This document shows, piece by piece, positions 1-64,000 of a DNA stretch of 64,000 bases. Within the stretch, counting starts at the first letter, position 1, and every line of letters begins with the position of its first letter. This stretch comes from an uncultured Gammaproteobacteria bacterium (GTDB taxonomy: Bacteria; Pseudomonadota; Gammaproteobacteria; GCA-002705445; GCA-002716945). The stretch covers positions 854 through 64,853 of the forward strand of contig CAJWPJ010000003.1 in the NCBI GenBank assembly GCA_913045115.1, in the 5' to 3' direction. The position numbers and the translations under genes were made by a program. Under the pieces are notes generated by a model. That model made no database searches. It was given only the letters and a program-made list of their open reading frames with translations, and was not told the DNA's origin.

Positions 1-1266
1 GAAAAAAAGATTTTTTACGTCTTCTGATTTATTATGAAACCGGAACCATGCAGATTGCTGAAAAAGTGGAGCGATCGAGAAACCTGAACCCCAAGAAGTG
101 TGGAACTTACGCTCAAATGTATCGGGTGTGACAAAAAAGGATTCGTCCAACGAATCTGATAATCCAGGCATAATGGTCGTTTCGAGTTGATACATGACCC
201 TTTGCTTGAGTTTCTCCCCTTCATCCTCCCAATTTATGCCTGATTGCTTGTTGGGTACGGGTGCGAGAACATAAAATGCATCACCATCTGGTGGAGCCAT
301 GCTTTCATCGGTGGCAGACGGCCGGTGTAGGTACAAACTCAGGTCATCTGAAAGAATCTGCCGATCGAAAATGTCCTCTAACAATTTTTTATATTCTTCG
401 CCGAATAAAATGGTGTGGTGTTTGATAGAGGGGAACCTCTTTTTGGTGCTGAAATACCAGACAAAAAGCCCCATTGAGTACGATAGGGATTTTAACTTTT
501 TATCGGTCCACTTCCGTCGTTTTTCAGAGGGTATCAATTTCTCATAAACCATAGGCGGATCAGCATCACAAACTACAATGTCTGACTCAATTTTTTCACC
601 TGAGGCTAAGATCACACCTTTTGCCTCACCGTTTTGAACCAAGATTTGTTTTACAGTTCTGTTATAATTGAATTTTATACCAACTTCTCTCGATAATTTT
701 TCAATTGCCTGTACCAATGCTCCGGTTCCTCCTTTAGGAAACCAAACTCCCCATTTTCGTTCCAGATAGTGAATTAAACAGTAGATAGAAGTCGTTTGAA
801 AGGGGTTACCACCGACTAGAAGAGGATGAATAGAGAATGCTCGCCTGAGGCGCTCGTCTTTTATGTATTGGCTGACGAAATCATAAACTGATAGGTAGCT
901 CTTCAGGCTAAGTAATACAGGAACCTGACGAAGCATCGTGCTAAATTTGTTGAATGGTTTGTCTGAGAGATCCTCGAAGCCCACCTCAAAAATTTTTTTT
1001 GAATACTCAACTAAACCGCGATAATTTTCCTCAGGATTTTCTGAGACCCGTTCTATTTCACTTTCGGTGTCTTTAATCTTCCCGCCATAATCCATGTATG
1101 TTTTATCTTTAAAATGAAATCGATACCAGGGTTCGACAGGTAAAAATTTTATGTAATCACTCCTATCACGACCGAATAAATTAAATAACTCATCAAATAA
1201 AAAAGGAGCAGTTATTGTATCTAAAAATAACGCTGAGATACTATATAACAGTGATTTTATAAATAG
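1..1266 (-). pseudogene. Phytoene desaturase-family FAD oxidoreductase (CrtI-like); C-terminus runs off the window start, N-terminal dinucleotide-binding region absent
   Basis: Reverse-strand translation (codon phase 1-3, 4-6, ...) reads ...AFSIHPLLVGGNPFQTTSIYCLIHYLERKWGVWFPKGGTGALVQAIEKL...LAPVPNKQSGINWEDEGEKL...QQSAWFRFHNKSEDVKNLFF with no stop down to position 1. I recognise a near-identical signature from CrtI (SLLVGGNPF...LEREWGVWFPRGGTGALVQ...QSAWFRPHN). The frame is closed upstream by in-frame stops at 1267-1269, 1273-1278 and 1300-1302, leaving no room for the GxGxxG Rossmann segment. First in-frame Met is at 1095. Confidence 0.55.
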
Positions 1267-1303
1267 CTATGATTATTACCTGCCGATATGTCCAGAGAAT
1301 TAT

Positions 1304-1948
1304 TTGATTTATTACAATTATGTGAAAAAAATAGCTCCTGATGTAAATAACATTAATCTTTCATGTGCTAGAACAATATTAATGACGAGTGATAAGTTAA
1401 CTTTTAAGGAAATCTGTAATAAAAAAAATATACCTAATCCGGATTTATTTGATTTATTTACAGGTAACAAGCTATATATTGAGAAAGATAGAACTGGTTG
1501 CGGATCTACAAATGTTAGAATAGTCAAAGATAATAAGTCTTATAAAAATGATAGAATTATTGAAAAATATATACCAGGATCTAGCTTCAGTATTAGCTTG
1601 CATGTTACTCACAAAAGCTATCATATAATGTCAATTAATAGACAAATAATTCAAAAGAAAAAAAATCATATTAAATTGAAGGCATTAGTGGTTAATATCT
1701 ATCCTTCATTTAAAAATCATTTATATAATTTTGTTGAGAATATTTTGAACGCTTTTCCAAAACTTAGAGGATTTATTGGTTTAGATTTTATTGAGTACAA
1801 AGGAGAGCTATTTTTAATTGAAATAAATTCAAGATATACAACTTCCATGTCTCTAATTGAAAGATGCAAGAAAAAGAATCCATTAGATTACATATGTGAC
1901 AGAGGAAAAAACATAGCAGGAAAATCATGTCGATTAGAACTAATTTAA
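1304..1948 (+). CDS. ATP-grasp domain protein (MfnD/MptN-like ligase). At 214 aa it looks short on the N-terminal side
   Basis: C-terminal GELFLIEINSRYTTS resembles the ATP-grasp LIEIN(P/S)R motif. The protein begins at the central domain and sits inside the cofactor-biosynthesis island. Confidence 0.5.
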   Translation: MIYYNYVKKIAPDVNNINLSCARTILMTSDKLTFKEICNKKNIPNPDLFDLFTGNKLYIEKDRTGCGSTNVRIVKDNKSYKNDRIIEKYIPGSSFSISLHVTHKSYHIMSINRQIIQKKKNHIKLKALVVNIYPSFKNHLYNFVENILNAFPKLRGFIGLDFIEYKGELFLIEINSRYTTSMSLIERCKKKNPLDYICDRGKNIAGKSCRLELI

Positions 1949-2976
1949 TTAAGATAGGATGGGATCTAGGTGGTGCACACATAAAGTACTGCGTTGAATC
2001 CCAAGCATCAAATATAATTTGGTACGATATAATACATTTCGATTTTTGGAAAGATTACTCAAAACTAAGCGCCCTAATTATAGATATTTGTAAACAATAT
2101 CATGAAAAAGGAGCATTAATAGAAAACTATTTTACAATGTCAGCTGAGATGTGTGATTGTTTTGAGAACAGAAGTGCTGGCGTAAAATATATTCTCAATC
2201 AGATAAAAAAAATTAAATATAGCTCATATATTTTTTCAAAGAGTGGGTTAAGTAAGCTAGACAATAAGTATAAAATTTATCCAGATAAAGTTGGATCCTA
2301 TAATTGGTATGCTTCAGCCCTATATATATCAACACTTATTGATAATGTAATTCTAATTGATTTTGGGTCTACCACCTGTGACTTTTCAATAATAAAAAAT
2401 GGGAAAATTCTTAACAAAAGGACCTCAGATATAGATGGAATGTTAACTGGGGAACTTTTATATACTGGCTGTTCAAGGACACCAATATATGCGCACATCA
2501 ATCAAATAAGATTTGGAAATAGAATTTATAATATTATCCCAGAAAACTTTTCTTCTATGTCAGATGTTAATATAATTTTGGGTAAGTTAAACAAGCAAGA
2601 TGTTTATTCAAAATCGTCAGATGGATCAAATCATTCTTTGCTGCAGTCATACAAACGAATCTGTAGATCATTTGGGTTTGATTATAATAGCTCTATGAAA
2701 AAACTCGTGAATCATCTATGCTTGAAAATCTATGATGCTCAAGTTGATTTGATCAATAAGACATTATCCCTCCACTGTCATAAATATTTTAGGGACTCTA
2801 AATATAATATTGTTGGGCTAGGATTAGGATCGAAAATTATTATGAATATGTGTAAGCAGAATAGATATGACTATATAGATGTAAGAGATATACTAAATGA
2901 TACTATAGTAAATGGTGATTATTTATCGAATCTTTTTCCTGCATTCGTTTTAAATAGGTTAAGCAATGAGTTATAA
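1927..2976 (+). CDS. Hydantoinase/oxoprolinase-like ASKHA-fold protein of the H4MPT-linked C1-transfer pathway family
   Basis: N-terminal IGWDLGGAHIKY is an actin/hydantoinase-like phosphate-1 motif. The family assignment (one_C_unchar-type) comes from the neighbouring MfnB/DUF447/DHPS-like genes. Confidence 0.45.
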   Translation: MSIRTNLIKIGWDLGGAHIKYCVESQASNIIWYDIIHFDFWKDYSKLSALIIDICKQYHEKGALIENYFTMSAEMCDCFENRSAGVKYILNQIKKIKYSSYIFSKSGLSKLDNKYKIYPDKVGSYNWYASALYISTLIDNVILIDFGSTTCDFSIIKNGKILNKRTSDIDGMLTGELLYTGCSRTPIYAHINQIRFGNRIYNIIPENFSSMSDVNIILGKLNKQDVYSKSSDGSNHSLLQSYKRICRSFGFDYNSSMKKLVNHLCLKIYDAQVDLINKTLSLHCHKYFRDSKYNIVGLGLGSKIIMNMCKQNRYDYIDVRDILNDTIVNGDYLSNLFPAFVLNRLSNEL

Positions 2977-4318
2977 ATTACATCCACTAGATTTTTCAAT
3001 TCCATCTGAACAGGTCTTTGAGAGCATTAAGAATGAGGATTGGTCTGTATTTTTGAATAGTAACAACAAAAAGTATACCGATCAGAGATTTGACATACTA
3101 TCTGCTAGTCCTAAACAAAAAATTATATTTTCTGATGATAGCGCTTATCTTATAAATAAAAATGAAGAACCAAAAAAAACTGAATTATGTCCATTTGAAT
3201 TATTAAGAGAAGTCATGAGTAAGTACAAATCTAATTGTGATACTGATATACCATTCTCTGGTGGCGCAATAGGTTATATATCTTATGATTATGGCAACTA
3301 TTTACATAATATTGAGAATAAAAATAATCATTTCAATCAACCTCTTTTGGCATTTGGTATTTATGATTGGGCTGTTATCTATGATTATGCTCTTGAAAAA
3401 TCATTCCTCTTATACCATGAAAAAAATTCTATAACTGAAAATATTATAAATAATAATAAGAAGAGTCTTGATTCTAATGTAATGCCTTTTCAGATCACAT
3501 CTAGATGTGAGTCGAATATGAACTATGATTTATATGAAATGAAGCTTCTTAAAATCTTAGAATATATAAGAGCCGGAGATTGCTATCAAGTGAATCTATC
3601 TCAGATGTTTACACTTAGTTATGAAGGGAACGAATATGAGTTATATAAAAACCTAAACAAATCCTTTGCTTCACCTTACTCTGCATATATGAATTATCCA
3701 TTTGGAAAGATCTTATCTTTCTCCCCTGAAAGATTCTTATCTATCAAGAATAATATTGTTGAAACTAAGCCTATTAAGGGCACTAGACCAAGGTCAGATG
3801 ATCCAAACATAGATAAAAAAAATATAGAAGATCTAGAATCATCTCAGAAAGATAGAGCAGAGAATCTAATGATAGTAGACTTACTAAGGAACGATTTAGG
3901 AATGAATTGTAAAAAGGGCAGTGTTAAAGTAGATAAGCTTTTTGATATAGAAACTTTTGCAAATGTACATCATTTAGTAAGCACAATTCATGCAGAAATA
4001 GATAGTGAATCAAATATTTATAATCTTATCAAAGATGCATTTCCGGGCGGTTCTATCACTGGCGCACCTAAGTTAAGAGCAATGCAAATTATCCATGAAC
4101 TTGAGCCTAATAATAGATCTATTTATTGTGGATCAATCGGTTATATTAGTTTTGATGAGAAAACAGACTTTAATATTTCTATAAGATCCATGATCTCTAA
4201 AGACAATAACTTATACTTCTGGGGCGGGGGTGGTATAGTATACGACTCTGATATTCGAAGTGAATATAATGAGACAATATCTAAAGTCAAACCACTTCTT
4301 GATATATTCTCTGATTAA
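2966..4318 (+). CDS. pabB: Chorismate-binding enzyme, aminodeoxychorismate synthase component I (PabB-like)
   Basis: C-terminal FPGGSITGAPKLRAMQIIHELEP...IYCGSIGYISFD matches the TrpE/PabB signature. Length 450 aa. Confidence 0.7.
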   Translation: MSYKLHPLDFSIPSEQVFESIKNEDWSVFLNSNNKKYTDQRFDILSASPKQKIIFSDDSAYLINKNEEPKKTELCPFELLREVMSKYKSNCDTDIPFSGGAIGYISYDYGNYLHNIENKNNHFNQPLLAFGIYDWAVIYDYALEKSFLLYHEKNSITENIINNNKKSLDSNVMPFQITSRCESNMNYDLYEMKLLKILEYIRAGDCYQVNLSQMFTLSYEGNEYELYKNLNKSFASPYSAYMNYPFGKILSFSPERFLSIKNNIVETKPIKGTRPRSDDPNIDKKNIEDLESSQKDRAENLMIVDLLRNDLGMNCKKGSVKVDKLFDIETFANVHHLVSTIHAEIDSESNIYNLIKDAFPGGSITGAPKLRAMQIIHELEPNNRSIYCGSIGYISFDEKTDFNISIRSMISKDNNLYFWGGGGIVYDSDIRSEYNETISKVKPLLDIFSD

Positions 4319-4991
4319 TAAGTTTGAAATTTTTTAAGATATCCTGACATATCATTGAATCAATATCTTCTCGTTTTGAATTAGAGCATAACGCTCCACG
4401 CAAACCTATAAAATCTGGTTGTAGAGAAAGCACATCTTCAAATTTAGTTGGTGTAATAGATCCTGATATCCCACAGAATTTGCCAGACTTCTTGCATGAC
4501 TCCACAAAAAACTTCAATGTGTCTCTTGTTAAAATATCTAGTGTAGATTGGTTGTTTTTTGAAACAGTGTCTATCATAAGCCCATCATAATTTAACTTAA
4601 GTATATTTTCTAGTTCCTGCTCATTATTTATCAAGTCTGCAAATATCACACCAACAGTTTTGATAGACAATTTTTTTATTGATTTTAAAAAAATAGAATG
4701 TTGTTGTAACAAGTTGTTATCGAATATTCCTATCTTTATATATTCGATACCCAAATGCTCTAATAACTCTACTCTTCTCAATTGTTCTTTTGTTAGTGGG
4801 CTAGAGTCGTTACCCGCAGTAACACTTAATGTACGACCACTAAATATTTCAGTAATTTTTTTTAAAGAGTTATCTCCGACGTAACCAAGTGCACCATCGT
4901 TTACGTTCTTAATGTCAATTATGTCAAAGTCAAATTTAGACATTATCTCAGCTTCATTTTCGTCTTTAATACTAGCTAGGATCTTAGTCAT
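4287..4991 (-). CDS. mfnB: (5-formylfuran-3-yl)methyl phosphate synthase family protein (MfnB/DUF556)
   Basis: N-terminal KILASIKDENEAEIMSKFDFDIIDIKNVNDGALG, an internal IKIG, and GISGSI...DFIGLRGALC at the C-terminus match the MfnB/DUF556 family. Length ~234 aa. Confidence 0.65.
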   Translation of the reverse strand: MTKILASIKDENEAEIMSKFDFDIIDIKNVNDGALGYVGDNSLKKITEIFSGRTLSVTAGNDSSPLTKEQLRRVELLEHLGIEYIKIGIFDNNLLQQHSIFLKSIKKLSIKTVGVIFADLINNEQELENILKLNYDGLMIDTVSKNNQSTLDILTRDTLKFFVESCKKSGKFCGISGSITPTKFEDVLSLQPDFIGLRGALCSNSKREDIDSMICQDILKNFKLINQRIYQEVV

Positions 4992-5556
4992 TTTTAAAAT
5001 AGCTATTAATTTTATCTTCTATCCAGCTCCATGCTTGCTTCTCATTCTCCCCAGCTGTTTTATCTATGCCTATTTTTAAATACTCATACTCTCTCTTGAC
5101 TTTATCATCATCTATCATGCCTAATCTTGTTGAGAGAACAGCTAATTCAATGACTGAAAATTGGGCCCTATTAAATCCCATAAAGGGTCTTAGATTCTGC
5201 GTGTTTTGGATATAACAAATGATTTTAGGTCTTAGTTCATCTTCTAAAATACTTGATACCTTCAAGTTCATATATGAATTTGTATTAGATAGATGTGCAA
5301 CTTCATCCTTCGGTTGATGATTCAAATCCCATTTCTTCTTCTTGCCTGTAACTATTCCGGCAAACACCTTGACATCGTCTATGTAATTTATTGTAGCTTT
5401 TTTAGTATTGATAAGATTCTCTAATGTCTGTGACGGTTTGAATGGTGATATTTGAACACACTCCTGACTTTCATGATCAATGAACTTAATTCCCATAGGA
5501 GCAATATGTACTCGATTATCTTCATCTACCGTTGTAACAATTACTTCATGAATCAT
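4984..5556 (-). CDS. DUF447 family protein; MfnF/orf21-like and cofactor-biosynthesis associated
   Basis: 190-aa protein overlapping the MfnB-like and DHPS-like genes by 8 and 4 nt. The adjacency DUF447-DUF556 is typical of methanofuran/H4MPT islands. Confidence 0.45.
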   Translation of the reverse strand: MIHEVIVTTVDEDNRVHIAPMGIKFIDHESQECVQISPFKPSQTLENLINTKKATINYIDDVKVFAGIVTGKKKKWDLNHQPKDEVAHLSNTNSYMNLKVSSILEDELRPKIICYIQNTQNLRPFMGFNRAQFSVIELAVLSTRLGMIDDDKVKREYEYLKIGIDKTAGENEKQAWSWIEDKINSYFKND

Positions 5557-6935
5557 TTTCTTTTTTTGAAGGTTGGCCCTAATTCTTTACTCTGGAGTTT
5601 ATTATCAACTTTTTTATCAACTAAGCAACCCCATCCTAACTCTTCATCTTGTTGATATTCTTTTTTTAATTGATATGCAATTTGAGCTCTTGCTAATTCT
5701 ACTCCTAAATAAAAGGCATGTCCCGAGTCATTACTTATCTCTAGATGCTCATAGAAATCAAATGGATCAGCAAAAATCTTATATATATTTTTGTTAAATA
5801 AATGAATGCCATCATCATTCACATATATCCTATAATTTTTATCTTTAATATTACTTTGCATCTCAATGAGTTCATCAGAGCAAAGTGCATAATCTTTATG
5901 CCCATGATTTACTAAAAGACCATCATTAATATGTTTAGGTGTTAAGTTATTTTCAGATGCCGCATGAATAATTCTTCTTGCAAGATCTGTCTCTCTGATA
6001 ACAGTTGAACAATGTCTGCTCACTTGCGTGGTTAGTATATGATTAAGTTTGAGTTCTTCAATGATGCCTAGCATAATCATGTTTATCCCAGAGGTATCAG
6101 CATGCGTTAGTTCTGTTATGTTGCCAAGTCCTATCATAATATGAATGTCAGGATATTTTTCTCTTAGGCTTACGTATCTCATTAAGCTTTCTGTGAAGCC
6201 ATACGATATTGGATCAAGTATAGGATCAGCAATGAATATTAATTTATCGTCTATAGCGCGATCAACTAGCTTATAAAACTCAGGTATATTATTTTCTGTT
6301 GGAATCAAAATCGGATATGAATCTAAATTTTCAAGTATATGGTATGTTTCTGCTTTGATACTTAGTAGATAATCAGCACCTGCTTTTGAGCCTCGAATAA
6401 GCTCGTCAGTATTATGTGAGTCAATGCTAACGTAAAAATTTCTGCTCTTTAGCTCTTGGACAATCTCTTCAAGATGAGGAAAGTGTTTGTTTGGTAAACA
6501 GCCCACATCAATTACATCTGCACCCTCAGATCTGAAGTATTCTGCTTTTTGAATGACTTGATCAACAGTCATATTTAGTGCATCTGTTATTTCTCCAAAT
6601 ATTGATGTTTCAAATTTTGAAAGGTCATACTTTACTGGCTTTGCTCCAAAGAGAAGGGGTAAATCTTTGAGTTCATCTGGACCTCTAGTAATCTTTTTTC
6701 TTATGTTATTTTCAAGTATTTTGATATCACCTCTTACTCTTCCAGGTATGATTATCTCATCAAAGCCATCCACATTACCGATTCTCCTTTCGATCATTTC
6801 AGTAGTTAGGAGTGCTGCAACATTTACATTTAAGTTTCTTATTTCATATGAAAAGTTCTTATCTTCTATACTATCAATTACTGTTTTAAGACCTTTCTCT
6901 GCTAATTTCCCAGTTATGAATAGAATGTTTTTCAT
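5553..6935 (-). CDS. Dihydropteroate synthase-like pterin-binding protein with an N-terminal extension (MptH/orf20-like)
   Basis: Contains SEGADVIDVGCLPN, which resembles the DHPS pterin-binding motif (DIIDVGGEST). Length 460 aa, longer than FolP. It is operonic with the DUF447, MfnB and flavoprotein genes. Confidence 0.55.
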   Translation of the reverse strand: MKNILFITGKLAEKGLKTVIDSIEDKNFSYEIRNLNVNVAALLTTEMIERRIGNVDGFDEIIIPGRVRGDIKILENNIRKKITRGPDELKDLPLLFGAKPVKYDLSKFETSIFGEITDALNMTVDQVIQKAEYFRSEGADVIDVGCLPNKHFPHLEEIVQELKSRNFYVSIDSHNTDELIRGSKAGADYLLSIKAETYHILENLDSYPILIPTENNIPEFYKLVDRAIDDKLIFIADPILDPISYGFTESLMRYVSLREKYPDIHIMIGLGNITELTHADTSGINMIMLGIIEELKLNHILTTQVSRHCSTVIRETDLARRIIHAASENNLTPKHINDGLLVNHGHKDYALCSDELIEMQSNIKDKNYRIYVNDDGIHLFNKNIYKIFADPFDFYEHLEISNDSGHAFYLGVELARAQIAYQLKKEYQQDEELGWGCLVDKKVDNKLQSKELGPTFKKRK

Positions 6936-7462
6936 TTAGCTAGCTTTGTAAGATTATTTTTTAAAGATTTAACATTATCAACAACAATTACATTCTTAAA
7001 TTTTTTAAGAGCTCTATAGTTTTTGAGGTCAATATCTCTTGGGTATAATGTTACGAGTTTTTTTGGTGCTTGCGTAATTACAATAGGCTCTGTGTCACAG
7101 GCAAAAACTAATGACTTCACCTCACATTTACCTGCCTGTGCAAACATATTAGTAACAAGGGTATCTGAGATGCCTTGTGCCATTAAAGCTATTGTGTTTG
7201 ATGTTGCTGGAGATATGACTACGAGTTTGTAGACTGATTCATATAATAAGCTAACTGGAGATGCACTTGATGTTACATCTCTAAAAATTTTAATTTTATT
7301 TTTTTTAAAAATAGATAAATCATAATCGTACCACTTTAGTACCTCTTCACCTGCTTTGCTTAAATATAAATCTACATTTTCAAAAGTTAGCATCAAATCT
7401 ATAGATTCTTTCAGGTAGTGACCTGAACCAGTTATACACCAAGCTATTCTTTTTTTATCCAT
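6932..7462 (-). CDS. Flavoprotein of the AfpA/DmrX (dihydromethanopterin reductase-like) or HFCD family
   Basis: 176 aa. N-terminal KRIAWCITGSGHYL is a flavodoxin-like FMN-binding start. Its position between MobA and the DHPS-like gene supports the call. Confidence 0.45.
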   Translation of the reverse strand: MDKKRIAWCITGSGHYLKESIDLMLTFENVDLYLSKAGEEVLKWYDYDLSIFKKNKIKIFRDVTSSASPVSLLYESVYKLVVISPATSNTIALMAQGISDTLVTNMFAQAGKCEVKSLVFACDTEPIVITQAPKKLVTLYPRDIDLKNYRALKKFKNVIVVDNVKSLKNNLTKLAK

Positions 7463-8063
7463 ATAATTTATTTATCAAAAATCTATTTTTTTCAATATCA
7501 TCTTTTGAATTAATATTTATAAACATCTCTTCACTTTGTTCAAAGCAAATATCTTTATAACCGCATGCAGTATACCACTTATCAATTTTTCTCTCTCCTG
7601 TTTCTAAAAATACTTTTAAGTTTTCTTTTAGTGAAGATGCTAAACGTGCATAAACAGGTTGTAATCGATCTGCCGTCTTAACCACTAATATATTATGATT
7701 TTCTCCATAGTTGATAAGTTTCTCAAAATAGTCCTCCTTAATAAAAGGACCATCGCATGGCAGTATTATGACATGTTTATTTTTACATTTTGATAATGCG
7801 GTATATATACCTGAGAGAGGCCCCTGATAATCATCAAGTATGTCTGAGTGTATGTGTGGATGTAATTTTTTATATTCCTCAAGATTATTGTTAGTAATCA
7901 CAAATACATCATTTGAGTATTTACTAGAGAGTTTGACTATTCTTGATAAGACGGAAAACCCATTAAACTCTATCAAGCCCTTATCCTCATAGTCCATTCT
8001 AGATGATTTCCCTCCAGATAATATAGCGATAGATAGATCATCTTTTTGTATTTTAGTTGACAT
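7455..8063 (-). CDS. mobA: Molybdenum cofactor guanylyltransferase MobA
   Basis: AILSGGKSSRMDYEDKGLIEFNG, DYQGPLSG and ILPCDGP align with E. coli MobA ([37 protein letters not shown]). Confidence 0.7.
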   Translation of the reverse strand: MSTKIQKDDLSIAILSGGKSSRMDYEDKGLIEFNGFSVLSRIVKLSSKYSNDVFVITNNNLEEYKKLHPHIHSDILDDYQGPLSGIYTALSKCKNKHVIILPCDGPFIKEDYFEKLINYGENHNILVVKTADRLQPVYARLASSLKENLKVFLETGERKIDKWYTACGYKDICFEQSEEMFININSKDDIEKNRFLINKLYG

Positions 8064-8113
8064 TACAATATTATAAGCTGATAAATTTAAATAGATAACC
8101 TATATAATCAATT

Positions 8114-9079
8114 ATGAAAATATTCTTAGCACCAATGGTTGGGAGAACTGATAAATACTTCAGAAGACTAGTGAGAATAATCTCTTCCAATATAATTATG
8201 TTCACTGAAATGATTACAGTAGACTCTTTAATAAGGGGTAATATTAGAAACTATACTGTAGATAAAAGCGAACATCCCGTAGTCGCACAGATAGCTGGTA
8301 ATGATTCAAAGAAATTTGCTGAATGCGCTGAAATACTCACAACATCAGACTTTGATGAAATCAACCTAAATATTGGTTGCCCAAGTGCAAAAGTAGTTAA
8401 AGGCGGTTTTGGAGCATGTCAGATTGTTGATCCATATAGCGTTGCCAAGTTCGTTGAGTCGATTAAGTCATCTACAGATTTACCTGTGTCAATCAAAACT
8501 AGGTTAGGACTTGGTTTCGATCAAAGTTTAGAAGACATCAAAAAATTTATTAAACTAACCAGCGAAGCCGGCTGCAAGACTTTTTATATTCATGCGAGAA
8601 ATGCCATTCTAAATGGTTTATCAACAAGGAAAAATAGGTCTGTTCCGCCCTTGAGGTATGATGACGTGATGAAACTCAAAGAAATATATCCACACTTAGA
8701 TATATATATCAATGGAGGTATAGTTGATTTAGAAGACCTAAAAAAGTTATTAAAAATTTATGGAGGCGTAATGTTAGGAAGAAAGATATATGACGATCCT
8801 ATGTTTCTAAATGATATTGAGAAAAATATATACTCCTCTAATAGTAAGTTATCTACTTATGACATTATTTGTAGATACATTGATCAACTCGATGAAGAAG
8901 ATTCTCACAATAAGTTATATGCACTAAAACATCTTGTAAACTTATATAAAGGAACATGCTATGCAAAAAAATGGAGAAAATTTTTACATTCAATGATAAA
9001 TTCTGATCAACCAATACAAAATATTAAAAATTTCGATTATAGGAGCAATAATGAAAAAAGAGAAATTAACTGCTCGTAA
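8114..9079 (+). CDS. dusA: tRNA-dihydrouridine synthase DusA
   Basis: LAPMVGRTDKYFRRL at the N-terminus and the TIM-barrel Dus family sequence along the whole length. Confidence 0.8.
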   Translation: MKIFLAPMVGRTDKYFRRLVRIISSNIIMFTEMITVDSLIRGNIRNYTVDKSEHPVVAQIAGNDSKKFAECAEILTTSDFDEINLNIGCPSAKVVKGGFGACQIVDPYSVAKFVESIKSSTDLPVSIKTRLGLGFDQSLEDIKKFIKLTSEAGCKTFYIHARNAILNGLSTRKNRSVPPLRYDDVMKLKEIYPHLDIYINGGIVDLEDLKKLLKIYGGVMLGRKIYDDPMFLNDIEKNIYSSNSKLSTYDIICRYIDQLDEEDSHNKLYALKHLVNLYKGTCYAKKWRKFLHSMINSDQPIQNIKNFDYRSNNEKREINCS

Positions 9080-9857
9080 AGCCGATATCAATTCACTTTA
9101 TGAGGAATCGGTTCAATGTCCAGAATTTGAAGTAGGCTTTATAAAAAAATTATTCAAGAAATATTACAAATCTAGGTGTAGAAGCCTAAGGGAAGACTTT
9201 TGTGCTTCGGCATTAATCTCAGCTGAGTGGGTTCTGGATAATAAGGATAATACATCTCTTTCAGTAGATTTAGATAGAAAAATGATTGACGCTGCAAAAA
9301 AAACTGCCTCAGAAAAACTACAAAACGAACAACGCTCTAGAATGAAAATAAGATATGGTGATTCTTCAAAATACAAGGGAGATATAGTGGATTGTATCCT
9401 TGCTACAAACTTTAGCTATTTTGTATTTAAAGATAGACAGAAGCTAATTAAATATTTTTCAAATGCCTATAATCAATTAAAAAAGAAGGGCTTATTTATG
9501 CTTGATGCATTTGGTGGATATGAAGCACATCAACTTTTAGAAGAGAGAACCAAGCACAAAAATTTTACATACGTTTGGGACCAATCTTCTTTCAATCCAA
9601 TAACTCATGAGATTCAATGCTATATCCATTTTGAGTTTCCAGATAAGACAAAGAAAAATAAAGCATTTAGTTACAACTGGAGGCTATGGACGTTGCCTGA
9701 AATTCAAGAGTGCCTAAGAGAGGCTGGATTTAGATATGTTGATATTTATATGCAGGGCTGGGATGATGAAAAGGATGAGGAGACAGAAAAGTTTTATAAG
9801 GTAACCAAATGCGACGCAGATCCTGCATGGGTAGCATATCTAGTGGCAAGAAAATAG
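9051..9857 (+). CDS. Class I SAM-dependent methyltransferase with a degenerate motif I
   Basis: The methyltransferase motifs appear in the expected order: LREDFCASALIS (motif I-like), DLDRKMIDAA (post-I), DIVDCILATNFSYF (motif II), KKGLFMLDAFG (motif III). Confidence 0.4.
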   Translation: MKKEKLTARKADINSLYEESVQCPEFEVGFIKKLFKKYYKSRCRSLREDFCASALISAEWVLDNKDNTSLSVDLDRKMIDAAKKTASEKLQNEQRSRMKIRYGDSSKYKGDIVDCILATNFSYFVFKDRQKLIKYFSNAYNQLKKKGLFMLDAFGGYEAHQLLEERTKHKNFTYVWDQSSFNPITHEIQCYIHFEFPDKTKKNKAFSYNWRLWTLPEIQECLREAGFRYVDIYMQGWDDEKDEETEKFYKVTKCDADPAWVAYLVARK

Positions 9858-9858
9858 A

Positions 9859-9886
9859 TTGATAACTTCAACGTTAATCATATAAT
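9859..9886 (+). promoter_or_regulatory. Sigma70-type promoter for rnpB
   Basis: TTGATA at 9859-9864, a 16-nt spacer, then TATAAT at 9881-9886, 6-7 nt upstream of the RNase P RNA 5' end. Confidence 0.5.
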
Positions 9887-9892
9887 ACCTTT

Positions 9893-10222
9893 GAGAGTTG
9901 GTTATACAGTCGCTATGTTAAGGCATAGAGGAAAGTCCGGGCTCCGGGGATAAAAGCGCCAGGTAACACCTGGGAAACGTGAGTTTTGGAAAGTGCTGCA
10001 GAAAATAACCGCCTACTTTTTGTAGGTAAGGGTGAAAAGGTAGAGTAAGAGCCTACCGCTGCTAAGGTAACAAGGCAGGCATAAGTAAACCCCGCTTGGA
10101 GCAAGGCAAATTTGTGATTCATCCCGCTATAATCACATGGTTGCTGCTACTGAGATTATTGGTGACAATAATTCAAGATAAATGGCTGTACACGACAGAA
10201 CCCGGCTTATCAACTGACTCTC
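9893..10222 (+). ncRNA. rnpB: RNase P RNA (rnpB), bacterial type A
   Basis: GGAAAGTCCGGGCTCC (P4 5' strand) at ~9929, AGGGTGAAA...GTAAGAGC in the middle, and ACAGAACCCGGCTTATC (P4 3' strand) at ~10195. The 5' end GAGAGTTGGTTAT can pair with the 3' end ATCAACTGACTCTC to form P1. Confidence 0.9.
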
Positions 10223-10342
10223 ATCCTTTAACATAATTCTATAAGTAATTGATTTATAAATATATTTAATAAATTGATTATCCCTAATATTCATGAATTT
10301 AGCTATATATTAGCTTGCATAAATTAAAAATAGGGCATATAG

Positions 10343-10376
10343 TGTTGATAAATGGCATTATTTGTTATTTTGTGGA
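10343..10376 (+). promoter_or_regulatory. Putative MraZ operator: four direct pentamer repeats at ~10-bp period
   Basis: TGTTG (10343), TGGCA (10353), TTGTT (10362) and TGTGG (10371), just upstream of the likely mraZ start codon. They are reminiscent of MraZ boxes (GTGGG/TGGGN spaced 10 bp). Confidence 0.3.
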
Positions 10377-10381
10377 GAATT

Positions 10382-10843
10382 ATGGAGAATCTTTTTAAAG
10401 GTATACACAATCTTAGTCTCGATTCAAAGGGTAGACTGGGTATCCCCGTGACATACCGTGACCATATTATGGGCCTTCTCAAAGGGTCTATGGTAATTAC
10501 AATTGATACAGAAGAAAGATGCCTTCTTCTATACCCAGCGAATATCTGGTCTAAAATACAAGATAAAATCAGTAACTTACCATCATTTAATAAAAACGCG
10601 CGAAGGATTCAAAGACTTTTAGTAGGACATGCAGAGGATATTGATGTTGATTCTAGTGGAAGAATTTTAATATCTAGGCCACTTAGAGAGTATGCATCAT
10701 TATCAAAGAAAATAATCCTTATTGGTCAAGGTGAGAAATTTGAGATTTGGGATCAAAACTCATGGAACACAAATGTTGAGAAGTGGCGAGAGGAGGCGAC
10801 GTCTGTTGACGATGAACAAGCACTCAGTGATTTAAGCATATGA
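10382..10843 (+). CDS. mraZ: Transcriptional regulator MraZ
   Basis: [22 protein letters not shown] and a second DSSGRILI repeat match the MraZ duplicated DxxxR/KGR motif. The ORF track starts at 10352, but I take the true start as the Met at 10382. Confidence 0.85.
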
Positions 10844-11034
10844 TAACTAATAACAAATATAAAATACTAGGAGTCAGCGAGAGCGATGATATATCGGTAA
10901 TTAAATTGGCATTTAGAAAATTAGCATCTAGGCATCATCCTGATAAAAACAATGACAGCATTGAGTCAAATAAAATATTCATACAAATCAAGTCGGCTTA
11001 CGAAAGCATATTGGAATCTAAGAAAAATGAATAA
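10840..11034 (+). CDS. Stand-alone J-domain (DnaJ-like) protein, 64 aa
   Basis: [31 protein letters not shown]...[11 protein letters not shown] is a canonical J domain with the HPD motif. The start overlaps the mraZ stop (ATGA) and the stop overlaps the rsmH start (ATGAATAA). Confidence 0.6.
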
Positions 11035-11956
11035 TACTGATTACCATATACCCGTGATGAAGCACGAGGCGGTAGAACAGTTGCTGTCAAATAATGATGG
11101 TATATATGTCGATGCAACTCTTGGGTATGGAGGTCATACAAGGTTAATTCTGGAGAAAACTTCATCTAAATCTAAACTATATGGAATCGATAAAGATATT
11201 GATGCCATTGAATTTAACAAGAAAGAATTAGCACAAGAGAAGAGGTTTACCCTTAAACATGGATGTTTTTCTTCTCTTGATGAATATGCAAAAACCTGGA
11301 ATATATATGGATCTGTAAACGGCATTTTATTTGATTTAGGAGTGTCATCTGTTCATCTTGATAGTGCAGATAGAGGCTTTAGCTTTAATAAAAATGCGCC
11401 TTTGGATATGAGATTTGATAGAACACACGGAAAATGTGTCTCACAGTTAATAAATGAACTTCCTGAGAGCGAAATCGAGTCTATTTTAAAACTGTATGGT
11501 CAAGAAAAGTTTTCTAGAAGAATAGCTAAAAATATTATCAAGCATAGGTCTAATAATCCTATCGAGAATACGCTTGAGCTTGTGGATATCATCAATAAAT
11601 CTGTCATTGTTAACGATAAGAATAAACATAACGCAACGCGATCTTTTCAAGCACTAAGGATATTTGTAAATAAAGAACTTGATGTCCTTAGAGAAGTGCT
11701 TCATAAATCATATAATATTCTCGCCCCAAAAGGGAGGCTGGTGTTAATAACTTATCACTCTTTAGAGGAAAGAGTCATAAAGGATTTCATTATATTTTGT
11801 GATAACAATCAAAACACACCTAGAAAGATGCCAATAAAGAAAGATTTCTTAAAAAAGATGTTTACGGTAATAAAAAAAGTTAAACCATCTGACAAAGAGA
11901 TATCTTTAAACCCCAGATCCAGATCTGCAAAAATTAATGTCCTGGAGAAGCAGTAA
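11027..11956 (+). CDS. rsmH: 16S rRNA (cytosine1402-N4)-methyltransferase RsmH
   Basis: [16 protein letters not shown]...DATLGYGGH...[20 protein letters not shown] start the gene at the ATG at 11027; the tracked ORF extends upstream to 10952. Confidence 0.85.
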
Positions 11957-12225
11957 TGAATCTAACATCCTCATTTCTTTTAATAATTCTTATAACTATG
12001 TCTGCATTTAGTGTAATTTTTATCAAATATCAAAATAGGATGTTAAATATCGAAATTTCTAAAAATGAAAAAAAGTTATTTTACCTTTCTGAGTCTTATA
12101 GAAAGTTACTTCAGAAAAAAATTGAAATTACAGATAGTAGGCTGCAAAAAAGTAGCTTGGGTAAGGCGCTAAATATGCAACTTCCATCAAAAGAAAGAAT
12201 TTTAATCATGAACGTAGAACGCTAG
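11956..12225 (+). CDS. ftsL: Cell division protein FtsL
   Basis: 89 aa with an N-terminal TM helix followed by a coiled-coil region. Position after rsmH fits. It ends with a TAG stop. Confidence 0.7.
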   Translation: MNLTSSFLLIILITMSAFSVIFIKYQNRMLNIEISKNEKKLFYLSESYRKLLQKKIEITDSRLQKSSLGKALNMQLPSKERILIMNVER

Positions 12226-12234
12226 GAGGACACC

Positions 12235-13383
12235 ATGTTTGAAATAGTTAATAATTATAATCAAAATGCAGTTATCAAAGTTATTGGTGTTGGAGGTGGT
12301 GGCGGAAACGCTATTATATCAATGCTAAAGTCTCAAATACATGGGGCAGATTTTTTGATTGCAAACACAGACGTACAAGCGTTAAGGGATGTAGACGGAG
12401 CCACAACCGTCCAAATCGGTTCTGAGATAACAAAAGGATTGGGTGCAGGCGCTGATCCTGAGAAGGGGCGCCAAGCTGCACTCGAAGCTAGTGAAACTCT
12501 AAGAGAGTCTATTGAAGGAGCTGACATGCTGTTCATTGCTGCCGGGATGGGCGGAGGAACTGGTACAGGAGCTGCTCCAGTAATTGCTCAAATCGCACGT
12601 GATCTTGGTATTCTTACTGTAGCGGTTGTTACAAAACCCTTCGATTTTGAGGGCCCTGAAAGAATGTCAAATGCTCAAGAAGGGATAAATAATCTTGAAC
12701 AATGGGTCGATTCTTTAATTGTGATACCGAACTCAAAGTTGAAAGAAGTCTATGGAGGAAATGAGTCAATATTTTCTTCTTTCGAGAATGCTAATGATGT
12801 TTTGAGAGGAGCCGTGAAAGGTATTACAGAGATAATTACTATAAGAGGGTTTATGAATGTGGACTTTGCTGACGTAAAAACTGTCATGTCAGGTATGGGT
12901 AAAGCAATGATGGGATCCGGAGTATCATCTGGAGAAAATAGAGCCGAAGAAGCAGTGACAACAGCATTGAGCAGTCCCTTATTAGATAATATAGATCTTC
13001 AGGGTGCTAGCGGAGTACTTGTTAATATTACTTCCGGATCTGATTTAACGACGGATGAGTTTGAGGTGATTGGAAGTAAAATTAGAGAGATAGCTAACGA
13101 AGACGCTAAGATAATTACTGGCTGTATTAAAGAAGATGATAATATTGGAGATCTTAGAGTTACAATAATTGCAACTGGATTCGCTCAATCTGGTTCTGTT
13201 GATACTCAGTTGATGGAAGCAAATTCAAATGATGCAGAAATTAACACTTTAAATAACCAAAATTCATCAATATTGTCTGGTAACGACATCAATAAAGTGG
13301 ATACTCCTCAAGTAAACTTAAATCAACAAGAGGATCAGACATCACTTGATATACCGGCATTTTTAAGACAACAGGCCGATTAA
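12235..13383 (+). CDS. ftsZ: Cell division GTPase FtsZ
   Basis: Contains VIGVGGGGGNA and the tubulin signature GGGTGTGAAPVIA. A strong SD (AGGAGG) sits 7 nt upstream. Confidence 0.95.
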   Translation: MFEIVNNYNQNAVIKVIGVGGGGGNAIISMLKSQIHGADFLIANTDVQALRDVDGATTVQIGSEITKGLGAGADPEKGRQAALEASETLRESIEGADMLFIAAGMGGGTGTGAAPVIAQIARDLGILTVAVVTKPFDFEGPERMSNAQEGINNLEQWVDSLIVIPNSKLKEVYGGNESIFSSFENANDVLRGAVKGITEIITIRGFMNVDFADVKTVMSGMGKAMMGSGVSSGENRAEEAVTTALSSPLLDNIDLQGASGVLVNITSGSDLTTDEFEVIGSKIREIANEDAKIITGCIKEDDNIGDLRVTIIATGFAQSGSVDTQLMEANSNDAEINTLNNQNSSILSGNDINKVDTPQVNLNQQEDQTSLDIPAFLRQQAD

Positions 13384-15094
13384 TAATAATCCTAAATCTG
13401 AGACTTTAAGGCTGCTGTTATTTATAACAGCAGCTTTAGTTTTATTTTTACTGATAGTAACTAGATTATATTATATTCAAATCCAAGGAACTGATTGCTT
13501 CTTCTTCAATGAGAGTTCATGTAAGCAAAATATTTCTATTGAGGCAAAAAAAAGACAGATTCATAATCAGGTTATAAAAGCAGAAAGAGGAGTAATTTTT
13601 GACAGAAACAAAAATATACTAGCAATGTCACTTCCTGCGAAAACGCTATGCATTAATCCAAATAAACTCCATCGCAATGAAAATAAATCAGATGTTCATG
13701 AGTTATCAAAGCTATTAAACATTCCATATGATAAATTAGTGAAGATTATCGATAGAAATAAAAATAAAAAGGAATATTTTCTCAAACGGCATATCTCAAA
13801 AGAAACCTATGTTGAAATAAACAAATTATCTACCCCAAATATTTATTTTATTAATGAGAATAAAAGATCTTATTTAGGAGGCGAGGCTTTCTCAAACATA
13901 ATAGGTTTTACAGATATAGATGATAATGGTCAGGAAGGAATTGAGTTAGTAAATAACAATATTCTCAAGCCCTCGAATGGTTCTAAAATAATAAAAATGG
14001 ATAATATTGGAAGACCAATTGAAACGATTGAGGTAACTAAAAAGTCTATTCCTGGAGAAAATTTAATATTAACTCTTGATAAGAGAATTCAGATAATTGC
14101 ATATGATGTACTAAAAAAATATGTCAACAAATATAAGGCAGAGAGCGGGTCTATTGTCCTTGTAGAGTCAAACACAGGCAATATCTTATCTATGGCAAAC
14201 TACCCATCTTTTGATCCAAAAAAAAGATATACTTACAAAGGTATTAAAATTAAGAATAGGGCAGTTTATGATCTAATAGAGCCTGGATCTACTATCAAAC
14301 CTTTTATAATTTATGCAGGTTTGAAAAATAAGATTATTGATGAATCGACTATAATTAGGACTGCTCCAGGAGTCATCAAACTTGCTGATAATGAAATTAA
14401 AGATTGGAAATACCTTGGCGATGTCTCTGCGGAGGATATTATAAAGCTATCCAGTAACATAGGTGCAGCGAAAATATCTAGAAAGCTTGCAAAAACAGAA
14501 CTCACGCGTACTCTTGATTCATTTGGTTTTGGACAGTCATTATTTCTGAATTTGCCAGGCTCTAAGAATGGATCAATACCATCACCTACCAATATTAATG
14601 ACTCAAAGCATTTCAGCATTGGTTATGGTTATGGTTTATCTGTGTCATTGATGCATCTTGTCAGTGCATATAATATATTAGCTAATGATGGAGCCTATAT
14701 TCAATTAAAGTATCTTAGAAATACAGAAATAGATGACAGTAAACATCAAATTTTAGATAAGAAACTCAGTGGTCAAGTCCTAAAAATGATGAAAGAAGTT
14801 GTTCATTCGCATGATGGGACTGGTAAAAAAGCAGCAGTTGATGGTTATTCTGTATATGGTAAAACAGGAACGGTCCGTAAGATAAAAAATGGAAAATACA
14901 ATAAAAATTTACATAATGCATTATTTATAGGAATACTAGGTGATCCATCGCCAAAATATGTAGCTGCTGTAATAATTAGAGAACCCAAAGACAGAGAGGG
15001 CTCCGGTGGGTATCATGCTGCACCTGTTTTCGGTGAATTTCTTCAACACTCAATGAGAATTTTAGATGACATTAAGTATGCGGGAAAACAATAA
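13379..15094 (+). CDS. ftsI: Peptidoglycan D,D-transpeptidase FtsI (PBP3); the 5' end is uncertain
   Basis: The tracked ORF (13625-15094) contains the SxxK-type motif AVYDLIEPGSTIKP, SSN and KTG. The in-frame sequence upstream, open from 13367, encodes the expected TM anchor LRLLLFITAALVLFLLIV and the conserved ERGVIFDRNKNILA, but has no ATG, GTG or TTG. ATT at 13379 is one candidate start. Confidence 0.8.
   Translation: MNNNPKSETLRLLLFITAALVLFLLIVTRLYYIQIQGTDCFFFNESSCKQNISIEAKKRQIHNQVIKAERGVIFDRNKNILAMSLPAKTLCINPNKLHRNENKSDVHELSKLLNIPYDKLVKIIDRNKNKKEYFLKRHISKETYVEINKLSTPNIYFINENKRSYLGGEAFSNIIGFTDIDDNGQEGIELVNNNILKPSNGSKIIKMDNIGRPIETIEVTKKSIPGENLILTLDKRIQIIAYDVLKKYVNKYKAESGSIVLVESNTGNILSMANYPSFDPKKRYTYKGIKIKNRAVYDLIEPGSTIKPFIIYAGLKNKIIDESTIIRTAPGVIKLADNEIKDWKYLGDVSAEDIIKLSSNIGAAKISRKLAKTELTRTLDSFGFGQSLFLNLPGSKNGSIPSPTNINDSKHFSIGYGYGLSVSLMHLVSAYNILANDGAYIQLKYLRNTEIDDSKHQILDKKLSGQVLKMMKEVVHSHDGTGKKAAVDGYSVYGKTGTVRKIKNGKYNKNLHNALFIGILGDPSPKYVAAVIIREPKDREGSGGYHAAPVFGEFLQHSMRILDDIKYAGKQ
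13411..13450 (+). terminator. Rho-independent terminator-like hairpin downstream of ftsZ
   Basis: GCTGCTGTTA (13411-13420), a TTTA loop, then TAACAGCAGC (13425-13434), followed by the T-rich tract TTTAGTTTTATTTTTA. Confidence 0.5.
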
Positions 15095-16499
15095 ATTAAA
15101 TACATGCAAAAACTTTATTCTCAAGAATTCTGATCACTCGGAGTATTTGATGAATAGATTTGCAATTGATTCCAGGCGTATCAAGCATAAACAAGTATTT
15201 ATATCTTTAGAGAACAATCCTACTAAAAATATTCATAATATTAAACATGCTATCACTAAAGGAGCATCTGGGTTTATTACAACAGTACCTCTTACAAGAG
15301 AGAGCCTTAATTCATCGATACCATTTCTTGTAATAAAAAATTTAGAAAACATATCTATAGAACTTTTCAAAATTGATTTTACTAAGACCAAACGGAAACC
15401 AATTATAATTGGGATAACAGGCACAAACGGGAAAACTTCAACTGTATTATTATTAGCACAAGCACTCACCTTGCAAAACAAAAAGGTAGGTGTTGTATCG
15501 AGTGAGGGCGTAGGCGTTTATCCTGATCTAAGGAGTAGTGATTATACAACACCACCAATTGATCGTAATTATATGTACCTCAGAAAATTTATCGATAGAA
15601 AATGTCATTATGTAATTATGGAATGTTCATCACAAGGCCTTCATCAAGGAAGACTGGATGGTTTTTTATTCAACTATTCATTAATAACTAATATCGACCA
15701 AGATCATATCGATTATCATCTGAATCTTACAAATTATGTTAATAGTAAGTTGAAAATTATTAATCAAAGTGAAACATCAATTCTAAATTATGATTGTGTA
15801 AAACTAAATAAAATTGACATGAAAAAATATACATGTAATGTATCTTTTATCTCTAAAAAGAAACATCAAAACCCAAAAGTCATAAACACATCTTTAGGAT
15901 ATGATTTTGATAGCTCTGTAAACTTCAATACTTATTCTCTTTTAATGATAGCTGCTATTATGAAACTAGAGAACTTCAGTAAACCAAAAATTAAAAAGTC
16001 TTTTGAAAAATTGACTCCTCTGATGGGAAGAAGACAAGTTATCGATACTAAAAATAAGGGAACATTTATAATTGACTATGCTCATACATCTGCAGCTTAT
16101 AAAGGGATTTATAAAGAATTTGCAGTATCGAAAAAAATTTGTACATTATTCGGTTGTGGAGGCGACAGAGATCAAACAAAAAGAGCACAAACTGGAAGGA
16201 TAGTTGATAAATATTCCTCAAAGATTATTATCACTTCAGATAACTCAAGGACTGAGAGATTTGAAAAGATTCAAAAAGATATTTTAGAAGGTATAAAGAA
16301 CACCAAGAAAGTTATCGTAATCAGGTCAAGAAAAGAGGCAATTAGACATATGTTTAAGCATTCATCTCATAATCAATTGAATTTTATTCTAGGTAAAGGA
16401 AATGAAAATTATATTTTTGAAAATCGCAAAAAAATACACCACAATGATATTATCTATCTCAAAAATCTGTTGAGGAATTATGAACATAAAGCTATCTGA
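15066..16499 (+). CDS. murE: UDP-N-acetylmuramoyl-L-alanyl-D-glutamate--2,6-diaminopimelate ligase MurE
   Basis: GITGTNGKTST P-loop and DNSRTE; Mur ligase family throughout; position in the dcw cluster. Confidence 0.85.
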   Translation: MTLSMRENNKLNTCKNFILKNSDHSEYLMNRFAIDSRRIKHKQVFISLENNPTKNIHNIKHAITKGASGFITTVPLTRESLNSSIPFLVIKNLENISIELFKIDFTKTKRKPIIIGITGTNGKTSTVLLLAQALTLQNKKVGVVSSEGVGVYPDLRSSDYTTPPIDRNYMYLRKFIDRKCHYVIMECSSQGLHQGRLDGFLFNYSLITNIDQDHIDYHLNLTNYVNSKLKIINQSETSILNYDCVKLNKIDMKKYTCNVSFISKKKHQNPKVINTSLGYDFDSSVNFNTYSLLMIAAIMKLENFSKPKIKKSFEKLTPLMGRRQVIDTKNKGTFIIDYAHTSAAYKGIYKEFAVSKKICTLFGCGGDRDQTKRAQTGRIVDKYSSKIIITSDNSRTERFEKIQKDILEGIKNTKKVIVIRSRKEAIRHMFKHSSHNQLNFILGKGNENYIFENRKKIHHNDIIYLKNLLRNYEHKAI

Positions 16500-17814
16500 G
16501 ATTGCTAAGTTTCTATCACTTGAATTAAAAGGAGAAGATCAGGATGTAAGGAACTTGAGCATTGATAGCAGAGAAGTAAAAAACGGCGATCTCTTTGTTG
16601 CGATCAAAGGAGACAAACATGATGGCCATGACTACATCCAACAATCAATAAAAAATGGCGCATCTGCAATCCTATGTAATGATGAAATTGATACATCAAA
16701 AATAAATGTTCCGCATATAATATCTGAAAATACAATAAATTCTCTTGGTCTTATTGCATCAGCATACAAAAAAGTTATTGGATCACCATTCACTATTGGT
16801 ATCACTGGGACTAATGGAAAGACAACAGTAACTAAGTTAACAGCAGAAATATTAAGCAAATCTTTTTCTGTTAGCACTACAATAGGTAATTATAATAATG
16901 AAATTGGGCTCCCACTATCAATCTTAAAGTCACAAAGCGAGAATTATCAAAAGTGTGTCTATGAGTTGGGTGCTAGCAAAAAAAATGATATCTATAATTT
17001 AGTAAATATTTGTGAGCCTGATATGACAGCATTATTAAATGTATCTGAAGCACACATGGAATCATTTGGAAGTTTTGAAAATCTCATTAATACTAAAGAG
17101 GAAGTATTTCAACATCCAAGTACAAAGAGAGTTGTTTTGAATAAGGATGATAAATACTATGACAGATGGAGAGAGATAAACAGCACAAAAGAAATAACTA
17201 CAATATCATTAAATAATGAGGCAGATTATTTTATAGAGAAAAATGATGAAAGTAACATCTATCTGTCGACCCCAAAGGGTGGAATCGAGATTAGTACGAT
17301 TGATTTGTCTAATTTATTATGGATCAATTTACTATTTAGCACTGCACTTGCCATGGAAGCAGGCGCAAATATCCAATCTGTTGTAGAGGGTGTAAGAAGC
17401 TTCTCAGGAGTCAAAGGTAGGTTTTATTGTTTTGTTTCATCCAACAAGTCACTGATAATCGATGACTCATATAATGCAAATCCAGAGTCAATGAAATCCT
17501 CATTAAATCAACTCAAGTATTTAAAAAAGGACAAAATATTTATTATGGGAGATATGGGGGAACTTGGTGAAAAGTCACTAATCCATCATTTATCCATCTT
17601 CAAGCTTGCTAAAAATATTGGAGTTAAGTACTTACTATATATGGGCAAGTATAAAGAAGAGGCTGTATCAACATTTGGAGCGGGCTGCACTACTTTTGAT
17701 GATATCATAGAGTTAATTAATCATGCTCGTAATGTGTCTGATGAAACTACTGTAGTGCTTATAAAAGCCTCTAGGTTTATGAACTTTGACAAAATAGCTG
17801 AAGGTTTGAAATAA
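16480..17814 (+). CDS. murF: UDP-MurNAc-tripeptide--D-Ala-D-Ala ligase MurF
   Basis: GITGTNGKTTV P-loop; Mur ligase family; dcw order. Confidence 0.85.
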   Translation: MNIKLSEIAKFLSLELKGEDQDVRNLSIDSREVKNGDLFVAIKGDKHDGHDYIQQSIKNGASAILCNDEIDTSKINVPHIISENTINSLGLIASAYKKVIGSPFTIGITGTNGKTTVTKLTAEILSKSFSVSTTIGNYNNEIGLPLSILKSQSENYQKCVYELGASKKNDIYNLVNICEPDMTALLNVSEAHMESFGSFENLINTKEEVFQHPSTKRVVLNKDDKYYDRWREINSTKEITTISLNNEADYFIEKNDESNIYLSTPKGGIEISTIDLSNLLWINLLFSTALAMEAGANIQSVVEGVRSFSGVKGRFYCFVSSNKSLIIDDSYNANPESMKSSLNQLKYLKKDKIFIMGDMGELGEKSLIHHLSIFKLAKNIGVKYLLYMGKYKEEAVSTFGAGCTTFDDIIELINHARNVSDETTVVLIKASRFMNFDKIAEGLK

Positions 17815-17817
17815 ATT

Positions 17818-18903
17818 ATGTTACTCTTCTTATTTGATTATTTGTCTGAATTCTACTCTGGTTTAAATGTTTTTAGATATTTAACATTAAGAATAGTCAT
17901 GGGCGCACTAACGTCACTTATAATATCCCTTATCCTAGGGCCTTATATCATAACATATCTTCGTGAGAAACAGTTTTACCAATCTATTAGAGACGATGGT
18001 CCCTTAAGTCATATTGATAACAAAAATAAAACTCCTACGATGGGTGGTTTGCTTATTATTACATCGATTGTAATCTCTACATTTCTCTGGGCTGATTTAA
18101 GCAATCACTACATTCTACTATTACTTTTTGGGATTCTTAGTTTTGGCATAATAGGTTTTTATGATGATTATAAAAAATTAGTTGAAGGGAAAAGTGATGG
18201 CATCAAAGGTAGACTCAAACTTTTTTTACAGATCCTTTCAGCAACATTAATAACTATTTATCTGTACCTCTTTATGGAGACGGGTGAAATCAGTTCGGTA
18301 ATGCCTTTTCTAAAAAATAGCAGTATGTATCTTGGAGTCTTATTCATACCTTGGTCAATTTTTATTCTAGTTGGTTCATCAAACGCAGTAAATTTAACTG
18401 ATGGGCTAGATGGCTTGGCCATATTGCCATGTATCTTAATAGCGTCTGCATTTGTTATTTTTGCTTACGCGCATGGAAATATAAATATATCAGAATATCT
18501 AATTATACCTTACGTTGAGAGTTCGGGAGAAGTAGCAATATTTGCTGCATCACTTGTGGGAGCAGGCTTGGGTTTTCTGTGGTTTAACTCATATCCTGCT
18601 GAAATATTTATGGGTGATTGTGGTTCTTTATCATTAGGAAGCTCTCTTGGTTTGCTTGCAATTATCCTAAAACAGGAATTAGCTTTCGCAATAATGAGCG
18701 GTATATTTATTGCTGAGGTATTCTCCGTAATTATCCAAGTTACATCATTCAAACTCAGAAATGGCAAAAGAGTTTTCAAAATGGCCCCACTTCATCATCA
18801 CTACGAGTTATCGGGTTTATCAGAACCTAAAATTATCATGAGGTTCTGGATAATAACGTTTATTTTGGTGCTGATTGCCCTTTCTACGCTTAAAATAAGA
18901 TGA
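17818..18903 (+). CDS. mraY: Phospho-N-acetylmuramoyl-pentapeptide transferase MraY
   Basis: Polytopic membrane protein with NAVNLTDGLDGLA and the HHH motif (APLHHHYEL). Confidence 0.9.
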   Translation: MLLFLFDYLSEFYSGLNVFRYLTLRIVMGALTSLIISLILGPYIITYLREKQFYQSIRDDGPLSHIDNKNKTPTMGGLLIITSIVISTFLWADLSNHYILLLLFGILSFGIIGFYDDYKKLVEGKSDGIKGRLKLFLQILSATLITIYLYLFMETGEISSVMPFLKNSSMYLGVLFIPWSIFILVGSSNAVNLTDGLDGLAILPCILIASAFVIFAYAHGNINISEYLIIPYVESSGEVAIFAASLVGAGLGFLWFNSYPAEIFMGDCGSLSLGSSLGLLAIILKQELAFAIMSGIFIAEVFSVIIQVTSFKLRNGKRVFKMAPLHHHYELSGLSEPKIIMRFWIITFILVLIALSTLKIR

Positions 18904-20186
18904 ATGTTCTTGATTCTTCATTTCTTATAATAGGAGAGGGGGTTACTTATCAGCACTGCAGTAATTTTTTCAAAAATAATCAGATAAAATATCAATCAAC
19001 CACTACTGATAATATTATTAATATAAGCAATAAAGAAATTATATGCAAAAATCAAAATATAACTATTGATACAATAGATTATATAGTTGTCAGCCCCGGG
19101 ATTTCTCCCTCCAATAATGCTATTAAAGATCTAAAAAAAGTCGGGTGTAAGATAACTACAGATATTGAGATAGTTCAAAGTCTGTCTAGATCTAAATTCA
19201 TATGTGTAACTGGTACAAACGGTAAAACATCAACTGTGAACCTTATCGCCGATATTATGAATGACAATAATTTGAAAACAATAGCCTGTGGTAATAATGG
19301 TGTATCTGTTTTTGAGTCGTTGCTGGGTGAGTATGATTACGTTGTATTAGAATTATCTAGCTATCAGTTAGAATATATCACAACACTCAATTCATACATA
19401 TCAGTAGTATTAAATATATCACCAGACCATCTTGATCGACACATAAATCTCGAAAATTATTTAGAGATAAAGCTAAAAATATTTAATGACTCGAAACATA
19501 AAATAATCTCTAAAGATCTTAATCACTGTCATGACTATTCAACATTTGAGGTAAGGGATAGTAGATTTTATTCAAATGATGTAAAATTAAAAGATCTCTC
19601 AATTGTTGATGATAGTTATATATCATATCAATCTAATTCCTACCCTATACATGGCATACATGAATCACGTAATCTATGTGCATGCATTTCAGTACTCAGA
19701 ATAATTGGATTATCTTTGAAAGATATTCTTGAATCGTTCTCAAGACGAAAGCACCTCGAACATCGAGTTGAAGAATTTGTTACTTTCAATGATATAAAAT
19801 TTATCAATGACTCTAAATCAACGAATGCTGATTCGACTCATAACGCTCTCATGTCAATCAAAGGGAATATAATTCTTATTATGGGTGGTGATATTAAGAC
19901 AATGTCTTATGACATTTTAAATGATAGTATCAACGAGAAAGTTAAAAAATTAATTTTAATTGGAGAAAATAGAGAACTTCTTAATAAAGCGCTAAGAGTT
20001 AGTAGCAAAAAAGTTTTTTGTAATAGTCTTGAGCATGCAACCTCTTATATATTTTCTGTGATGTCTCCAGGAGACACTATCCTTATGTCCCCAGGAACGT
20101 CCAGTTATTGTATGTATGATAACTATCAGCAAAGAGGTAACCATTTCAAGGAACTTATAAACAATTATGTTAGCCAGAAAAATTAG
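18900..20186 (+). CDS. murD: UDP-N-acetylmuramoylalanine--D-glutamate ligase MurD
   Basis: VTGTNGKTST P-loop; Mur ligase family; dcw order. Confidence 0.85.
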   Translation: MNVLDSSFLIIGEGVTYQHCSNFFKNNQIKYQSTTTDNIINISNKEIICKNQNITIDTIDYIVVSPGISPSNNAIKDLKKVGCKITTDIEIVQSLSRSKFICVTGTNGKTSTVNLIADIMNDNNLKTIACGNNGVSVFESLLGEYDYVVLELSSYQLEYITTLNSYISVVLNISPDHLDRHINLENYLEIKLKIFNDSKHKIISKDLNHCHDYSTFEVRDSRFYSNDVKLKDLSIVDDSYISYQSNSYPIHGIHESRNLCACISVLRIIGLSLKDILESFSRRKHLEHRVEEFVTFNDIKFINDSKSTNADSTHNALMSIKGNIILIMGGDIKTMSYDILNDSINEKVKKLILIGENRELLNKALRVSSKKVFCNSLEHATSYIFSVMSPGDTILMSPGTSSYCMYDNYQQRGNHFKELINNYVSQKN

Positions 20187-21321
20187 AAATGTTATAGATT
20201 TTTTTGATAACAGAGGCCTGGATTCTCTTTTTTTAGCCTGCGTGACAAGTTTAATCTTAATAGGTTTGGTAATGGTTACCTCATCAACCATAGATTTTGC
20301 TGCAACAAAATTTTCTAATCCACTTTTCTTCTTAAAGAAGCATTTTATTTTCATATTATTAGGCTTAACTGTATTGTATGTCGTCGCAAGAATAAAAATA
20401 AAACTTTATTACGACTATGGTCAGTATTTTTTAATCTTTGCTATTATGCTCTCCTTATTAGTTCATGTCCCTGGTCTAGGCAAGACTGTTAATGGGGCGA
20501 CAAGATGGATTGATTTGGGATTCTTTACGTTACAGATATCCGAAGTATCTAGACTTTTCTTCTTCCTGTGGCTTTCTGGTTACATTACTAGAAATAATTT
20601 TGATAAGAATTATTTAAAAATATTTATTTTTTTATCCATTCTTATGCTTGTGATAGTTTTTCAGAGGGATTTCGGTAGTATGATACTTCTATTTCTTACA
20701 TTTGTTGTTTTTTCTTTCCTTTCAAATTTGAAAATGATCAACCTTTTAAAAATACTCTCACTTGCGATATTACCTATATTCTTATTAGTTTATTTTTATC
20801 CATACAGGATACAGAGGATTCTTGCTTTTATTGATCCATGGAGCGACCCTCAAGGGAGTGGTTATCAAATAATAGCTTCACAAATTGCATTATCCTCAGG
20901 GGGGTTCTTTGGCCAAGGCTTAGGATCGAGCACACAGAAACTTTTTTATCTCCCTGAACAGTATAATGATTTTATTCTGGCGATAATTGGAGAGGAACTT
21001 GGCTTTATTTTTTTAGTGATACTTCTGATACTGTACTTTTTACTTTTCTCACGCATCTTCATTTTCTACAAGAAGACATCTAAAATATCAGAATTTTCAG
21101 CAAATATTATTTTATCTATAGTTCTTTTAATGTTTATTCAAACAATTATTCATATCTTAGTTAACATTGGTTTGTTCCCCACAAAGGGCATGGGGCTCCC
21201 ATTTATCAGTTATGGTGGCACAAATCTTCTCCTAATGTTTACTTACATAGGAATTCTCATAAGAATACAATTAGAAAATAAACAATTGTATAGTCAAGCA
21301 ACAAAGAAAAATCAAAAATGA
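20167..21321 (+). CDS. ftsW: Peptidoglycan glycosyltransferase FtsW (SEDS family)
   Basis: 10-TM SEDS protein with an FtsW/RodA-type sequence; position between murD and murG. Confidence 0.85.
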   Translation: MLARKIRNVIDFFDNRGLDSLFLACVTSLILIGLVMVTSSTIDFAATKFSNPLFFLKKHFIFILLGLTVLYVVARIKIKLYYDYGQYFLIFAIMLSLLVHVPGLGKTVNGATRWIDLGFFTLQISEVSRLFFFLWLSGYITRNNFDKNYLKIFIFLSILMLVIVFQRDFGSMILLFLTFVVFSFLSNLKMINLLKILSLAILPIFLLVYFYPYRIQRILAFIDPWSDPQGSGYQIIASQIALSSGGFFGQGLGSSTQKLFYLPEQYNDFILAIIGEELGFIFLVILLILYFLLFSRIFIFYKKTSKISEFSANIILSIVLLMFIQTIIHILVNIGLFPTKGMGLPFISYGGTNLLLMFTYIGILIRIQLENKQLYSQATKKNQK

Positions 21322-22409
21322 AAAAAAATATATTTATTGTTGCAAGTGGTACGGGTGGACATGTAGTTCCTGCTAACAATATTGCTATCAAAATAATAAG
21401 ATACGAATATCGCATCACATGGATAGGGACATCGCATGGCATAGAGAATAAAATTGTTAAGGATAAACGTATTAAATTAAAATACCTAAAATCCTCAGGT
21501 ATAAGAGGTAAAAACTTCTTTCATACGATCAAAGGCATGTTCAATTTAATTAGATCATTCTTTCAAAGCTTAGTATACATTTATAAAGATAAACCAATAT
21601 TTGTTTTAGGTTTTGGTGGATACATTTCAGTGCCAGTATCAATTGCGGCATTTTTAATGAGGGTGCCAGTTTATGTCCATGAGTCCAATTCTATAGCTGG
21701 TTCAGCAAATAAAATTAATAATATATTTTCTAAAATAACATTTCAGACGTTTCCAGAAACATTTCCTAGTAGTAAAAAAATTGTATTGTCAGGAAATCCA
21801 ATTAAAGATAGTTTCTCAAAGATTATAAAATCTGAAATAAAGTATCAAAATAGAAGAGAAACATTAAATTTACTAATATTCGGCGGTAGTCAAGGAGCCA
21901 GATTTTTTAATCATAATATTCCTTTATGTATTAATCAATTTGGCAATAAGTTCAACGTCATACATATCACAGGTACCCAAGATAAGAATCTAGTAGAAAA
22001 AATTTATAATAATTCTGGCATGAAAGCTAAAGTAATCGACTTCTCACACGAAATAGATAAATTATACGATTGGTCGGACATTATCATTTGCAGATCAGGT
22101 TCTATGACTGTAAGCGAAATCTGTCGAGCAAGTAGGGCTGCCATTCTTGTACCTTTTCTGTATGCGACCGATAATCATCAATATTCTAATGCCAAATTCC
22201 TTGAAAAAGGCAATGCGGCTAGAATAGTAGAGGAAAATGAAGATTTTTCCACTCAGTTATATGCATCATTGACAGAGATGTATAATAATCAAGAGATTTT
22301 ATTAAGAATGTCTAATAATAGTAAAAATCTTTTCCCAAATGATTCAAGTGCTATAATTCTAGAGAATATTCCTGAACTTAATGAAAAATTCAATAACACA
22401 GCACCTTAA
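21318..22409 (+). CDS. murG: UDP-GlcNAc:undecaprenyl-PP-MurNAc-pentapeptide GlcNAc transferase MurG
   Basis: N-terminal VASGTGGHVVPA and a GT28 fold; dcw order. Confidence 0.85.
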   Translation: MKKNIFIVASGTGGHVVPANNIAIKIIRYEYRITWIGTSHGIENKIVKDKRIKLKYLKSSGIRGKNFFHTIKGMFNLIRSFFQSLVYIYKDKPIFVLGFGGYISVPVSIAAFLMRVPVYVHESNSIAGSANKINNIFSKITFQTFPETFPSSKKIVLSGNPIKDSFSKIIKSEIKYQNRRETLNLLIFGGSQGARFFNHNIPLCINQFGNKFNVIHITGTQDKNLVEKIYNNSGMKAKVIDFSHEIDKLYDWSDIIICRSGSMTVSEICRASRAAILVPFLYATDNHQYSNAKFLEKGNAARIVEENEDFSTQLYASLTEMYNNQEILLRMSNNSKNLFPNDSSAIILENIPELNEKFNNTAP

Positions 22410-23775
22410 AAACAAATCATTTTTCTTAATAGGCATTGGTGGCGCAGGAATGATGGGTATTGCAGAACTTCTTCATAATTTAGGATTCACAGTACGCGGC
22501 TCTGATATTAGAGAAAATAATGCTATAAAAAGACTTAGAAAATTAAAAATAAAGATATTTATTGGGCATGATTCAAAAAACCTCAATACGAATGACATTG
22601 TAATATTTTCCAACGCGATAAGAAAAAATAACGTTGAGTTGAGATACTCTCGTAAAAATAATATTACAACTCTAAGTAGGATGGAAATACTTGCAGAATT
22701 GATGAGGTTGAAATATGGTATCTCAATTACTGGTTCGCATGGAAAAACAACAACAACTAGTTTACTCAGTCACATCATGCACAAGAATAAACTTGATCCA
22801 ACTTATTTAATTGGCGGTAAATTAAAGACTGATGATCCTCATGTTAAGTTAGGGAATAGTCATTATTTAATAACAGAAACTGATGAGAGTGATCCGAGCT
22901 TCTCTAAGCTTAAGCCTCATTTGGTTGTATTGACAAACTTAGACAAAGAGCACTTAGATAATTATGACAATAGCTTTGCTAACCTCGAGGTTGCAATGTT
23001 AAAGCTAATTAACTCTATCCCATTTTATGGCAAGGCTTTTATAAATGGTGATGACAAAAATTCTGTAAAATTATTGAAAAAAATTAATAGAAGTTTTTTT
23101 TCTTATGGACTGAGTAAAAAAAATGATCTAGTTGCCGGTTCAATAAAATATAGCAATGGAAATAAAATGACATTTGATATAACTTTTGGTAAAAATGTAT
23201 ATAAAGTATCGACTAATCTTCTCGGAAAACACAATGTCTACAACATACTTTCAGCTATAGCAGTTAGTGTTCACTTAGGTATATCTATTACAAAATCAAT
23301 TAGCTCTCTAAAAAGTTTTTTTGGTGCGAGCAGAAGATTCGATGTATATAATAATTTTATAATCAATAATACTAAGCCAATTGTAATAGATGACTACGGG
23401 CATCATCCAACTGAAATTAGCTCAACCCTTAAAACAATTAATGAACTATATCCAGATAAAAAAATAATAATGATTTTTCAACCTCACCGTTTTTCAAGGA
23501 CGAAAGCCTATTGGAGATCATTTATAAAAGTCTTTAAATTAATAGATCATATCATTCTCCTACCAACATACTCTGCTGGTGAGAAAAATAATTCTTATGA
23601 TTCCTCATTTCTATATCACAAAATTAGTTCTAAGAATAAATTGTTACTTAAATCTACAACAAAAATAAATGATATATTACAAGAGACAAATTTTGATAAC
23701 TCTGTATTGGTCCTGCAAGGAGCTGGAGATATCAAAAATATAACAAATCTTTTAAAGAAAAAAAAATGTTCATAG
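22381..23775 (+). CDS. murC: UDP-N-acetylmuramate--L-alanine ligase MurC
   Basis: GIGGAGMMGIAE and the ITGSHGKTTTTS P-loop. Confidence 0.85.
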   Translation: MKNSITQHLKNKSFFLIGIGGAGMMGIAELLHNLGFTVRGSDIRENNAIKRLRKLKIKIFIGHDSKNLNTNDIVIFSNAIRKNNVELRYSRKNNITTLSRMEILAELMRLKYGISITGSHGKTTTTSLLSHIMHKNKLDPTYLIGGKLKTDDPHVKLGNSHYLITETDESDPSFSKLKPHLVVLTNLDKEHLDNYDNSFANLEVAMLKLINSIPFYGKAFINGDDKNSVKLLKKINRSFFSYGLSKKNDLVAGSIKYSNGNKMTFDITFGKNVYKVSTNLLGKHNVYNILSAIAVSVHLGISITKSISSLKSFFGASRRFDVYNNFIINNTKPIVIDDYGHHPTEISSTLKTINELYPDKKIIMIFQPHRFSRTKAYWRSFIKVFKLIDHIILLPTYSAGEKNNSYDSSFLYHKISSKNKLLLKSTTKINDILQETNFDNSVLVLQGAGDIKNITNLLKKKKCS

Positions 23776-24599
23776 GCAAGAACTATCCTCTTAAAAAGAT
23801 CACAACTATTGGACTAGGGGGCTACTGTAAAGAATTTATCTGTCCAGAAGAAGACAAAGAACTGATAGAGATTACAAAAACTAATCCTCTTTACATAGGT
23901 AATGGGTCAAACATGTGTTTTGTAACTGAGTTCTATGACAGGACTATAGTCAGCCTTAAAAAGATGAAAAAATACATTAATATTGATGAGCAATATATTA
24001 CTTGTTCAGGCAATATATCATGTACAAAATTATCTAGACATCTTCATGATAATAAACTGCCAGGTTATGAATTTCTCTATGGTATTCCGGGAACTATTGC
24101 TGGAGCAGTTACTATGAATGCTGGAGCCTTTAAAAAAGAGATAATGCCTAATGTTTACAGTATAGATCTACTAGATGAGAAAGGTAATGCGTACACCCTG
24201 ACTCAAGATAATTTATCATATTCATATAGAACATCCAACATTAATACAAGATCTATTATAGTTTCTATTAAACTTTTAAGACAAACAGAAGATTTTGATA
24301 TTAACCTTCTTGATACACTTAACGATAAAAGAAAGTCAACTCAACCAATTAATCAATTATCATGTGGTTGTATTTTCAAAAATCCACCAGGAGATTATGC
24401 CGCTGGACTTATTGAGAAAGCCGACTTAAAAGGTAAACGTGTTGGTGGGATATATATCTCTGAAAAACATTCAAATTATTTTATTAATGATGGATCAGGA
24501 ACTTATAAAGATTTCCTACTCCTACTTCAGTGTGTCAAAAATGAAATATATACCAAGTTCGACATATTACTTGAAGAGGAGGTCATACTATTGAAATGA
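23766..24599 (+). CDS. murB: UDP-N-acetylenolpyruvoylglucosamine reductase MurB
   Basis: FAD-binding TTIGLGGY start; length 277 aa; sits between murC and ddl. Confidence 0.8.
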   Translation: MFIGKNYPLKKITTIGLGGYCKEFICPEEDKELIEITKTNPLYIGNGSNMCFVTEFYDRTIVSLKKMKKYINIDEQYITCSGNISCTKLSRHLHDNKLPGYEFLYGIPGTIAGAVTMNAGAFKKEIMPNVYSIDLLDEKGNAYTLTQDNLSYSYRTSNINTRSIIVSIKLLRQTEDFDINLLDTLNDKRKSTQPINQLSCGCIFKNPPGDYAAGLIEKADLKGKRVGGIYISEKHSNYFINDGSGTYKDFLLLLQCVKNEIYTKFDILLEEEVILLK

Positions 24600-25501
24600 A
24601 AAGCAAGGATTTTAGAATATGCGTCCTAGGAGGAGGTTGGTCAAATGAAAGAGAAATTTCTTTAAAAAGTTCTTCTGATGTCTATAAAACTTTACTTGAA
24701 AATAAACATAATGTTGTATTCTTTGATATGAAAAGAGATTCGTATGAGGATTTAAAATCTTTTTTATTAAATAATTCAGTTGATTATGTATTTAATCTTA
24801 TCCATGGAGAGGGTGGGGAAGATGGGAAAATACAAAGCTATTTAGATAATCTAGACATAAATTATTCTGGATCAAATTCACAATCATCTAGAATATCATT
24901 TAATAAATATCAAACGAAAGAGATATGGAAAGCTAACAATCTAGACACTCCTGATTATGAAATATTTTCTAATCAGACCTATGAGGATTTATCTATGTTA
25001 TATGGAGAAACTTTTTTTATTAAAGATACTTGTTCTGGTTCAAGTAATAATATTTTCCAAATTAAATGTAATAAAGATTTTGAAAATTTTGAAAAACATA
25101 AAAGTAACAGAGAATATATGATAGAAAAGAAAATATCATCCGATGAATATACAGCAGCTATCCTAAATGAGAGAGTACTGCCAATAATTAAGATTATTCC
25201 CTCTAATGAATTTTATGATTTTGAGGCAAAATATAAATCCAATGAAACTAAATTTTCATTTCCTGATTTAACTCAGTCAATAACAAATAAAATTAATACT
25301 CAAGTTACCGATGCTTTTAGGGTTTTAGGGTGCGAATCGTGGGCAAGAGTTGATTTTTTTATAGAAGATGAGCAAATTATTTTACTAGAAATTAATACAA
25401 TTCCTGGAATGACTGATCATAGCCTTGTCCCAAAGGCTGCAAGGAAATATGGTCTGAGCTATTATCAGCTAGTACTCGAGATTATTGGTATAGATGATTA
25501 G
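24596..25501 (+). CDS. ddl: D-alanine--D-alanine ligase
   Basis: ICVLGGGWSNEREISLKSS at the N-terminus, ATP-grasp C-terminus, EINTIPGMT motif. Confidence 0.85.
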   Translation: MKSKDFRICVLGGGWSNEREISLKSSSDVYKTLLENKHNVVFFDMKRDSYEDLKSFLLNNSVDYVFNLIHGEGGEDGKIQSYLDNLDINYSGSNSQSSRISFNKYQTKEIWKANNLDTPDYEIFSNQTYEDLSMLYGETFFIKDTCSGSSNNIFQIKCNKDFENFEKHKSNREYMIEKKISSDEYTAAILNERVLPIIKIIPSNEFYDFEAKYKSNETKFSFPDLTQSITNKINTQVTDAFRVLGCESWARVDFFIEDEQIILLEINTIPGMTDHSLVPKAARKYGLSYYQLVLEIIGIDD

Positions 25502-26138
25502 GACACTTCTAATCTCATCAATTATTTTACTGACTATACTTCTTTATAAATCAGATTACTTTGTGTATCCAATAGATGAGGTTGAAATTGTCTCAACTAC
25601 CTCAAACCACAATAATCGTAAAATTAATGATATCGTAAATTCTCTTCAAGGGAGTGACTTACTATCGCTTGATTTGAATATGTTAAAAAATAAACTAATA
25701 TCGGATGGGTGGATAAAAGATGTTGAAATAAAGAAATCTTTTCCATCAAAACTAGAGATAATCATAGTCCCTCAAGAGCCCTACGCTATTTATAACTCGC
25801 AGATATTGATGAAAGATGGTTCTGTTTTAAAATCAAAGGTTTTACCAAAAAATCTTGTTATTGTAGTTGATAAGACAAATAACAAGCTAGACTCTCTAGA
25901 GCTATTGATGTTGTGTAATGAGATGCTAGCTAAAATAGATCTCAATATCATAAAACTTGAAATATATGACTCTATCATCAAAATAAATACTTCATCAAAT
26001 TTATTGATATCTGACAGGAAGAATTTAGAATTGAATCTCAAAAGATTGATCGAGTCATTTGATAATCTTCAAACGTTGTTTAAGAAAGATATAAAATCTA
26101 TAGATATGCGATATTCCAATGGTTTTGCTATCAAATAA
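25494..26138 (+). CDS. ftsQ: Cell division protein FtsQ, short form (214 aa)
   Basis: N-terminal TM helix and a POTRA-like region; position between ddl and ftsA. Confidence 0.7.
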   Translation: MIRTLLISSIILLTILLYKSDYFVYPIDEVEIVSTTSNHNNRKINDIVNSLQGSDLLSLDLNMLKNKLISDGWIKDVEIKKSFPSKLEIIIVPQEPYAIYNSQILMKDGSVLKSKVLPKNLVIVVDKTNNKLDSLELLMLCNEMLAKIDLNIIKLEIYDSIIKINTSSNLLISDRKNLELNLKRLIESFDNLQTLFKKDIKSIDMRYSNGFAIK

Positions 26139-26166
26139 TAGCTTAAATGAGATATAATGTTCGTTA

Positions 26167-27411
26167 ATGAGCAATGTAAAAAGCACTGATACTCTTGTTG
26201 CATTAGACATAGGCACATCTAAAGTCTTATGCTTGGTAGCTGATATTGATGATAAAGGCGATTTAAGAATCATCGGCATAGGCAATGAACCATGCACAGG
26301 ACTCAATAAAGGTGTTATTTCAGAAATAGATGCTACTGTTTCAAGTATCAGGCGCGCAAAAGAAAAAGCCAGCTCAATGTCTACATGTAACATTCAATCT
26401 GTTACCACAGGTATCGCTGGTAATCATATTCAAAGTTACAATGGCAATGGTGCGGTGAATATTTTGAATGATGAGGTCACCTCTGAAGATAAGGAGGAAG
26501 TGCTAAATAATGCCCAAAATATTCAAATTCCAAAAGATCAAGAAATACTTCACTCAATAGAACAGCATTATACAATCGATGGACAACCTGGTATCAGAGA
26601 ACCTTTAGGGATGGCTGGAGCTAGATTAGAGGCAAATGTTCATATTATTACTACGTCTTCAACAGCTAAAAGAAATCTTACGAAGTGCATAAATAACAGT
26701 TTACTAGAGATAGATGATTATGTCCTCCAACCAGTCGCGTCAAGTGAAGCTGTTCTATCTAATGAAGAACGTGACTTAGGCGTCTGTTTAATTGATATTG
26801 GTTGTGGCACAACGGATATAGCAATTTTTACAGATGGGACAATTAAACATACCGCTGTGATTCCCATTGGAAGTCAAATGATTACTAATGACATTAGAAT
26901 AATATTATGCACATCATTAGATGCTGCAGAAGAAATAAAGATACAATATGGGGCAGTGTCTTCTGATAACGATGTGGATGTGAAAATTCCTGTCCCATCT
27001 GTCTCTGACAAGCCAGATACTGAGACAACTAAAACGATTCTGACTCAAATAATATCTGCACGAGTTAACGAAATATTTGATGCAATACAAAAAGAAATCC
27101 ATAATAGCGGTTACTCAGGTAAAATCAGAGCAGGGATAGTATTTACTGGTGGAGGAGCAAAGCTTGAAGGCTTGGACAGTTTTGCTGAATCTTATTTTCA
27201 AAAACCTTCAAGAATCGGCTCTCCAAAATCAATTAAGGGGCTTGAGGATCTACGTGGTAAAACGAGGTATTCTACTGCCGTTGGTTTGCTCTTATACCGA
27301 CAAAGGGGGCTTAGCCTGTTGGCGTCAAAAAATAAGTATACCTCCAAAATTGGCTCTATCCTTGATAAATACGCAAAAAAACTGTCCAATTATTTCCAAA
27401 AAGAACTTTAA
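26167..27411 (+). CDS. ftsA: Cell division protein FtsA
   Basis: Actin-like ATPase with LVALDIGTSKV and VFTGGGAKLEGL. Confidence 0.9.
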   Translation: MSNVKSTDTLVALDIGTSKVLCLVADIDDKGDLRIIGIGNEPCTGLNKGVISEIDATVSSIRRAKEKASSMSTCNIQSVTTGIAGNHIQSYNGNGAVNILNDEVTSEDKEEVLNNAQNIQIPKDQEILHSIEQHYTIDGQPGIREPLGMAGARLEANVHIITTSSTAKRNLTKCINNSLLEIDDYVLQPVASSEAVLSNEERDLGVCLIDIGCGTTDIAIFTDGTIKHTAVIPIGSQMITNDIRIILCTSLDAAEEIKIQYGAVSSDNDVDVKIPVPSVSDKPDTETTKTILTQIISARVNEIFDAIQKEIHNSGYSGKIRAGIVFTGGGAKLEGLDSFAESYFQKPSRIGSPKSIKGLEDLRGKTRYSTAVGLLLYRQRGLSLLASKNKYTSKIGSILDKYAKKLSNYFQKEL

Positions 27412-27474
27412 TATATCCAATTTGGTCTAATCATATGAATTGTAAGACATAGAGCATTTTGGTAGAATTTCCGT

Positions 27475-28383
27475 ATGTTAAAACAGAGAACATTATCTAG
27501 TAGTATTACAGCAACAGGTGTTGGACTACATACTGGTAAGAAAATTAATTTGCGAATTAATCCAGGCCGGCCTGACAAAGGCATTATATTCATCCGTAAA
27601 GACATCTCAAGTGAGCCAATAGCTGCCTCATTGAAAAATGTCCATGACACGAGGCTGTCAACAACAATTTCAAACGGTGATGCATCCGTCTCAACCGTGG
27701 AACATTTATTATCTGCTCTAGCAGGTTTGGGCATAGACAATGCGACAATTGAGCTAGACGGTCCAGAGGTTCCGATTATGGATGGAAGTTCGCGTCCATT
27801 TGTTTTTTTAATTCAATCAGCAGGAATAAGCGAACAGAATCATCCAAAAAAATTTATCAAAATTACAAAAGATATTGAGGTTAAACAGAATGATAAGTGG
27901 GCAAAGATTGAACCGTATGATGGATTTAAGGTAGCCTTTACCATAGATTTTGATCATCCATCTTTCCCAAAAGAAACTCAAACTTCTACAATAGACTTCT
28001 CTACAATTTCCTATCTCAGCCAGGTAAGCCGCGCAAGGACTTTTGGATTTGCGAAAGATATCGAAAATTTAAGAAAAAATAATCTAGCGCTAGGCGGAAG
28101 CGTTAATAATGCAATTGTAATTGATGATTATAAAATCATAAATGAAGACGGATTGAGATATAAGGATGAATTTGTAAAACATAAGATACTCGATGCTATA
28201 GGAGATTTATACCTACTAGGACATAGCTTGATAGGGTCTTTTTCTGCATTTAAGTCTGGTCATCATCTTAATAATCTCTTGCTGAGAGAGCTCATAAATA
28301 ATGAAAATGCATGGGAGCAAGTAATCATAGAAGAGGAGGAAAAGTCTCCGATACTTTTCACACACGTCACTGAGTCTATCTAA
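27475..28383 (+). CDS. lpxC: UDP-3-O-acyl-N-acetylglucosamine deacetylase LpxC
   Basis: [24 protein letters not shown] and HHLNN near the C-terminus. Confidence 0.9.
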
Positions 28384-28672
28384 TTTTTATATGTATATCC
28401 TGGATATTATACATACCGTAATTTTTGAATAATTCTAAGTATTTTTCTCTCTCAAATTTTATAATAGACCCCACTGAACTGTCATCACATTCGATAGTTA
28501 TACTGTATTCTGAGTAATTTATTACATGAATTTTACCTTTCATTTTTTCTTGAGACGTTTGTGTTAGCAACTCATCTAAATCATCAATAATTTCTTTCTT
28601 CTTAAGTACTTTATTAGGTATAAAATCCGATATCTTTTTCATATAACACCCATTTATTGTATGATAAACCAT
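28376..28672 (-). CDS. DUF721/DciA-like small protein. The true start is probably the second Met at ~28642
   Basis: About 90-100 aa. The C-terminal [41 protein letters not shown] resembles the DUF721 C-terminal pattern. It is divergent between lpxC and secA, which I recall as a common DUF721 location in proteobacteria. Confidence 0.35.
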
Positions 28673-28691
28673 ATTTCATAATGTATAAAAT

Positions 28692-31253
28692 ATGATAGGA
28701 AATATCCTTAAAAAAGTATTTGGAAGTAGAAACTCAAGACTAATCAAAGAATATAGCTCTAACGTTAAAAAAATTAATGATTTAGAGCAATTTTTCGAGA
28801 CTAAATCTGACGAGGAACTCAAATCTTTCACCTCAGAATTCAAGCAAAGATATCTCAAATCACATAATCTAGATGAGCTCTTAGAGGAAGCATTTGCGCT
28901 GGTGAGGGAAGCTTCAAAAAGGACTCTTGGACTCCGACATTTCGATGAGCAATTACTTGGCGGTATAGCTCTGCATCACGGTAAAATTAGTGAGATGAAA
29001 ACAGGTGAGGGTAAAACGCTTGTCAGTACATTACCTGCTTATCTTAATTCATTGAGCGGCAAACCTGTTTATATTGTAACAGTGAATGATTATCTTGCTG
29101 AACGTGACTCAAAATGGATGGGTTGTATTTTTGAGTTTTTAGGATTAACAGTTGGCTTCGTCAATAGCCTTGTCACACATGATCAAAGAAAGAATGTATA
29201 TAATTCAGATGTGATCTATGGCACAAATAATGAGTTTGGTTTTGATTATCTGAGAGATAACATGGTGGTGACCTCAAGTGAAAAATGTCAGTCAAGTTTG
29301 AGCTATGCAATTATTGATGAGGTTGACTCGGTTCTTATTGACGAAGCTAGGACTCCACTAATAATATCTGGTTCCAGCAACAAAACTAACAACACATATT
29401 CAGTAATTAATAAAATTATTAATAAGTTTTTATCCAACAACAATACTAGTTATTATAATCTAGAGGAAAAACAAAAGTCTGTGTCTCTTACAGAAGAGGG
29501 ACAGTCTGTTATTGAGACCCTTTTACTTTCAAATAATTTAATTCAATCATCCTCTGATATATATGCTGCGAACAATATTCAGTTATTTAGTCATATAGAT
29601 TCAAGCCTAAAAGCACATTTGATTTATAAGAAAGATAAAGAATATGTTGTTGAGAATCATGAGATAGTTATTATCGATGAATTTACAGGAAGAAAAATGC
29701 CTGGAAGAAGATGGTCTGAGGGACTACATCAGGCTATTGAAGCAAAAGAAAATGTAACTATAAAACAAGAAAATCAAACATATGCATCAATCACATTTCA
29801 AAATTACTTCAGGATGTTTGATAAGATATGTGGGATGACAGGGACAGCAGATACCGAAGCAGAGGAATTTTCACAAATTTACGATCTTGAAGTCGTACAA
29901 ATTCCACCTCATAAAAAAATGATTAGAGATGATAAAGTTGACCTAGTTTTTCTAACTGAAAAAGAGAAATACGATAGAATTATAAATGAAATTATAGAAA
30001 TCAGTAGTACAAAACAACCTATTCTGGTTGGCACCACTTCTGTTGAGTCATCTGAACATATATCAAAGAAACTTAAAGCAAGAAAAATTCCACACAACGT
30101 ACTAAATGCAAAATATCATCAAAAAGAAGCGGAAATTATTGAAAATGCAGGAGCATTAGGTTCAATAACTATCGCTACCAATATGGCTGGAAGGGGGACG
30201 GATATCGTTCTTGGTGGCAAAAAAGATCAAGGTACAGATGAATGGATAGCAAATAATGAGACTGTAAAGAATTTAGGTGGTTTATATGTTATAGGAACTG
30301 AACGTCACGAATCTAGAAGAATTGATAATCAGCTACGCGGAAGATCTGGAAGACAAGGAGATCCAGGTATATCAAGATTTTTTCTATCCTTAGAGGATAA
30401 TCTAATGAGAATTTTTGCTTCTGATAAAGTATCAGACATTATGAAAAAACTTGGCATGCAAGATGGAGAAGCAATAGAGCATAAATGGGTTTCTAAATCT
30501 ATACAAAACGCACAAAAAAGAGTAGAGGCACACAACTTTGACATCCGTAAAACACTTTTAGAATACGACGATATCTCTAATGAGCAAAGAAAACTAATTT
30601 ATCAGCAAAGGGACTTCATCTTGAATAATGATGGAAATAAGTTAATTTCAACTGTGTGCACGAATTACGCTCAAGACTTTATTGAAATTAATAGAGATGA
30701 GTTATTATCAAACGATAATAAGCTAGCTGATTTTACTGACATTATCAAAACAGACTTTCTAATTCAATTAGATCTCAATGACATGATTGAAGACAATATA
30801 TTTAATGAAAATAAGCTGAAGCAGAGTCTGCAAAACCTAATAATGGATAAAATTAAGGATAATGTGAAAAATATATCCGCTAACGAATATAACGATTTGA
30901 TTAAAAATATTTCATTAGCTGTGATTGATGAGGAATACAGAAATCATCTTAGTTCAATGGATTATTTAAGACAGTCTATCGGGTTAAGAGGTTATGCTCA
31001 GAAGAATCCAAAAAATGAATACAAAAGAGAATCTTTTGAAATGTTTAATGTAATGCTTATGGATATCACAAAAGAAATTCTAAAAATATGTTGCAGAATT
31101 AAAGTAGACAATTATAATCCAAAATCTAATACCATCAAGGATGATTCAACGGAAATTAAATCAAATAAATTTGCTAATCTCGATATTTCACGGAATGCAT
31201 TATGCCCATGTGGTTCAGGGAAAAAATATAAAAGATGTTGTGGAAAATTATGA
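28692..31253 (+). CDS. secA: Preprotein translocase ATPase SecA
   Basis: N-terminal ILKKVFGSRNSRLIKEY, Walker A MKTGEGKT, and the C-terminal zinc-binding CPCGSGKKYKRCCG. Confidence 0.95.
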   Translation: MIGNILKKVFGSRNSRLIKEYSSNVKKINDLEQFFETKSDEELKSFTSEFKQRYLKSHNLDELLEEAFALVREASKRTLGLRHFDEQLLGGIALHHGKISEMKTGEGKTLVSTLPAYLNSLSGKPVYIVTVNDYLAERDSKWMGCIFEFLGLTVGFVNSLVTHDQRKNVYNSDVIYGTNNEFGFDYLRDNMVVTSSEKCQSSLSYAIIDEVDSVLIDEARTPLIISGSSNKTNNTYSVINKIINKFLSNNNTSYYNLEEKQKSVSLTEEGQSVIETLLLSNNLIQSSSDIYAANNIQLFSHIDSSLKAHLIYKKDKEYVVENHEIVIIDEFTGRKMPGRRWSEGLHQAIEAKENVTIKQENQTYASITFQNYFRMFDKICGMTGTADTEAEEFSQIYDLEVVQIPPHKKMIRDDKVDLVFLTEKEKYDRIINEIIEISSTKQPILVGTTSVESSEHISKKLKARKIPHNVLNAKYHQKEAEIIENAGALGSITIATNMAGRGTDIVLGGKKDQGTDEWIANNETVKNLGGLYVIGTERHESRRIDNQLRGRSGRQGDPGISRFFLSLEDNLMRIFASDKVSDIMKKLGMQDGEAIEHKWVSKSIQNAQKRVEAHNFDIRKTLLEYDDISNEQRKLIYQQRDFILNNDGNKLISTVCTNYAQDFIEINRDELLSNDNKLADFTDIIKTDFLIQLDLNDMIEDNIFNENKLKQSLQNLIMDKIKDNVKNISANEYNDLIKNISLAVIDEEYRNHLSSMDYLRQSIGLRGYAQKNPKNEYKRESFEMFNVMLMDITKEILKICCRIKVDNYNPKSNTIKDDSTEIKSNKFANLDISRNALCPCGSGKKYKRCCGKL

Positions 31254-32413
31254 TGAACTCTAAATTTGTTACATTACAACTTGGCATAAAAAAAAATAAA
31301 GTAGATGGTCTCTTGATTCAATTACCATTAGGTAGCACATCATCGATGATTACTACAAAAAATAAGTTCGCAGCATCTCCCGTGCTTGTCTCAAGGCAAA
31401 ATATTAAATATGGTCAAATAAAGCATATATTTATTAATTCAGGTAATGCAAATGCATGCACCGGGAATAAAGGAGATAAAAATACTAAAAAAATCTTACA
31501 TACACTATCTATGAGGCTTAGTTGCCGTGTTGATGAAATATTAATCATGTCTACAGGCATCATAGGAAGACAACTCCCTATTGATAAGATTTTAGAATCT
31601 CTTCAAACTAGTGATTTTAATAAATATACTGATCTTAAAAATGCAGCCACTGCAATTATGACAACAGATAAGTTTCCGAAATATCTCTCTCAGACATATA
31701 AAATTGGGCAAAAGAAAATTACCTTTAGAGGGATATGCAAGGGCGCAGGCATGATAGAGCCAAATATGGCTACTATGTTAAGTTTCATAGAAACAAATGT
31801 TGAATTACCCAAAGTTTTACTAAGAAGATATTTAAAATATTGCTCAGACTTGTCATTTAACAGTATCTCTGTCGATGGCGATATGTCTACTAACGATACA
31901 GTTGTTTTCACATCGACAGGCAGTCTAAATATTAATATTAATAACAAATCTGTAGAGAAAAAATTTTTATCATATGCTTCTGACTTTTTTATTAAATTAG
32001 CATCTTATATTGTAAAGGATGGAGAAGGCGCGACAAAGTTTATTAAGATGAATGTTATAAATACTAAAAGTTTAACTCTGGCCCAAGAGGTATCCAGAAA
32101 ACTCTCTAACTCACTCTTGGTCAAAACAGCTATTTTTGGTGAGGATCCCAACTGGGGTAGGATAATTGCTAGTCTAGGATCCATTGATTCTCATTACATT
32201 AATACAACTAGAGTAAAACTTAAGATAAATAACATCTTATGCTTTAAAAATGGAATGCCTATAGACAATATTTCTAGAAAACTTGAGAAATCAATGCAGA
32301 AAAATACTATAGAGATTACAATAGACTTAAATAATGGAAGATACAAACAAAGTGTATATTTCTCTGATCTTTCATATGATTATGTTCGAATCAATTCAGA
32401 ATATACAACATAA
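31235..32413 (+). CDS. argJ: Bifunctional glutamate N-acetyltransferase / amino-acid acetyltransferase ArgJ
   Basis: Self-cleavage site motif PNMATMLSFIETNV and ArgJ family sequence along the length. Confidence 0.8.
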   Translation: MLWKIMMNSKFVTLQLGIKKNKVDGLLIQLPLGSTSSMITTKNKFAASPVLVSRQNIKYGQIKHIFINSGNANACTGNKGDKNTKKILHTLSMRLSCRVDEILIMSTGIIGRQLPIDKILESLQTSDFNKYTDLKNAATAIMTTDKFPKYLSQTYKIGQKKITFRGICKGAGMIEPNMATMLSFIETNVELPKVLLRRYLKYCSDLSFNSISVDGDMSTNDTVVFTSTGSLNININNKSVEKKFLSYASDFFIKLASYIVKDGEGATKFIKMNVINTKSLTLAQEVSRKLSNSLLVKTAIFGEDPNWGRIIASLGSIDSHYINTTRVKLKINNILCFKNGMPIDNISRKLEKSMQKNTIEITIDLNNGRYKQSVYFSDLSYDYVRINSEYTT

Positions 32414-33312
32414 TGTCATCTAAACAAATTGAAATATCTATTGGGCTGATAAAGTTCAATTCAGCACTTATCTGTCTGAAAAGAAATAAGAAACCTTACG
32501 AGGGCTTTATTGAATTTCCAGGTGGTAAGAAAAAAGGGAGTGAAAGTCCTATAGAATGTCTTAGAAGAGAGATAACAGAAGAACTTAATATTAGGGTAGA
32601 GAAGGCAAAGTTTATTTATTGCATCAAACATCAGTATGAAGACGCTTTAATTATCATCAATGTATTTAATATACATAGATATTCAGGCAATATTTCATCA
32701 AATGAAGAAAGAGAGGTTGTATATTATGATAGTGCATCTGATCATAATGTACTCCCCACTCATGAAAGAATACTGAGACTAATGAAGTTGCCGAAATTAC
32801 TAAAGATTATTACATCTCTAAATTATGACGATTTCAACTTTAAAAGCATAAATTTATATAAATATATCAGATTAAGAGATATATCTTTTGATACTTATAA
32901 GGCTTATATTCAGCCTAAGTTAGAAAAATATCGATATAAAGGCAATCTTATAATAGATTACCCATTTAATAAAAATTGGGATGATAACTATGCTGGGATT
33001 CATTTCAAAAGCAATAGGCTTAAGAATTGTCTAAACATGATAAAAAATCACAGATACCTTTACTCTGCTTCATGCCATACCCTTGATGATGTTGAGTTAT
33101 CAAACAAGATACTTTTTGACTTTATTCTAATCTCTCCTGTTATTACATCTCCTTATGACACAACACCTCTTGGCTGGACTAAATTTGGGAGTTTATCAAA
33201 TAGATCTTATGTTCCAACATATGCTCTCGGTGGGTTACAATCCCTAGGAGATGATTTATCTAATTCTTCATCTAACAAAGGATTCGGCTTGGCAGGAATA
33301 AAATGTATATGA
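32413..33312 (+). CDS. mutT: NUDIX hydrolase (MutT-like) fused to a thiamine-phosphate-synthase-like domain
   Basis: Nudix box GGKKKGSESPIECLRREITEELNI at the N-terminus and a ThiE/TenI-like C-terminal half. It sits after secA as in the gammaproteobacterial secA-mutT arrangement. Confidence 0.65.
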   Translation: MSSKQIEISIGLIKFNSALICLKRNKKPYEGFIEFPGGKKKGSESPIECLRREITEELNIRVEKAKFIYCIKHQYEDALIIINVFNIHRYSGNISSNEEREVVYYDSASDHNVLPTHERILRLMKLPKLLKIITSLNYDDFNFKSINLYKYIRLRDISFDTYKAYIQPKLEKYRYKGNLIIDYPFNKNWDDNYAGIHFKSNRLKNCLNMIKNHRYLYSASCHTLDDVELSNKILFDFILISPVITSPYDTTPLGWTKFGSLSNRSYVPTYALGGLQSLGDDLSNSSSNKGFGLAGIKCI

Positions 33313-34074
33313 CTATATGTAGCATAGGTCGATCACAAATGTTATGTCATCCTTAAGCTGTATAAATTTATTATTATCATTAAGAGTCATAAATGAAATA
33401 GTAGCTCTCTGTGGACCAACACTTACTCTTGGAAAAAAATAATTATCAGAATGCATAGTAATTCTTAACAGACGAACTTTTTTATCTGGATCTAGTTTAA
33501 AAATATGAATTCCGTTCTGAGCACATTCTTCTCGAGTCTCTGAGCTTTTTCTAAGTATATCCAGACAAAAATATATAGAATTTTCTATTGGTTTAATTTT
33601 TTCTTGCCACAAATTAATCTGATTACATCTAAACGTATAATCTCTGGTGAGCCAATAATCTAGCTCAGAACTCAAAGTATCATAGTGTTTTACACAATGC
33701 TGAAATAATTCATCATTATGCAACTCAGTTAAGTAATTTGCTTGAAGGTTATGTAATGTATTTAGAATAACATTCTGCTTTTCCATAATTGAATTTAATT
33801 TAATTTTATCTGACCCTTCTATTTTTACATATTCTATATAGCGTGATTTATGAAAATCAATTTCTCTAATGAGTTCTCTTTTCACTTCAGCTCTTGATAG
33901 CATTTGGTATAAACTGATTAAATTATATAGGGCTGCAAAGGAATCATAAGAGTTATCAATATCTTTATGCTTATTTATTTTTAAGAAGTAACTTTCTAGT
34001 TTAAGAAACTTTCTAATACGTTCATCAACTGGCTCCTCATATATTGCTGCATGAGTATCTGAAAAACTATTCAT
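33313..34074 (-). CDS. zapD: Cell division protein ZapD
   Basis: 253 aa. The coaE-zapD order on the minus strand next to mutT matches the E. coli yacG-zapD-coaE locus. Confidence 0.65.
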   Translation of the reverse strand: MNSFSDTHAAIYEEPVDERIRKFLKLESYFLKINKHKDIDNSYDSFAALYNLISLYQMLSRAEVKRELIREIDFHKSRYIEYVKIEGSDKIKLNSIMEKQNVILNTLHNLQANYLTELHNDELFQHCVKHYDTLSSELDYWLTRDYTFRCNQINLWQEKIKPIENSIYFCLDILRKSSETREECAQNGIHIFKLDPDKKVRLLRITMHSDNYFFPRVSVGPQRATISFMTLNDNNKFIQLKDDITFVIDLCYI

Positions 34075-34628
34075 GATGCAATAATAGTCCTATCAAAATA
34101 TCTACTTAATGAATCAATGTCACTATTATTATTGATTATAATTTCGCATGAGTCTTTTATTAACTTATAATCGTTCTGTACTGCATTCATTTTAATAAAA
34201 TAGTCTTTATCATTTATTTTATATCTACTAAATCTTTCAATTCTCATTTCCTCATTCGTATCAATATATATCGATGAGTATTCTTTAAATAATTCATAGT
34301 TATTTATTATTGGAGGAACTTCTACCATGAGATTATTTTTTAACTGAAATTCATTAAGTATTATTTTATGGACCATAGGATGAAATATAGCTTCTATTAT
34401 TTCTCTATTTTTTTTCGATTTGAAAAAAAAATCTTTAACATAGTCTTTGAGATTATTATGATCAATGTCTATATTTAAATATTTTTTAATTTTATGAACT
34501 ATCGAAGGTTCATTATATAAGCTAGCTACAATATCATCAGATTTGATAACTTCAAATTTATGTTTTCGTGCAATTTCTAGAAAAGTACTTTTTCCAGAGC
34601 ATATTAGTCCAGTCACTAGATAATTCAT
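34071..34628 (-). CDS. coaE: Dephospho-CoA kinase CoaE
   Basis: MNYLVTGLICSGKST carries the P-loop. The ORF track extends it N-terminally to 34784, but that extension overlaps the upstream small ORF, so I start the gene at 34628. Confidence 0.8.
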   Translation of the reverse strand: MNYLVTGLICSGKSTFLEIARKHKFEVIKSDDIVASLYNEPSIVHKIKKYLNIDIDHNNLKDYVKDFFFKSKKNREIIEAIFHPMVHKIILNEFQLKNNLMVEVPPIINNYELFKEYSSIYIDTNEEMRIERFSRYKINDKDYFIKMNAVQNDYKLIKDSCEIIINNNSDIDSLSRYFDRTIIAS

Positions 34629-34704
34629 TATCGTAGCAATACTGTAAGAGTAATTCCTAGTATCATGATTATTAGCAGAGTAATTAATAGCGGTTGTCTT
34701 CTTG

Positions 34705-34893
34705 TCATCTTTTATTAGGGCATTGATTGATTTGTTCTTTTGAAACACATAGATTAGCCTCAATAACATGGAACCCGCACTCATGACACATTACCATGTT
34801 GCCTACCTGGTCTCTATTTTCTTCAGATTTCTTGTTCCTTTTGATCAAGAAATAAGCCACAATGAGCGCTATAATAAGAATAATAATTTTCAT
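34705..34893 (-). CDS. Small membrane-anchored protein with a C-terminal Cys4 zinc-ribbon-like cluster
   Basis: N-terminal TM helix IIILIIALIVAYFLI, a basic linker, then CHECGFHV...C...C. It is unlike YacG. It may belong to the PP0621 family, but I cannot verify that. Confidence 0.35.
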   Translation of the reverse strand: MKIIILIIALIVAYFLIKRNKKSEENRDQVGNMVMCHECGFHVIEANLCVSKEQINQCPNKR

Positions 34894-34947
34894 ACTTTTT
34901 TTAATGAAATTATTTCACATTAATAACAATAATAAAACATATCGATC

Positions 34948-35694
34948 ATGAACAACCAAGATAAAATTGAATTTATTATAGACTGGATTACCGATTATGT
35001 TGATAAAATGCCAAATCCTGCACAGAGCTTGGTCGTTGGGGTGTCAGGCGGGATTGACTCAGCTCTCACCAGTACCCTAGCTAGTATGACGGGATTACAG
35101 ACATATGCTCTATCTATGCCAATAAACACAGGTGCTAAATGTAATAATTTAGGCGAAGTCCATGGACATTGGTTGAAAGAAAAATTTAAAAATACTAACC
35201 ATATGACAATTGATTTAACATCCACATACAGAGAGTTCAACTCTTTGTTGACCAACTCAAATCAAGATTCAGATTTAGGTTTTGCTAACTCTAAATCTAG
35301 ACTACGAATGGTGACTCTGTACCAAGTTGCGGCTGCACAAGGCGGCCTAGTTGTCGGGACAGGTAACAAAGTAGAGGATTTCGGTGTAGGTTTCTATACA
35401 AAGTATGGTGATGGCGGCGTTGATATTTCACCAATAGCAGATCTTATGAAATCTGAAGTTCACAGCTTAGCATCTTCTCTTGGTATTGATGAAAGAATCT
35501 TGCAGGCTCCTCCTACAGATGGACTATGGGATGATGACAGAACAGATGAGACACAACTTGGTTTATCATACAATGAACTCGAAGAAGCAATGCTAAATGA
35601 AGACTCCATAAACAGAAATAAATATCAGAAAATAAGAAAAAACAATTTACACAAGATGAATTCAATTCCAGTATGCAAGATACCAAGAACTTAA
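34948..35694 (+). CDS. nadE: NH3-dependent NAD+ synthetase NadE
   Basis: PP-loop SLVVGVSGGIDSALTS; length 248 aa. Confidence 0.85.
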   Translation: MNNQDKIEFIIDWITDYVDKMPNPAQSLVVGVSGGIDSALTSTLASMTGLQTYALSMPINTGAKCNNLGEVHGHWLKEKFKNTNHMTIDLTSTYREFNSLLTNSNQDSDLGFANSKSRLRMVTLYQVAAAQGGLVVGTGNKVEDFGVGFYTKYGDGGVDISPIADLMKSEVHSLASSLGIDERILQAPPTDGLWDDDRTDETQLGLSYNELEEAMLNEDSINRNKYQKIRKNNLHKMNSIPVCKIPRT

Positions 35695-35698
35695 TCAT

Positions 35699-36538
35699 TT
35701 AGAATAGATTAAAATCAAAAAAAGAATCCTCATCATCAACTGTCGCAATATTTTTATTTTGAATAGTTATCAATTTATTTTCATTTATGGTGTACTCATA
35801 GTTGTCATAATTTGTAGTAAGAACTTCAGCTGTCTCTAATGCCAATTCTGCTGATCCTAATTTATTATAGCTATCTATGAGCACTATTAGAGCATCTTTA
35901 GATGCTGGCGCGCCGGGATAAGTCTCTAGCATATATTTTGCTCTTTCACTGGATGCAACGAATGCACCTCTTTTAAGGTAGTATTTAGCTATATAAATCT
36001 CATGATTAGCCATGGCGTTTCTTAAAAAAATTAATCTGTTTTGTGCATCTGCTGCATACTTACTGCCTTCAAACTTGTTACTGATTAGAAGAAAATCATT
36101 GTACGCTTGCTTCAGACGGGTCACATCATATTTTGAAACATCTTGCCCTAGGAGTTCTTGAAAAAATGGTTGCTCCTTTTCTAGATTAGATATTGCACGT
36201 AGATAATACGCATAGTCTAAGTTTGGATGATTAGGATACAAATCTATAAAGCGATCACATTCTGCTATCGCATCATCTTTCTGACCGAAATCATAATATG
36301 CAAATGCAAGATCTAATATTGATTGTTGAGCATATGTAGAGAATGGAAATCTAGCCTCAAGCATTTCAAATAAAACCACTGCTTGGGGTATATCTGCATT
36401 TGCTAGAAAGTCTGATCCTAAGTTATACAGCTGTGCTTCAGGCATATCTTTATATGGATCTATTTTTGCTTTGTCGAAAAACGCGCAACTTGTCAAAGAT
36501 AATAAAAGGCAAATTAAGGAAAGATTAAATTTATTCAT
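35699..36538 (-). CDS. bamD: Outer membrane protein assembly factor BamD
   Basis: Lipobox LLSLTSC, TPR-like repeats, and divergent from rluD as in E. coli bamD/rluD. Confidence 0.8.
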   Translation of the reverse strand: MNKFNLSLICLLLSLTSCAFFDKAKIDPYKDMPEAQLYNLGSDFLANADIPQAVVLFEMLEARFPFSTYAQQSILDLAFAYYDFGQKDDAIAECDRFIDLYPNHPNLDYAYYLRAISNLEKEQPFFQELLGQDVSKYDVTRLKQAYNDFLLISNKFEGSKYAADAQNRLIFLRNAMANHEIYIAKYYLKRGAFVASSERAKYMLETYPGAPASKDALIVLIDSYNKLGSAELALETAEVLTTNYDNYEYTINENKLITIQNKNIATVDDEDSFFDFNLF

Positions 36539-36555
36539 CAGTATAATATTATAGC

Positions 36556-37491
36556 ATGGACAGTGATAATATTTACAATTTTACATTAGAAGTAGAAAAA
36601 GAGGATAGAGTTGATAAGTTACTATCAAGTTACTTTCTGGAATATTCGAGATCTACTATTCAAAAATGGATATCAAGTAATAATGTGAAAATTGATGGTA
36701 ACCCGTGCACTCAAAAAGACAAGATAAAAAAAAATTGCTTAGTTTCTATAAATATCGTTACACAACCAGAGGTTAACTTAATAGCTGAGGATATACCACT
36801 CGATATCATTGATGAAACTGATGATTATATTTTAGTGAATAAATCATCAGGTATGGTAACGCATATCGCACCTGGAAATTATAACGGAACTCTTCAAAAT
36901 GCACTATTTTACAAATATCCTGAGCTTGCAAATATACCAAGAACTGGGATCATCCATAGACTAGATAAAGACACATCAGGAATACTTGTAATATCAAGAA
37001 GTTTAACTTCACACAATTATCTGAGTAAACAGCTACAGGAGCGTAAATTCAAAAAAGTATATCATGCGATCATATCGGGAGTATTTGATAAAGCCGTCAG
37101 AATTGAGGAGCCAATTGGCAGACATCCAGTTGATAGAAAAAAAATGACAGTTTCATCTAATGGCAGATTTGCTTGTTCAATAATAAAACCATTAGAGTAT
37201 TTCTCAAAAGCATCACATGTTGAAGTTGATATTATAACCGGAAGAACACATCAAATTAGGGTACACATGGCTCACAAAAAACATCCAATAGTGGGTGATA
37301 AACTCTATGGTTTCAAAAAAAATATTTTTTCAAAGTCTCACAATATACTTAGTTCAATAGAACCAAGCTTTGGTCAATACCTTCATGCATATTATTTATC
37401 ATTTTTAGATCCAAGAACAAATGAGATTAAAGAATATAAAGCCCCATATCCAAGGGAATATCAATTGCTATTGGATGTATTAAGTGAGTGA
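36556..37491 (+). CDS. rluD: 23S rRNA pseudouridine synthase RluD
   Basis: S4 domain at the N-terminus and the RluA-family catalytic motif HRLDKDTSG. Confidence 0.85.
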   Translation: MDSDNIYNFTLEVEKEDRVDKLLSSYFLEYSRSTIQKWISSNNVKIDGNPCTQKDKIKKNCLVSINIVTQPEVNLIAEDIPLDIIDETDDYILVNKSSGMVTHIAPGNYNGTLQNALFYKYPELANIPRTGIIHRLDKDTSGILVISRSLTSHNYLSKQLQERKFKKVYHAIISGVFDKAVRIEEPIGRHPVDRKKMTVSSNGRFACSIIKPLEYFSKASHVEVDIITGRTHQIRVHMAHKKHPIVGDKLYGFKKNIFSKSHNILSSIEPSFGQYLHAYYLSFLDPRTNEIKEYKAPYPREYQLLLDVLSE

Positions 37492-37497
37492 ATCAAA

Positions 37498-38214
37498 ATG
37501 ATTACAAGTTATAATATTAATTGGCATGTACCTCCGAACATAGGTTACTTCATATCAACAAATCAAACCGGATTTAGTGAAGGAAAATATAAATATGCAA
37601 ATTTCTCTAAAAAAGTTGGAGATACCGAAGATCTAGTTGATTTAAATATTATCAATTTAAAAAATCAACTTGAGTTGAAAGATATAACTTTTATGAATCA
37701 GACACACTCTAATATAATATTAAGAGTTAATCGTAGTGATAGCTTTCTAGATTGTGATGGTATGTTTACTGAGAAAAGAAATGTAGCGTGTGCAGTGCTT
37801 ACAGCAGATTGTATACCTTTATTGATAACAGAAAAAACCGGAAATCTGATTGGGTGTATTCATGCTGGTTGGAAGGGCCTACAATCTCAAGTAATTGAAA
37901 ACTTTTTTGAGAAACTTACTACAGTGCCCCGTCGTGATTTTAAGGTTCTTCTTGGGCCCTGTATAAGTCAGGCTAAATATGAGGTTGATGATACTATCAT
38001 TTCAAGTTTCTCAAAATATAGCAAAAGGTTCAAAAAAAATAAATCAGGTAATTATTATATGGATTTAAGACACATTGCATATGATATATTAACTGAATTG
38101 GGTGTTACAAATGTTACAATATCAGAAGCTTGTACTTTTGATGATGATTTCTACTCATATAGAAAAGATAAGATAACGGGAAGATTTATTTCTCTTATTT
38201 GGTTTAATAAATGA
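37498..38214 (+). CDS. pgeF: YfiH/PgeF family purine-nucleoside phosphorylase / peptidoglycan editing factor
   Basis: DUF152 signature TADCIPLL...GCIHAGWKG; directly after rluD. Confidence 0.75.
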   Translation: MITSYNINWHVPPNIGYFISTNQTGFSEGKYKYANFSKKVGDTEDLVDLNIINLKNQLELKDITFMNQTHSNIILRVNRSDSFLDCDGMFTEKRNVACAVLTADCIPLLITEKTGNLIGCIHAGWKGLQSQVIENFFEKLTTVPRRDFKVLLGPCISQAKYEVDDTIISSFSKYSKRFKKNKSGNYYMDLRHIAYDILTELGVTNVTISEACTFDDDFYSYRKDKITGRFISLIWFNK

Positions 38215-39119
38215 TTTTTGAAAAATTAAAAAAAATAAAACCTTTTCACGCAATTGGTATCTTAATATTTCTAGGGCTATTGTATGGTTCAATTAATCTA
38301 TATAATAAAATCCAGTTCTATAAATCTTTCGCTAACCAAACTCGAACTATCTCTGTAGTAGCTGAGAGAGCTCAAATGGGACAAATAAATAAAATATATC
38401 CTGCAACATCAGTCATTGAATCTAATAAATCTTATGATGTTATTTCTAAAACAGATGGCATCCTAAATGATATTTATTTTAACGAATCATCTTTTGTAAA
38501 GAAAGGAGATCGATTATTTTCTATATTATCAGCTGCATCTGTAGGTGAAATAATTTTGTCTGCACCATTTGATGGTTATATTGGAATTACTGACTATAAG
38601 ATTGGAGATAAACTCAAAAATGGAGATCTACTTCTCACTCTTGATGATATGGTATTAATGAAAGCATATTTATATCTTCCTGAAAAAATACTACCTCAAA
38701 TAAAAGGACCAATTAAATTTAATGCTTACTCTAAACTATTTCCTGACGAATTATATACTGGTGAAATTACAAATCTTGATCAACGCGTTGATACTGATAC
38801 TAGAACTCTAAAATCTTATGCTTTGATTGAAAATGATTCTGGTTTCCTCAGACCTGGGATTCTTATGAATATTGATATAATTCTCGATGAAATAAACGAT
38901 GCGATTCTCATTCCTGAAAAATCAATCTTAACATCAAAGGATTACAGTTACGTATTTGTGGTAGAAAAGGATATAGCAAAACTCAGAAAAATTATTACAG
39001 GTGTTAGCAATGACGGAAATACGCAGATTTTAGAAGGCATACAATTAAATGATTTAGTTGTTACACTTGGCCACGAGAAGTTAAAAGATGGTTCTAAAGT
39101 AAAATTAATCGATAACTAA
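38211..39119 (+). CDS. Efflux RND transporter periplasmic adaptor (membrane fusion protein)
   Basis: N-terminal TM helix plus biotinyl/lipoyl-like and beta-barrel regions; overlaps the start of the RND pump gene. Confidence 0.75.
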   Translation: MIFEKLKKIKPFHAIGILIFLGLLYGSINLYNKIQFYKSFANQTRTISVVAERAQMGQINKIYPATSVIESNKSYDVISKTDGILNDIYFNESSFVKKGDRLFSILSAASVGEIILSAPFDGYIGITDYKIGDKLKNGDLLLTLDDMVLMKAYLYLPEKILPQIKGPIKFNAYSKLFPDELYTGEITNLDQRVDTDTRTLKSYALIENDSGFLRPGILMNIDIILDEINDAILIPEKSILTSKDYSYVFVVEKDIAKLRKIITGVSNDGNTQILEGIQLNDLVVTLGHEKLKDGSKVKLIDN

Positions 39120-42100
39120 TGCATATATCAGAAACAACTGTCAAAAGACCCGTACTTGCTGCTGTTCTAAGTTTATTTGTAACACTTATAGGCCTAGCGT
39201 CATACGATAAATTAACTATTCGTGAATATCCTGATATAGATAGACCAGTTGTTACAGTATCAACTGTCTATATGGGAGCCTCATCTAAAATCCTAGAGAG
39301 AGATGTAACAGAAATAATTGAAGATTCCTTATCTGGTATTTCTGGGATTCGTGAAATAACATCCGAGAGTAGAGATGAGCTGTCAAAAATAAGGATAGAG
39401 TTCACACTCGAGACTGATCTAGATACAGCAGCAAATGACGTTAGAGATAAAGTTTCAAGGGTAGCCCCATTGTTACCCGCCGAAGCAGAATCCCCTCGCA
39501 TTGCTAAGTCAGATTCTGATGCTAGAGCTATTATGTGGATAGGTTTTTCTAGCGATATACTGACTTCTATACAACTAAATGACTATTTAGATCGTAACAT
39601 AGTTGATAGATTATCAATTCAACCTGGAGTTGCATCAATTACTATTGGAGGTGAGAGAAAATACTCTGTAAGGGTGTGGATGGATCCTGAACAGATATCC
39701 TCAAGAGGATTAACAATCATTGATGTAATACAAGCTATTAAGAATGAAAACATAGAGAGGGGAGCAGGTAGATTTGAATCTATAGATAGAGAAATTGGGT
39801 TAAAGCTTGATTCAAAACTTTCAACACTCAACGAATATAATAAAATTGTTGTAAAGCATTATGGAGATTCAAAAATATATTTATCAGACGTTGCTGATAT
39901 TAAAATTGGTCCGGAGTCAGATAGAGGTTTTCTGAGAGCTAATAATAAGAGTGCAATAGGATTAGGAATTGTTAGACAAACTAAATCTAATGTCCTAGAT
40001 GTTGCCAATAATATCAAAGCAGAATTAGACCTTATCAGACCATCATTACCGGAAAACATTGAAATGACTATAGGTTATGATCAGTCAAAGTTTGTCAATG
40101 AATCAATTGGTGAAATAAGGTTTGCTCTTACAGTTTCTATGATTCTTGTTATTTTGATAATTTATTATTTTTTGTCATCTAAAACTGCCACAATAATTCC
40201 TGCAGTTACAATTCCAATATCAATTATTGGAACTTTCTTTATCATTTATATCTTCGGTTATTCTTTAAATGTACTCACATTCCTAGCACTAGTTTTAGCT
40301 ATCGGACTAATAGTTGATGATTCTATAGTTGTTATGGAGAATATAAAAAGACGAATCGAAAATGGAGAAGATAATTACTCTGCATCTATAAATGGAGCTA
40401 AGCAGATAACTTTTGTTGTCATAGCGACTACTCTTGTGTTAGTGAGTGTATTTTTACCCTTGTCTTTTATGGGGGGCAAAACAGGGAGACTATTCATTGA
40501 GTTTGGTGTTGTATTATCATTTGCAGTAATAATCTCAAGTTTTGTAGCTCTGACATTAACACCCATGATGTGTTCTAAAATCCTTGAGAAAAATCAAAAA
40601 AATACACAAAGAGAGTTATTTCTTAAATTCAAAAAATTTTATGAAAGATCTTTGATTGCATCACAAAAAAATACAAAAATAGTCTACAGTGCAACAATAA
40701 TATTTATTGTTATTTCTATTCTTTTATTCAAATTCTTACCAAAAGAATTAGCGCCATCAGAAGACAGAGGTATTTTCATTGTATCAGTAAATGGACCTGA
40801 GGGGTCATCATTAGATTACACAAATGGAATGGTGAAAAAAGTCGAAAAAATACTATCAGAGTATGTTGACAGGGGTGAAATTAAAACAGTATTTGCGATT
40901 GTCGCTCCTGGTTTTTCTGGTGAGCCCGGTAACGTAAACTCTGCGTTTATCTTTGCCTCTTTAATGCCATGGGAGGAAAGATCTAGGCATCAGAAAGATA
41001 TTGTACGTGAGATTTTTCCAAAATTAATATCTATGCCAGGAGCAATGATATTTACAATTAACCCTCCCAGTCTCGGGCAAAGTCCATTTAAATCTCCCGT
41101 AAGACTTGTTATTAGTGGAACAAATTATGATCAAGTTGGTGAGTGGGGAGAAACTATTAAAAATATTTCCCAAGATATAGGATTAAGAAATGCAAGGATA
41201 GATTATAAAGTTGATAAACCAAGATTAAATCTAAAGGTTAATAGAGATGCTGCCTCTAATCTTGGAGTTTCTGCGGAGGATATTGCTACTACTCTAGATG
41301 CACTTTATGGTTCAAGAAAAGTAACCAATTATTCTTATGATGGAATTACATACAATGTTATTGCAAAAGCTGATGATGATTTTCTAATCAATGAAAAAAA
41401 CTTAGACAACATTTTCATTAAATCCACTACTACAAAAAAACTCATTCCTCTTAGCAATCTAGTCAGTAACAATCTCGAAGCTACTAGTAAAAGCTTGAAA
41501 AGAGTCAACAGGTTACCCTCAGTAACATTATCTTCATCAATTGCTCCAGGATCATCTCTAGGTAACACTTTAAATGATCTAATAAGTGAATCATCTAAAG
41601 TTCTTCCTGCTAGTGCGAAAATTTCTTTCGCTGGAGCTTCAAAAGAATATTTTGAAACAGGATATAAACTTGAATTAACAATTTTAATGGCAATATTAGT
41701 TGTGTACCTTGTGCTATCAGCACAATTTGAAAGTTTTAGAAATCCATTAATTATAATTCTAACAGTTCCTATAACTATGACTGCTGGAATCTATGCGCTA
41801 TTCGTTACAGGTACTTCATTGAATGTTTATAGTCAAATTGGTTTTTTGATGTTAATTGGACTTATAGCAAAAAATGGAATACTGGTAGTAGAATTTGCAA
41901 ATCAATTGATAGCAGAGGGAATGAAAAAGTCACAAGCTGTAATCGAATCATCTTTAATTAGGTTTAGACCAGTTATAATGACAACACTATCAACGCTTCT
42001 GGGAGCAATTCCATTAATTCTGAGTTCAGGTGCAGGAGCAGAGAGTCGTTTTGCAATGTCTGTTGTTGTATTCGGTGGCATTGCATTAGCATCTTTTATA

Positions 42101-42151
42101 ACTTTATATTTAATACCTGCGTTATATCTACTAATTGAAAAAGACGATTAG
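39119..42151 (+). CDS. RND family efflux permease (AcrB/HAE1-like)
   Basis: 1010 aa. N-terminus is typical of AcrB (VKRPVLAAVLSLFVTLIGL) and the protein has 12-TM architecture. Confidence 0.9.
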   Translation: MHISETTVKRPVLAAVLSLFVTLIGLASYDKLTIREYPDIDRPVVTVSTVYMGASSKILERDVTEIIEDSLSGISGIREITSESRDELSKIRIEFTLETDLDTAANDVRDKVSRVAPLLPAEAESPRIAKSDSDARAIMWIGFSSDILTSIQLNDYLDRNIVDRLSIQPGVASITIGGERKYSVRVWMDPEQISSRGLTIIDVIQAIKNENIERGAGRFESIDREIGLKLDSKLSTLNEYNKIVVKHYGDSKIYLSDVADIKIGPESDRGFLRANNKSAIGLGIVRQTKSNVLDVANNIKAELDLIRPSLPENIEMTIGYDQSKFVNESIGEIRFALTVSMILVILIIYYFLSSKTATIIPAVTIPISIIGTFFIIYIFGYSLNVLTFLALVLAIGLIVDDSIVVMENIKRRIENGEDNYSASINGAKQITFVVIATTLVLVSVFLPLSFMGGKTGRLFIEFGVVLSFAVIISSFVALTLTPMMCSKILEKNQKNTQRELFLKFKKFYERSLIASQKNTKIVYSATIIFIVISILLFKFLPKELAPSEDRGIFIVSVNGPEGSSLDYTNGMVKKVEKILSEYVDRGEIKTVFAIVAPGFSGEPGNVNSAFIFASLMPWEERSRHQKDIVREIFPKLISMPGAMIFTINPPSLGQSPFKSPVRLVISGTNYDQVGEWGETIKNISQDIGLRNARIDYKVDKPRLNLKVNRDAASNLGVSAEDIATTLDALYGSRKVTNYSYDGITYNVIAKADDDFLINEKNLDNIFIKSTTTKKLIPLSNLVSNNLEATSKSLKRVNRLPSVTLSSSIAPGSSLGNTLNDLISESSKVLPASAKISFAGASKEYFETGYKLELTILMAILVVYLVLSAQFESFRNPLIIILTVPITMTAGIYALFVTGTSLNVYSQIGFLMLIGLIAKNGILVVEFANQLIAEGMKKSQAVIESSLIRFRPVIMTTLSTLLGAIPLILSSGAGAESRFAMSVVVFGGIALASFITLYLIPALYLLIEKDD

Positions 42152-42474
42152 TTCTTTGGGATTATTTTTAAACCCTTTTGTTTTGAATAGTATGTTGATA
42201 AATCAATGATGTCTTGTTCGGAGAGGCCTGCAGCGAATCCACTCATAATAGCATTGTTTCTCTCACCACTTTTGTATGCATTTAATGCATGAATAAGATA
42301 ATTCTTATATTGACCCGCTAGTCGAGGATACATTTTGTTCTCACCATTACCATCAGCCCCATGACATGCAGAGCAAGTAGCGGATTTATCTTTTCCTCGA
42401 TCATAACTGGCATCCGCATGAACTTGATGTGAAAACACAAAAACTAGACAAATTATGTATAGAATATTTTTCAT
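42148..42474 (-). CDS. Monoheme class I cytochrome c
   Basis: Signal peptide and the CSACH heme-binding motif. Confidence 0.75.
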   Translation of the reverse strand: MKNILYIICLVFVFSHQVHADASYDRGKDKSATCSACHGADGNGENKMYPRLAGQYKNYLIHALNAYKSGERNNAIMSGFAAGLSEQDIIDLSTYYSKQKGLKIIPKN

Positions 42475-42776
42475 TTAACTGATTCGAAATAGTTAGCTAT
42501 GTCATTGATATCTTGATCGCTTAAACCTGATGCATTAGCATGCATTGTGTCATGTTTGCGTTCACCTCTTTGGTATGCTTTCAGTGCAGAGACTATATAA
42601 TCAGAATGCTGTCCTCCTAGTTTTGGAACTTTATAGGTAGGATATGTGTTGTTGTAACCCTCAATTGCATGACAGCCCAGGCAAGTCTCTGATTTCTCTT
42701 TTCCTGTGTACTCATCTGCATGAGTCATTGGTATTAATATTATTATAATTGCGAGGCTTTTGAGTATAGCTTTCAT
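42471..42776 (-). CDS. Monoheme class I cytochrome c
   Basis: Signal peptide and the CLGCH heme-binding motif. Overlaps the downstream cytochrome gene by 4 nt (ATGA). Confidence 0.75.
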   Translation of the reverse strand: MKAILKSLAIIIILIPMTHADEYTGKEKSETCLGCHAIEGYNNTYPTYKVPKLGGQHSDYIVSALKAYQRGERKHDTMHANASGLSDQDINDIANYFESVK

Positions 42777-42874
42777 AAAATTTGTGGCATTATAGCATTA
42801 AATTTAAAAGAGATAAAAGAAGATTTTTTTTGTATAATTACAGGTGACATCATTAAAGATTTAAATCAATAAGA

Positions 42875-43087
42875 ATGCCAATATACGAATATAAATGCGA
42901 AGATTGCGATAAAGTTTTTGAGGTAATTCAAAAAATATCTGATAAAAAGCTCACTAAATGTAAGTTTTGCAAAAATGGCACAGTCTATCGCATGGTCTCC
43001 TCATCAGGTTTTAGACTGAAAGGTTCAGGCTGGTATGAAACTGATTTTAAAACAAAGAAATCAGATACAAAGAAAACGGAAACATAA
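42875..43087 (+). CDS. FmdB-family zinc-ribbon protein
   Basis: MPIYEYKCEDCDKVFE...CKFCK carries two CxxC pairs; typical small ORF upstream of aspS. Confidence 0.7.
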   Translation: MPIYEYKCEDCDKVFEVIQKISDKKLTKCKFCKNGTVYRMVSSSGFRLKGSGWYETDFKTKKSDTKKTET

Positions 43088-43090
43088 TAT

Positions 43091-44851
43091 ATGGAAAGAT
43101 CCTATTGCGGTTTCATTGATATTGAATCTGTCGATGAAACTCTTAATATCAAAGGTTGGGTTAACACACGCAGAGACCATGGCGGAGTTATATTTATCGA
43201 TTTAAGAGATCACACGGGGCTTGTACAAGTAGTCTTTAACCCAGAAGAAAAAGAAATATTCGAAGCTGCACAAGCTATACGATCTGAGTATGTGCTAGAG
43301 ATATGCGGGCTTGTAAAAAAGAGGTTAGATGGCACATATAATCCTGAAATGTCTACAGGCAAGATAGAGATAATTGCTAAGAAATTGACTATCCTCAATA
43401 TATCAAAAACTACACCGTTTAAAGTCAATGACGAAAGCACCAACGAAGACCTGAGATTACAATATAGATATGTCGACTTGAGAAGTAATTACATGCAAGC
43501 TAATTTAAGGTTTAGATCAAAACTATTCAGCGTGATTAGAAATCATTTGGGTGATTTAGAGTTCAATGAAATTGAAACTCCGATTCTTACAAAACCTACA
43601 CCCGAAGGAGCGAGGGATTATATCGTTCCTAGTAGAGTTCATAAAGGCAGTTTTTTTGCGCTGCCTCAATCACCACAATTATTTAAACAAATGTTAATGA
43701 TATCTGGTCTAGATAAATATTATCAAATAGCAAAATGTTTTCGTGATGAAGACTTGAGAGCAGATCGCCAACCTGAATTCACACAACTTGATATAGAGTG
43801 TTCATTTTATGATGAAGAAGATATTATGTGTTTATCTGAGTCATTGATGCAAAAGATATTCTCTGAATTAATCGATAAAGATATTATCTTAAACTTTCCA
43901 AAAATTACTTTTAAGGAATCAATTGAAAAGTATGGATGTGATAAACCAGATCTAAGGAATCCGCTCCATCTAGTCGATATATCAGCTCATCTAGTCAATA
44001 CAGAGTTTAAAGTATTCAAAGATTGTATCAACAATCCTGATAAGCGTATCGTTGCACTTAATATTCCAGGTGGATCAAAACTCACTAGAAAGAATATTGA
44101 TGACTATACTGATACTGTAAAGACATTCGGAGCTAAAGGTCTAGCTTATTTTAAAATCGAGGATTTAAGCGACACTGATAAAGGGATAAGTTCTCCAATC
44201 AAGAAGTTTTTAAGCTCTGATGAGATTAATAAAATAATTAAATCTGTTAAACCATCAAATGGAGATTTAATCTTTTTTTCAGCTGACACAGCAGATGTTG
44301 TAAATAATTCAATGTCGACATTGATTTCAAAGATAGGTGCTGATTTAGATTTAATAAAAAGTGGATTCAAGTTTGCGTGGATAGTAGATTATCCTATGTT
44401 TGAATATGAAAAAGGGACTAAGAATTTAACGTCTCTTCATCACCCCTTTACTTCCCCAGTGTCAAATTCTCAAGACTTTAATGATAAAACGCTCTCACGA
44501 GCATATGACCTAACACTCAATGGAAATGAAATTGGGGGAGGTTCAGTGCGTATCCATGAAAAATCAGAACAACTAAAAGTCTTTCAAGCACTAAAGCTGA
44601 CTGATAGTGAAATAGATAGCAAATTTGGCTTTTTTCTAAAATCTTTGGAATATGGTTGTCCGCCTCATGCAGGTATAGCTTTTGGGCTAGATAGAATAGT
44701 TATGTTACTAAGAAACTTAAACTCTATTAGAGATACAATTGCATTTCCAAAAACACAATCATCATCATGCCTTCTGACAGAGGCTCCAACTGAAATTGAC
44801 CTCGAACAATTAAAAGAGCTTGCTATAAAAACTAATAAGCCAAAAACATGA
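43091..44851 (+). CDS. aspS: Aspartate--tRNA ligase
   Basis: 586 aa. N-terminal OB-fold anticodon-binding domain plus class II motifs (FRDEDLRADRQPEFTQLD, GLDR). Confidence 0.95.
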   Translation: MERSYCGFIDIESVDETLNIKGWVNTRRDHGGVIFIDLRDHTGLVQVVFNPEEKEIFEAAQAIRSEYVLEICGLVKKRLDGTYNPEMSTGKIEIIAKKLTILNISKTTPFKVNDESTNEDLRLQYRYVDLRSNYMQANLRFRSKLFSVIRNHLGDLEFNEIETPILTKPTPEGARDYIVPSRVHKGSFFALPQSPQLFKQMLMISGLDKYYQIAKCFRDEDLRADRQPEFTQLDIECSFYDEEDIMCLSESLMQKIFSELIDKDIILNFPKITFKESIEKYGCDKPDLRNPLHLVDISAHLVNTEFKVFKDCINNPDKRIVALNIPGGSKLTRKNIDDYTDTVKTFGAKGLAYFKIEDLSDTDKGISSPIKKFLSSDEINKIIKSVKPSNGDLIFFSADTADVVNNSMSTLISKIGADLDLIKSGFKFAWIVDYPMFEYEKGTKNLTSLHHPFTSPVSNSQDFNDKTLSRAYDLTLNGNEIGGGSVRIHEKSEQLKVFQALKLTDSEIDSKFGFFLKSLEYGCPPHAGIAFGLDRIVMLLRNLNSIRDTIAFPKTQSSSCLLTEAPTEIDLEQLKELAIKTNKPKT

Positions 44852-45840
44852 TTGAATCTAACTACAAAAAAAGATTAGAGCAAGTAAAAGCTTTTCTTGA
44901 CGATAATGACGCAAAGCTTATATCACACTATTATGTAGATTCTGAAATTCAGAGACTTACAGAAGATACAGGTGGCTGTGTTGCAGATTCACTTCAAATG
45001 GCTAAGTTTGGCACCCAACAAAAACAGAAAAATCTAATTATTGCAGGTGTTAGATTCATGGGTGAGACAGCGAAGATACTTAATCCAGAAAAAAATATAT
45101 ATGTCTTAGATAAAGATGCTACGTGTTCTCTAGACGATAGTTGCGAAGTAGATTCCTTTAAAAAGTTTTGTGATAAATATTCTAACAGAGAAATTGTGGT
45201 CTACGCGAATACCAGTGCAGATGTAAAAGCTATTTCTGATTGGGTAGTTACATCAAGTATAGCTATTCCTCTTGTTGAAAACTTAGCAAGTCAAGGCAAG
45301 AAAATTATATGGGCTCCTGATAAATATCTAGGGTCTTACATTAAAGATCAAACAGGAGTGGACATGATCATGTGGGACGGAGCTTGCATAGTGCATGAAG
45401 AATACAAAACTATAGAACTCAAAAAACTTATTCATGAGTTGGGCGATTGTGAAGTTCTAGTTCATCCTGAGTCTCCGAGAAGTATAATTCAGCTTGCTGA
45501 TGTTGTTGGATCAACAACAAAGCTAATTAATGCATCTAAAATCAGCAAATCTAAAAATATTATAGTTGCTACTGAGAAAGGAATATTCTATCAAATGAAA
45601 AAACTATCACCTGATAAAAACTTCTTTGAAGCTCCCACTGAAGGGGAGGGTGCAACATGTAAGAGTTGTGGTAGATGTCCATGGATGCACCTGAATACAT
45701 TTGATAAACTGAAAGGTGTAATAAATCAAAAAAATGAAATTAGTCTTAACGAAAAGACTATAGCAAACGCGAAAAAATCAATTAATAGAATGATTGAATT
45801 TGAAGATAAATATTATCAAAAAAATAAGAGGGCATCATAA
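44848..45840 (+). CDS. nadA: Quinolinate synthase NadA
   Basis: NadA family sequence; 330 aa. Confidence 0.8.
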   Translation: MIESNYKKRLEQVKAFLDDNDAKLISHYYVDSEIQRLTEDTGGCVADSLQMAKFGTQQKQKNLIIAGVRFMGETAKILNPEKNIYVLDKDATCSLDDSCEVDSFKKFCDKYSNREIVVYANTSADVKAISDWVVTSSIAIPLVENLASQGKKIIWAPDKYLGSYIKDQTGVDMIMWDGACIVHEEYKTIELKKLIHELGDCEVLVHPESPRSIIQLADVVGSTTKLINASKISKSKNIIVATEKGIFYQMKKLSPDKNFFEAPTEGEGATCKSCGRCPWMHLNTFDKLKGVINQKNEISLNEKTIANAKKSINRMIEFEDKYYQKNKRAS

Positions 45841-46553
45841 TGGCGGGTCATAGTAAATGGGCTAATATTCAACACAGAAAAAAAGCGCAAGACAATAAGA
45901 GGGGAAAAGTTTTTACTAAGATAATTAGAGAAATTACCGTAGCTGTAAAGCTAGCTGGCCCCGACATAAGTAGTAACTCGAGACTGAGACTCGCTATGAC
46001 TAAAGCTAATAAGAATAGTGTGCCTAAAGATACAATTGAAAGGGCTATAAAAAAAGGCTCAGGACAAAGCGATAGTTCATTTGAGGAAATAACATATGAA
46101 GGATATGGCCCAAAAGGAATAGCAGTAATCATTGAATGTCTTACTGATAATAAAAACCGAACTGTATCTGAAGTAAGACATGCTTTAACTAAATATAATG
46201 GTAGTCTTGGGACTAAAGGATCAGTTTCTCATCTGTTTAAGAAAATTGGAATTCTTACACTTATTGATACATCAGAAGATGACTTGATAAATCTAATTGA
46301 TGATGTAGAAATCTTGGATTATGAGCAGACTGATGATGATTGTGTTATCAATACGGAACCAACTAATTTATTTGCAGTTAAAACCTTCTTTGAATCTAAA
46401 TCTATCAAAACAAAAGATGAAGAATTAATACTTGAACCTACAACTATGTGTGATATTGGTGAAAACGATTTAGAACAGATTGAGCTATTTACAGATAATT
46501 TAGAGGATTTAGATGATGTTCAAAATATATATACGAACATTAACGTAATATAA
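45840..46553 (+). CDS. yebC: YebC/PmpR family DNA-binding transcriptional regulator
   Basis: MAGHSKWANIQHRKKAQDNKRGKVFTKIIREI is a hallmark N-terminus. Confidence 0.9.
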   Translation: MAGHSKWANIQHRKKAQDNKRGKVFTKIIREITVAVKLAGPDISSNSRLRLAMTKANKNSVPKDTIERAIKKGSGQSDSSFEEITYEGYGPKGIAVIIECLTDNKNRTVSEVRHALTKYNGSLGTKGSVSHLFKKIGILTLIDTSEDDLINLIDDVEILDYEQTDDDCVINTEPTNLFAVKTFFESKSIKTKDEELILEPTTMCDIGENDLEQIELFTDNLEDLDDVQNIYTNINVI

Positions 46554-46559
46554 AATATC

Positions 46560-47057
46560 ATGACAGTTATATTGGGAATTGATCCAGGTACAAATGTTAC
46601 AGGATATGGAATCGTCAAGTTAGAGCAATCTAATCTTACTTATTTGCACCACGAGATTCTTAAAACTGGTCTCAAAAATTTATATACCGTTAAATTATCT
46701 TTGATTTACGATAATACAAAAAGACTAATACAGCTTTATCAACCAGACGTAGTAGCACTAGAGTCTGTATTTTTCAGTGTCAATGCAGGTACGGCTATAA
46801 AATTGGGTCAAGCTCGGGGCGCAGCTTTATCTGCGTGTAGTGGGGAGAACAGAAATGTTTATGAATACAGCCCAAGAAGAGTCAAAATGATTATTACTGG
46901 GAATGGAGCTGCAGATAAATCAGAGGTCCAAAAGTATGTAAAGAAAAAATTAAGATTAAGAAGAAAACTTGAAGAAGACGCATCAGATGCACTAGGAGTA
47001 GCGCTTTGCCATGGTGTAACGTCAACTGATACTCCAAATGATATTAAGCCAATTTAG
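46560..47057 (+). CDS. ruvC: Holliday junction resolvase RuvC
   Basis: ILGIDPGTNVTGYGIV at the N-terminus; 165 aa; follows yebC. Confidence 0.9.
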   Translation: MTVILGIDPGTNVTGYGIVKLEQSNLTYLHHEILKTGLKNLYTVKLSLIYDNTKRLIQLYQPDVVALESVFFSVNAGTAIKLGQARGAALSACSGENRNVYEYSPRRVKMIITGNGAADKSEVQKYVKKKLRLRRKLEEDASDALGVALCHGVTSTDTPNDIKPI

Positions 47058-47066
47058 AAAAATATA

Positions 47067-47708
47067 ATGGATACACTTATAATTAATGAAATTTTTTACT
47101 CCATACAAGGAGAAACCTCTCGTTCAGGCTTTCCTACAACATTTGTTAGACTTACAGGCTGTCCTCTGAGGTGCTCATATTGTGATACTGAATATGCATT
47201 CAAAAATGGCTCGAAGATGTCATTTGATCAGATAGTCTCTACAATAAAAAAAAATGACTCTTTATATGTAACTGTGACAGGAGGAGAACCACTCGCACAG
47301 AAGAGCGTTATTCCGTTCTTAAGGTATCTTTGTGACATGGATTACTCTGTATCTATTGAGACAAGCAATGCATATGACATATCAGATATTGATTCAAGGG
47401 TTTCAGTTATTTTGGATGTTAAAACTCCTGCTTCTATGGAATCAGATAAAAATATGATCTCTAATTATAAAAAGCTTAAACCTCTCGATGAGATAAAGTT
47501 TGTTATTTGTAATGTGGATGATTTTAATTGGTCAAGGAATTATATTTCCTCGCATAATCTTGATTCTCTCTGCCCAATTTTGTTTTCTCCATCATATGAT
47601 GATATGCCAATATCTGAACTCGCAGACCTTATTCTTAAACATTCAATGAATGTAAGACTTCAAGCGCAACTTCATAAAACTATTTGGGGTCCAGTTGATG
47701 GGAAATAA
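47067..47708 (+). CDS. queE: 7-carboxy-7-deazaguanine synthase QueE (radical SAM)
   Basis: FYSIQGETSRSGFPTTFVRLTGCPLRCSYCDTEYAF. Confidence 0.85.
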   Translation: MDTLIINEIFYSIQGETSRSGFPTTFVRLTGCPLRCSYCDTEYAFKNGSKMSFDQIVSTIKKNDSLYVTVTGGEPLAQKSVIPFLRYLCDMDYSVSIETSNAYDISDIDSRVSVILDVKTPASMESDKNMISNYKKLKPLDEIKFVICNVDDFNWSRNYISSHNLDSLCPILFSPSYDDMPISELADLILKHSMNVRLQAQLHKTIWGPVDGK

Positions 47709-48372
47709 AAGGGCTCTTATTTTGTATTCCGGAGGACTAGACTCTACAACTGTTCTTCATCATGCCTTATCTCATGATTATGATTGCATAGCTCTTACTA
47801 TAGATTACAATCAAAGACATTCATATGAAGTCAAGTCTAGTCAAGAATATCTTAGACAAGAAAATATAGAGGGTTTAATTTTCAAAATCGATCTATCTCA
47901 AATAGGAGGTTCTGCGTTAACAGACAATGAACTTAAAGTACCCATGAAACATCAATCTGGGATCCCCATAACTTACGTTCCTGCAAGAAACACAATTTTT
48001 TTATCTATAGCATCAGCATATGCAGAGAAACTATCGATCTCTGAGATCTTTATTGGGGTTAACCAGATTGACTATTCAGGTTATCCAGATTGCAGACCTG
48101 AGTTTATAGACAGTATTAAAAGCACTATTAATTTAGGGACAAAAGCCGGTGTAGATGGTGATTCAATTTCAATAAATGCTCCACTCATGAATATGTCAAA
48201 AAGAGAAATTATACTTTATGGCATAGAATTGGGCATTGATTATTCCAGAACTGTATCTTGCTATCAATTAGATAGTGAAGGAGACGCATGTGGGGAGTGT
48301 GACTCATGCAAATTTCGAAAGGAAGGTTTTAGATTAGCCGGTATTAAGGATCCAACTAGATATAAAAATTGA
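47695..48372 (+). CDS. queC: 7-cyano-7-deazaguanine synthase QueC
   Basis: PP-loop LILYSGGLDSTT and the C-terminal Zn-binding Cys cluster CGECDSCKFR. Confidence 0.85.
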   Translation: MMGNKRALILYSGGLDSTTVLHHALSHDYDCIALTIDYNQRHSYEVKSSQEYLRQENIEGLIFKIDLSQIGGSALTDNELKVPMKHQSGIPITYVPARNTIFLSIASAYAEKLSISEIFIGVNQIDYSGYPDCRPEFIDSIKSTINLGTKAGVDGDSISINAPLMNMSKREIILYGIELGIDYSRTVSCYQLDSEGDACGECDSCKFRKEGFRLAGIKDPTRYKN

Positions 48373-48396
48373 AAATTTATTAAAAATATATAAACT

Positions 48397-49608
48397 GTGA
48401 TTTTGTACATGGAAATAGCAACAACAATATTAATTTACACTTCAGTATTAGGGTTTATACTCGGCTATGTTGTTAATAAAACAAATTTCTGCACAATGGG
48501 TGCTGTGTCTGATTTGGTGAACATTGGTGATTCTTCCCGCTTAAAAGCATGGTTTCTTGCTATTACAGTTGCAATACTGGGTGTCACATTTCTGGAATAC
48601 ACCGGGACATTAAATGCAAACGATTCAAGAATACCTTATCGTAACTCAGTCTTTTTCTGGCCAAGATATATTATTGGTGGAGTAATGTTTGGCATAGGAA
48701 TGACTTTAGCGAGTGGATGTGGAAATAAGATTCTTATTAGAATAGGTGGTGGAAATATAAAATCAATTTTTGTTTTAGTTATTGCAGGGTTAATGGCTTT
48801 ACTTATGACTAGAACTGATTTCTATGGTTTGATATTTCATAGTTGGATGAGCCCTATTAGTCCAGACCTAGCGAAAATTGGTATAGGTGATCAATCAATC
48901 CAAACAATAGTTGCATCGCTCATCGGTTTAGATAACAACAGTATATTTATTACCTTGATAGTTCCACTGATAATTTCCGCAATACTTCTGAAATATATTT
49001 TTTCTTCAGATAAAAAACTCAGTAATGACAATCTCCTCTCTGGTGTAGTCGTAGGTTTAGTTGTAACGTTTGCCTGGTTACTCACAGGAGGTGACCTTGG
49101 TCAATCATGGATAGAAAACAATGATTTCTTAGATACACCTTATCCTGCTGTCGGAGTGCAGTCATTTACATTTATTAACCCCATGGGAGAGGCACTTTTA
49201 TTTACAAGCAATACATTCGATAATTTCTTTTTAACTTTTGGTGTAGCGGCCCTATTTTCAACAATCTTAGGTTCATTTGTGTATTCAATTTTAAGCAATA
49301 ACTTGAGAGTGGAATGGTTTGCAAATAAGCATGATTTTTTTAGACATATGATTGGTGGAATATTGATTGGTATTGGAGGAGTTCTATCTCTAGGCTGTAC
49401 TATCGGACAAGGTGTTTCAGGTGTTTCTACATTAGCTATAGGCTCCGTAATTACTCTATTTTCAATCATATTTGGTGCTTCACTAATGATGAAAATCGAG
49501 TATTATAAAGCAGTGTACGATGATAGTGGTTTCTTTGAACTTCTTAAAAATTCACTTATAGATTTAAGGGTTCTCCCGGAAGCTCTGAGAACTCTTGAAA
49601 AGATTTAA
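48397..49608 (+). CDS. YeeE/YedE family inner-membrane sulfur-compound transporter (TsuA-like)
   Basis: Two internal repeats, each with a conserved Cys-containing loop: MTLASGCGNK and VLSLGCTIGQG. Confidence 0.7.
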   Translation: MILYMEIATTILIYTSVLGFILGYVVNKTNFCTMGAVSDLVNIGDSSRLKAWFLAITVAILGVTFLEYTGTLNANDSRIPYRNSVFFWPRYIIGGVMFGIGMTLASGCGNKILIRIGGGNIKSIFVLVIAGLMALLMTRTDFYGLIFHSWMSPISPDLAKIGIGDQSIQTIVASLIGLDNNSIFITLIVPLIISAILLKYIFSSDKKLSNDNLLSGVVVGLVVTFAWLLTGGDLGQSWIENNDFLDTPYPAVGVQSFTFINPMGEALLFTSNTFDNFFLTFGVAALFSTILGSFVYSILSNNLRVEWFANKHDFFRHMIGGILIGIGGVLSLGCTIGQGVSGVSTLAIGSVITLFSIIFGASLMMKIEYYKAVYDDSGFFELLKNSLIDLRVLPEALRTLEKI

Positions 49609-49615
49609 TATATTT

Positions 49616-49688
49616 GGGGCGTTAGCTCAGTTGGTAGAGCAGTGGCCTTTTAAGCCATTTGTCACAGGTTCGAATCCTGTACGCCCTA
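49616..49688 (+). tRNA. tRNA-Lys (anticodon UUU)
   Basis: Acceptor GGGGCGT/ACGCCCT, D-arm GCTCAGTTGGTAGAGC, anticodon stem-loop GTGGC-CTTTTAA-GCCAT, T-arm ACAGGTTCGAATCCTGT, discriminator A. CCA is not encoded. Confidence 0.9.
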
Positions 49689-49711
49689 AGGTATTTTCAT
49701 ATTTTTTATTT

Positions 49712-50569
49712 TTGATACTTTTTTTGTCCTCAAATTTAGTATCAGCTAGTAATACTATTGAAATCACAAGGGATGATGGCATAACACTTAATGCAAACCT
49801 CTCTGAGAGTTTACAAAATGATTCCATATATATGATTGTTCATGGCACTCGTGGATTCAAGACCATGGAGATAATAAAATCATTGGAAGAAAAAATTATA
49901 CTTAATGGACATGATGTACTAAGTATAAATTTAAGTTATGGCGTCACCAATAGGGATGACAGCTTTCTATCTTGCGACATCAAACACACTCATAATGAAC
50001 ATGAGTCTGTTAGAGAGATCATTAGCTGGTATCAATATCTTTTGAGTAAAAACTATAAAAAAATAATATTTGTCGGACACTCCAGAGGTGGATTCAATAT
50101 CGTTCAAGCATCTGAATTAATTGGCAATAAGGATATTGAACTCCATTTACTTGCACCGATAGTCGATACATATAAAGGAACTAGAGATTACTATATGTCA
50201 GAAAATAATTTACCATATGACCAGATAATTCAAGATAATGATGAATATATAATTTCAGACCAATACTCTCAAATTAATTTTTTATTTTGTGAAAATGCTC
50301 AAGTTTCTTCAAGTACTTTTAGATCATATTTAGATTTTACTGAAAGTAGAACTAAATACCCATTTACTTTTAATATTATGAAATTACTAAACGAAAGTAG
50401 TAACAAGGTTTCAATTTATTCTGGTTCAGCAGATGAAATATTACTTGATAGTTATAAAAGATTTGAATCTCTTAATAAAGAGAATATAAAACATTTCATC
50501 ATTGAAGATGGAGATCATTTTTTCAGAGACATATATCTGGATGATGTAATTGATCTTATGTTTCAATAA
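49712..50569 (+). CDS. Alpha/beta-hydrolase fold protein; the 5' end is uncertain and must lie downstream of the tRNA
   Basis: Nucleophile elbow FVGHSRGG (GxSxG) and the beta-strand IVHGTRGF. The tracked ORF begins inside tRNA-Lys. No ATG is available before MIVHG; TTG at 49712 or 49724 is possible. Confidence 0.55.
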   Translation: MILFLSSNLVSASNTIEITRDDGITLNANLSESLQNDSIYMIVHGTRGFKTMEIIKSLEEKIILNGHDVLSINLSYGVTNRDDSFLSCDIKHTHNEHESVREIISWYQYLLSKNYKKIIFVGHSRGGFNIVQASELIGNKDIELHLLAPIVDTYKGTRDYYMSENNLPYDQIIQDNDEYIISDQYSQINFLFCENAQVSSSTFRSYLDFTESRTKYPFTFNIMKLLNESSNKVSIYSGSADEILLDSYKRFESLNKENIKHFIIEDGDHFFRDIYLDDVIDLMFQ

Positions 50570-50570
50570 A

Positions 50571-51071
50571 TTACTGAACTATAAAAGGATCATCAGACGT
50601 TTCAGGAATATCGGCATCTAAGCTTTTTTCTAGTTGAGATGATGATTTAGGACCAATTGTTATTTCTGATTCAGAATTATCGAACATTCCTCTCATAACT
50701 TTGATTGTGGCAAATCTATTTTCCTTTTGGTAATTGATTAGTATGAATCTAGATCTAACGATACCTATTTCAGACCAGCCATCAGAAATCATATTTTTGC
50801 GGTAAAAGCTTACAGTATCATCCGCAGTTTCTTCATGCTGCAAATATAATATTCCTGAAAATTTACTTCCCTCACCAAAAATAACAGTCTTATTGACTAA
50901 ATATTTTGAATTCTCTGGAAGGGGTATGGATACTTGTAATTTTTGTTCAACTGATATTTCTTTTTGTTCCTCTGCCTGACTTTCTAGCATAGCTTGCATA
51001 TTTGCGCATGATGACAATAAGAATGAGGCTAATGTGAAAGTTAAGAATCTAGTTAAGTTCTTTGCCTGCAT
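50571..51071 (-). CDS. Hypothetical lipoprotein immediately downstream of soxA
   Basis: Signal peptide plus lipobox FLLSSC; 166 aa with no recognisable domain. It lies 25 nt downstream of soxA on the same strand. Confidence 0.5.
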   Translation of the reverse strand: MQAKNLTRFLTFTLASFLLSSCANMQAMLESQAEEQKEISVEQKLQVSIPLPENSKYLVNKTVIFGEGSKFSGILYLQHEETADDTVSFYRKNMISDGWSEIGIVRSRFILINYQKENRFATIKVMRGMFDNSESEITIGPKSSSQLEKSLDADIPETSDDPFIVQ

Positions 51072-51096
51072 ATCCTAGAGTATATATTAAATATAT

Positions 51097-51924
51097 TTAT
51101 TTTCTAGAGCCGGGACCATTAACTTCGAGGCCGTTACTCATGAATGTAGTAAAAAATTCAAGATTATTAAGCTCATCGCTGCCACCTTTAAAGCTTTTTG
51201 CTCTGATGCGATTGAGACATCCCGCAAATCTCTCATGAAGAGTTACTAATCTTCCCATGCCAGAGCGATAAACAGGAAAATGTGTTGGGTGTCCTATTGC
51301 TGGACTCGGGATATCAGCTCTTAGTTTTGTTCCTGTTTGATAAACATGACAATCTGCACAAGAAAAATTAAGCTGTCCTTTTTTCGTAAAATATAATCTT
51401 TTGCCATCTTCATAAGCGTCTAATGCTTCTTTTGTATTCGGAATTTGAACATCAAATTTATTGCCCCTGGATGTATAGGCCATATAAGCAGAGACATGCG
51501 CAAGTTCTTTTCCTTTGAAATAACTTAGTGGCTTTTCTCCATTCTTTATTCTGCAATCATTAATTGCACCTTCTAAAGTAACTACTTTATTCATATCCGT
51601 ATCAAAATAAGGATAGTTTTGTCTTATACCAATACCATCATTCTCAAAACATGACCCGTAAGTATTACCATTTTTGAAAGGCTTATTAAATAATTCTTCG
51701 CCTCTATCAACATTAAGTTCATATGGAGGAAATTCTTCCATAGCTTCCCATTGTTCTCTTGCAGACTTGTCAATAGAATAGACGCCATTCTTATAGTCCT
51801 CGAATGGAGTGTCTGGGAATCTATTTTCAAAATAACTTACAAAATCATCATAGTCTTTCTCTGGACTCGCAATCACAGCCATGGATGGTAATAAAAGGGA
51901 AAAAATTAATAATTTTTTTAACAT
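51097..51924 (-). CDS. soxA: Thiosulfate-oxidation cytochrome c SoxA (monoheme type)
   Basis: Signal peptide, a single CADCH heme motif, a conserved Cys in HERFAGCLN, ~275 aa, and position after soxZ. Confidence 0.75.
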   Translation of the reverse strand: MLKKLLIFSLLLPSMAVIASPEKDYDDFVSYFENRFPDTPFEDYKNGVYSIDKSAREQWEAMEEFPPYELNVDRGEELFNKPFKNGNTYGSCFENDGIGIRQNYPYFDTDMNKVVTLEGAINDCRIKNGEKPLSYFKGKELAHVSAYMAYTSRGNKFDVQIPNTKEALDAYEDGKRLYFTKKGQLNFSCADCHVYQTGTKLRADIPSPAIGHPTHFPVYRSGMGRLVTLHERFAGCLNRIRAKSFKGGSDELNNLEFFTTFMSNGLEVNGPGSRK

Positions 51925-52233
51925 TTATTTAACAGTGCCAGTTTTAGAGTCTCTGTTTCCTTGATTGTCGACCCATGAGATTTCTAAGTTATCTCCTTTG
52001 TTACCTTTATACTTAAATGTTAAGTATGGATTTTTCGATACCGCAGGTCCCCAATAAATAGTTATTACATCTTTTCCATTTGCCTTACTATGAACTTCTT
52101 GGATGTAATGTGCAGGTATTAGTTCACCTGTTTTTTTATCTTTCCTTTGCCCAGTTTCCATTGGGTGCTTAATTAATGCTTTAACTGTTACAACACCATT
52201 AGATTCTTTTGATCTCATTTTAATAGTACTCAT
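51925..52233 (-). CDS. soxZ: Thiosulfate oxidation carrier complex protein SoxZ
   Basis: 102 aa; SoxZ-like sequence (IKHPMETGQRKDKKTGELIPAHYI); directly after soxY. Confidence 0.75.
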   Translation of the reverse strand: MSTIKMRSKESNGVVTVKALIKHPMETGQRKDKKTGELIPAHYIQEVHSKANGKDVITIYWGPAVSKNPYLTFKYKGNKGDNLEISWVDNQGNRDSKTGTVK

Positions 52234-52235
52234 AA

Positions 52236-52709
52236 TTAACCTCCACAGCCTCCTATAGTTACTTTAACCTCTTGTGTTGAGGTATAGACTTTGTCACCAC
52301 TTTTAACCGCTGCCATTACATTTGATGTTTTACCCATTTTTAATCTTGTTCCTATAGATGGTTCTGACAACGCGGTTAACTTATACCCACTGGATAATGG
52401 TTGCGGATTATTCTCAACAAATATCATTATTGAATCTACATTATCGAGAGTAGTTGATACATTGATTGGAACAATGGCGCCATTTTCAGCAATTTCTGGA
52501 GCCTTGAGTTTCACTTTTGATGATTCTTCTAAATTACTATGTCCATAAACACTACTTACTGATTCAGTTAAATCTTTTATATCAAATGACTTTTTAGGCC
52601 AAGCTGCGTATGCTTTATTTGAGACAATAAGTGACGGCGCTGCCACTAGTGAACCTGCGAACAACATACTATTTTTTATAAAGTTTCTTCTATTCATGTT
52701 TCTCCTCAA
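52236..52709 (-). CDS. soxY: Thiosulfate oxidation carrier protein SoxY
   Basis: Tat signal (NRRNFIKNS...AYA) and the diagnostic C-terminal GGCGG cysteine swinging-arm motif. Confidence 0.9.
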   Translation of the reverse strand: MRRNMNRRNFIKNSMLFAGSLVAAPSLIVSNKAYAAWPKKSFDIKDLTESVSSVYGHSNLEESSKVKLKAPEIAENGAIVPINVSTTLDNVDSIMIFVENNPQPLSSGYKLTALSEPSIGTRLKMGKTSNVMAAVKSGDKVYTSTQEVKVTIGGCGG

Positions 52710-53041
52710 AGTGTATATAAATAATCAATAATCTTGTTAATTTCTTTTTTAGTTAGGGCTCCATGTTTTCCAAACGGAGGCATAAATGTATAAGGGTCAT
52801 CCTTGGTTGGATCCCAAATTTGTTGATAAAGGACCTCTCTATCAGGAAACCTTGCTTTCATTGCAAGCAGAGGCGGACCATTATTTCCTGCTAATTCACC
52901 ATCGTCAATCATATGACACGCAAGGCAATTACCCTTTTTTCTATCGAAGGTAAGCTTTTTACCCTCTGCAATGTTATCTGAATATGATGAAATTGGTGTA
53001 AATATTATTACAAAAAGTAATGATTTTATAAGGTTTTTCAT
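52706..53041 (-). CDS. soxX: Monoheme cytochrome c SoxX
   Basis: Signal peptide, CLACH heme motif, 111 aa, overlaps the soxY start. Confidence 0.75.
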   Translation of the reverse strand: MKNLIKSLLFVIIFTPISSYSDNIAEGKKLTFDRKKGNCLACHMIDDGELAGNNGPPLLAMKARFPDREVLYQQIWDPTKDDPYTFMPPFGKHGALTKKEINKIIDYLYTL

Positions 53042-53082
53042 GTCAGTATTATATATATGAATGGCCTTTATTAAAACATTTT

Positions 53083-54504
53083 TTAATCACAGGTTTTATC
53101 ACCAAATATCGGCTCGAGCGGAGGGTTTCTGTCACAAAGTATACTTTTTCGCATGTTTTTAAGATTAGTCTTCTGGATGTTATTTAGTTCGTCAGAGGTC
53201 AAACCATCATCAATTACTCTGAATGCCATGGGCATATTTCCCTTGATGTTATAAAAGTTAACAAGGGCTAATTTTGCATTATATTTATCTTGAATTTTTT
53301 CATACCCCTCTGCCAATAGTTTATAAGCTCGAGGATTATTGTAATTATTCGACATTGCTATACTTAATTTTTTTACACTTTGATCGAGCCTAATCGAATC
53401 TTTTATATTATATTTTAGAAGTTGAAAAGTGATAGCATTATTATTTGGATATATTTCTAAAATGTCTTTTAGTATTTCTCTGGCTTTATTTTTCTCCCCA
53501 TCAGCCCATAGAATATCTGACATTAAAGATGCTATGTAAATATTATATTTATCTTTATAGTAATCTTTTTGTAAAATATTTTTGGCTTTTGTAAATTCAC
53601 CTTTGACAAATTCGCCTAGCGCAAGCTTATGATTATTTATAGAACTATCAGAATGAACACGATTACTTAGCTGTACAATTTCCATAGATGACTCTAATAT
53701 ATTTTTTATATATAAATAATCATTCGAACTATTTATAATTGGATTGATTTGTGTATTTCCTTTATCCTTTATGTTGCTGATTCGATTCGTATAGAGAGGA
53801 TGAGTCATGAAATATTCATTCAGGTTTGATTGATCATTAGAATCTCCTTGCATTAATCTAAAAAAGTTCGCCATTTCATTCAAATCAAAATTACTTTTTA
53901 ATATTAGTCTTGCTGCAAATGCATCAGCTTCTATTTCATTCTCTCTTACAAGGTTAATATTCTTTTGAACTGATAAACCTATTCCAGATCTTATTGATGC
54001 AATACTAGCTTCAGTTTGTCCTGCCAATATTCCAGCAAAAATACCAATCCACATTGGTATTGAGTTTACATTACTGTTAGCCATCATCTCCGCTGAATGC
54101 CTAAGAACAACATGTGCTAGCTCATGGGCAACTACTCCAGCTAATTGAGCCTCATTTTCTGTCAGAGTAACTAATCCAGCATTTAACCCTATATAGCCAC
54201 CTGGAACAGCAAAAGCATTTACAGACTTAGCTTTTGTTACAAAGAAAACATACTCTCTATCAATTGATATATTCCTGCTTAATCTATTTCCTAGATATGA
54301 GATATAGTCACTCACCAATACATCATTTACAATATAATTGCTTTTTTGAAGATTTTTATAGATATTGCCTCCTATTTTCTTTTCATCAGATAATGTAAGT
54401 GTTTTGTTAAGTGAATCACCTAGGACCGGTGATGGATTTTCAGAATTAGATTCTGCTGACAATGTAAAAAATACACTTGTTGCCAGAAATATAATCTTAT
54501 GCAT
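53083..54504 (-). CDS. bepA: Periplasmic M48 metalloprotease with TPR repeats (BepA/YfgC-like)
   Basis: Signal peptide, HELAHVVLRH (HExxH) zincin motif, TPR-rich C-terminal half, ~470 aa. Confidence 0.75.
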   Translation of the reverse strand: MHKIIFLATSVFFTLSAESNSENPSPVLGDSLNKTLTLSDEKKIGGNIYKNLQKSNYIVNDVLVSDYISYLGNRLSRNISIDREYVFFVTKAKSVNAFAVPGGYIGLNAGLVTLTENEAQLAGVVAHELAHVVLRHSAEMMANSNVNSIPMWIGIFAGILAGQTEASIASIRSGIGLSVQKNINLVRENEIEADAFAARLILKSNFDLNEMANFFRLMQGDSNDQSNLNEYFMTHPLYTNRISNIKDKGNTQINPIINSSNDYLYIKNILESSMEIVQLSNRVHSDSSINNHKLALGEFVKGEFTKAKNILQKDYYKDKYNIYIASLMSDILWADGEKNKAREILKDILEIYPNNNAITFQLLKYNIKDSIRLDQSVKKLSIAMSNNYNNPRAYKLLAEGYEKIQDKYNAKLALVNFYNIKGNMPMAFRVIDDGLTSDELNNIQKTNLKNMRKSILCDRNPPLEPIFGDKTCD

Positions 54505-54596
54505 TTATTCTCCACATGAGCTATCTTTCTCTATATTAAATAATCTAAATGTACTAATATAGTTCAGTATATTATAACTCAAGAGGTATTATAAAA

Positions 54597-54827
54597 ATGA
54601 GTGATTTTGACAAAGAACTAGATACGAGTGGGTTAAATTGCCCATTACCAATCATTAAAGCAAAAAAGGAGATAAATACCATGGAGTCTGGTCAAATACT
54701 TCATGTTATATCAACCGATCCAGGGGCAGTAATGGACTTTGAATCCTTTGCAGGACAAACAGGTAACGAACTATTATCCTCTGACACTAAAGATAATAAA
54801 TTTTATTTCCTCATCAAAAAAAGCTAG
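54597..54827 (+). CDS. tusA: TusA-family sulfurtransferase
   Basis: 76 aa with the CPxP motif (LNCPLPIIK). Confidence 0.8.
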   Translation: MSDFDKELDTSGLNCPLPIIKAKKEINTMESGQILHVISTDPGAVMDFESFAGQTGNELLSSDTKDNKFYFLIKKS

Positions 54828-54829
54828 AA

Positions 54830-56556
54830 ATGAAACTGAGTGGTTCAGAGATTATAATTGAATCCCTAAAAAAAGAAGGGGTGGATTATATATTTGGATA
54901 TCCCGGCGGAGCCGTTCTACATATATACGACGCTTTATTTGCCGCAAAAGATATTAAACATGTACTTGTAAGACATGAGCAGGGTGCTACGCACGCAGCG
55001 GATGGCTATGCTAGGGCTTGTAACAAACCAGGTGTTGTTTTAGTAACATCTGGTCCTGGAATAACTAATTGCGTTACTGGAATTGCTACCGCTCATATGG
55101 ACTCGATTCCGATGATTGTAATCTCTGGGCAAGTATCGCGACAATACGTCGGAAGTGATGCCTTTCAAGAGGCTGATGCTACTGGTATTACCAGACCAAT
55201 CTGTAAACATAATTTTTTAATCAATGATAGAGAGTCAATCGCAGATACATTTAGAAAAGCATTTATTATAGCGACAACAGGCCGTCCTGGTCCGGTAATA
55301 ATAGATATTCCTAAAGATCTCACTGATCCGAATGTTAAGATTGCTTTTGAGTACAAAAAGAATATTAAAATCAGATCCTATAAAGTAAAAACAAATGAAG
55401 ATGAAAATAAGATTGAGGATGCAGCCAAATTACTATGCTTAGCTAAGAAGCCAATGATATATACTGGTGGAGGTGTCATTCTCAGCAAGGCAAGCAAAGA
55501 ATTAATCAAATTAACAAGGTTGTTGAAGTACCCCATTACAAACACTCTAATGGGCTTGGGCGCATATCCATCATCTGATGATCAATTTCTTGGCATGTTA
55601 GGCATGCATGGGACATATGAAGCGAATATGGCGATGCATGATTGCGATGTTCTGCTTGCTGTAGGTGCAAGATTCGATGATAGAGTTACAGGTGATACAA
55701 AACAGTTTTGCCCAAAAGCAAAAATTATTCATATTGACATTGATCCATCATCTATCTCAAAAATTATTGAAGTTGATCACTCATTGATCGGAGATACAAA
55801 GAGTATTCTCAAGAAACTGACATCATTCGTTGCAAAGCATAAGAGAAATATTAACAACCATGAGCTTGAAAAATGGTGGAAGAAGATTAAGTCTTGGCAA
55901 AGAAAAAACTGTTTATCTTATAAAAAATCAAAAGATGTAATAAAGCCACAATCTGTCATAGAAACGCTTCATAAGTTATCAAAAGGAAAAGCATTCGTAA
56001 CCTCCGACGTTGGACAACACCAAATGTGGGTTGCTCAATATTATAAATTTGACAAACCCAATAGATGGATCAACTCGGGAGGATTGGGTACCATGGGCTT
56101 TGGATTGCCTGCTGCTATCGGAGCGCAACTTGCTTACCCAAAAGAGGAGGTTATCTGTGTTACTGGGGAAGCGAGCATACTCATGTGCATTCAGGAATTA
56201 TCAACATGTTTACAGTATGGTTTACCTATAAAAGTAATTAATCTGAACAATAGATACATGGGAATGGTAAGACAATGGCAAGAATTCTTTTACGAGGGAA
56301 GATATGCAATGTCATACATGGACGCCATTCCTAACTTTGCCAAACTTGCTGAGAGCTTTGGGCACATAGGAATGGTAATCGATAAACCAGAGAATCTTGA
56401 AAAAGATCTTAAATCTGCTCTCAGTCAAAAAAATAGATTAGTTTTTGTGGATGTCATAACGGATCAAACAGAAAATGTATATCCAATGATTGTAAGCGGT
56501 AAAGGTCACCATGAGATGCATCTTGCACCATCAGCAAATGAGGATATTGAATTAGC

Positions 56557-56560
<4 letters not shown>
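54830..56560 (+). CDS. ilvI: Acetolactate synthase large subunit (biosynthetic type)
   Basis: ThDP-dependent enzyme; 576 aa; followed by ilvH and ilvC. Confidence 0.9.
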
Positions 56561-58878
<2,318 letters not shown>

Positions 58879-58957
58879 AGAAGCATAATAATTATCCTTC
58901 AACCTTTTTTCTCTTAGGTTATAATGCACCATATAATTGAATACTTAGATATTACCT

Positions 58958-60499
58958 ATGAATAAAGATCATTTGATAATCTTTGATACAACGTTACGGG
59001 ACGGAGAACAGAGTCCTGGAGCTTCTATGGATATAGAAGAGAAAATGCAGATCGCCAACGCTTTAAGTGATTTAAATGTAGATGTTATAGAGGCAGGTTT
59101 CCCGATTGCAAGTAATGGTGATTTTACTGCCGTCAAAGAAATTGCTAATTCAATTTCTAATTCTAGAATCTGTGCTCTCGCTAGAGCACTTGACAAAGAT
59201 ATCCTACGAGCAGCAGATGCTTTAAAAAATGCCAAGCTCTCAAGAATTCATACTTTTATTGCAACTTCACCTATACATATGGAAATGAAATTAAAGATGT
59301 CTCCGGATCAAGTTATTGAAAATGCTGTGAGTGCGGTAAAAATGGCAAGAGAGCATGTTCAGGATGTTGAATTCTCACCAGAAGATGCTGGGAGATCTGA
59401 CTTTGATTTCTTATGTAAAATTATTGAGAGAGTCATTGATGCCGGCGCATCCACAATAAATATACCAGATACCGTGGGTTATAATTTGCCTCATCAATTT
59501 GGCGAATTGATCTCTAAAATCATTCAAAACGTTCCAAATTCAAATGATGCCGTTTTTTCGGTTCATTGCCATAACGATCTTGGATTAGCAGTGTCTAATT
59601 CATTGTCATCAGTTTTAAATGGTGCAAGACAAGTAGAATGTACAATAAACGGATTGGGTGAGAGAGCTGGTAATGCTGCACTGGAAGAAATTGTTATGAC
59701 TGTAAAGACTCGGAGAGATATCTTTACTTGTGATACAAAGATAAACACAAAAAAAATAATGAACTGCTCAAGACTTGTGTCAAGTATAACTGGTTTCCCA
59801 GTCCAACCGAATAAAGCAATTGTAGGCAAGAATGCTTTTGCTCATGAATCAGGAATTCATCAAGATGGAATCATTAAATCTAGAGAGACTTATGAAATTA
59901 TGAGAGCCGAGGATATAGGTTTAGTAAGTAACTCATTGGTACTTGGGAAACATTCTGGTCGTAATGCTTTTAAACAAAAGCTTGATGAGCTCAATATTCA
60001 ATCTGACTCAGATAATTCATTTAATGATTTATTTTCAAGGTTCAAAGAACTTGCAGATAAAAAACATGATATCTATGATGAAGATATAATACGCTTATCA
60101 AATAATATATCTCTCACTGGTGATGATATCCAGTTGAGTTACATGTCAGTAATTTGTGACACAAATAAAAAACCAAATGCTAAAATTAAGTTAAATATAA
60201 AGGGAGAAGAAATAGAAGCGTCAGCTGAAGGTGATGGTGCTGTAGACGCCGCCTTCAATGCAATCAAAGAAATTATTGACCTTAAAGTAGACCTCAAACT
60301 TTATTCAGTTAACAACATAACTTCAGGAACTGATGCACAAGGTGAAGTAACAGTAAGAGTTGTTAAAGGCGACCTTATTGTAAATGGTCATGGAGCCGAT
60401 ACTGATATCGTAAAAGCATCTGTATTAGCCTACTTGAATGCAATTAACAAGATTTATCAGAACCCAGATCTAGATTCGAAAAAATTATCAGGTATCTAA
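58958..60499 (+). CDS. leuA: 2-isopropylmalate synthase
   Basis: IFDTTLRDGEQSPG at the N-terminus, HCHNDLGLAV, a C-terminal LeuA dimerisation/regulatory domain, 513 aa. Confidence 0.9.
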   Translation: MNKDHLIIFDTTLRDGEQSPGASMDIEEKMQIANALSDLNVDVIEAGFPIASNGDFTAVKEIANSISNSRICALARALDKDILRAADALKNAKLSRIHTFIATSPIHMEMKLKMSPDQVIENAVSAVKMAREHVQDVEFSPEDAGRSDFDFLCKIIERVIDAGASTINIPDTVGYNLPHQFGELISKIIQNVPNSNDAVFSVHCHNDLGLAVSNSLSSVLNGARQVECTINGLGERAGNAALEEIVMTVKTRRDIFTCDTKINTKKIMNCSRLVSSITGFPVQPNKAIVGKNAFAHESGIHQDGIIKSRETYEIMRAEDIGLVSNSLVLGKHSGRNAFKQKLDELNIQSDSDNSFNDLFSRFKELADKKHDIYDEDIIRLSNNISLTGDDIQLSYMSVICDTNKKPNAKIKLNIKGEEIEASAEGDGAVDAAFNAIKEIIDLKVDLKLYSVNNITSGTDAQGEVTVRVVKGDLIVNGHGADTDIVKASVLAYLNAINKIYQNPDLDSKKLSGI

Positions 60500-61137
60500 T
60501 GTCCCGAAAACAAGATTTATTAAGCCTCATGAATATCGATATATCATGGATGAAAAATATATCGCATGATGAAGTAAGCCATACAAGTTTTGAAGACTTA
60601 GAGCTGAATTCAAGGTACTGTGATAAATGCTCGCTGTCTGAGACAAGGAACAATGTAGTTTTTGGTAAAGGTAGTAAAGATGCTAAGATTTTAATCATTG
60701 GTGAGGCACCAGGTAAAGATGAGGATCAGAGTGGCGAGCCATTTGTTGGGAGAGCTGGGAAGCTATTAAATGAAATATTATTTTCTATGAAGCTTACAAG
60801 AGACAAGGTGTATATTACCAATACTGTAAAGTGTAGGCCACCTGAAAATAGAAATCCAAATAGTGATGAAATACAATCATGCTCTGGATTTTTAGATAGT
60901 CAAATTGACTCTATTTCACCCAAAATTATTATATTATTAGGGAAAGTAGCTGCTGAAAGCATAATGAACACCACTGAGACAATGGCATCCTTGAGAGGTA
61001 AGGTTCATTATTATAAAGATACTAAGATTCCTATGCTTGTTTTTTATCATCCAGCTTATTTATTAAGAAGTCCATCAGAAAAAAGAAAAGTTTGGGATGA
61101 TATATTACTAATGAGAACTATCACTGATGGCTGTTAA
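60499..61137 (+). CDS. Uracil-DNA glycosylase, family 4
   Basis: IGEAPGKDEDQSGEPFVGRAGKLL (the GEAPG motif) and Fe-S Cys ligands (CDKC...C). Confidence 0.75.
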   Translation: MSRKQDLLSLMNIDISWMKNISHDEVSHTSFEDLELNSRYCDKCSLSETRNNVVFGKGSKDAKILIIGEAPGKDEDQSGEPFVGRAGKLLNEILFSMKLTRDKVYITNTVKCRPPENRNPNSDEIQSCSGFLDSQIDSISPKIIILLGKVAAESIMNTTETMASLRGKVHYYKDTKIPMLVFYHPAYLLRSPSEKRKVWDDILLMRTITDGC

Positions 61138-61588
61138 GAGTTCAGAGTTATACCGATTTCTCCCTATGAGAATTGATGATTTAAACATGGTGCATAACCT
61201 TGAAGCTGATTCATATCAATTTCCATGGACTAAGGAAATTATTAGAGACTGCATTCTTTATAACTATGATTCATACTCTGTCTTCTTTGGTGATAAAATC
61301 ATAGGTTATATAATCTCCAAAATTTCTTATCCTGAGACACATATTCTTAACCTGACTGTAAATTCTAAATTTAGAAATAATGGAATTGGTACTAGTCTTA
61401 TACAGCTTATTATAGATGATGCGCGCATAAGAAACTCTAAAGATATAATTCTCGAAGTAAGGACATCAAATGCTTCAGCTCAATCGCTTTATAAAAAATT
61501 AAAATTTGAAATAATAGGTCTCCGAAAAGATTACTATGAGTGCAAAGAAGGAAGAGAAGATGCGCTTGTTCTTAAGCTTGAGTTATAG
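61127..61588 (+). CDS. rimI: Ribosomal-protein-alanine N-acetyltransferase RimI (GNAT)
   Basis: GNAT motif A region RNNGIGTSLI; 153 aa. Confidence 0.7.
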   Translation: MAVKSSELYRFLPMRIDDLNMVHNLEADSYQFPWTKEIIRDCILYNYDSYSVFFGDKIIGYIISKISYPETHILNLTVNSKFRNNGIGTSLIQLIIDDARIRNSKDIILEVRTSNASAQSLYKKLKFEIIGLRKDYYECKEGREDALVLKLEL

Positions 61589-61849
61589 CTCATCTGGTGA
61601 TTTTGCAGTAATAGATAATGCATGGATTTCTGTTTTCATTAAATCCTGTAACGTCTTGTAAATAAGCTTATGCCTATCAATTTGACTCATATTTTTAAAT
61701 AACTTTGAGACAATGAAAAGCTTGAAGTGACCACCTGATTTAGCCCCTGCGTGTCCCACATGTAGATGACCTTCATCTTCAATATTCATCTTCTCTGGTT
61801 CTAGATCAGACAAACCATTTTTTATCAATTGCATTCTTTCTTCGGTCAT
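61583..61849 (-). CDS. BolA family protein (IbaG/YrbA-like)
   Basis: 88 aa; FKLFIVSKLFKNMSQIDRHKLIYKTL...IHALSI is typical BolA. Confidence 0.75.
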   Translation of the reverse strand: MTEERMQLIKNGLSDLEPEKMNIEDEGHLHVGHAGAKSGGHFKLFIVSKLFKNMSQIDRHKLIYKTLQDLMKTEIHALSITAKSPDEL

Positions 61850-61893
61850 GCTGGTATTATATGTTAAAATAAAAAAAATGTTAGATACAAAAT

Positions 61894-62898
61894 ATGTCTA
61901 AGGAAATTGTTTTTTCTGGGGTTCAGCCTACTGGAGAAATTCACCTAGGTAATTACCTTGGTGCGATTAAACAGTTTCTCGGCTTTCAAGATAAATCAGA
62001 TTCCATCTTTTGTATTGTAGATCAACATGCCATAACTATTTTTCAAGACCCGAATGAATTGAGGCGAAATGTACTTAGTGTACTAGCAATATTTATAGCA
62101 TCTGGCTTAGATCCGCAAAAATGCACAATATTTAATCAAGCATCAGTTAAGGAGCACAGCGTTTTGTCATGGTATCTTAGTTGCACGGCAAGGGTAGGTT
62201 GGCTTAATCGCATGACTCAATTCAAGGATAAAGCCGGTAAGAATCGCGATAATGCATCGTTAGGCTTATATGCTTACCCAGTACTAATGGCAGCAGACAT
62301 TTTGTTATATCATGCTGATAAGGTTCCTGTTGGAGATGATCAGAAATAGCACCTAGAGCTTACAAGAGATATAGCTCATAAATTCAATAGTGATTACAAT
62401 AGTGAATACTTCACACTTCCCGAACCCATTATTAATGAAAATGCACCAAGAATAATGAGCCTGAGGGATGCAAATAATAAAATGAGCAAGTCTGATGTTT
62501 CAAAATACTCTCGGATACTCCTTACAGATTCTAATGATGAAATATCTAACAAAATTAATAAGGCCAAGTCAGATTCACTTAGGATGCCAACATCAATCGA
62601 TCAGTTGAATGACAGACCAGAAATTAATAATTTAATAACTATTTATAGTTCTATTTCTAATCTTGATAAACAAAATGTTGTAGAATCATTTTCAGATAAG
62701 GAAATCTCAATCTTTAAGTCTGAGTTAAAAGATGTTGTTATCAACCTTGTAGAACCAATCGCATCAAGTATCAAAGAGATTTTAGCTGATCAAGCTTATT
62801 TAAAGTCAGTCCTAGATAAAGGCTCATCCAAAGCTAAAGATAGGGCATCAAAAACTATCTCTGAAATAAACGAATTAATGGGATTAAATTTTGACTGA
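61894..62898 (+). CDS. trpS: Tryptophan--tRNA ligase interrupted by a single in-frame TAG at 62347-62349
   Basis: Both tracked ORFs (61894-62349 and 62455-62898) are in the same frame and the gap has no other stop. Joined they give a 334-aa TrpRS with the HIGH-like region (TGEIHLGNY), [21 protein letters not shown] and KMSKS. The TAG sits where E. coli has the conserved Gln (GEDQKQHLE). Confidence 0.8.
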
Positions 62899-63664
62899 TA
62901 TAACTGCAATATACAACGGTAAAAAAATTTCGCAAATACCTGAAGATTTATTTATACCACCAGAATATCTGAGAATAATTTTAGAAGAGTTTGAGGGACC
63001 AATGGATCTCTTATTATATCTTATAAAAAAACAAAATATTGATATTACCGATTTACCTATATTTCCAATCACTGAGCAATACATGAGATATATATCAATA
63101 ATGGAAGAAATGCATTTTGAGCTTGCATCTGATTATCTCGTAATGGCATCTACGCTCACAGAGATAAAGTCGAAATTATTACTGCCGACTGAGGCAGAGG
63201 ACGAAGAAGAGGATGATCCAAGAGCAAATCTTATAAAAAGATTATTAGAGTATCAAAAGTATAAAAATGCATCAGAAAAACTAGAAACTCTTCCCAGAAA
63301 CTTCAGAGATTTTTATGTTGTTTCAAATGCAGTTGATTCGAAAGAATCAAAAATTATAGAAACTCCTGATATCAAAATAGATCAGCTAAAGGTAGCATTT
63401 CTTGAAGTTCTAAAAAGAGCTGAGATATTTTCTACTCATAATATTCAATCAGAAACATTGTCAGTAAGAGAGAGAATGTCATTGATATTATCTGTTCTGA
63501 AGAAAGGTGATAATGTACAATTTGAAAAACTTTTTAACTTAGAAGAGGGAAGATTGGGCGTGATTGTTACCTTTCTAGCCATACTAGAATTAGTTAAAGA
63601 ATCTTTGATCGATATTATTCAAAATGAATCAATGTCTAGAGTATATATTGGTTTAAAATCATGA
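62891..63664 (+). CDS. scpA: Segregation and condensation protein A
   Basis: LEEFEGPMDLLLYLIKKQNIDITDLPI is an ScpA hallmark. Confidence 0.85.
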   Translation: MTDITAIYNGKKISQIPEDLFIPPEYLRIILEEFEGPMDLLLYLIKKQNIDITDLPIFPITEQYMRYISIMEEMHFELASDYLVMASTLTEIKSKLLLPTEAEDEEEDDPRANLIKRLLEYQKYKNASEKLETLPRNFRDFYVVSNAVDSKESKIIETPDIKIDQLKVAFLEVLKRAEIFSTHNIQSETLSVRERMSLILSVLKKGDNVQFEKLFNLEEGRLGVIVTFLAILELVKESLIDIIQNESMSRVYIGLKS

Positions 63665-64000
63665 ATCACACTTTGGAAAATATAATTGAATGCCTACTTT
63701 TAATAAGCGACGAACCTTTATCTGTTAATCAGATACTTAAAATATTGGATGATAAAACAGTTACCAAAAAGAACATTGAATCATCTATCTCTAACCTTAA
63801 TAAAATATTTGAAAATAGAGCCATTCACATAAGTCATGTTGCGAGTGGCTACCGATTTCAAGCTAAACCAGGTTTAGAAAACTATATTTCCAAGCTAAAA
63901 GATAAAGGAACTAATAAGTTCTCAAAAGCTTTTTTGGAGACAATTTCGATAATTGCCTACAAACAGCCTGTAACAAGAGGTGATATTGAGGACATCAGGG
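63661..64000 (+). CDS. scpB: Segregation and condensation protein B; partial, runs off the window end
   Basis: Start overlaps the scpA stop (ATGA). N-terminal IIECLLLISDEPLSVNQI is a typical ScpB winged-helix start. Confidence 0.7.
   Translation, partial: MNHTLENIIECLLLISDEPLSVNQILKILDDKTVTKKNIESSISNLNKIFENRAIHISHVASGYRFQAKPGLENYISKLKDKGTNKFSKAFLETISIIAYKQPVTRGDIEDIR

Follow-up and report, generated by a model that had tools for sequence, protein, structure and literature searches.

The window analysed here is a stretch of 64,000 nucleotides, in which eight ORFs are listed between positions 1304 and 8063 (Table 1). They encode an MfnD-like ATP-grasp protein, an MfnF-like protein (TIGR03123), PabB, MfnB, a DUF447 protein, a DUF6513/DHPS-like protein, a DmrB/AfpA flavoprotein and MobA. 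The initial annotation of this DNA had counted nine contiguous genes. The one further ORF of at least 80 aa in this interval, however, is a 90-aa antisense ORF within the DHPS-like gene. According to the coordinates, the plus-strand genes overlap by 11-22 nt. Neighbouring genes of the minus-strand group overlap by 4-8 nt, as expected for the overlapping operon proposed earlier, and mobA, its first gene, overlaps the start of dmrB by 8 nt.

Table 1. Features of the island, its left-hand junction and its genomic context (bit scores are followed by curated cutoffs where available)
Feature	Position	Strand	Evidence or remark
Foreign segment: internal fragment of a CrtI-type flavin amine oxidoreductase gene	1-1215	-	Amino_oxidase; outside the island
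Junction	1195-1215	.	Short stretch AAATAAAAAAGGAGCAGTTAT, nearly common to both source sequences
MfnD-like ATP-grasp ligase (orf1-type)	1196-1948	+	ATP-grasp_3 94 bits; NF040722 MfnD_Meth 4.9e-19
MfnF-like protein (Orf9, hydantoinase_A family)	1927-2976	+	TIGR03123 200.6 bits (cutoff 244.1); NF040623 MfnF 1.2e-43; Hydantoinase_A 49.8 bits vs 22.9
PabB, aminodeoxychorismate synthase component I	2966-4318	+	TIGR00553 367.8 bits (cutoff 328.4); Chorismate_bind 294 bits
MfnB (Orf22), 4-HFC-P synthase, 4HFCP_synth	4287-4991	-	PF04476 133.4 bits vs 22.4
DUF447 protein	4984-5556	-	DUF447_N 72 bits; DUF447_C 54 bits
DUF6513 + DHPS-like protein	5553-6935	-	PF20123 82.7 bits vs 23.9; TIGR00284 176 bits (cutoff 256.65)
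DmrB/AfpA-type FMN flavoprotein	6932-7462	-	E 1.4e-47, full length, vs PDB 3WIS/4MWG
MobA, molybdenum cofactor guanylyltransferase	7455-8063	-	TIGR02665 149.6 bits (cutoff 151.85)
soxX-soxY-soxZ-soxA (context only)	51097-53041	-	SoxA-TsdA_cyt-c, SoxY and SoxZ above Pfam cutoffs

Profile searches upheld most of the family assignments first made, with two exceptions. The DUF447 protein had been taken for the MfnF counterpart, but the MfnF model matches the hydantoinase-like ORF instead. The predicted role of the latter's product is to attach Glu-Tyr or Glu-tyramine to F1-PP, the furan pyrophosphate. As for the flavoprotein, initially described as AfpA/DmrX-like, the AfpA/DmrB part of this description stands. 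It aligns over its full length with the 3WIS/4MWG protein, which is presumably of Burkholderia origin, and matches the AfpA model TIGR02699 at positions 1-170 of 174 (97 bits, cutoff 192). The structures were deposited as 'putative dihydromethanopterin reductase (AfpA)'. The DmrX model TIGR02700, in contrast, is matched at positions 1-142 of 234 only: the island flavoprotein lacks the additional Fe-S domain of archaeal DmrX and, like DmrB of the AfpA family, consists of a single FMN-flavoprotein domain of ~176-199 aa. The protein is thus a predicted dihydromethanopterin reductase.

The MfnB/DUF556 assignment is sound. The ORF aligns with MfnB of Methanocaldococcus jannaschii (MJ1099; PDB 4RC1; 6.7e-11), retains the D-x-K, YIK(V/I)G and M(L/I)DT motifs, and is predicted to make the furan ring of methylofuran (MYFR). 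The ATP-grasp protein is a predicted glutamate-tyramine/tyrosine ligase for the same cofactor, and PabB would provide the pABA used by the beta-RFAP synthase MptG and in folate synthesis. The DUF6513/DHPS-like protein, which has 44-46% identity with annotated DUF6513 proteins of tetrahydromethanopterin (H4MPT) clusters and for which a search for PDB relatives found none, is a predicted pterin-arylamine condensing enzyme of H4MPT biosynthesis. The PDB relatives of the DUF447 protein (3B5M, 2PTF, 2IML) are all uncharacterised. H4MPT/methylofuran clusters consistently include its gene, and those of Thiodictyon and Aquabacterium have it at the same place. Because several equivalog-level models (TIGR03123, TIGR00284 and AfpA) scored below their curated cutoffs, the exact functions rest on family-level homology and synteny. 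The family memberships, the synteny, the junction described below and purifying selection are established by our analysis, from which we infer the enzyme activities and cofactor products.

PabB is a genuine folate-pathway enzyme and the DHPS-like protein has a weak Pterin_bind match, as might be found in an ordinary folate (folP/pabB) cluster. Nevertheless, that match is below the cutoff (19.8 vs 25.5) and covers residues 123-197 only. Since the family searches match DUF6513, MfnB, MfnF, DUF447 and DmrB but not FolP, we rejected a misread folate cluster, to which we give practically no credence, and retained the H4MPT/methanofuran-type (here methylofuran) block initially proposed.

The genomic surroundings of the island were found in other assemblies. 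Contigs encoding DHPS-like and MfnF-like proteins identical to those of the window continue leftward with genes for a full 304-aa ATP-grasp protein (NF040722 MfnD_Meth 6.9e-26) and a HisA/F-like protein, fae and a CitG-like gene, followed by an MptN/MyfB-like gene, mch, another ATP-grasp gene, mtdB, mptG, fhcB and fhcA. Another contig, L112, with 97-100% protein identity to the population of the window, supplies fhcD and fhcC. In the native contigs, Fae (TIGR03126, 235.6 bits, cutoff 118) and FhcA (TIGR03121, 404.7, cutoff 392.75) exceed their cutoffs, as does FhcD (TIGR03119, 428 bits, cutoff 292.6), and MptG matches NF040726 (2.9e-34) and TIGR00144 (105.1 vs 113.5). In the window itself, tblastn with Fae, Mch, MtdB, MptG, FhcABCD, MtoX and FdhA of the lineage gave no match, in agreement with the initial statement that it holds neither C1-transfer enzymes nor mptG. 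The C1 module that this annotation, as one of two alternatives, placed elsewhere in the genome does exist, but it adjoins the island in every native contig or genome examined.

Both sister sublineages that were examined, one represented by the nearest sister species and the other a distant one, encode the methanethiol oxidase MtoX (NF052453, 716 and 698 bits, cutoff 650) and an NAD-linked formate dehydrogenase after the fhc genes. There, mtoX is followed by genes for a SCO1/SenC-MauG fusion and a thiol-disulfide oxidoreductase, and the formate dehydrogenase alpha subunit (TIGR01591, 758.3, cutoff 666.25) is adjoined by a NuoE/F-like subunit. Judging from these sublineages, the species of the window presumably has both enzymes.

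The initial annotation also considered that the island might make a related, uncharacterised pterin/furan cofactor outside H4MPT-linked C1 transfer. Several proteins below equivalog cutoffs, and DUF447 and DHPS-like proteins that have never been biochemically characterised, would be compatible with this idea. It is extremely unlikely, however, given that fae, mch, mtdB, mptG and fhcBADC surround the genes in every native locus and that the operon order is that of annotated H4MPT clusters. The supercluster is a bacterial formaldehyde-oxidation cluster of known type, and the island is its cofactor-making half. Positions 1196-8063 very probably represent the cofactor-supply part of a large, conserved H4MPT- and MYFR-dependent C1-oxidation supercluster, the C1 enzymes being absent through chimeric assembly.

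How the island probably came to be separated from these enzymes can be seen at its left edge. Its match to six marine metagenome contigs (99.8-99.96% identity) begins at 1195, the CrtI-side match stops at 1215, and a three-way alignment spans the junction. The GC content is 0.404 in the foreign segment and 0.307 in 1195-8063. The segment has 94.5% nucleotide identity with contigs L028 and L029, both of 42% GC, and the full gene in L028 encodes a 774-aa CrtI-CrtB fusion (Amino_oxidase + SQS_PSY). The flanking genes are cut on both sides. The ATP-grasp gene has lost its first 54 codons, and positions 1196-1945 correspond in frame to residues 55-304 of the 304-aa protein at 99.6% identity; the mechanical ORF call (1304-1948, plus strand) starts at a TTG at 1304. 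The gene is therefore not naturally truncated, as had been thought, but interrupted by the junction.

One might envisage a biological event, a rearrangement or insertion of carotenoid DNA that deleted the C1 module, cut the ATP-grasp gene and left an orphan island to decay. The window does run unbroken through the junction without Ns, and illegitimate recombination can also use short shared stretches. Yet the junction interrupts both adjoining genes and leaves them non-functional, there are no mobile-element features, and the foreign side, with 40% GC vs 31%, matches 42%-GC contigs. Moreover, at least 22 contigs of the same population (99.8-99.96% identity) have the intact arrangement, a 40-mer across the junction has no exact match in metagenome contigs, and the rest of the island is without decay. 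Such an event is thus very unlikely. Most likely, the assembly has here joined the island to DNA from a 42%-GC organism and so produced a chimera, as deduced by comparison with other assemblies rather than by read mapping. Because the assembly is chimeric at this point, the apparent truncation of the ATP-grasp gene and the apparent lack of C1 enzymes are both most likely artefacts.

In 17 species-level genomes, whose GC content lies at 27-32%, the gene order of the island is kept. Relative to the nearest species, dN/dS is 0.04-0.17, and the island genes are therefore not decaying; none of their orthologs in this comparison has an internal stop. The host is an uncultured, streamlined, low-GC marine gammaproteobacterium, probably of the GTDB order GCA-002705445, a circumstantial assignment from GC content, contigs of 0.9-1.0 Mb and gene content. 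An affinity with SUP05 and mussel symbionts had been implied, but the relatives form a different low-GC marine gammaproteobacterial lineage.

The closest known system is the 'archaeal-like' H4MPT/methylofuran cluster of methylotrophic Proteobacteria (Methylorubrum extorquens and Methylobacillus flagellatus, PMC8141765; Aquabacterium olei pTB101, L109), in which Orf22, Orf21 and Orf9 are MfnB, MfnE and MfnF, and MYFR also requires orf17 (HisA/F-like) and the ATP-grasp enzymes MyfA and MyfB (PMC8141765). Aquabacterium shares the flavoprotein-DUF6513-DUF447-MfnB operon order, beside mfnF, ATP-grasp, HisA/F-like, fhc, fae, pabB, mptG, mtdB and mch genes. In the lineage, likewise, the ATP-grasp-MfnF pair is convergent on the operon with a HisA/F-like gene (orf17 type) adjacent, and the native locus has CitG-like and RimK/MptN-like ATP-grasp genes, mch, mtdB, mptG, fhcBADC, fae and pabB. 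However, protein identities are only 20-53%, GC is ~31% as against 70% in Aquabacterium, the lineage cluster has no dihydroneopterin aldolase gene, and MobA is added at the operon head. Homologues of the archaeal methanofuran enzymes MfnB, MfnD and MfnF of M. jannaschii are present in the island, but MfnA, MfnC and MfnE are missing from the lineage cluster. The product expected here is a methylofuran of the bacterial kind, carrying a polyglutamate chain (PMC8141765), rather than archaeal methanofuran.

In the pathway that we propose, pABA from PabB would be used by MptG, encoded just beyond the window, to form beta-RFAP. The DUF6513/DHPS-like protein would join pterin and arylamine, and DmrB would reduce dihydromethanopterin, giving active H4MPT. 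The furan phosphate would come from MfnB and Glu-Tyr or Glu-tyramine from the MfnD-like ATP-grasp enzyme, and MfnF would join both halves into the MYFR core; DUF447 may have some part in the H4MPT/MYFR pathways. The cofactor users Fae, MtdB, Mch and Fhc (fhcBADC), encoded leftward, would take formaldehyde to formate. In the sister sublineages, MtoX would produce formaldehyde, sulfide and H2O2 from methanethiol, and the NAD-linked molybdopterin formate dehydrogenase of the same supercluster would receive its bis-MGD through MobA.

A search of the window and of 666 kb of lineage loci gave no homologue of MfnE (the F1-P kinase), and one MYFR step is therefore unaccounted for. In Aquabacterium, mfnE (NF040622) lies between mfnB and mfnF, a position held by pabB in the lineage. 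MobA, for its part, is at the head of the dmrB-DHPS-like-DUF447-mfnB operon in 17 genomes of the lineage, a lineage-specific trait; the clusters of Thiodictyon and Aquabacterium lack it. MobA enzymes turn a phosphate monoester and GTP into a GMP-pyrophosphate ester. It is tempting to speculate that, by formally analogous chemistry, this MobA-like protein guanylylates F1-P or another phosphate-ester intermediate and so replaces MfnE. We nevertheless regard this as very unlikely. The protein is a near-canonical MobA by its TIGR02665 score, aligns over its full length with Escherichia coli MobA (3e-20) and retains the GGKxxRM, GPLxG and PCDxP motifs. MobA is required by a formate dehydrogenase of the same supercluster, a bona fide bis-MGD enzyme, and MfnE may be encoded elsewhere in the ~1 Mb genome. 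The position of MobA most likely reflects that the linked formate dehydrogenase needs bis-MGD, and the early hint at a molybdoenzyme partner was reasonable.

The genus GCA-2705445 has been reported to combine MTO, a complete H4MPT pathway and sulfur oxidation (bioRxiv 10.1101/2022.08.12.503524), and the order GCA-002705445 to express SBP56 and have genomes <1.2 Mb (PMC8371827). As in these methanethiol oxidisers (see also bioRxiv 10.1101/2025.05.13.653689), MtoX, H4MPT and sulfur-oxidation genes co-occur in our lineage, with mtoX next to fhc in the sister loci. GC is <40% in both; the papers give genomes of ~1.1 Mb, and contigs of 0.94-1.04 Mb were found here. The papers report pathway presence only and not cluster anatomy (MobA, the missing MfnE, the formate dehydrogenase linkage). 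They mention dsrAB and soeABC, whereas the window has soxXYZA, which corroborates the sox genes initially noted; in the translations, SoxY ends C-terminally in GGCGG and the cytochromes have CxxCH motifs.

The cofactor genes between 1196 and 8063 of the window (hereafter the island) are a standard bacterial cluster for the biosynthesis of tetrahydromethanopterin (H4MPT) and methylofuran, and their biology is ordinary. In gene content and operon order they resemble the 'archaeal-like' cluster of methylotrophs (PMC8141765), and the flavoprotein-DUF6513/DHPS-like-DUF447 block beside mfnB has the same order in Aquabacterium and Thiodictyon. The island departs from the methylotroph cluster by the addition of MobA, by the presence of pabB in the mfnE position and by its low-GC, strongly diverged sequences, as a result of which several equivalog scores fall below their cutoffs. 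The initial annotation had counted nine genes between 1304 and 8063; the ORF listing gives eight of real size (see table). The five minus-strand genes overlap their neighbours by 4-8 nt, and the convergent pabB and mfnB genes overlap by 32 nt. For this lineage, earlier work had described the pathway at pathway level; the main practical result is a probable chimeric join at the left of the window.

Genes of the island (window coordinates) and of the adjoining native locus (order leftward from mfnF)
Gene or family	Position	Strand	Support
ATP-grasp_3 / MfnD_Meth	1304-1948	+	Pfam, NCBIfam
Hydantoinase_A / TIGR03123 / MfnF	1927-2976	+	Pfam, NCBIfam
PabB	2966-4318	+	TIGR00553, 367.8 bits, exceeds cutoff
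4HFCP_synth (MfnB)	4287-4991	-	PF04476, 133.4 bits (cutoff 22.4)
DUF447_N + DUF447_C	4984-5556	-	Pfam
DUF6513 + TIGR00284, DHPS-like	5553-6935	-	Pfam, NCBIfam
Flavoprotein / AfpA	6932-7462	-	Pfam, NCBIfam
MobA	7455-8063	-	TIGR02665, 149.6 bits (cutoff 151.85)
Full-length ATP-grasp, 304 aa	native contigs, 1st leftward of island's mfnF
HisA/HisF-related, orf17 type	native contigs, 2nd leftward		TIGR00734
fae	native contigs, 3rd leftward		TIGR03126, 235.6 bits (cutoff 118)
CitG-like	native contigs, 4th leftward
MptN/RimK-like ATP-grasp	native contigs, 5th leftward
mch	native contigs, 6th leftward
ATP-grasp, 358 aa	native contigs, 7th leftward
mtdB	native contigs, 8th leftward
mptG	native contigs, 9th leftward		NF040726, 2.9e-34
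fhcB, fhcA	native contigs, leftward end		fhcA: TIGR03121, 404.7 bits (cutoff 392.75)

Alignment of the window with six native metagenome contigs of its lineage (blastn, 99.77-99.96% identity) starts only at position 1195. The segment 1-1194 has a GC content of 40.4%, compared with 30.7% for the island, and carries on its minus strand a fragment of a CrtI-type flavin oxidoreductase gene devoid of its N-terminus. Positions 1-1215 are 94.5% identical to the JGI contigs Ga0160423_10000833 and Ga0163110_10001237, of 42% GC. On both, the full gene encodes a 774-residue CrtI-CrtB fusion protein, of which the fragment in the window is an internal part. A three-way alignment shows that the two sources are near-identical over a short stretch, approximately 1195-1215, within which the window switches from one to the other, and that the CrtI-type and ATP-grasp genes are both cut at this junction. 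The ATP-grasp remnant (1196-1945) corresponds in frame to residues 55-304 of the intact protein, with 99.6% identity. The initial annotation had listed this gene as truncated, but the cut falls at the junction and native contigs encode the intact 304-residue form. Exact matches to a 40-mer placed across the junction are absent from the metagenome contigs, which taken alone is weak evidence, and at least 22 contigs show the intact arrangement. That the junction represents a genuine rearrangement is very improbable. The left 1.2 kb of the window is probably an inter-organism assembly chimera, in which DNA from an organism of approximately 42% GC was joined to a 31%-GC genome.

The exact DHPS-like and MfnF-like proteins of the island are found on many marine metagenome contigs, and the native contigs run on leftward past the island into genes for C1 enzymes. 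To those listed in the table, a contig with 97-100% protein identity to the window's population adds fhcD and fhcC, both of which were confirmed in a sister genome. In all native same-population contigs and related genomes examined, fae, mch, mtdB, mptG and fhcABCD are physically linked to the island. Tblastn searches of the window with the lineage's own C1 proteins found none, in agreement with the initial annotation; nevertheless, the island is not an orphan, since these genes adjoin it on native contigs. Their absence from the window, like the 'truncated ATP-grasp' gene, would therefore be a technical by-product of the chimera. Users of the source assembly should be aware of this probable join, through which one gene came to look truncated and the island to look like an orphan.

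As for the identities of the island's proteins, Pfam and NCBIfam searches bear out the families initially assigned, except that DUF447 does not correspond to MfnF, nor the flavoprotein to the DmrX type. The MfnF model matches the hydantoinase-like ORF instead (NF040623, 1.2e-43). This ORF also matches TIGR03123 (E 3.7e-59, 200.6 bits for a cutoff of 244.1) and exceeds the Pfam cutoff for Hydantoinase_A, and synteny with the reference cluster of the Aquabacterium olei plasmid pTB101 supports its predicted orthology to MfnF. MfnB aligns with MJ1099 of Methanocaldococcus jannaschii and retains the D-x-K, YIK(V/I)G and M(L/I)DT motifs. Beside mfnB, the flavoprotein, DUF6513/DHPS-like and DUF447 proteins all exceed the cutoffs of their three Pfam families. 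Archaeal DmrX proteins have a flavoprotein domain followed by a C-terminal Fe-S domain (model length 234). The 176-residue flavoprotein lacks this architecture, and its match to TIGR02700 covers only positions 1-142 of the 234 of the model. Its best structural relative is DmrB/AfpA (PDB 3WIS/4MWG, E 1.4e-47 over the full length). The DHPS-like protein was rejected as a FolP of the folate pathway: its Pterin_bind score is 19.8 bits for a cutoff of 25.5, over residues 123-197 only, and it has no FolP NCBIfam match. A PDB search with it yielded no relative. DUF447 was rejected as the kinase MfnE, as in the reference cluster the MfnE model matches a protein of the amino-acid-kinase type and the structural relatives of DUF447 are all uncharacterised. 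Orf21 is equated with MfnE in PMC8141765, which makes the initial mapping of DUF447 to orf21 doubtful.

A scan of species-representative genomes identified 17 related loci, every one from an uncultured marine gammaproteobacterium; some of these organisms are labelled Ectothiorhodospiraceae. GC contents are 27-32%, and the contigs reach up to 0.94 Mb. All loci that are long enough keep the order rsmH-mraZ-(268-aa methyltransferase-like ORF)-dusA, mobA-dmrB-DHPS-like-DUF447-mfnB, pabB-mfnF-mfnD, hisAF-like, fae-citG-mptN-mch-ATP-grasp-mtdB. Conservation among them is high for the C1 enzymes (Fae 76-100% and Mch 75-96% identity), and the cofactor genes have diverged more rapidly (MfnF 35-76%, MfnB 37-74%, MobA 39-82%). 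Signs of decay would have counted against the reading of the initial annotation; there are none, with Nei-Gojobori dN/dS ratios of 0.04-0.17 relative to the nearest species for all eight genes and no internal stops in their orthologs. A homologue search with the DHPS-like protein returned matches from the same lineage only, at 62% identity or more, and the plasmid collection was therefore searched for more distant contexts. Both the literature and the genome scan point to a lineage different from SUP05 and the mussel symbionts. A comparable 'methylotrophy island' is carried by TMED127/Methylaequorales (PMC12542740), but that group belongs to the Alphaproteobacteria and was rejected as the host. 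We infer that the organism belongs to order GCA-002705445, for which SBP56 expression and genomes of less than 1.2 Mb (PMC8371827), as well as GC contents below 40% and difficult assembly (bioRxiv 10.1101/2025.05.13.653689), have been described. The Great Barrier Reef data set contains circular genomes of approximately 1 Mb from this lineage. For GTDB genus GCA-2705445, MTO, a complete H4MPT pathway and sulphur oxidation have been reported in every species representative (bioRxiv 10.1101/2022.08.12.503524).

We walked outward from the C1 genes in the nearest sister species, whose PabB and MfnF are 87% and 79% identical to those of the window, and in one distant sublineage. In both, fhcBADC is followed by genes for a thiol-disulfide oxidoreductase and a SCO1/SenC-MauG fusion protein, and then by the methanethiol oxidase gene mtoX (NF052453, 716 and 698 bits in the sister sublineages for a cutoff of 650). 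Beyond mtoX are genes for a FadL-like protein, a ferredoxin reductase, a ferredoxin, an FA_desaturase-family protein and pterin-4a-carbinolamine dehydratase, and the supercluster ends with an NAD-linked formate dehydrogenase (alpha subunit, TIGR01591, 758.3 bits for a cutoff of 666.25) and a NuoE/F-like subunit. Formate dehydrogenase, methanethiol oxidase and Fhc are encoded together with the H4MPT enzymes, the cofactor biosynthesis proteins and MobA in this compact supercluster of approximately 45 kb. According to Eyice et al. 2018, as cited in PMC8371827, MtoX yields formaldehyde, sulfide and H2O2, which would account for the presence of an H4MPT module and sox genes in one organism. Formaldehyde from MtoX would be converted by Fae, the H4MPT enzymes and Fhc to formate, which formate dehydrogenase would oxidise to CO2. 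As a whole, the supercluster would form a coherent pathway by which methanethiol from DMSP is converted to CO2 and oxidised sulphur in a genome of approximately 1 Mb. The combination of MtoX and an H4MPT module with sulphur oxidation agrees with the published descriptions of GCA-2705445 / GCA-002705445.

The sox genes noted initially are indeed in the same genome, with soxXYZA at 51097-53041 of the window; neither soxB nor soxCD is found within it. A few kb from soxXYZA is a gene for a YeeE/YedE-type sulphur transporter (48397-49608, plus strand; Sulf_transp, 184 bits). Two adjacent genes for mono-haem c-type cytochromes of 108 and 101 residues, each with a CxxCH motif, are also nearby (42148-42776, minus strand). 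In the sister-species locus, the region from the formate dehydrogenase genes to mtoX (L116, 5192-11587) encodes a 452-residue FA_desaturase-family membrane protein, a small ferredoxin, a BenC-like ferredoxin reductase, SCO1 and a FadL-like outer-membrane protein. This gene set resembles a di-iron monooxygenase module, of the AlkB type or another. Order GCA-002705445 is listed in papers among marine hydrocarbon degraders.

The coupling with MobA, initially singled out as unusual, was confirmed and is specific to the lineage: mobA is the first gene of the operon in each of the 17 lineage genomes and is absent from the annotated Aquabacterium and Thiodictyon clusters. MobA aligns over its full length with that of Escherichia coli and retains the GGKxxRM, GPLxG and PCDxP motifs. 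FhcB was considered as its client. The fhcB gene, just outside the window (932-2188 of native contig L024), encodes a protein that matches archaeal FwdB/FmdB (E 1e-21 to 1e-15) better than Methylorubrum extorquens FhcB (E 3e-5). Its N-terminus retains the CPFCxxxCDD cysteine motif, and Val-Phe replaces the Cys/Sec-His metal-ligand pair found in the SV(C/U)HG motif of redox FwdB/FmdB. Judging from these residues, it looks like a non-redox type of Fhc, and it is therefore unlikely to be an MGD client. The formate dehydrogenase of the supercluster, a bona fide bis-MGD enzyme, is the obvious one, for which MobA would supply the cofactor. In Thiodictyon, the same flavoprotein operon is divergent beside a formate dehydrogenase operon, which fits this link.

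In the reference cluster, a gene for an MfnE homologue (NF040622) lies between mfnB and mfnF, where the lineage has pabB. Tblastn with Aquabacterium MfnE found no homologue at E ≤ 1 in the window and 666 kb of lineage loci (L024, L110-L117). MfnE may be encoded elsewhere in the genome. One might speculate that in this streamlined lineage the MobA-like guanylyltransferase has assumed the activation step usual for the kinase MfnE, making a GMP-linked furan or other intermediate for MfnF to condense. The biosynthesis of methylofuran or H4MPT would then involve a non-orthologous replacement, which would account for the absence of MfnE as well as for the conserved coupling with MobA, but we regard it as a long shot. 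The constancy of MobA in a cluster in which no MfnE homologue was found raises a small, testable question in methylofuran biosynthesis.

Two features of the flanking genes are also of note. The 268-residue ORF (9051-9857, plus strand), which overlaps the 3' end of dusA, is present in 17 of 17 genomes with 58-88% identity; it has only sub-threshold SAM-methyltransferase matches and no NCBIfam match. Furthermore, the dcw cluster (11956-15094 and 24596-28383) is rearranged, with ftsZ (12235-13383) between ftsL and ftsI, and with ddl-ftsQ-ftsA followed directly by lpxC, without ftsZ, at the usual end of the cluster. This rearrangement is shared by the native metagenome contigs L001 and L024.

Follow-up and report, generated by a model that had tools for sequence, protein, structure and literature searches.

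Bacterial J-domain proteins are commonly encoded beside the partners with which they work, as in the gene arrangements dnaK-dnaJ, hscB-hscA-iscU and cbpA-cbpM. The nearest characterised relative in kind of the protein described here is AtcJ of Shewanella oneidensis, a very short J protein that acts on a partner from its own operon (PMC6715715); it also offers the nearest precedent for a small J protein that serves the products of its own operon. Proteins made up of a J domain alone are no novelty, class-C examples being known down to 54 aa (PMC8215388). A link between chaperones and septation, which an earlier note on this DNA had thought undescribed, is not new in kind either: GroESL supports FtsA/FzlA in Caulobacter, and MreB and MurA are clients of DnaK (PMC8262945), while ARC6/ZipN (Ftn2) represents the one established case of a J-type domain in the FtsZ-ring machinery, that of plastids and cyanobacteria (PMC6391411; bioRxiv 10.1101/2024.01.08.574726).

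In this study we describe a 64-aa J-domain protein, here called mini-J, which is encoded between mraZ and rsmH in a 64,000-nucleotide stretch of DNA (the window) from an uncultured Gammaproteobacteria bacterium, with a GC content of about 32%. The genes mraZ and rsmH form one of the most conserved gene pairs in bacteria, and what the two do at the start of the division operon is still poorly understood. Our literature searches found no report that brings mraZ, rsmH or the dcw cluster together with a J domain, and a survey of bacterial J proteins might list the family among class-C orphans; the NCBI annotation of one member reads only 'J domain-containing protein [Pseudomonadota bacterium]'. 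As judged from sequence, the presence of a conserved mini-J in the dcw operon suggests that this operon may be connected with the DnaK chaperone.

A truncated J domain

The mini-J gene occupies positions 10840..11034 on the plus strand, where an ORF with an ATG start and a TAA stop encodes 64 aa. The earlier note had read this ORF as a protein consisting of a J domain and nothing else, and a search with the Pfam DnaJ profile agrees: PF00226 matches with 55 bits (E 9e-15, cut-off 27.8) over profile positions 3-58 of 63, which is a J-domain match far above chance. The NCBIfam matches all lie either within the first ~60 positions of models of the DnaJ type or in the J segment of other J proteins. 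Because all of these scores are well under the cut-off of the respective family, mini-J is a J domain rather than a member of the DnaJ, CbpA, DjlA, AtcJ or TopJ families. When mini-J was compared with all PDB sequences by phmmer, only chains containing a J domain were returned, including 1bqz and 5nro_B, and the alignment with E. coli DnaJ is ungapped over residues 4-61/62 of the solved J-domain constructs. In our own alignment, in which HPD numbering is common to both proteins, the C-terminal end of mini-J corresponds approximately to DnaJ residue 64.

An AlphaFold2 model built from 17 family sequences (pLDDT 81.5) contains three helices, namely helix I (aa 3-10; 10846-10869, plus strand), helix II (aa 18-31; 10891-10932, plus strand) and helix III (aa 41-63; 10960-11028, plus strand), with the HPD motif at aa 33-35 (10936-10944, plus strand). 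Helices II and III form an antiparallel hairpin on which helix I packs, as expected for a J domain. Every listed Foldseek match in the PDB has a J domain (probability 1.00, TM 0.57-0.77), and the model superimposes on 5nro_B, the J domain of DnaJ bound to DnaK, with an rmsd of 1.0 A over 50 columns. Helix IV is absent from the AF2 model, and the sequence ends at the point at which a normal J domain enters helix IV. According to the model, then, mini-J is a truncated three-helix J domain that is still a member of the J-domain superfamily. The description of it in the earlier note as a textbook J domain holds for helices I-III and the HPD motif, but the domain is incomplete in that helix IV is missing.

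Helix IV is reported to be mobile and weakly packed, being held mainly by one tyrosine, and it has been proposed that DnaJ can function without it (PMC1906734, PMC5679652). That mini-J lacks helix IV is no argument against Hsp70 binding. The 64 aa include no G/F region, zinc finger or client-binding domain, as had been noted correctly before, and no transmembrane segment. Judged by its sequence, mini-J is most likely a minimal class-C J-domain co-chaperone that consists of helices I-III and the HPD motif, without helix IV or a client-binding module.

Operon context and conservation

The dcw cluster of the window is complete, and its order is mraZ - J - rsmH - ftsL - ftsZ - ftsI - murE - murF - mraY - murD - ftsW - murG - murC - murB - ddl - ftsQ - ftsA - lpxC - secA. 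Its first gene, mraZ (10382..10843, plus strand; PF02381 112.6 bits; TIGR00242 145.9 against a cut-off of 98.35), lies immediately downstream of the RNase P RNA (9894-10225). Read from the ATG at 10382, it encodes 153 aa; a longer reading frame is open from 10352, and gene callers give either 153 or 163 aa. Downstream of mini-J are rsmH, which encodes the 309-aa 16S rRNA m4C1402 methyltransferase (11027..11956, plus strand; PF01795 333.7 bits; TIGR00006 324.9 against 154.3), ftsL, which encodes 89 aa (11956..12225, plus strand; PF04999 34.8 bits against 22.9), and ftsZ (12235..13383, plus strand; PF00091 and PF12327). The latter gene has been relocated to the 5' module of the operon, and its canonical slot in the window, between ftsA (26167-27411) and lpxC (27475-28383), is empty. 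The canonical head of the cluster, mraZ-rsmH-ftsL-ftsI, is thus interrupted twice, by the J gene between mraZ and rsmH and by ftsZ between ftsL and ftsI. The order mraZ-J-rsmH-ftsL-ftsZ is also found in L007-L012 and L050-L052, and the J insertion and the ftsZ relocation occur together in every lineage for which the context is visible. A profile search combined with a scan for HPD motifs found no second J domain in the 64-kb window.

Both ends of the mini-J gene overlap its neighbours, as the earlier note had stated. The mraZ stop and the mini-J start share the tetranucleotide ATGA (10840..10843, plus strand), and rsmH starts inside the last codons of the mini-J ORF, in ATGAATAA (11027..11034, plus strand), its ATG (11027-11029) lying 8 nt inside the mini-J 3' end. 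The mraZ/J junction is ATGA in five genomes and TAATG in two, with other lineages abutting or overlapping analogously, and the J/rsmH junction is ATGAATAA in one subclade and ATGA in the subclade of L010/L011. Both junctions are overlapping or abutting in all lineages, in differing forms (ATGA with ATGAATAA, TAATG with ATGA, and others), and such varied but preserved overlaps would fit coupling by termination and reinitiation. Overlaps are, however, found in 27 of the 46 same-strand neighbour pairs in the window, and a motif resembling a Shine-Dalgarno sequence precedes only 14 of its 55 genes; mini-J lacks one, and ftsZ has a perfect AGGAGG upstream. Since overlaps and missing Shine-Dalgarno sequences are the norm in the window, the translational coupling proposed in the earlier note is plausible, but it is not a special signature of mini-J.

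Between mraZ and the ftsZ stop there are no terminator-like sites on the plus strand except for a weak one inside ftsZ. A candidate mraZ promoter, TTGCAT-17-TATAGT, was read from the sequence together with associated motifs (10316..10392, plus strand), and scored below the threshold of the promoter scan. It is followed by GGG/TGT/TGG motifs with a 10-nt period, and a direct repeat, GTGGAGAATT/ATGGAGAATC, lies over the mraZ ATG. By analogy with the MraZ boxes of E. coli, we take all of these motifs to be possible MraZ boxes.

Two features were observed at the 3' boundary of the relocated ftsZ. The first concerns ftsI, which is called from an ATG at 13625 to give a 489-aa protein with no transmembrane helix. 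The ftsI frame is open back to 13367, and the additional segment encodes a transmembrane helix that is conserved in all relatives, without containing an ATG, GTG or TTG. Every lineage has an in-frame ATT at the ftsZ stop or directly behind it, with the frame relation to ftsZ varying between lineages, and the most economical reading of these sequences is that ftsI starts at the ATT and is coupled to ftsZ. The second feature is a hairpin (13406-13439) inside the transmembrane codons of ftsI, which resembles a terminator in the window. Compensatory changes maintain it in 9 of 14 pairs across seven aligned genomes, and in the P0228 lineage, which was folded separately, the corresponding position is taken by a GC-rich stem with a T-run behind it. 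The hairpin may be an attenuator, or an mRNA 3'-end element, that sets the module with ftsZ apart from ftsI and the mur genes.

The conservation of the locus was assessed at several distances. The identical 64-aa mini-J is indexed in 113 blocks of public assemblies, and the 23 contigs with identical mini-J that were read (Tara Oceans, JGI and ENA marine metagenomes) have the same neighbours throughout. Because the identical junction recurs in many independent metagenomes, misassembly, a concern raised in the earlier note, is excluded. An RsmH scan with one genome per species retrieved six gammaproteobacterial MAGs or SAGs (51-85% RsmH identity), and in all six of these relatives with at least 51% identity a J ORF of 64-65 aa separates mraZ from rsmH and ftsZ follows ftsL; the J identity falls to 34-42% among them. 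The next relative, an Alteromonadaceae MAG with 40% RsmH identity, is without mini-J. It is one of 10 outgroup loci with mraZ and rsmH, none of which has a gene between the two (gaps of -22 to +65 nt, compared with 183-193 nt from mraZ to rsmH in the mini-J clade), in agreement with the previous statement that this junction is normally empty. A further homologue search with RsmH for the phylogenetic boundary of the insertion gave relatives of at least 68% identity among the matches listed, and no boundary was seen.

A profile search of 1.84 billion representative proteins returned about 80,000 J domains, among which the full-length look-alikes of 64-66 aa form only about six clusters at 50% identity. 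All six clusters sit between mraZ and rsmH, including the four that had not already been placed, which were located by exact look-ups and tblastn in the same slot on contigs of 30-34% GC. In a metagenome scan with the most divergent member, the longer contigs have the order mraZ-J-rsmH-ftsL-ftsZ-ftsI; 75 of the 80 loci of that scan are without mraZ or rsmH context and were left aside as probable generic J-domain matches.

Several database entries with a canonical DnaJ N-terminus (P0018-P0020 and P0023) were considered as possible intermediates, and were rejected as assembly chimeras. The P0018 and P0020 contigs consist of a dnaK 3' end and a dnaJ 5' end fused, at the common YHPDKN codons, to the 3' half of mini-J and rsmH; P0019 and P0023, which have the same composite sequence on contigs of at most 1.5 kb, are presumed to be chimeras of the same kind. 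P0201 and P0212 have junk tails. A phage origin of mini-J was also rejected, as a tblastn search of 50,697 phage records gave only generic J-domain matches of at most 46% identity.

The orthologues are 64-66 aa long, and this length is kept down to about 40% J identity. The HPD motif, whose conservation the earlier note had singled out as a point to be checked, is invariant in two alignments, of 24 and of 17 family members, including approximately 40%-identical lineages. Across the two main subfamilies the invariant residues are M1, L10, G11, D17, I21, K22, K27, A29, H33, P34, D35, K36, D39, F47, K51, A53, Y54, E55 and I57. Mini-J is intact in all of the relatives compared, with its slot conserved, and dN/dS was calculated by the Nei-Gojobori method for the two genome pairs with unsaturated synonymous sites. 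For L007-L008 the values are 0.094 for J, 0.095 for rsmH, 0.108 for ftsL, 0.099 for ftsZ and 0.008 for mraZ; for L009-L012 they are 0.035 for J, 0.034 for ftsL, 0.036 for ftsZ and 0.038 for mraZ, with no value for rsmH. The dN/dS of mini-J resembles that of most of its neighbours, mraZ being far lower in L007-L008. At larger distances pS is saturated and pN is 0.10-0.41. Mini-J is a real gene under purifying selection.

Possible functions of mini-J

Two key questions about the function of mini-J are: (i) whether it can engage DnaK; and (ii) whether it directs DnaK to a particular partner. For the first, the J domain of DnaJ is placed on DnaK by R22, K26, R27, K48 and K51, with contacts from H33, P34 and D35 to the linker, SBD-beta and R167/Q378 (PMC8215388). 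In the mini-J family, position 22 is K in 100% of members, position 26 is R/K in 86%, position 27 is K/R in 100% and position 51 is K/R in 100%, whereas position 48, in contrast to K48 of DnaJ, is Ile in 93%. With the basic DnaK-positioning surface and the HPD motif both kept, the Hsp70-binding face of mini-J is intact. The departures that are specific to the family are few (acidic residues at 16-17, S/H30, I48, K/R51, I57 and K/R61), with the qualification that the generic set used for comparison consists of the family profile's best matches and is therefore biased towards the family.

For the second question, we suggest that mini-J is most likely a DnaK co-chaperone made from the dcw operon, which probably acts on a partner encoded by that operon, although we put this forward tentatively and with less than even confidence. 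Mini-J would be transcribed from the mraZ promoter within a 5' dcw module, mraZ-J-rsmH-ftsL-ftsZ, which is fixed in an abundant, uncultured, low-GC clade of marine gammaproteobacteria. Ribosomes leaving mraZ would translate mini-J, and translation of mini-J would in turn feed rsmH. The protein would dock on ATP-bound DnaK through basic residues 22, 26, 27 and 51 and H33-P34-D35, and docking would set off ATP hydrolysis and lock DnaK onto its client. Mini-J would guide DnaK to a protein encoded in its own operon, the first candidate being MraZ, an oligomeric repressor encoded by the adjacent gene, followed by FtsZ and RsmH. The partner could be held through the face of the J domain that normally lies under helix IV, around Y7/I57. 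The contacts described for Ydj1 involve F7, Y8, I56 and L57 (PMC5679652), and homology with these contacts locates the helix IV-covered face of mini-J around Y7 and I57. We infer the expression of mini-J with mraZ and rsmH, its binding to DnaK-ATP, its stimulation of the ATPase and the identity of its partner.

The suggestion that mini-J targets an operon product derives from its strict slot, taken together with the tendency of bacterial J proteins to adjoin an Hsp70, a modulator or a client. The activity of AtcJ on a partner from its own operon is a precedent, but binding of that partner needs just such a tail of 21 aa as mini-J does not have (PMC6715715), and this counts against targeting. 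The absence of any extension beyond the J domain and the small number of family-specific conserved surface positions argue in the same direction. Moreover, this streamlined genome shows strict synteny and gene overlaps in general, and the fixed slot may therefore be a frozen accident of the rearrangement that moved ftsZ.

It is also conceivable, though we think it unlikely, that mini-J serves as a dedicated adaptor through which DnaK becomes a stoichiometric working part of the dcw control module in a dominant ocean clade. The partner (MraZ, RsmH or FtsZ) would be held in the groove vacated by helix IV and handed to DnaK. With each round of operon expression, Hsp70 would remodel the MraZ repressor oligomer, or polymers of FtsZ, once, and the move of ftsZ would be part of the same re-engineering of division control. 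That mini-J compensates for unstable proteins in a reduced genome, as the earlier note proposed, is pure speculation.

The strongest alternative, which we regard as possible without favouring it, is that mini-J is a free, untargeted J domain. It would bind DnaK and stimulate its ATPase in trans without binding a client, client-locking would be scaled with dcw expression, and the position of the gene would be historical. The lack of a client-binding module is in keeping with such an activity, as is the fact that almost all of the conserved positions are generic J positions, and isolated J domains were reportedly found by Sahi and Craig in 2007 to rescue several yeast J-protein deletion phenotypes. 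Bacterial class-C J proteins down to the 54 aa mentioned above have been reported (PMC8215388), and synteny and overlaps like those of mini-J are the norm in this genome. On the other hand, an untargeted activator would be expected to wander or to adjoin dnaK, and the slot of mini-J is invariant at only about 40% J identity. Isolated J domains of DnaJ are, in addition, said to stimulate DnaK poorly without the G/F region, according to Karzai and McMacken in 1996.

Rather improbable is a role as a modulator or competitor, in which mini-J would take the J-binding site at the expense of full-length DnaJ. DnaK would be shifted off clients that are delivered by DnaJ, such as sigma-32, and the heat-shock regulon would be tuned to growth and division. 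Mini-J does have the binding face and cannot deliver clients; however, phage Rki needs a C-terminal domain for such an effect (PMC3486835), and mini-J has none. There is furthermore no link of the locus to rpoH or heat-shock genes, and constitutive competition with DnaJ would probably be costly.

A link to ribosome biogenesis seems to us more doubtful still. The partner would here be RsmH or the 30S subunit, and DnaK would be brought to late 30S assembly, at which RsmH methylates C1402. The rsmH start is inside the J ORF in all lineages, and DnaK and DnaJ reportedly assist 30S assembly in E. coli, as described by Maki, Southworth and Culver in 2003. Nothing specific to such a link was found, however, and no clade-specific feature was present in RsmH among those looked for; the coupling on the mraZ side is, moreover, equally tight. 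Finally, the scarcely credible reading that the ORF is non-functional, whether as an assembly artefact or as a decaying dnaJ fragment kept as a translational bridge from mraZ to rsmH, could appeal to the database variants that are dnaK-dnaJ chimeras with this locus (P0018-P0020), but it is effectively refuted by the conservation data, that is, by the exact protein in 113 blocks and its constant context on the 23 contigs read, dN/dS values of 0.035-0.094, the invariant HPD motif and a length of 64-66 aa kept at about 40% identity.

A probable Hsp70-activating mini-protein has thus been kept between mraZ and rsmH across deep divergence, by a lineage found in great abundance in ocean metagenomes. 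If it acts on an operon product, as we tentatively prefer, it would offer a concrete and testable handle on the role of MraZ and RsmH and on the tie between chaperones and division. Among natural J-domain co-chaperones with a defined context it would, moreover, be the smallest, and would inform how little of a J domain suffices. If it is untargeted, mini-J would still be a clear-cut case of a free J domain in nature.

Comparison with known J-domain proteins

The best match to mini-J in both sequence and structure is the J domain of DnaJ (PDB 1BQZ, 1XBL and 5NRO chain B), with which it has the HPD motif and basic positions 22, 26, 27 and 51 in common. In DnaJ this part is followed by helix IV, a G/F region, a CxxCxGxG zinc finger and C-terminal domains for client binding and dimerisation, whereas mini-J stops at about residue 64. 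With the class A DnaJ models, mini-J scores 45.8 against a cut-off of 377.2 (TIGR02349) and 50.5 against 338 (PRK10767), the matches being confined to the first 58-62 profile positions.

The E. coli class-C/B proteins DjlA, CbpA and HscB, and phage Rki, resemble mini-J in having J domains that send Hsp70 to a place or a partner, and they are often encoded beside that partner. The targeting is provided by a membrane anchor in DjlA, by client-binding domains in CbpA and by an IscU-binding domain in HscB, and mini-J is without such parts. Its NCBIfam scores are 37.7 against a cut-off of 162 for DjlA and 32.1 against 403 for CbpA. Phage Rki was considered as the closest J-only analogue and was dropped, as it has an essential C-terminal domain (PMC3486835).

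ZipN/ARC6, the J-type protein of the FtsZ-ring machinery, is large (798 aa in Anabaena) and anchored in the membrane, and it tethers or regulates FtsZ directly, whereas mini-J is a soluble protein of 64 aa with a canonical HPD motif. The J-like domain of ARC6 has no HPD motif and does not bind chloroplast Hsp70s, and the N-terminal DnaJ-type domain of ZipN is of unclear assignment (PMC6391411; bioRxiv 10.1101/2024.01.08.574726).

The closest parallel is with AtcJ (NF050028), which is encoded in the atcJABC operon. The operon of mini-J is dcw, with mraZ and rsmH as neighbours and without atcABC, and mini-J scores 29.4 with the NF050028 model, against a cut-off of 150, over profile positions 2-65 of 93. 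The J domain of AtcJ has four helices and is followed by an essential 21-aa C-terminal tail that binds AtcC, whereas mini-J has neither helix IV nor a tail (PMC6715715). Both are nevertheless stand-alone J domains with an HPD motif, without G/F, zinc-finger or C-terminal domains, and AtcJ, as we suggest for mini-J, is encoded in an operon with its working partners (PMC6715715).

Position of ftsZ and start of ftsI

In the window, ftsZ (12235-13383, plus strand) sits between ftsL and ftsI, preceded by a perfect Shine-Dalgarno sequence (AGGAGG) and away from the canonical slot between ftsA and lpxC (within 26167-28383), which holds no gene and has been left as a 63-nt gap. The same arrangement is present in all mini-J lineages with visible context, that is, the window, six gammaproteobacterial MAG or SAG loci (L007-L012) and three metagenome contigs found by a scan with the most divergent family member (L050-L052). 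Because the relocation is found in every such lineage, it co-occurs with the insertion of mini-J, the 64-aa J-domain-only protein encoded between mraZ and rsmH. The gene for the FtsZ-bundling protein ZapD (33313-34074, minus strand) lies next to coaE, downstream of the dcw cluster by a few kb; therefore, at least one FtsZ accessory factor has been kept close to the cluster.

As called, ftsI begins with an ATG at 13625 and encodes a protein of 489 aa that has no membrane anchor. Its frame is open upstream of this ATG as far as the ftsZ stop (13367-13627), and the upstream frame codes for a transmembrane helix, RLLLFITAALVLFLLIV, that is conserved in all relatives. Neither ATG nor GTG nor TTG occurs in the upstream open frame of the window or of any relative. 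Every lineage has an in-frame ATT that overlaps the ftsZ stop or comes shortly after it (13379-13381 in the window), although the frame of ftsI relative to ftsZ varies. Judging from these sequences, the true start of ftsI is probably ATT, coupled to ftsZ, and it is likely that gene callers cut the protein short at its N-terminus.

Just past the ftsZ stop, inside the stretch coding for the transmembrane helix of FtsI, lies a hairpin (13406-13439) that is conserved, with 14 pairs of which 9 have compensatory double changes (RNAalifold, 7 genomes). In the window and in L050 and L051 it is followed by a T-run (to 13449 in the window), giving it the look of an intrinsic terminator. The hairpin could serve as an attenuator or as an mRNA-end stabiliser, separating ftsZ from ftsI-mur.

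The region upstream of mraZ

Immediately upstream of mraZ is an RNase P RNA gene (within 9859-10225; Rfam RF00010, 257.6 bits), which has the region's best sigma-70-like promoter (TTGATA-16-TATAAT, 9859-9886). A minus-strand ORF of 69 aa inside this gene (9913-10122), called by some pipelines, is probably spurious. In 10316-10392, downstream of a second promoter-like sequence, TTGCAT-17-TATAGT, are GGG/TGT/TGG motifs with a 10-nt period and a direct repeat, GTGGAGAATT/ATGGAGAATC, that spans the mraZ start codon. These motifs and the repeat are candidate MraZ operator boxes.

Chimeric contigs and an apparent frameshift

Two short metagenome contigs, L048 (1-1149) and L049 (1-595), were rejected as sources of mini-J variants, being assembly chimeras. 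Both join the 3′ end of dnaK and the 5′ end of a canonical dnaJ to the 3′ half of mini-J and rsmH, and the junction is the YHPDKN-coding stretch common to dnaJ and mini-J. In protein databases such chimeras show up as false family variants: P0018 and P0020, whose contigs were inspected, and presumably P0019 and P0023, which display the same composite pattern. In the long-read MAG JAYQJW01 (L012), rsmH (4001-4925) is recovered as two tblastn pieces with an apparent frameshift near 4536, which is probably a sequencing or polishing error and not the mark of a pseudogene.

Genome style and a cofactor gene cluster

The genome is strongly streamlined. Across the whole window, 27 of the 46 same-strand neighbour gene pairs overlap, chiefly by 1, 4 or 8 nt, and only 14 of 55 genes are preceded by SD-like motifs between positions −22 and −5. 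The window also carries a methanopterin/methanofuran-type cofactor gene cluster (1304-7462), comprising genes for ATP-grasp_3, Hydantoinase_A, 4-HFC-P synthase, DUF447, DUF6513 (whose pterin-binding match is only faint), flavoprotein and NTP_transf_3. Such a cluster, which may aid placement of the taxon, is unusual for a streamlined marine gammaproteobacterium.
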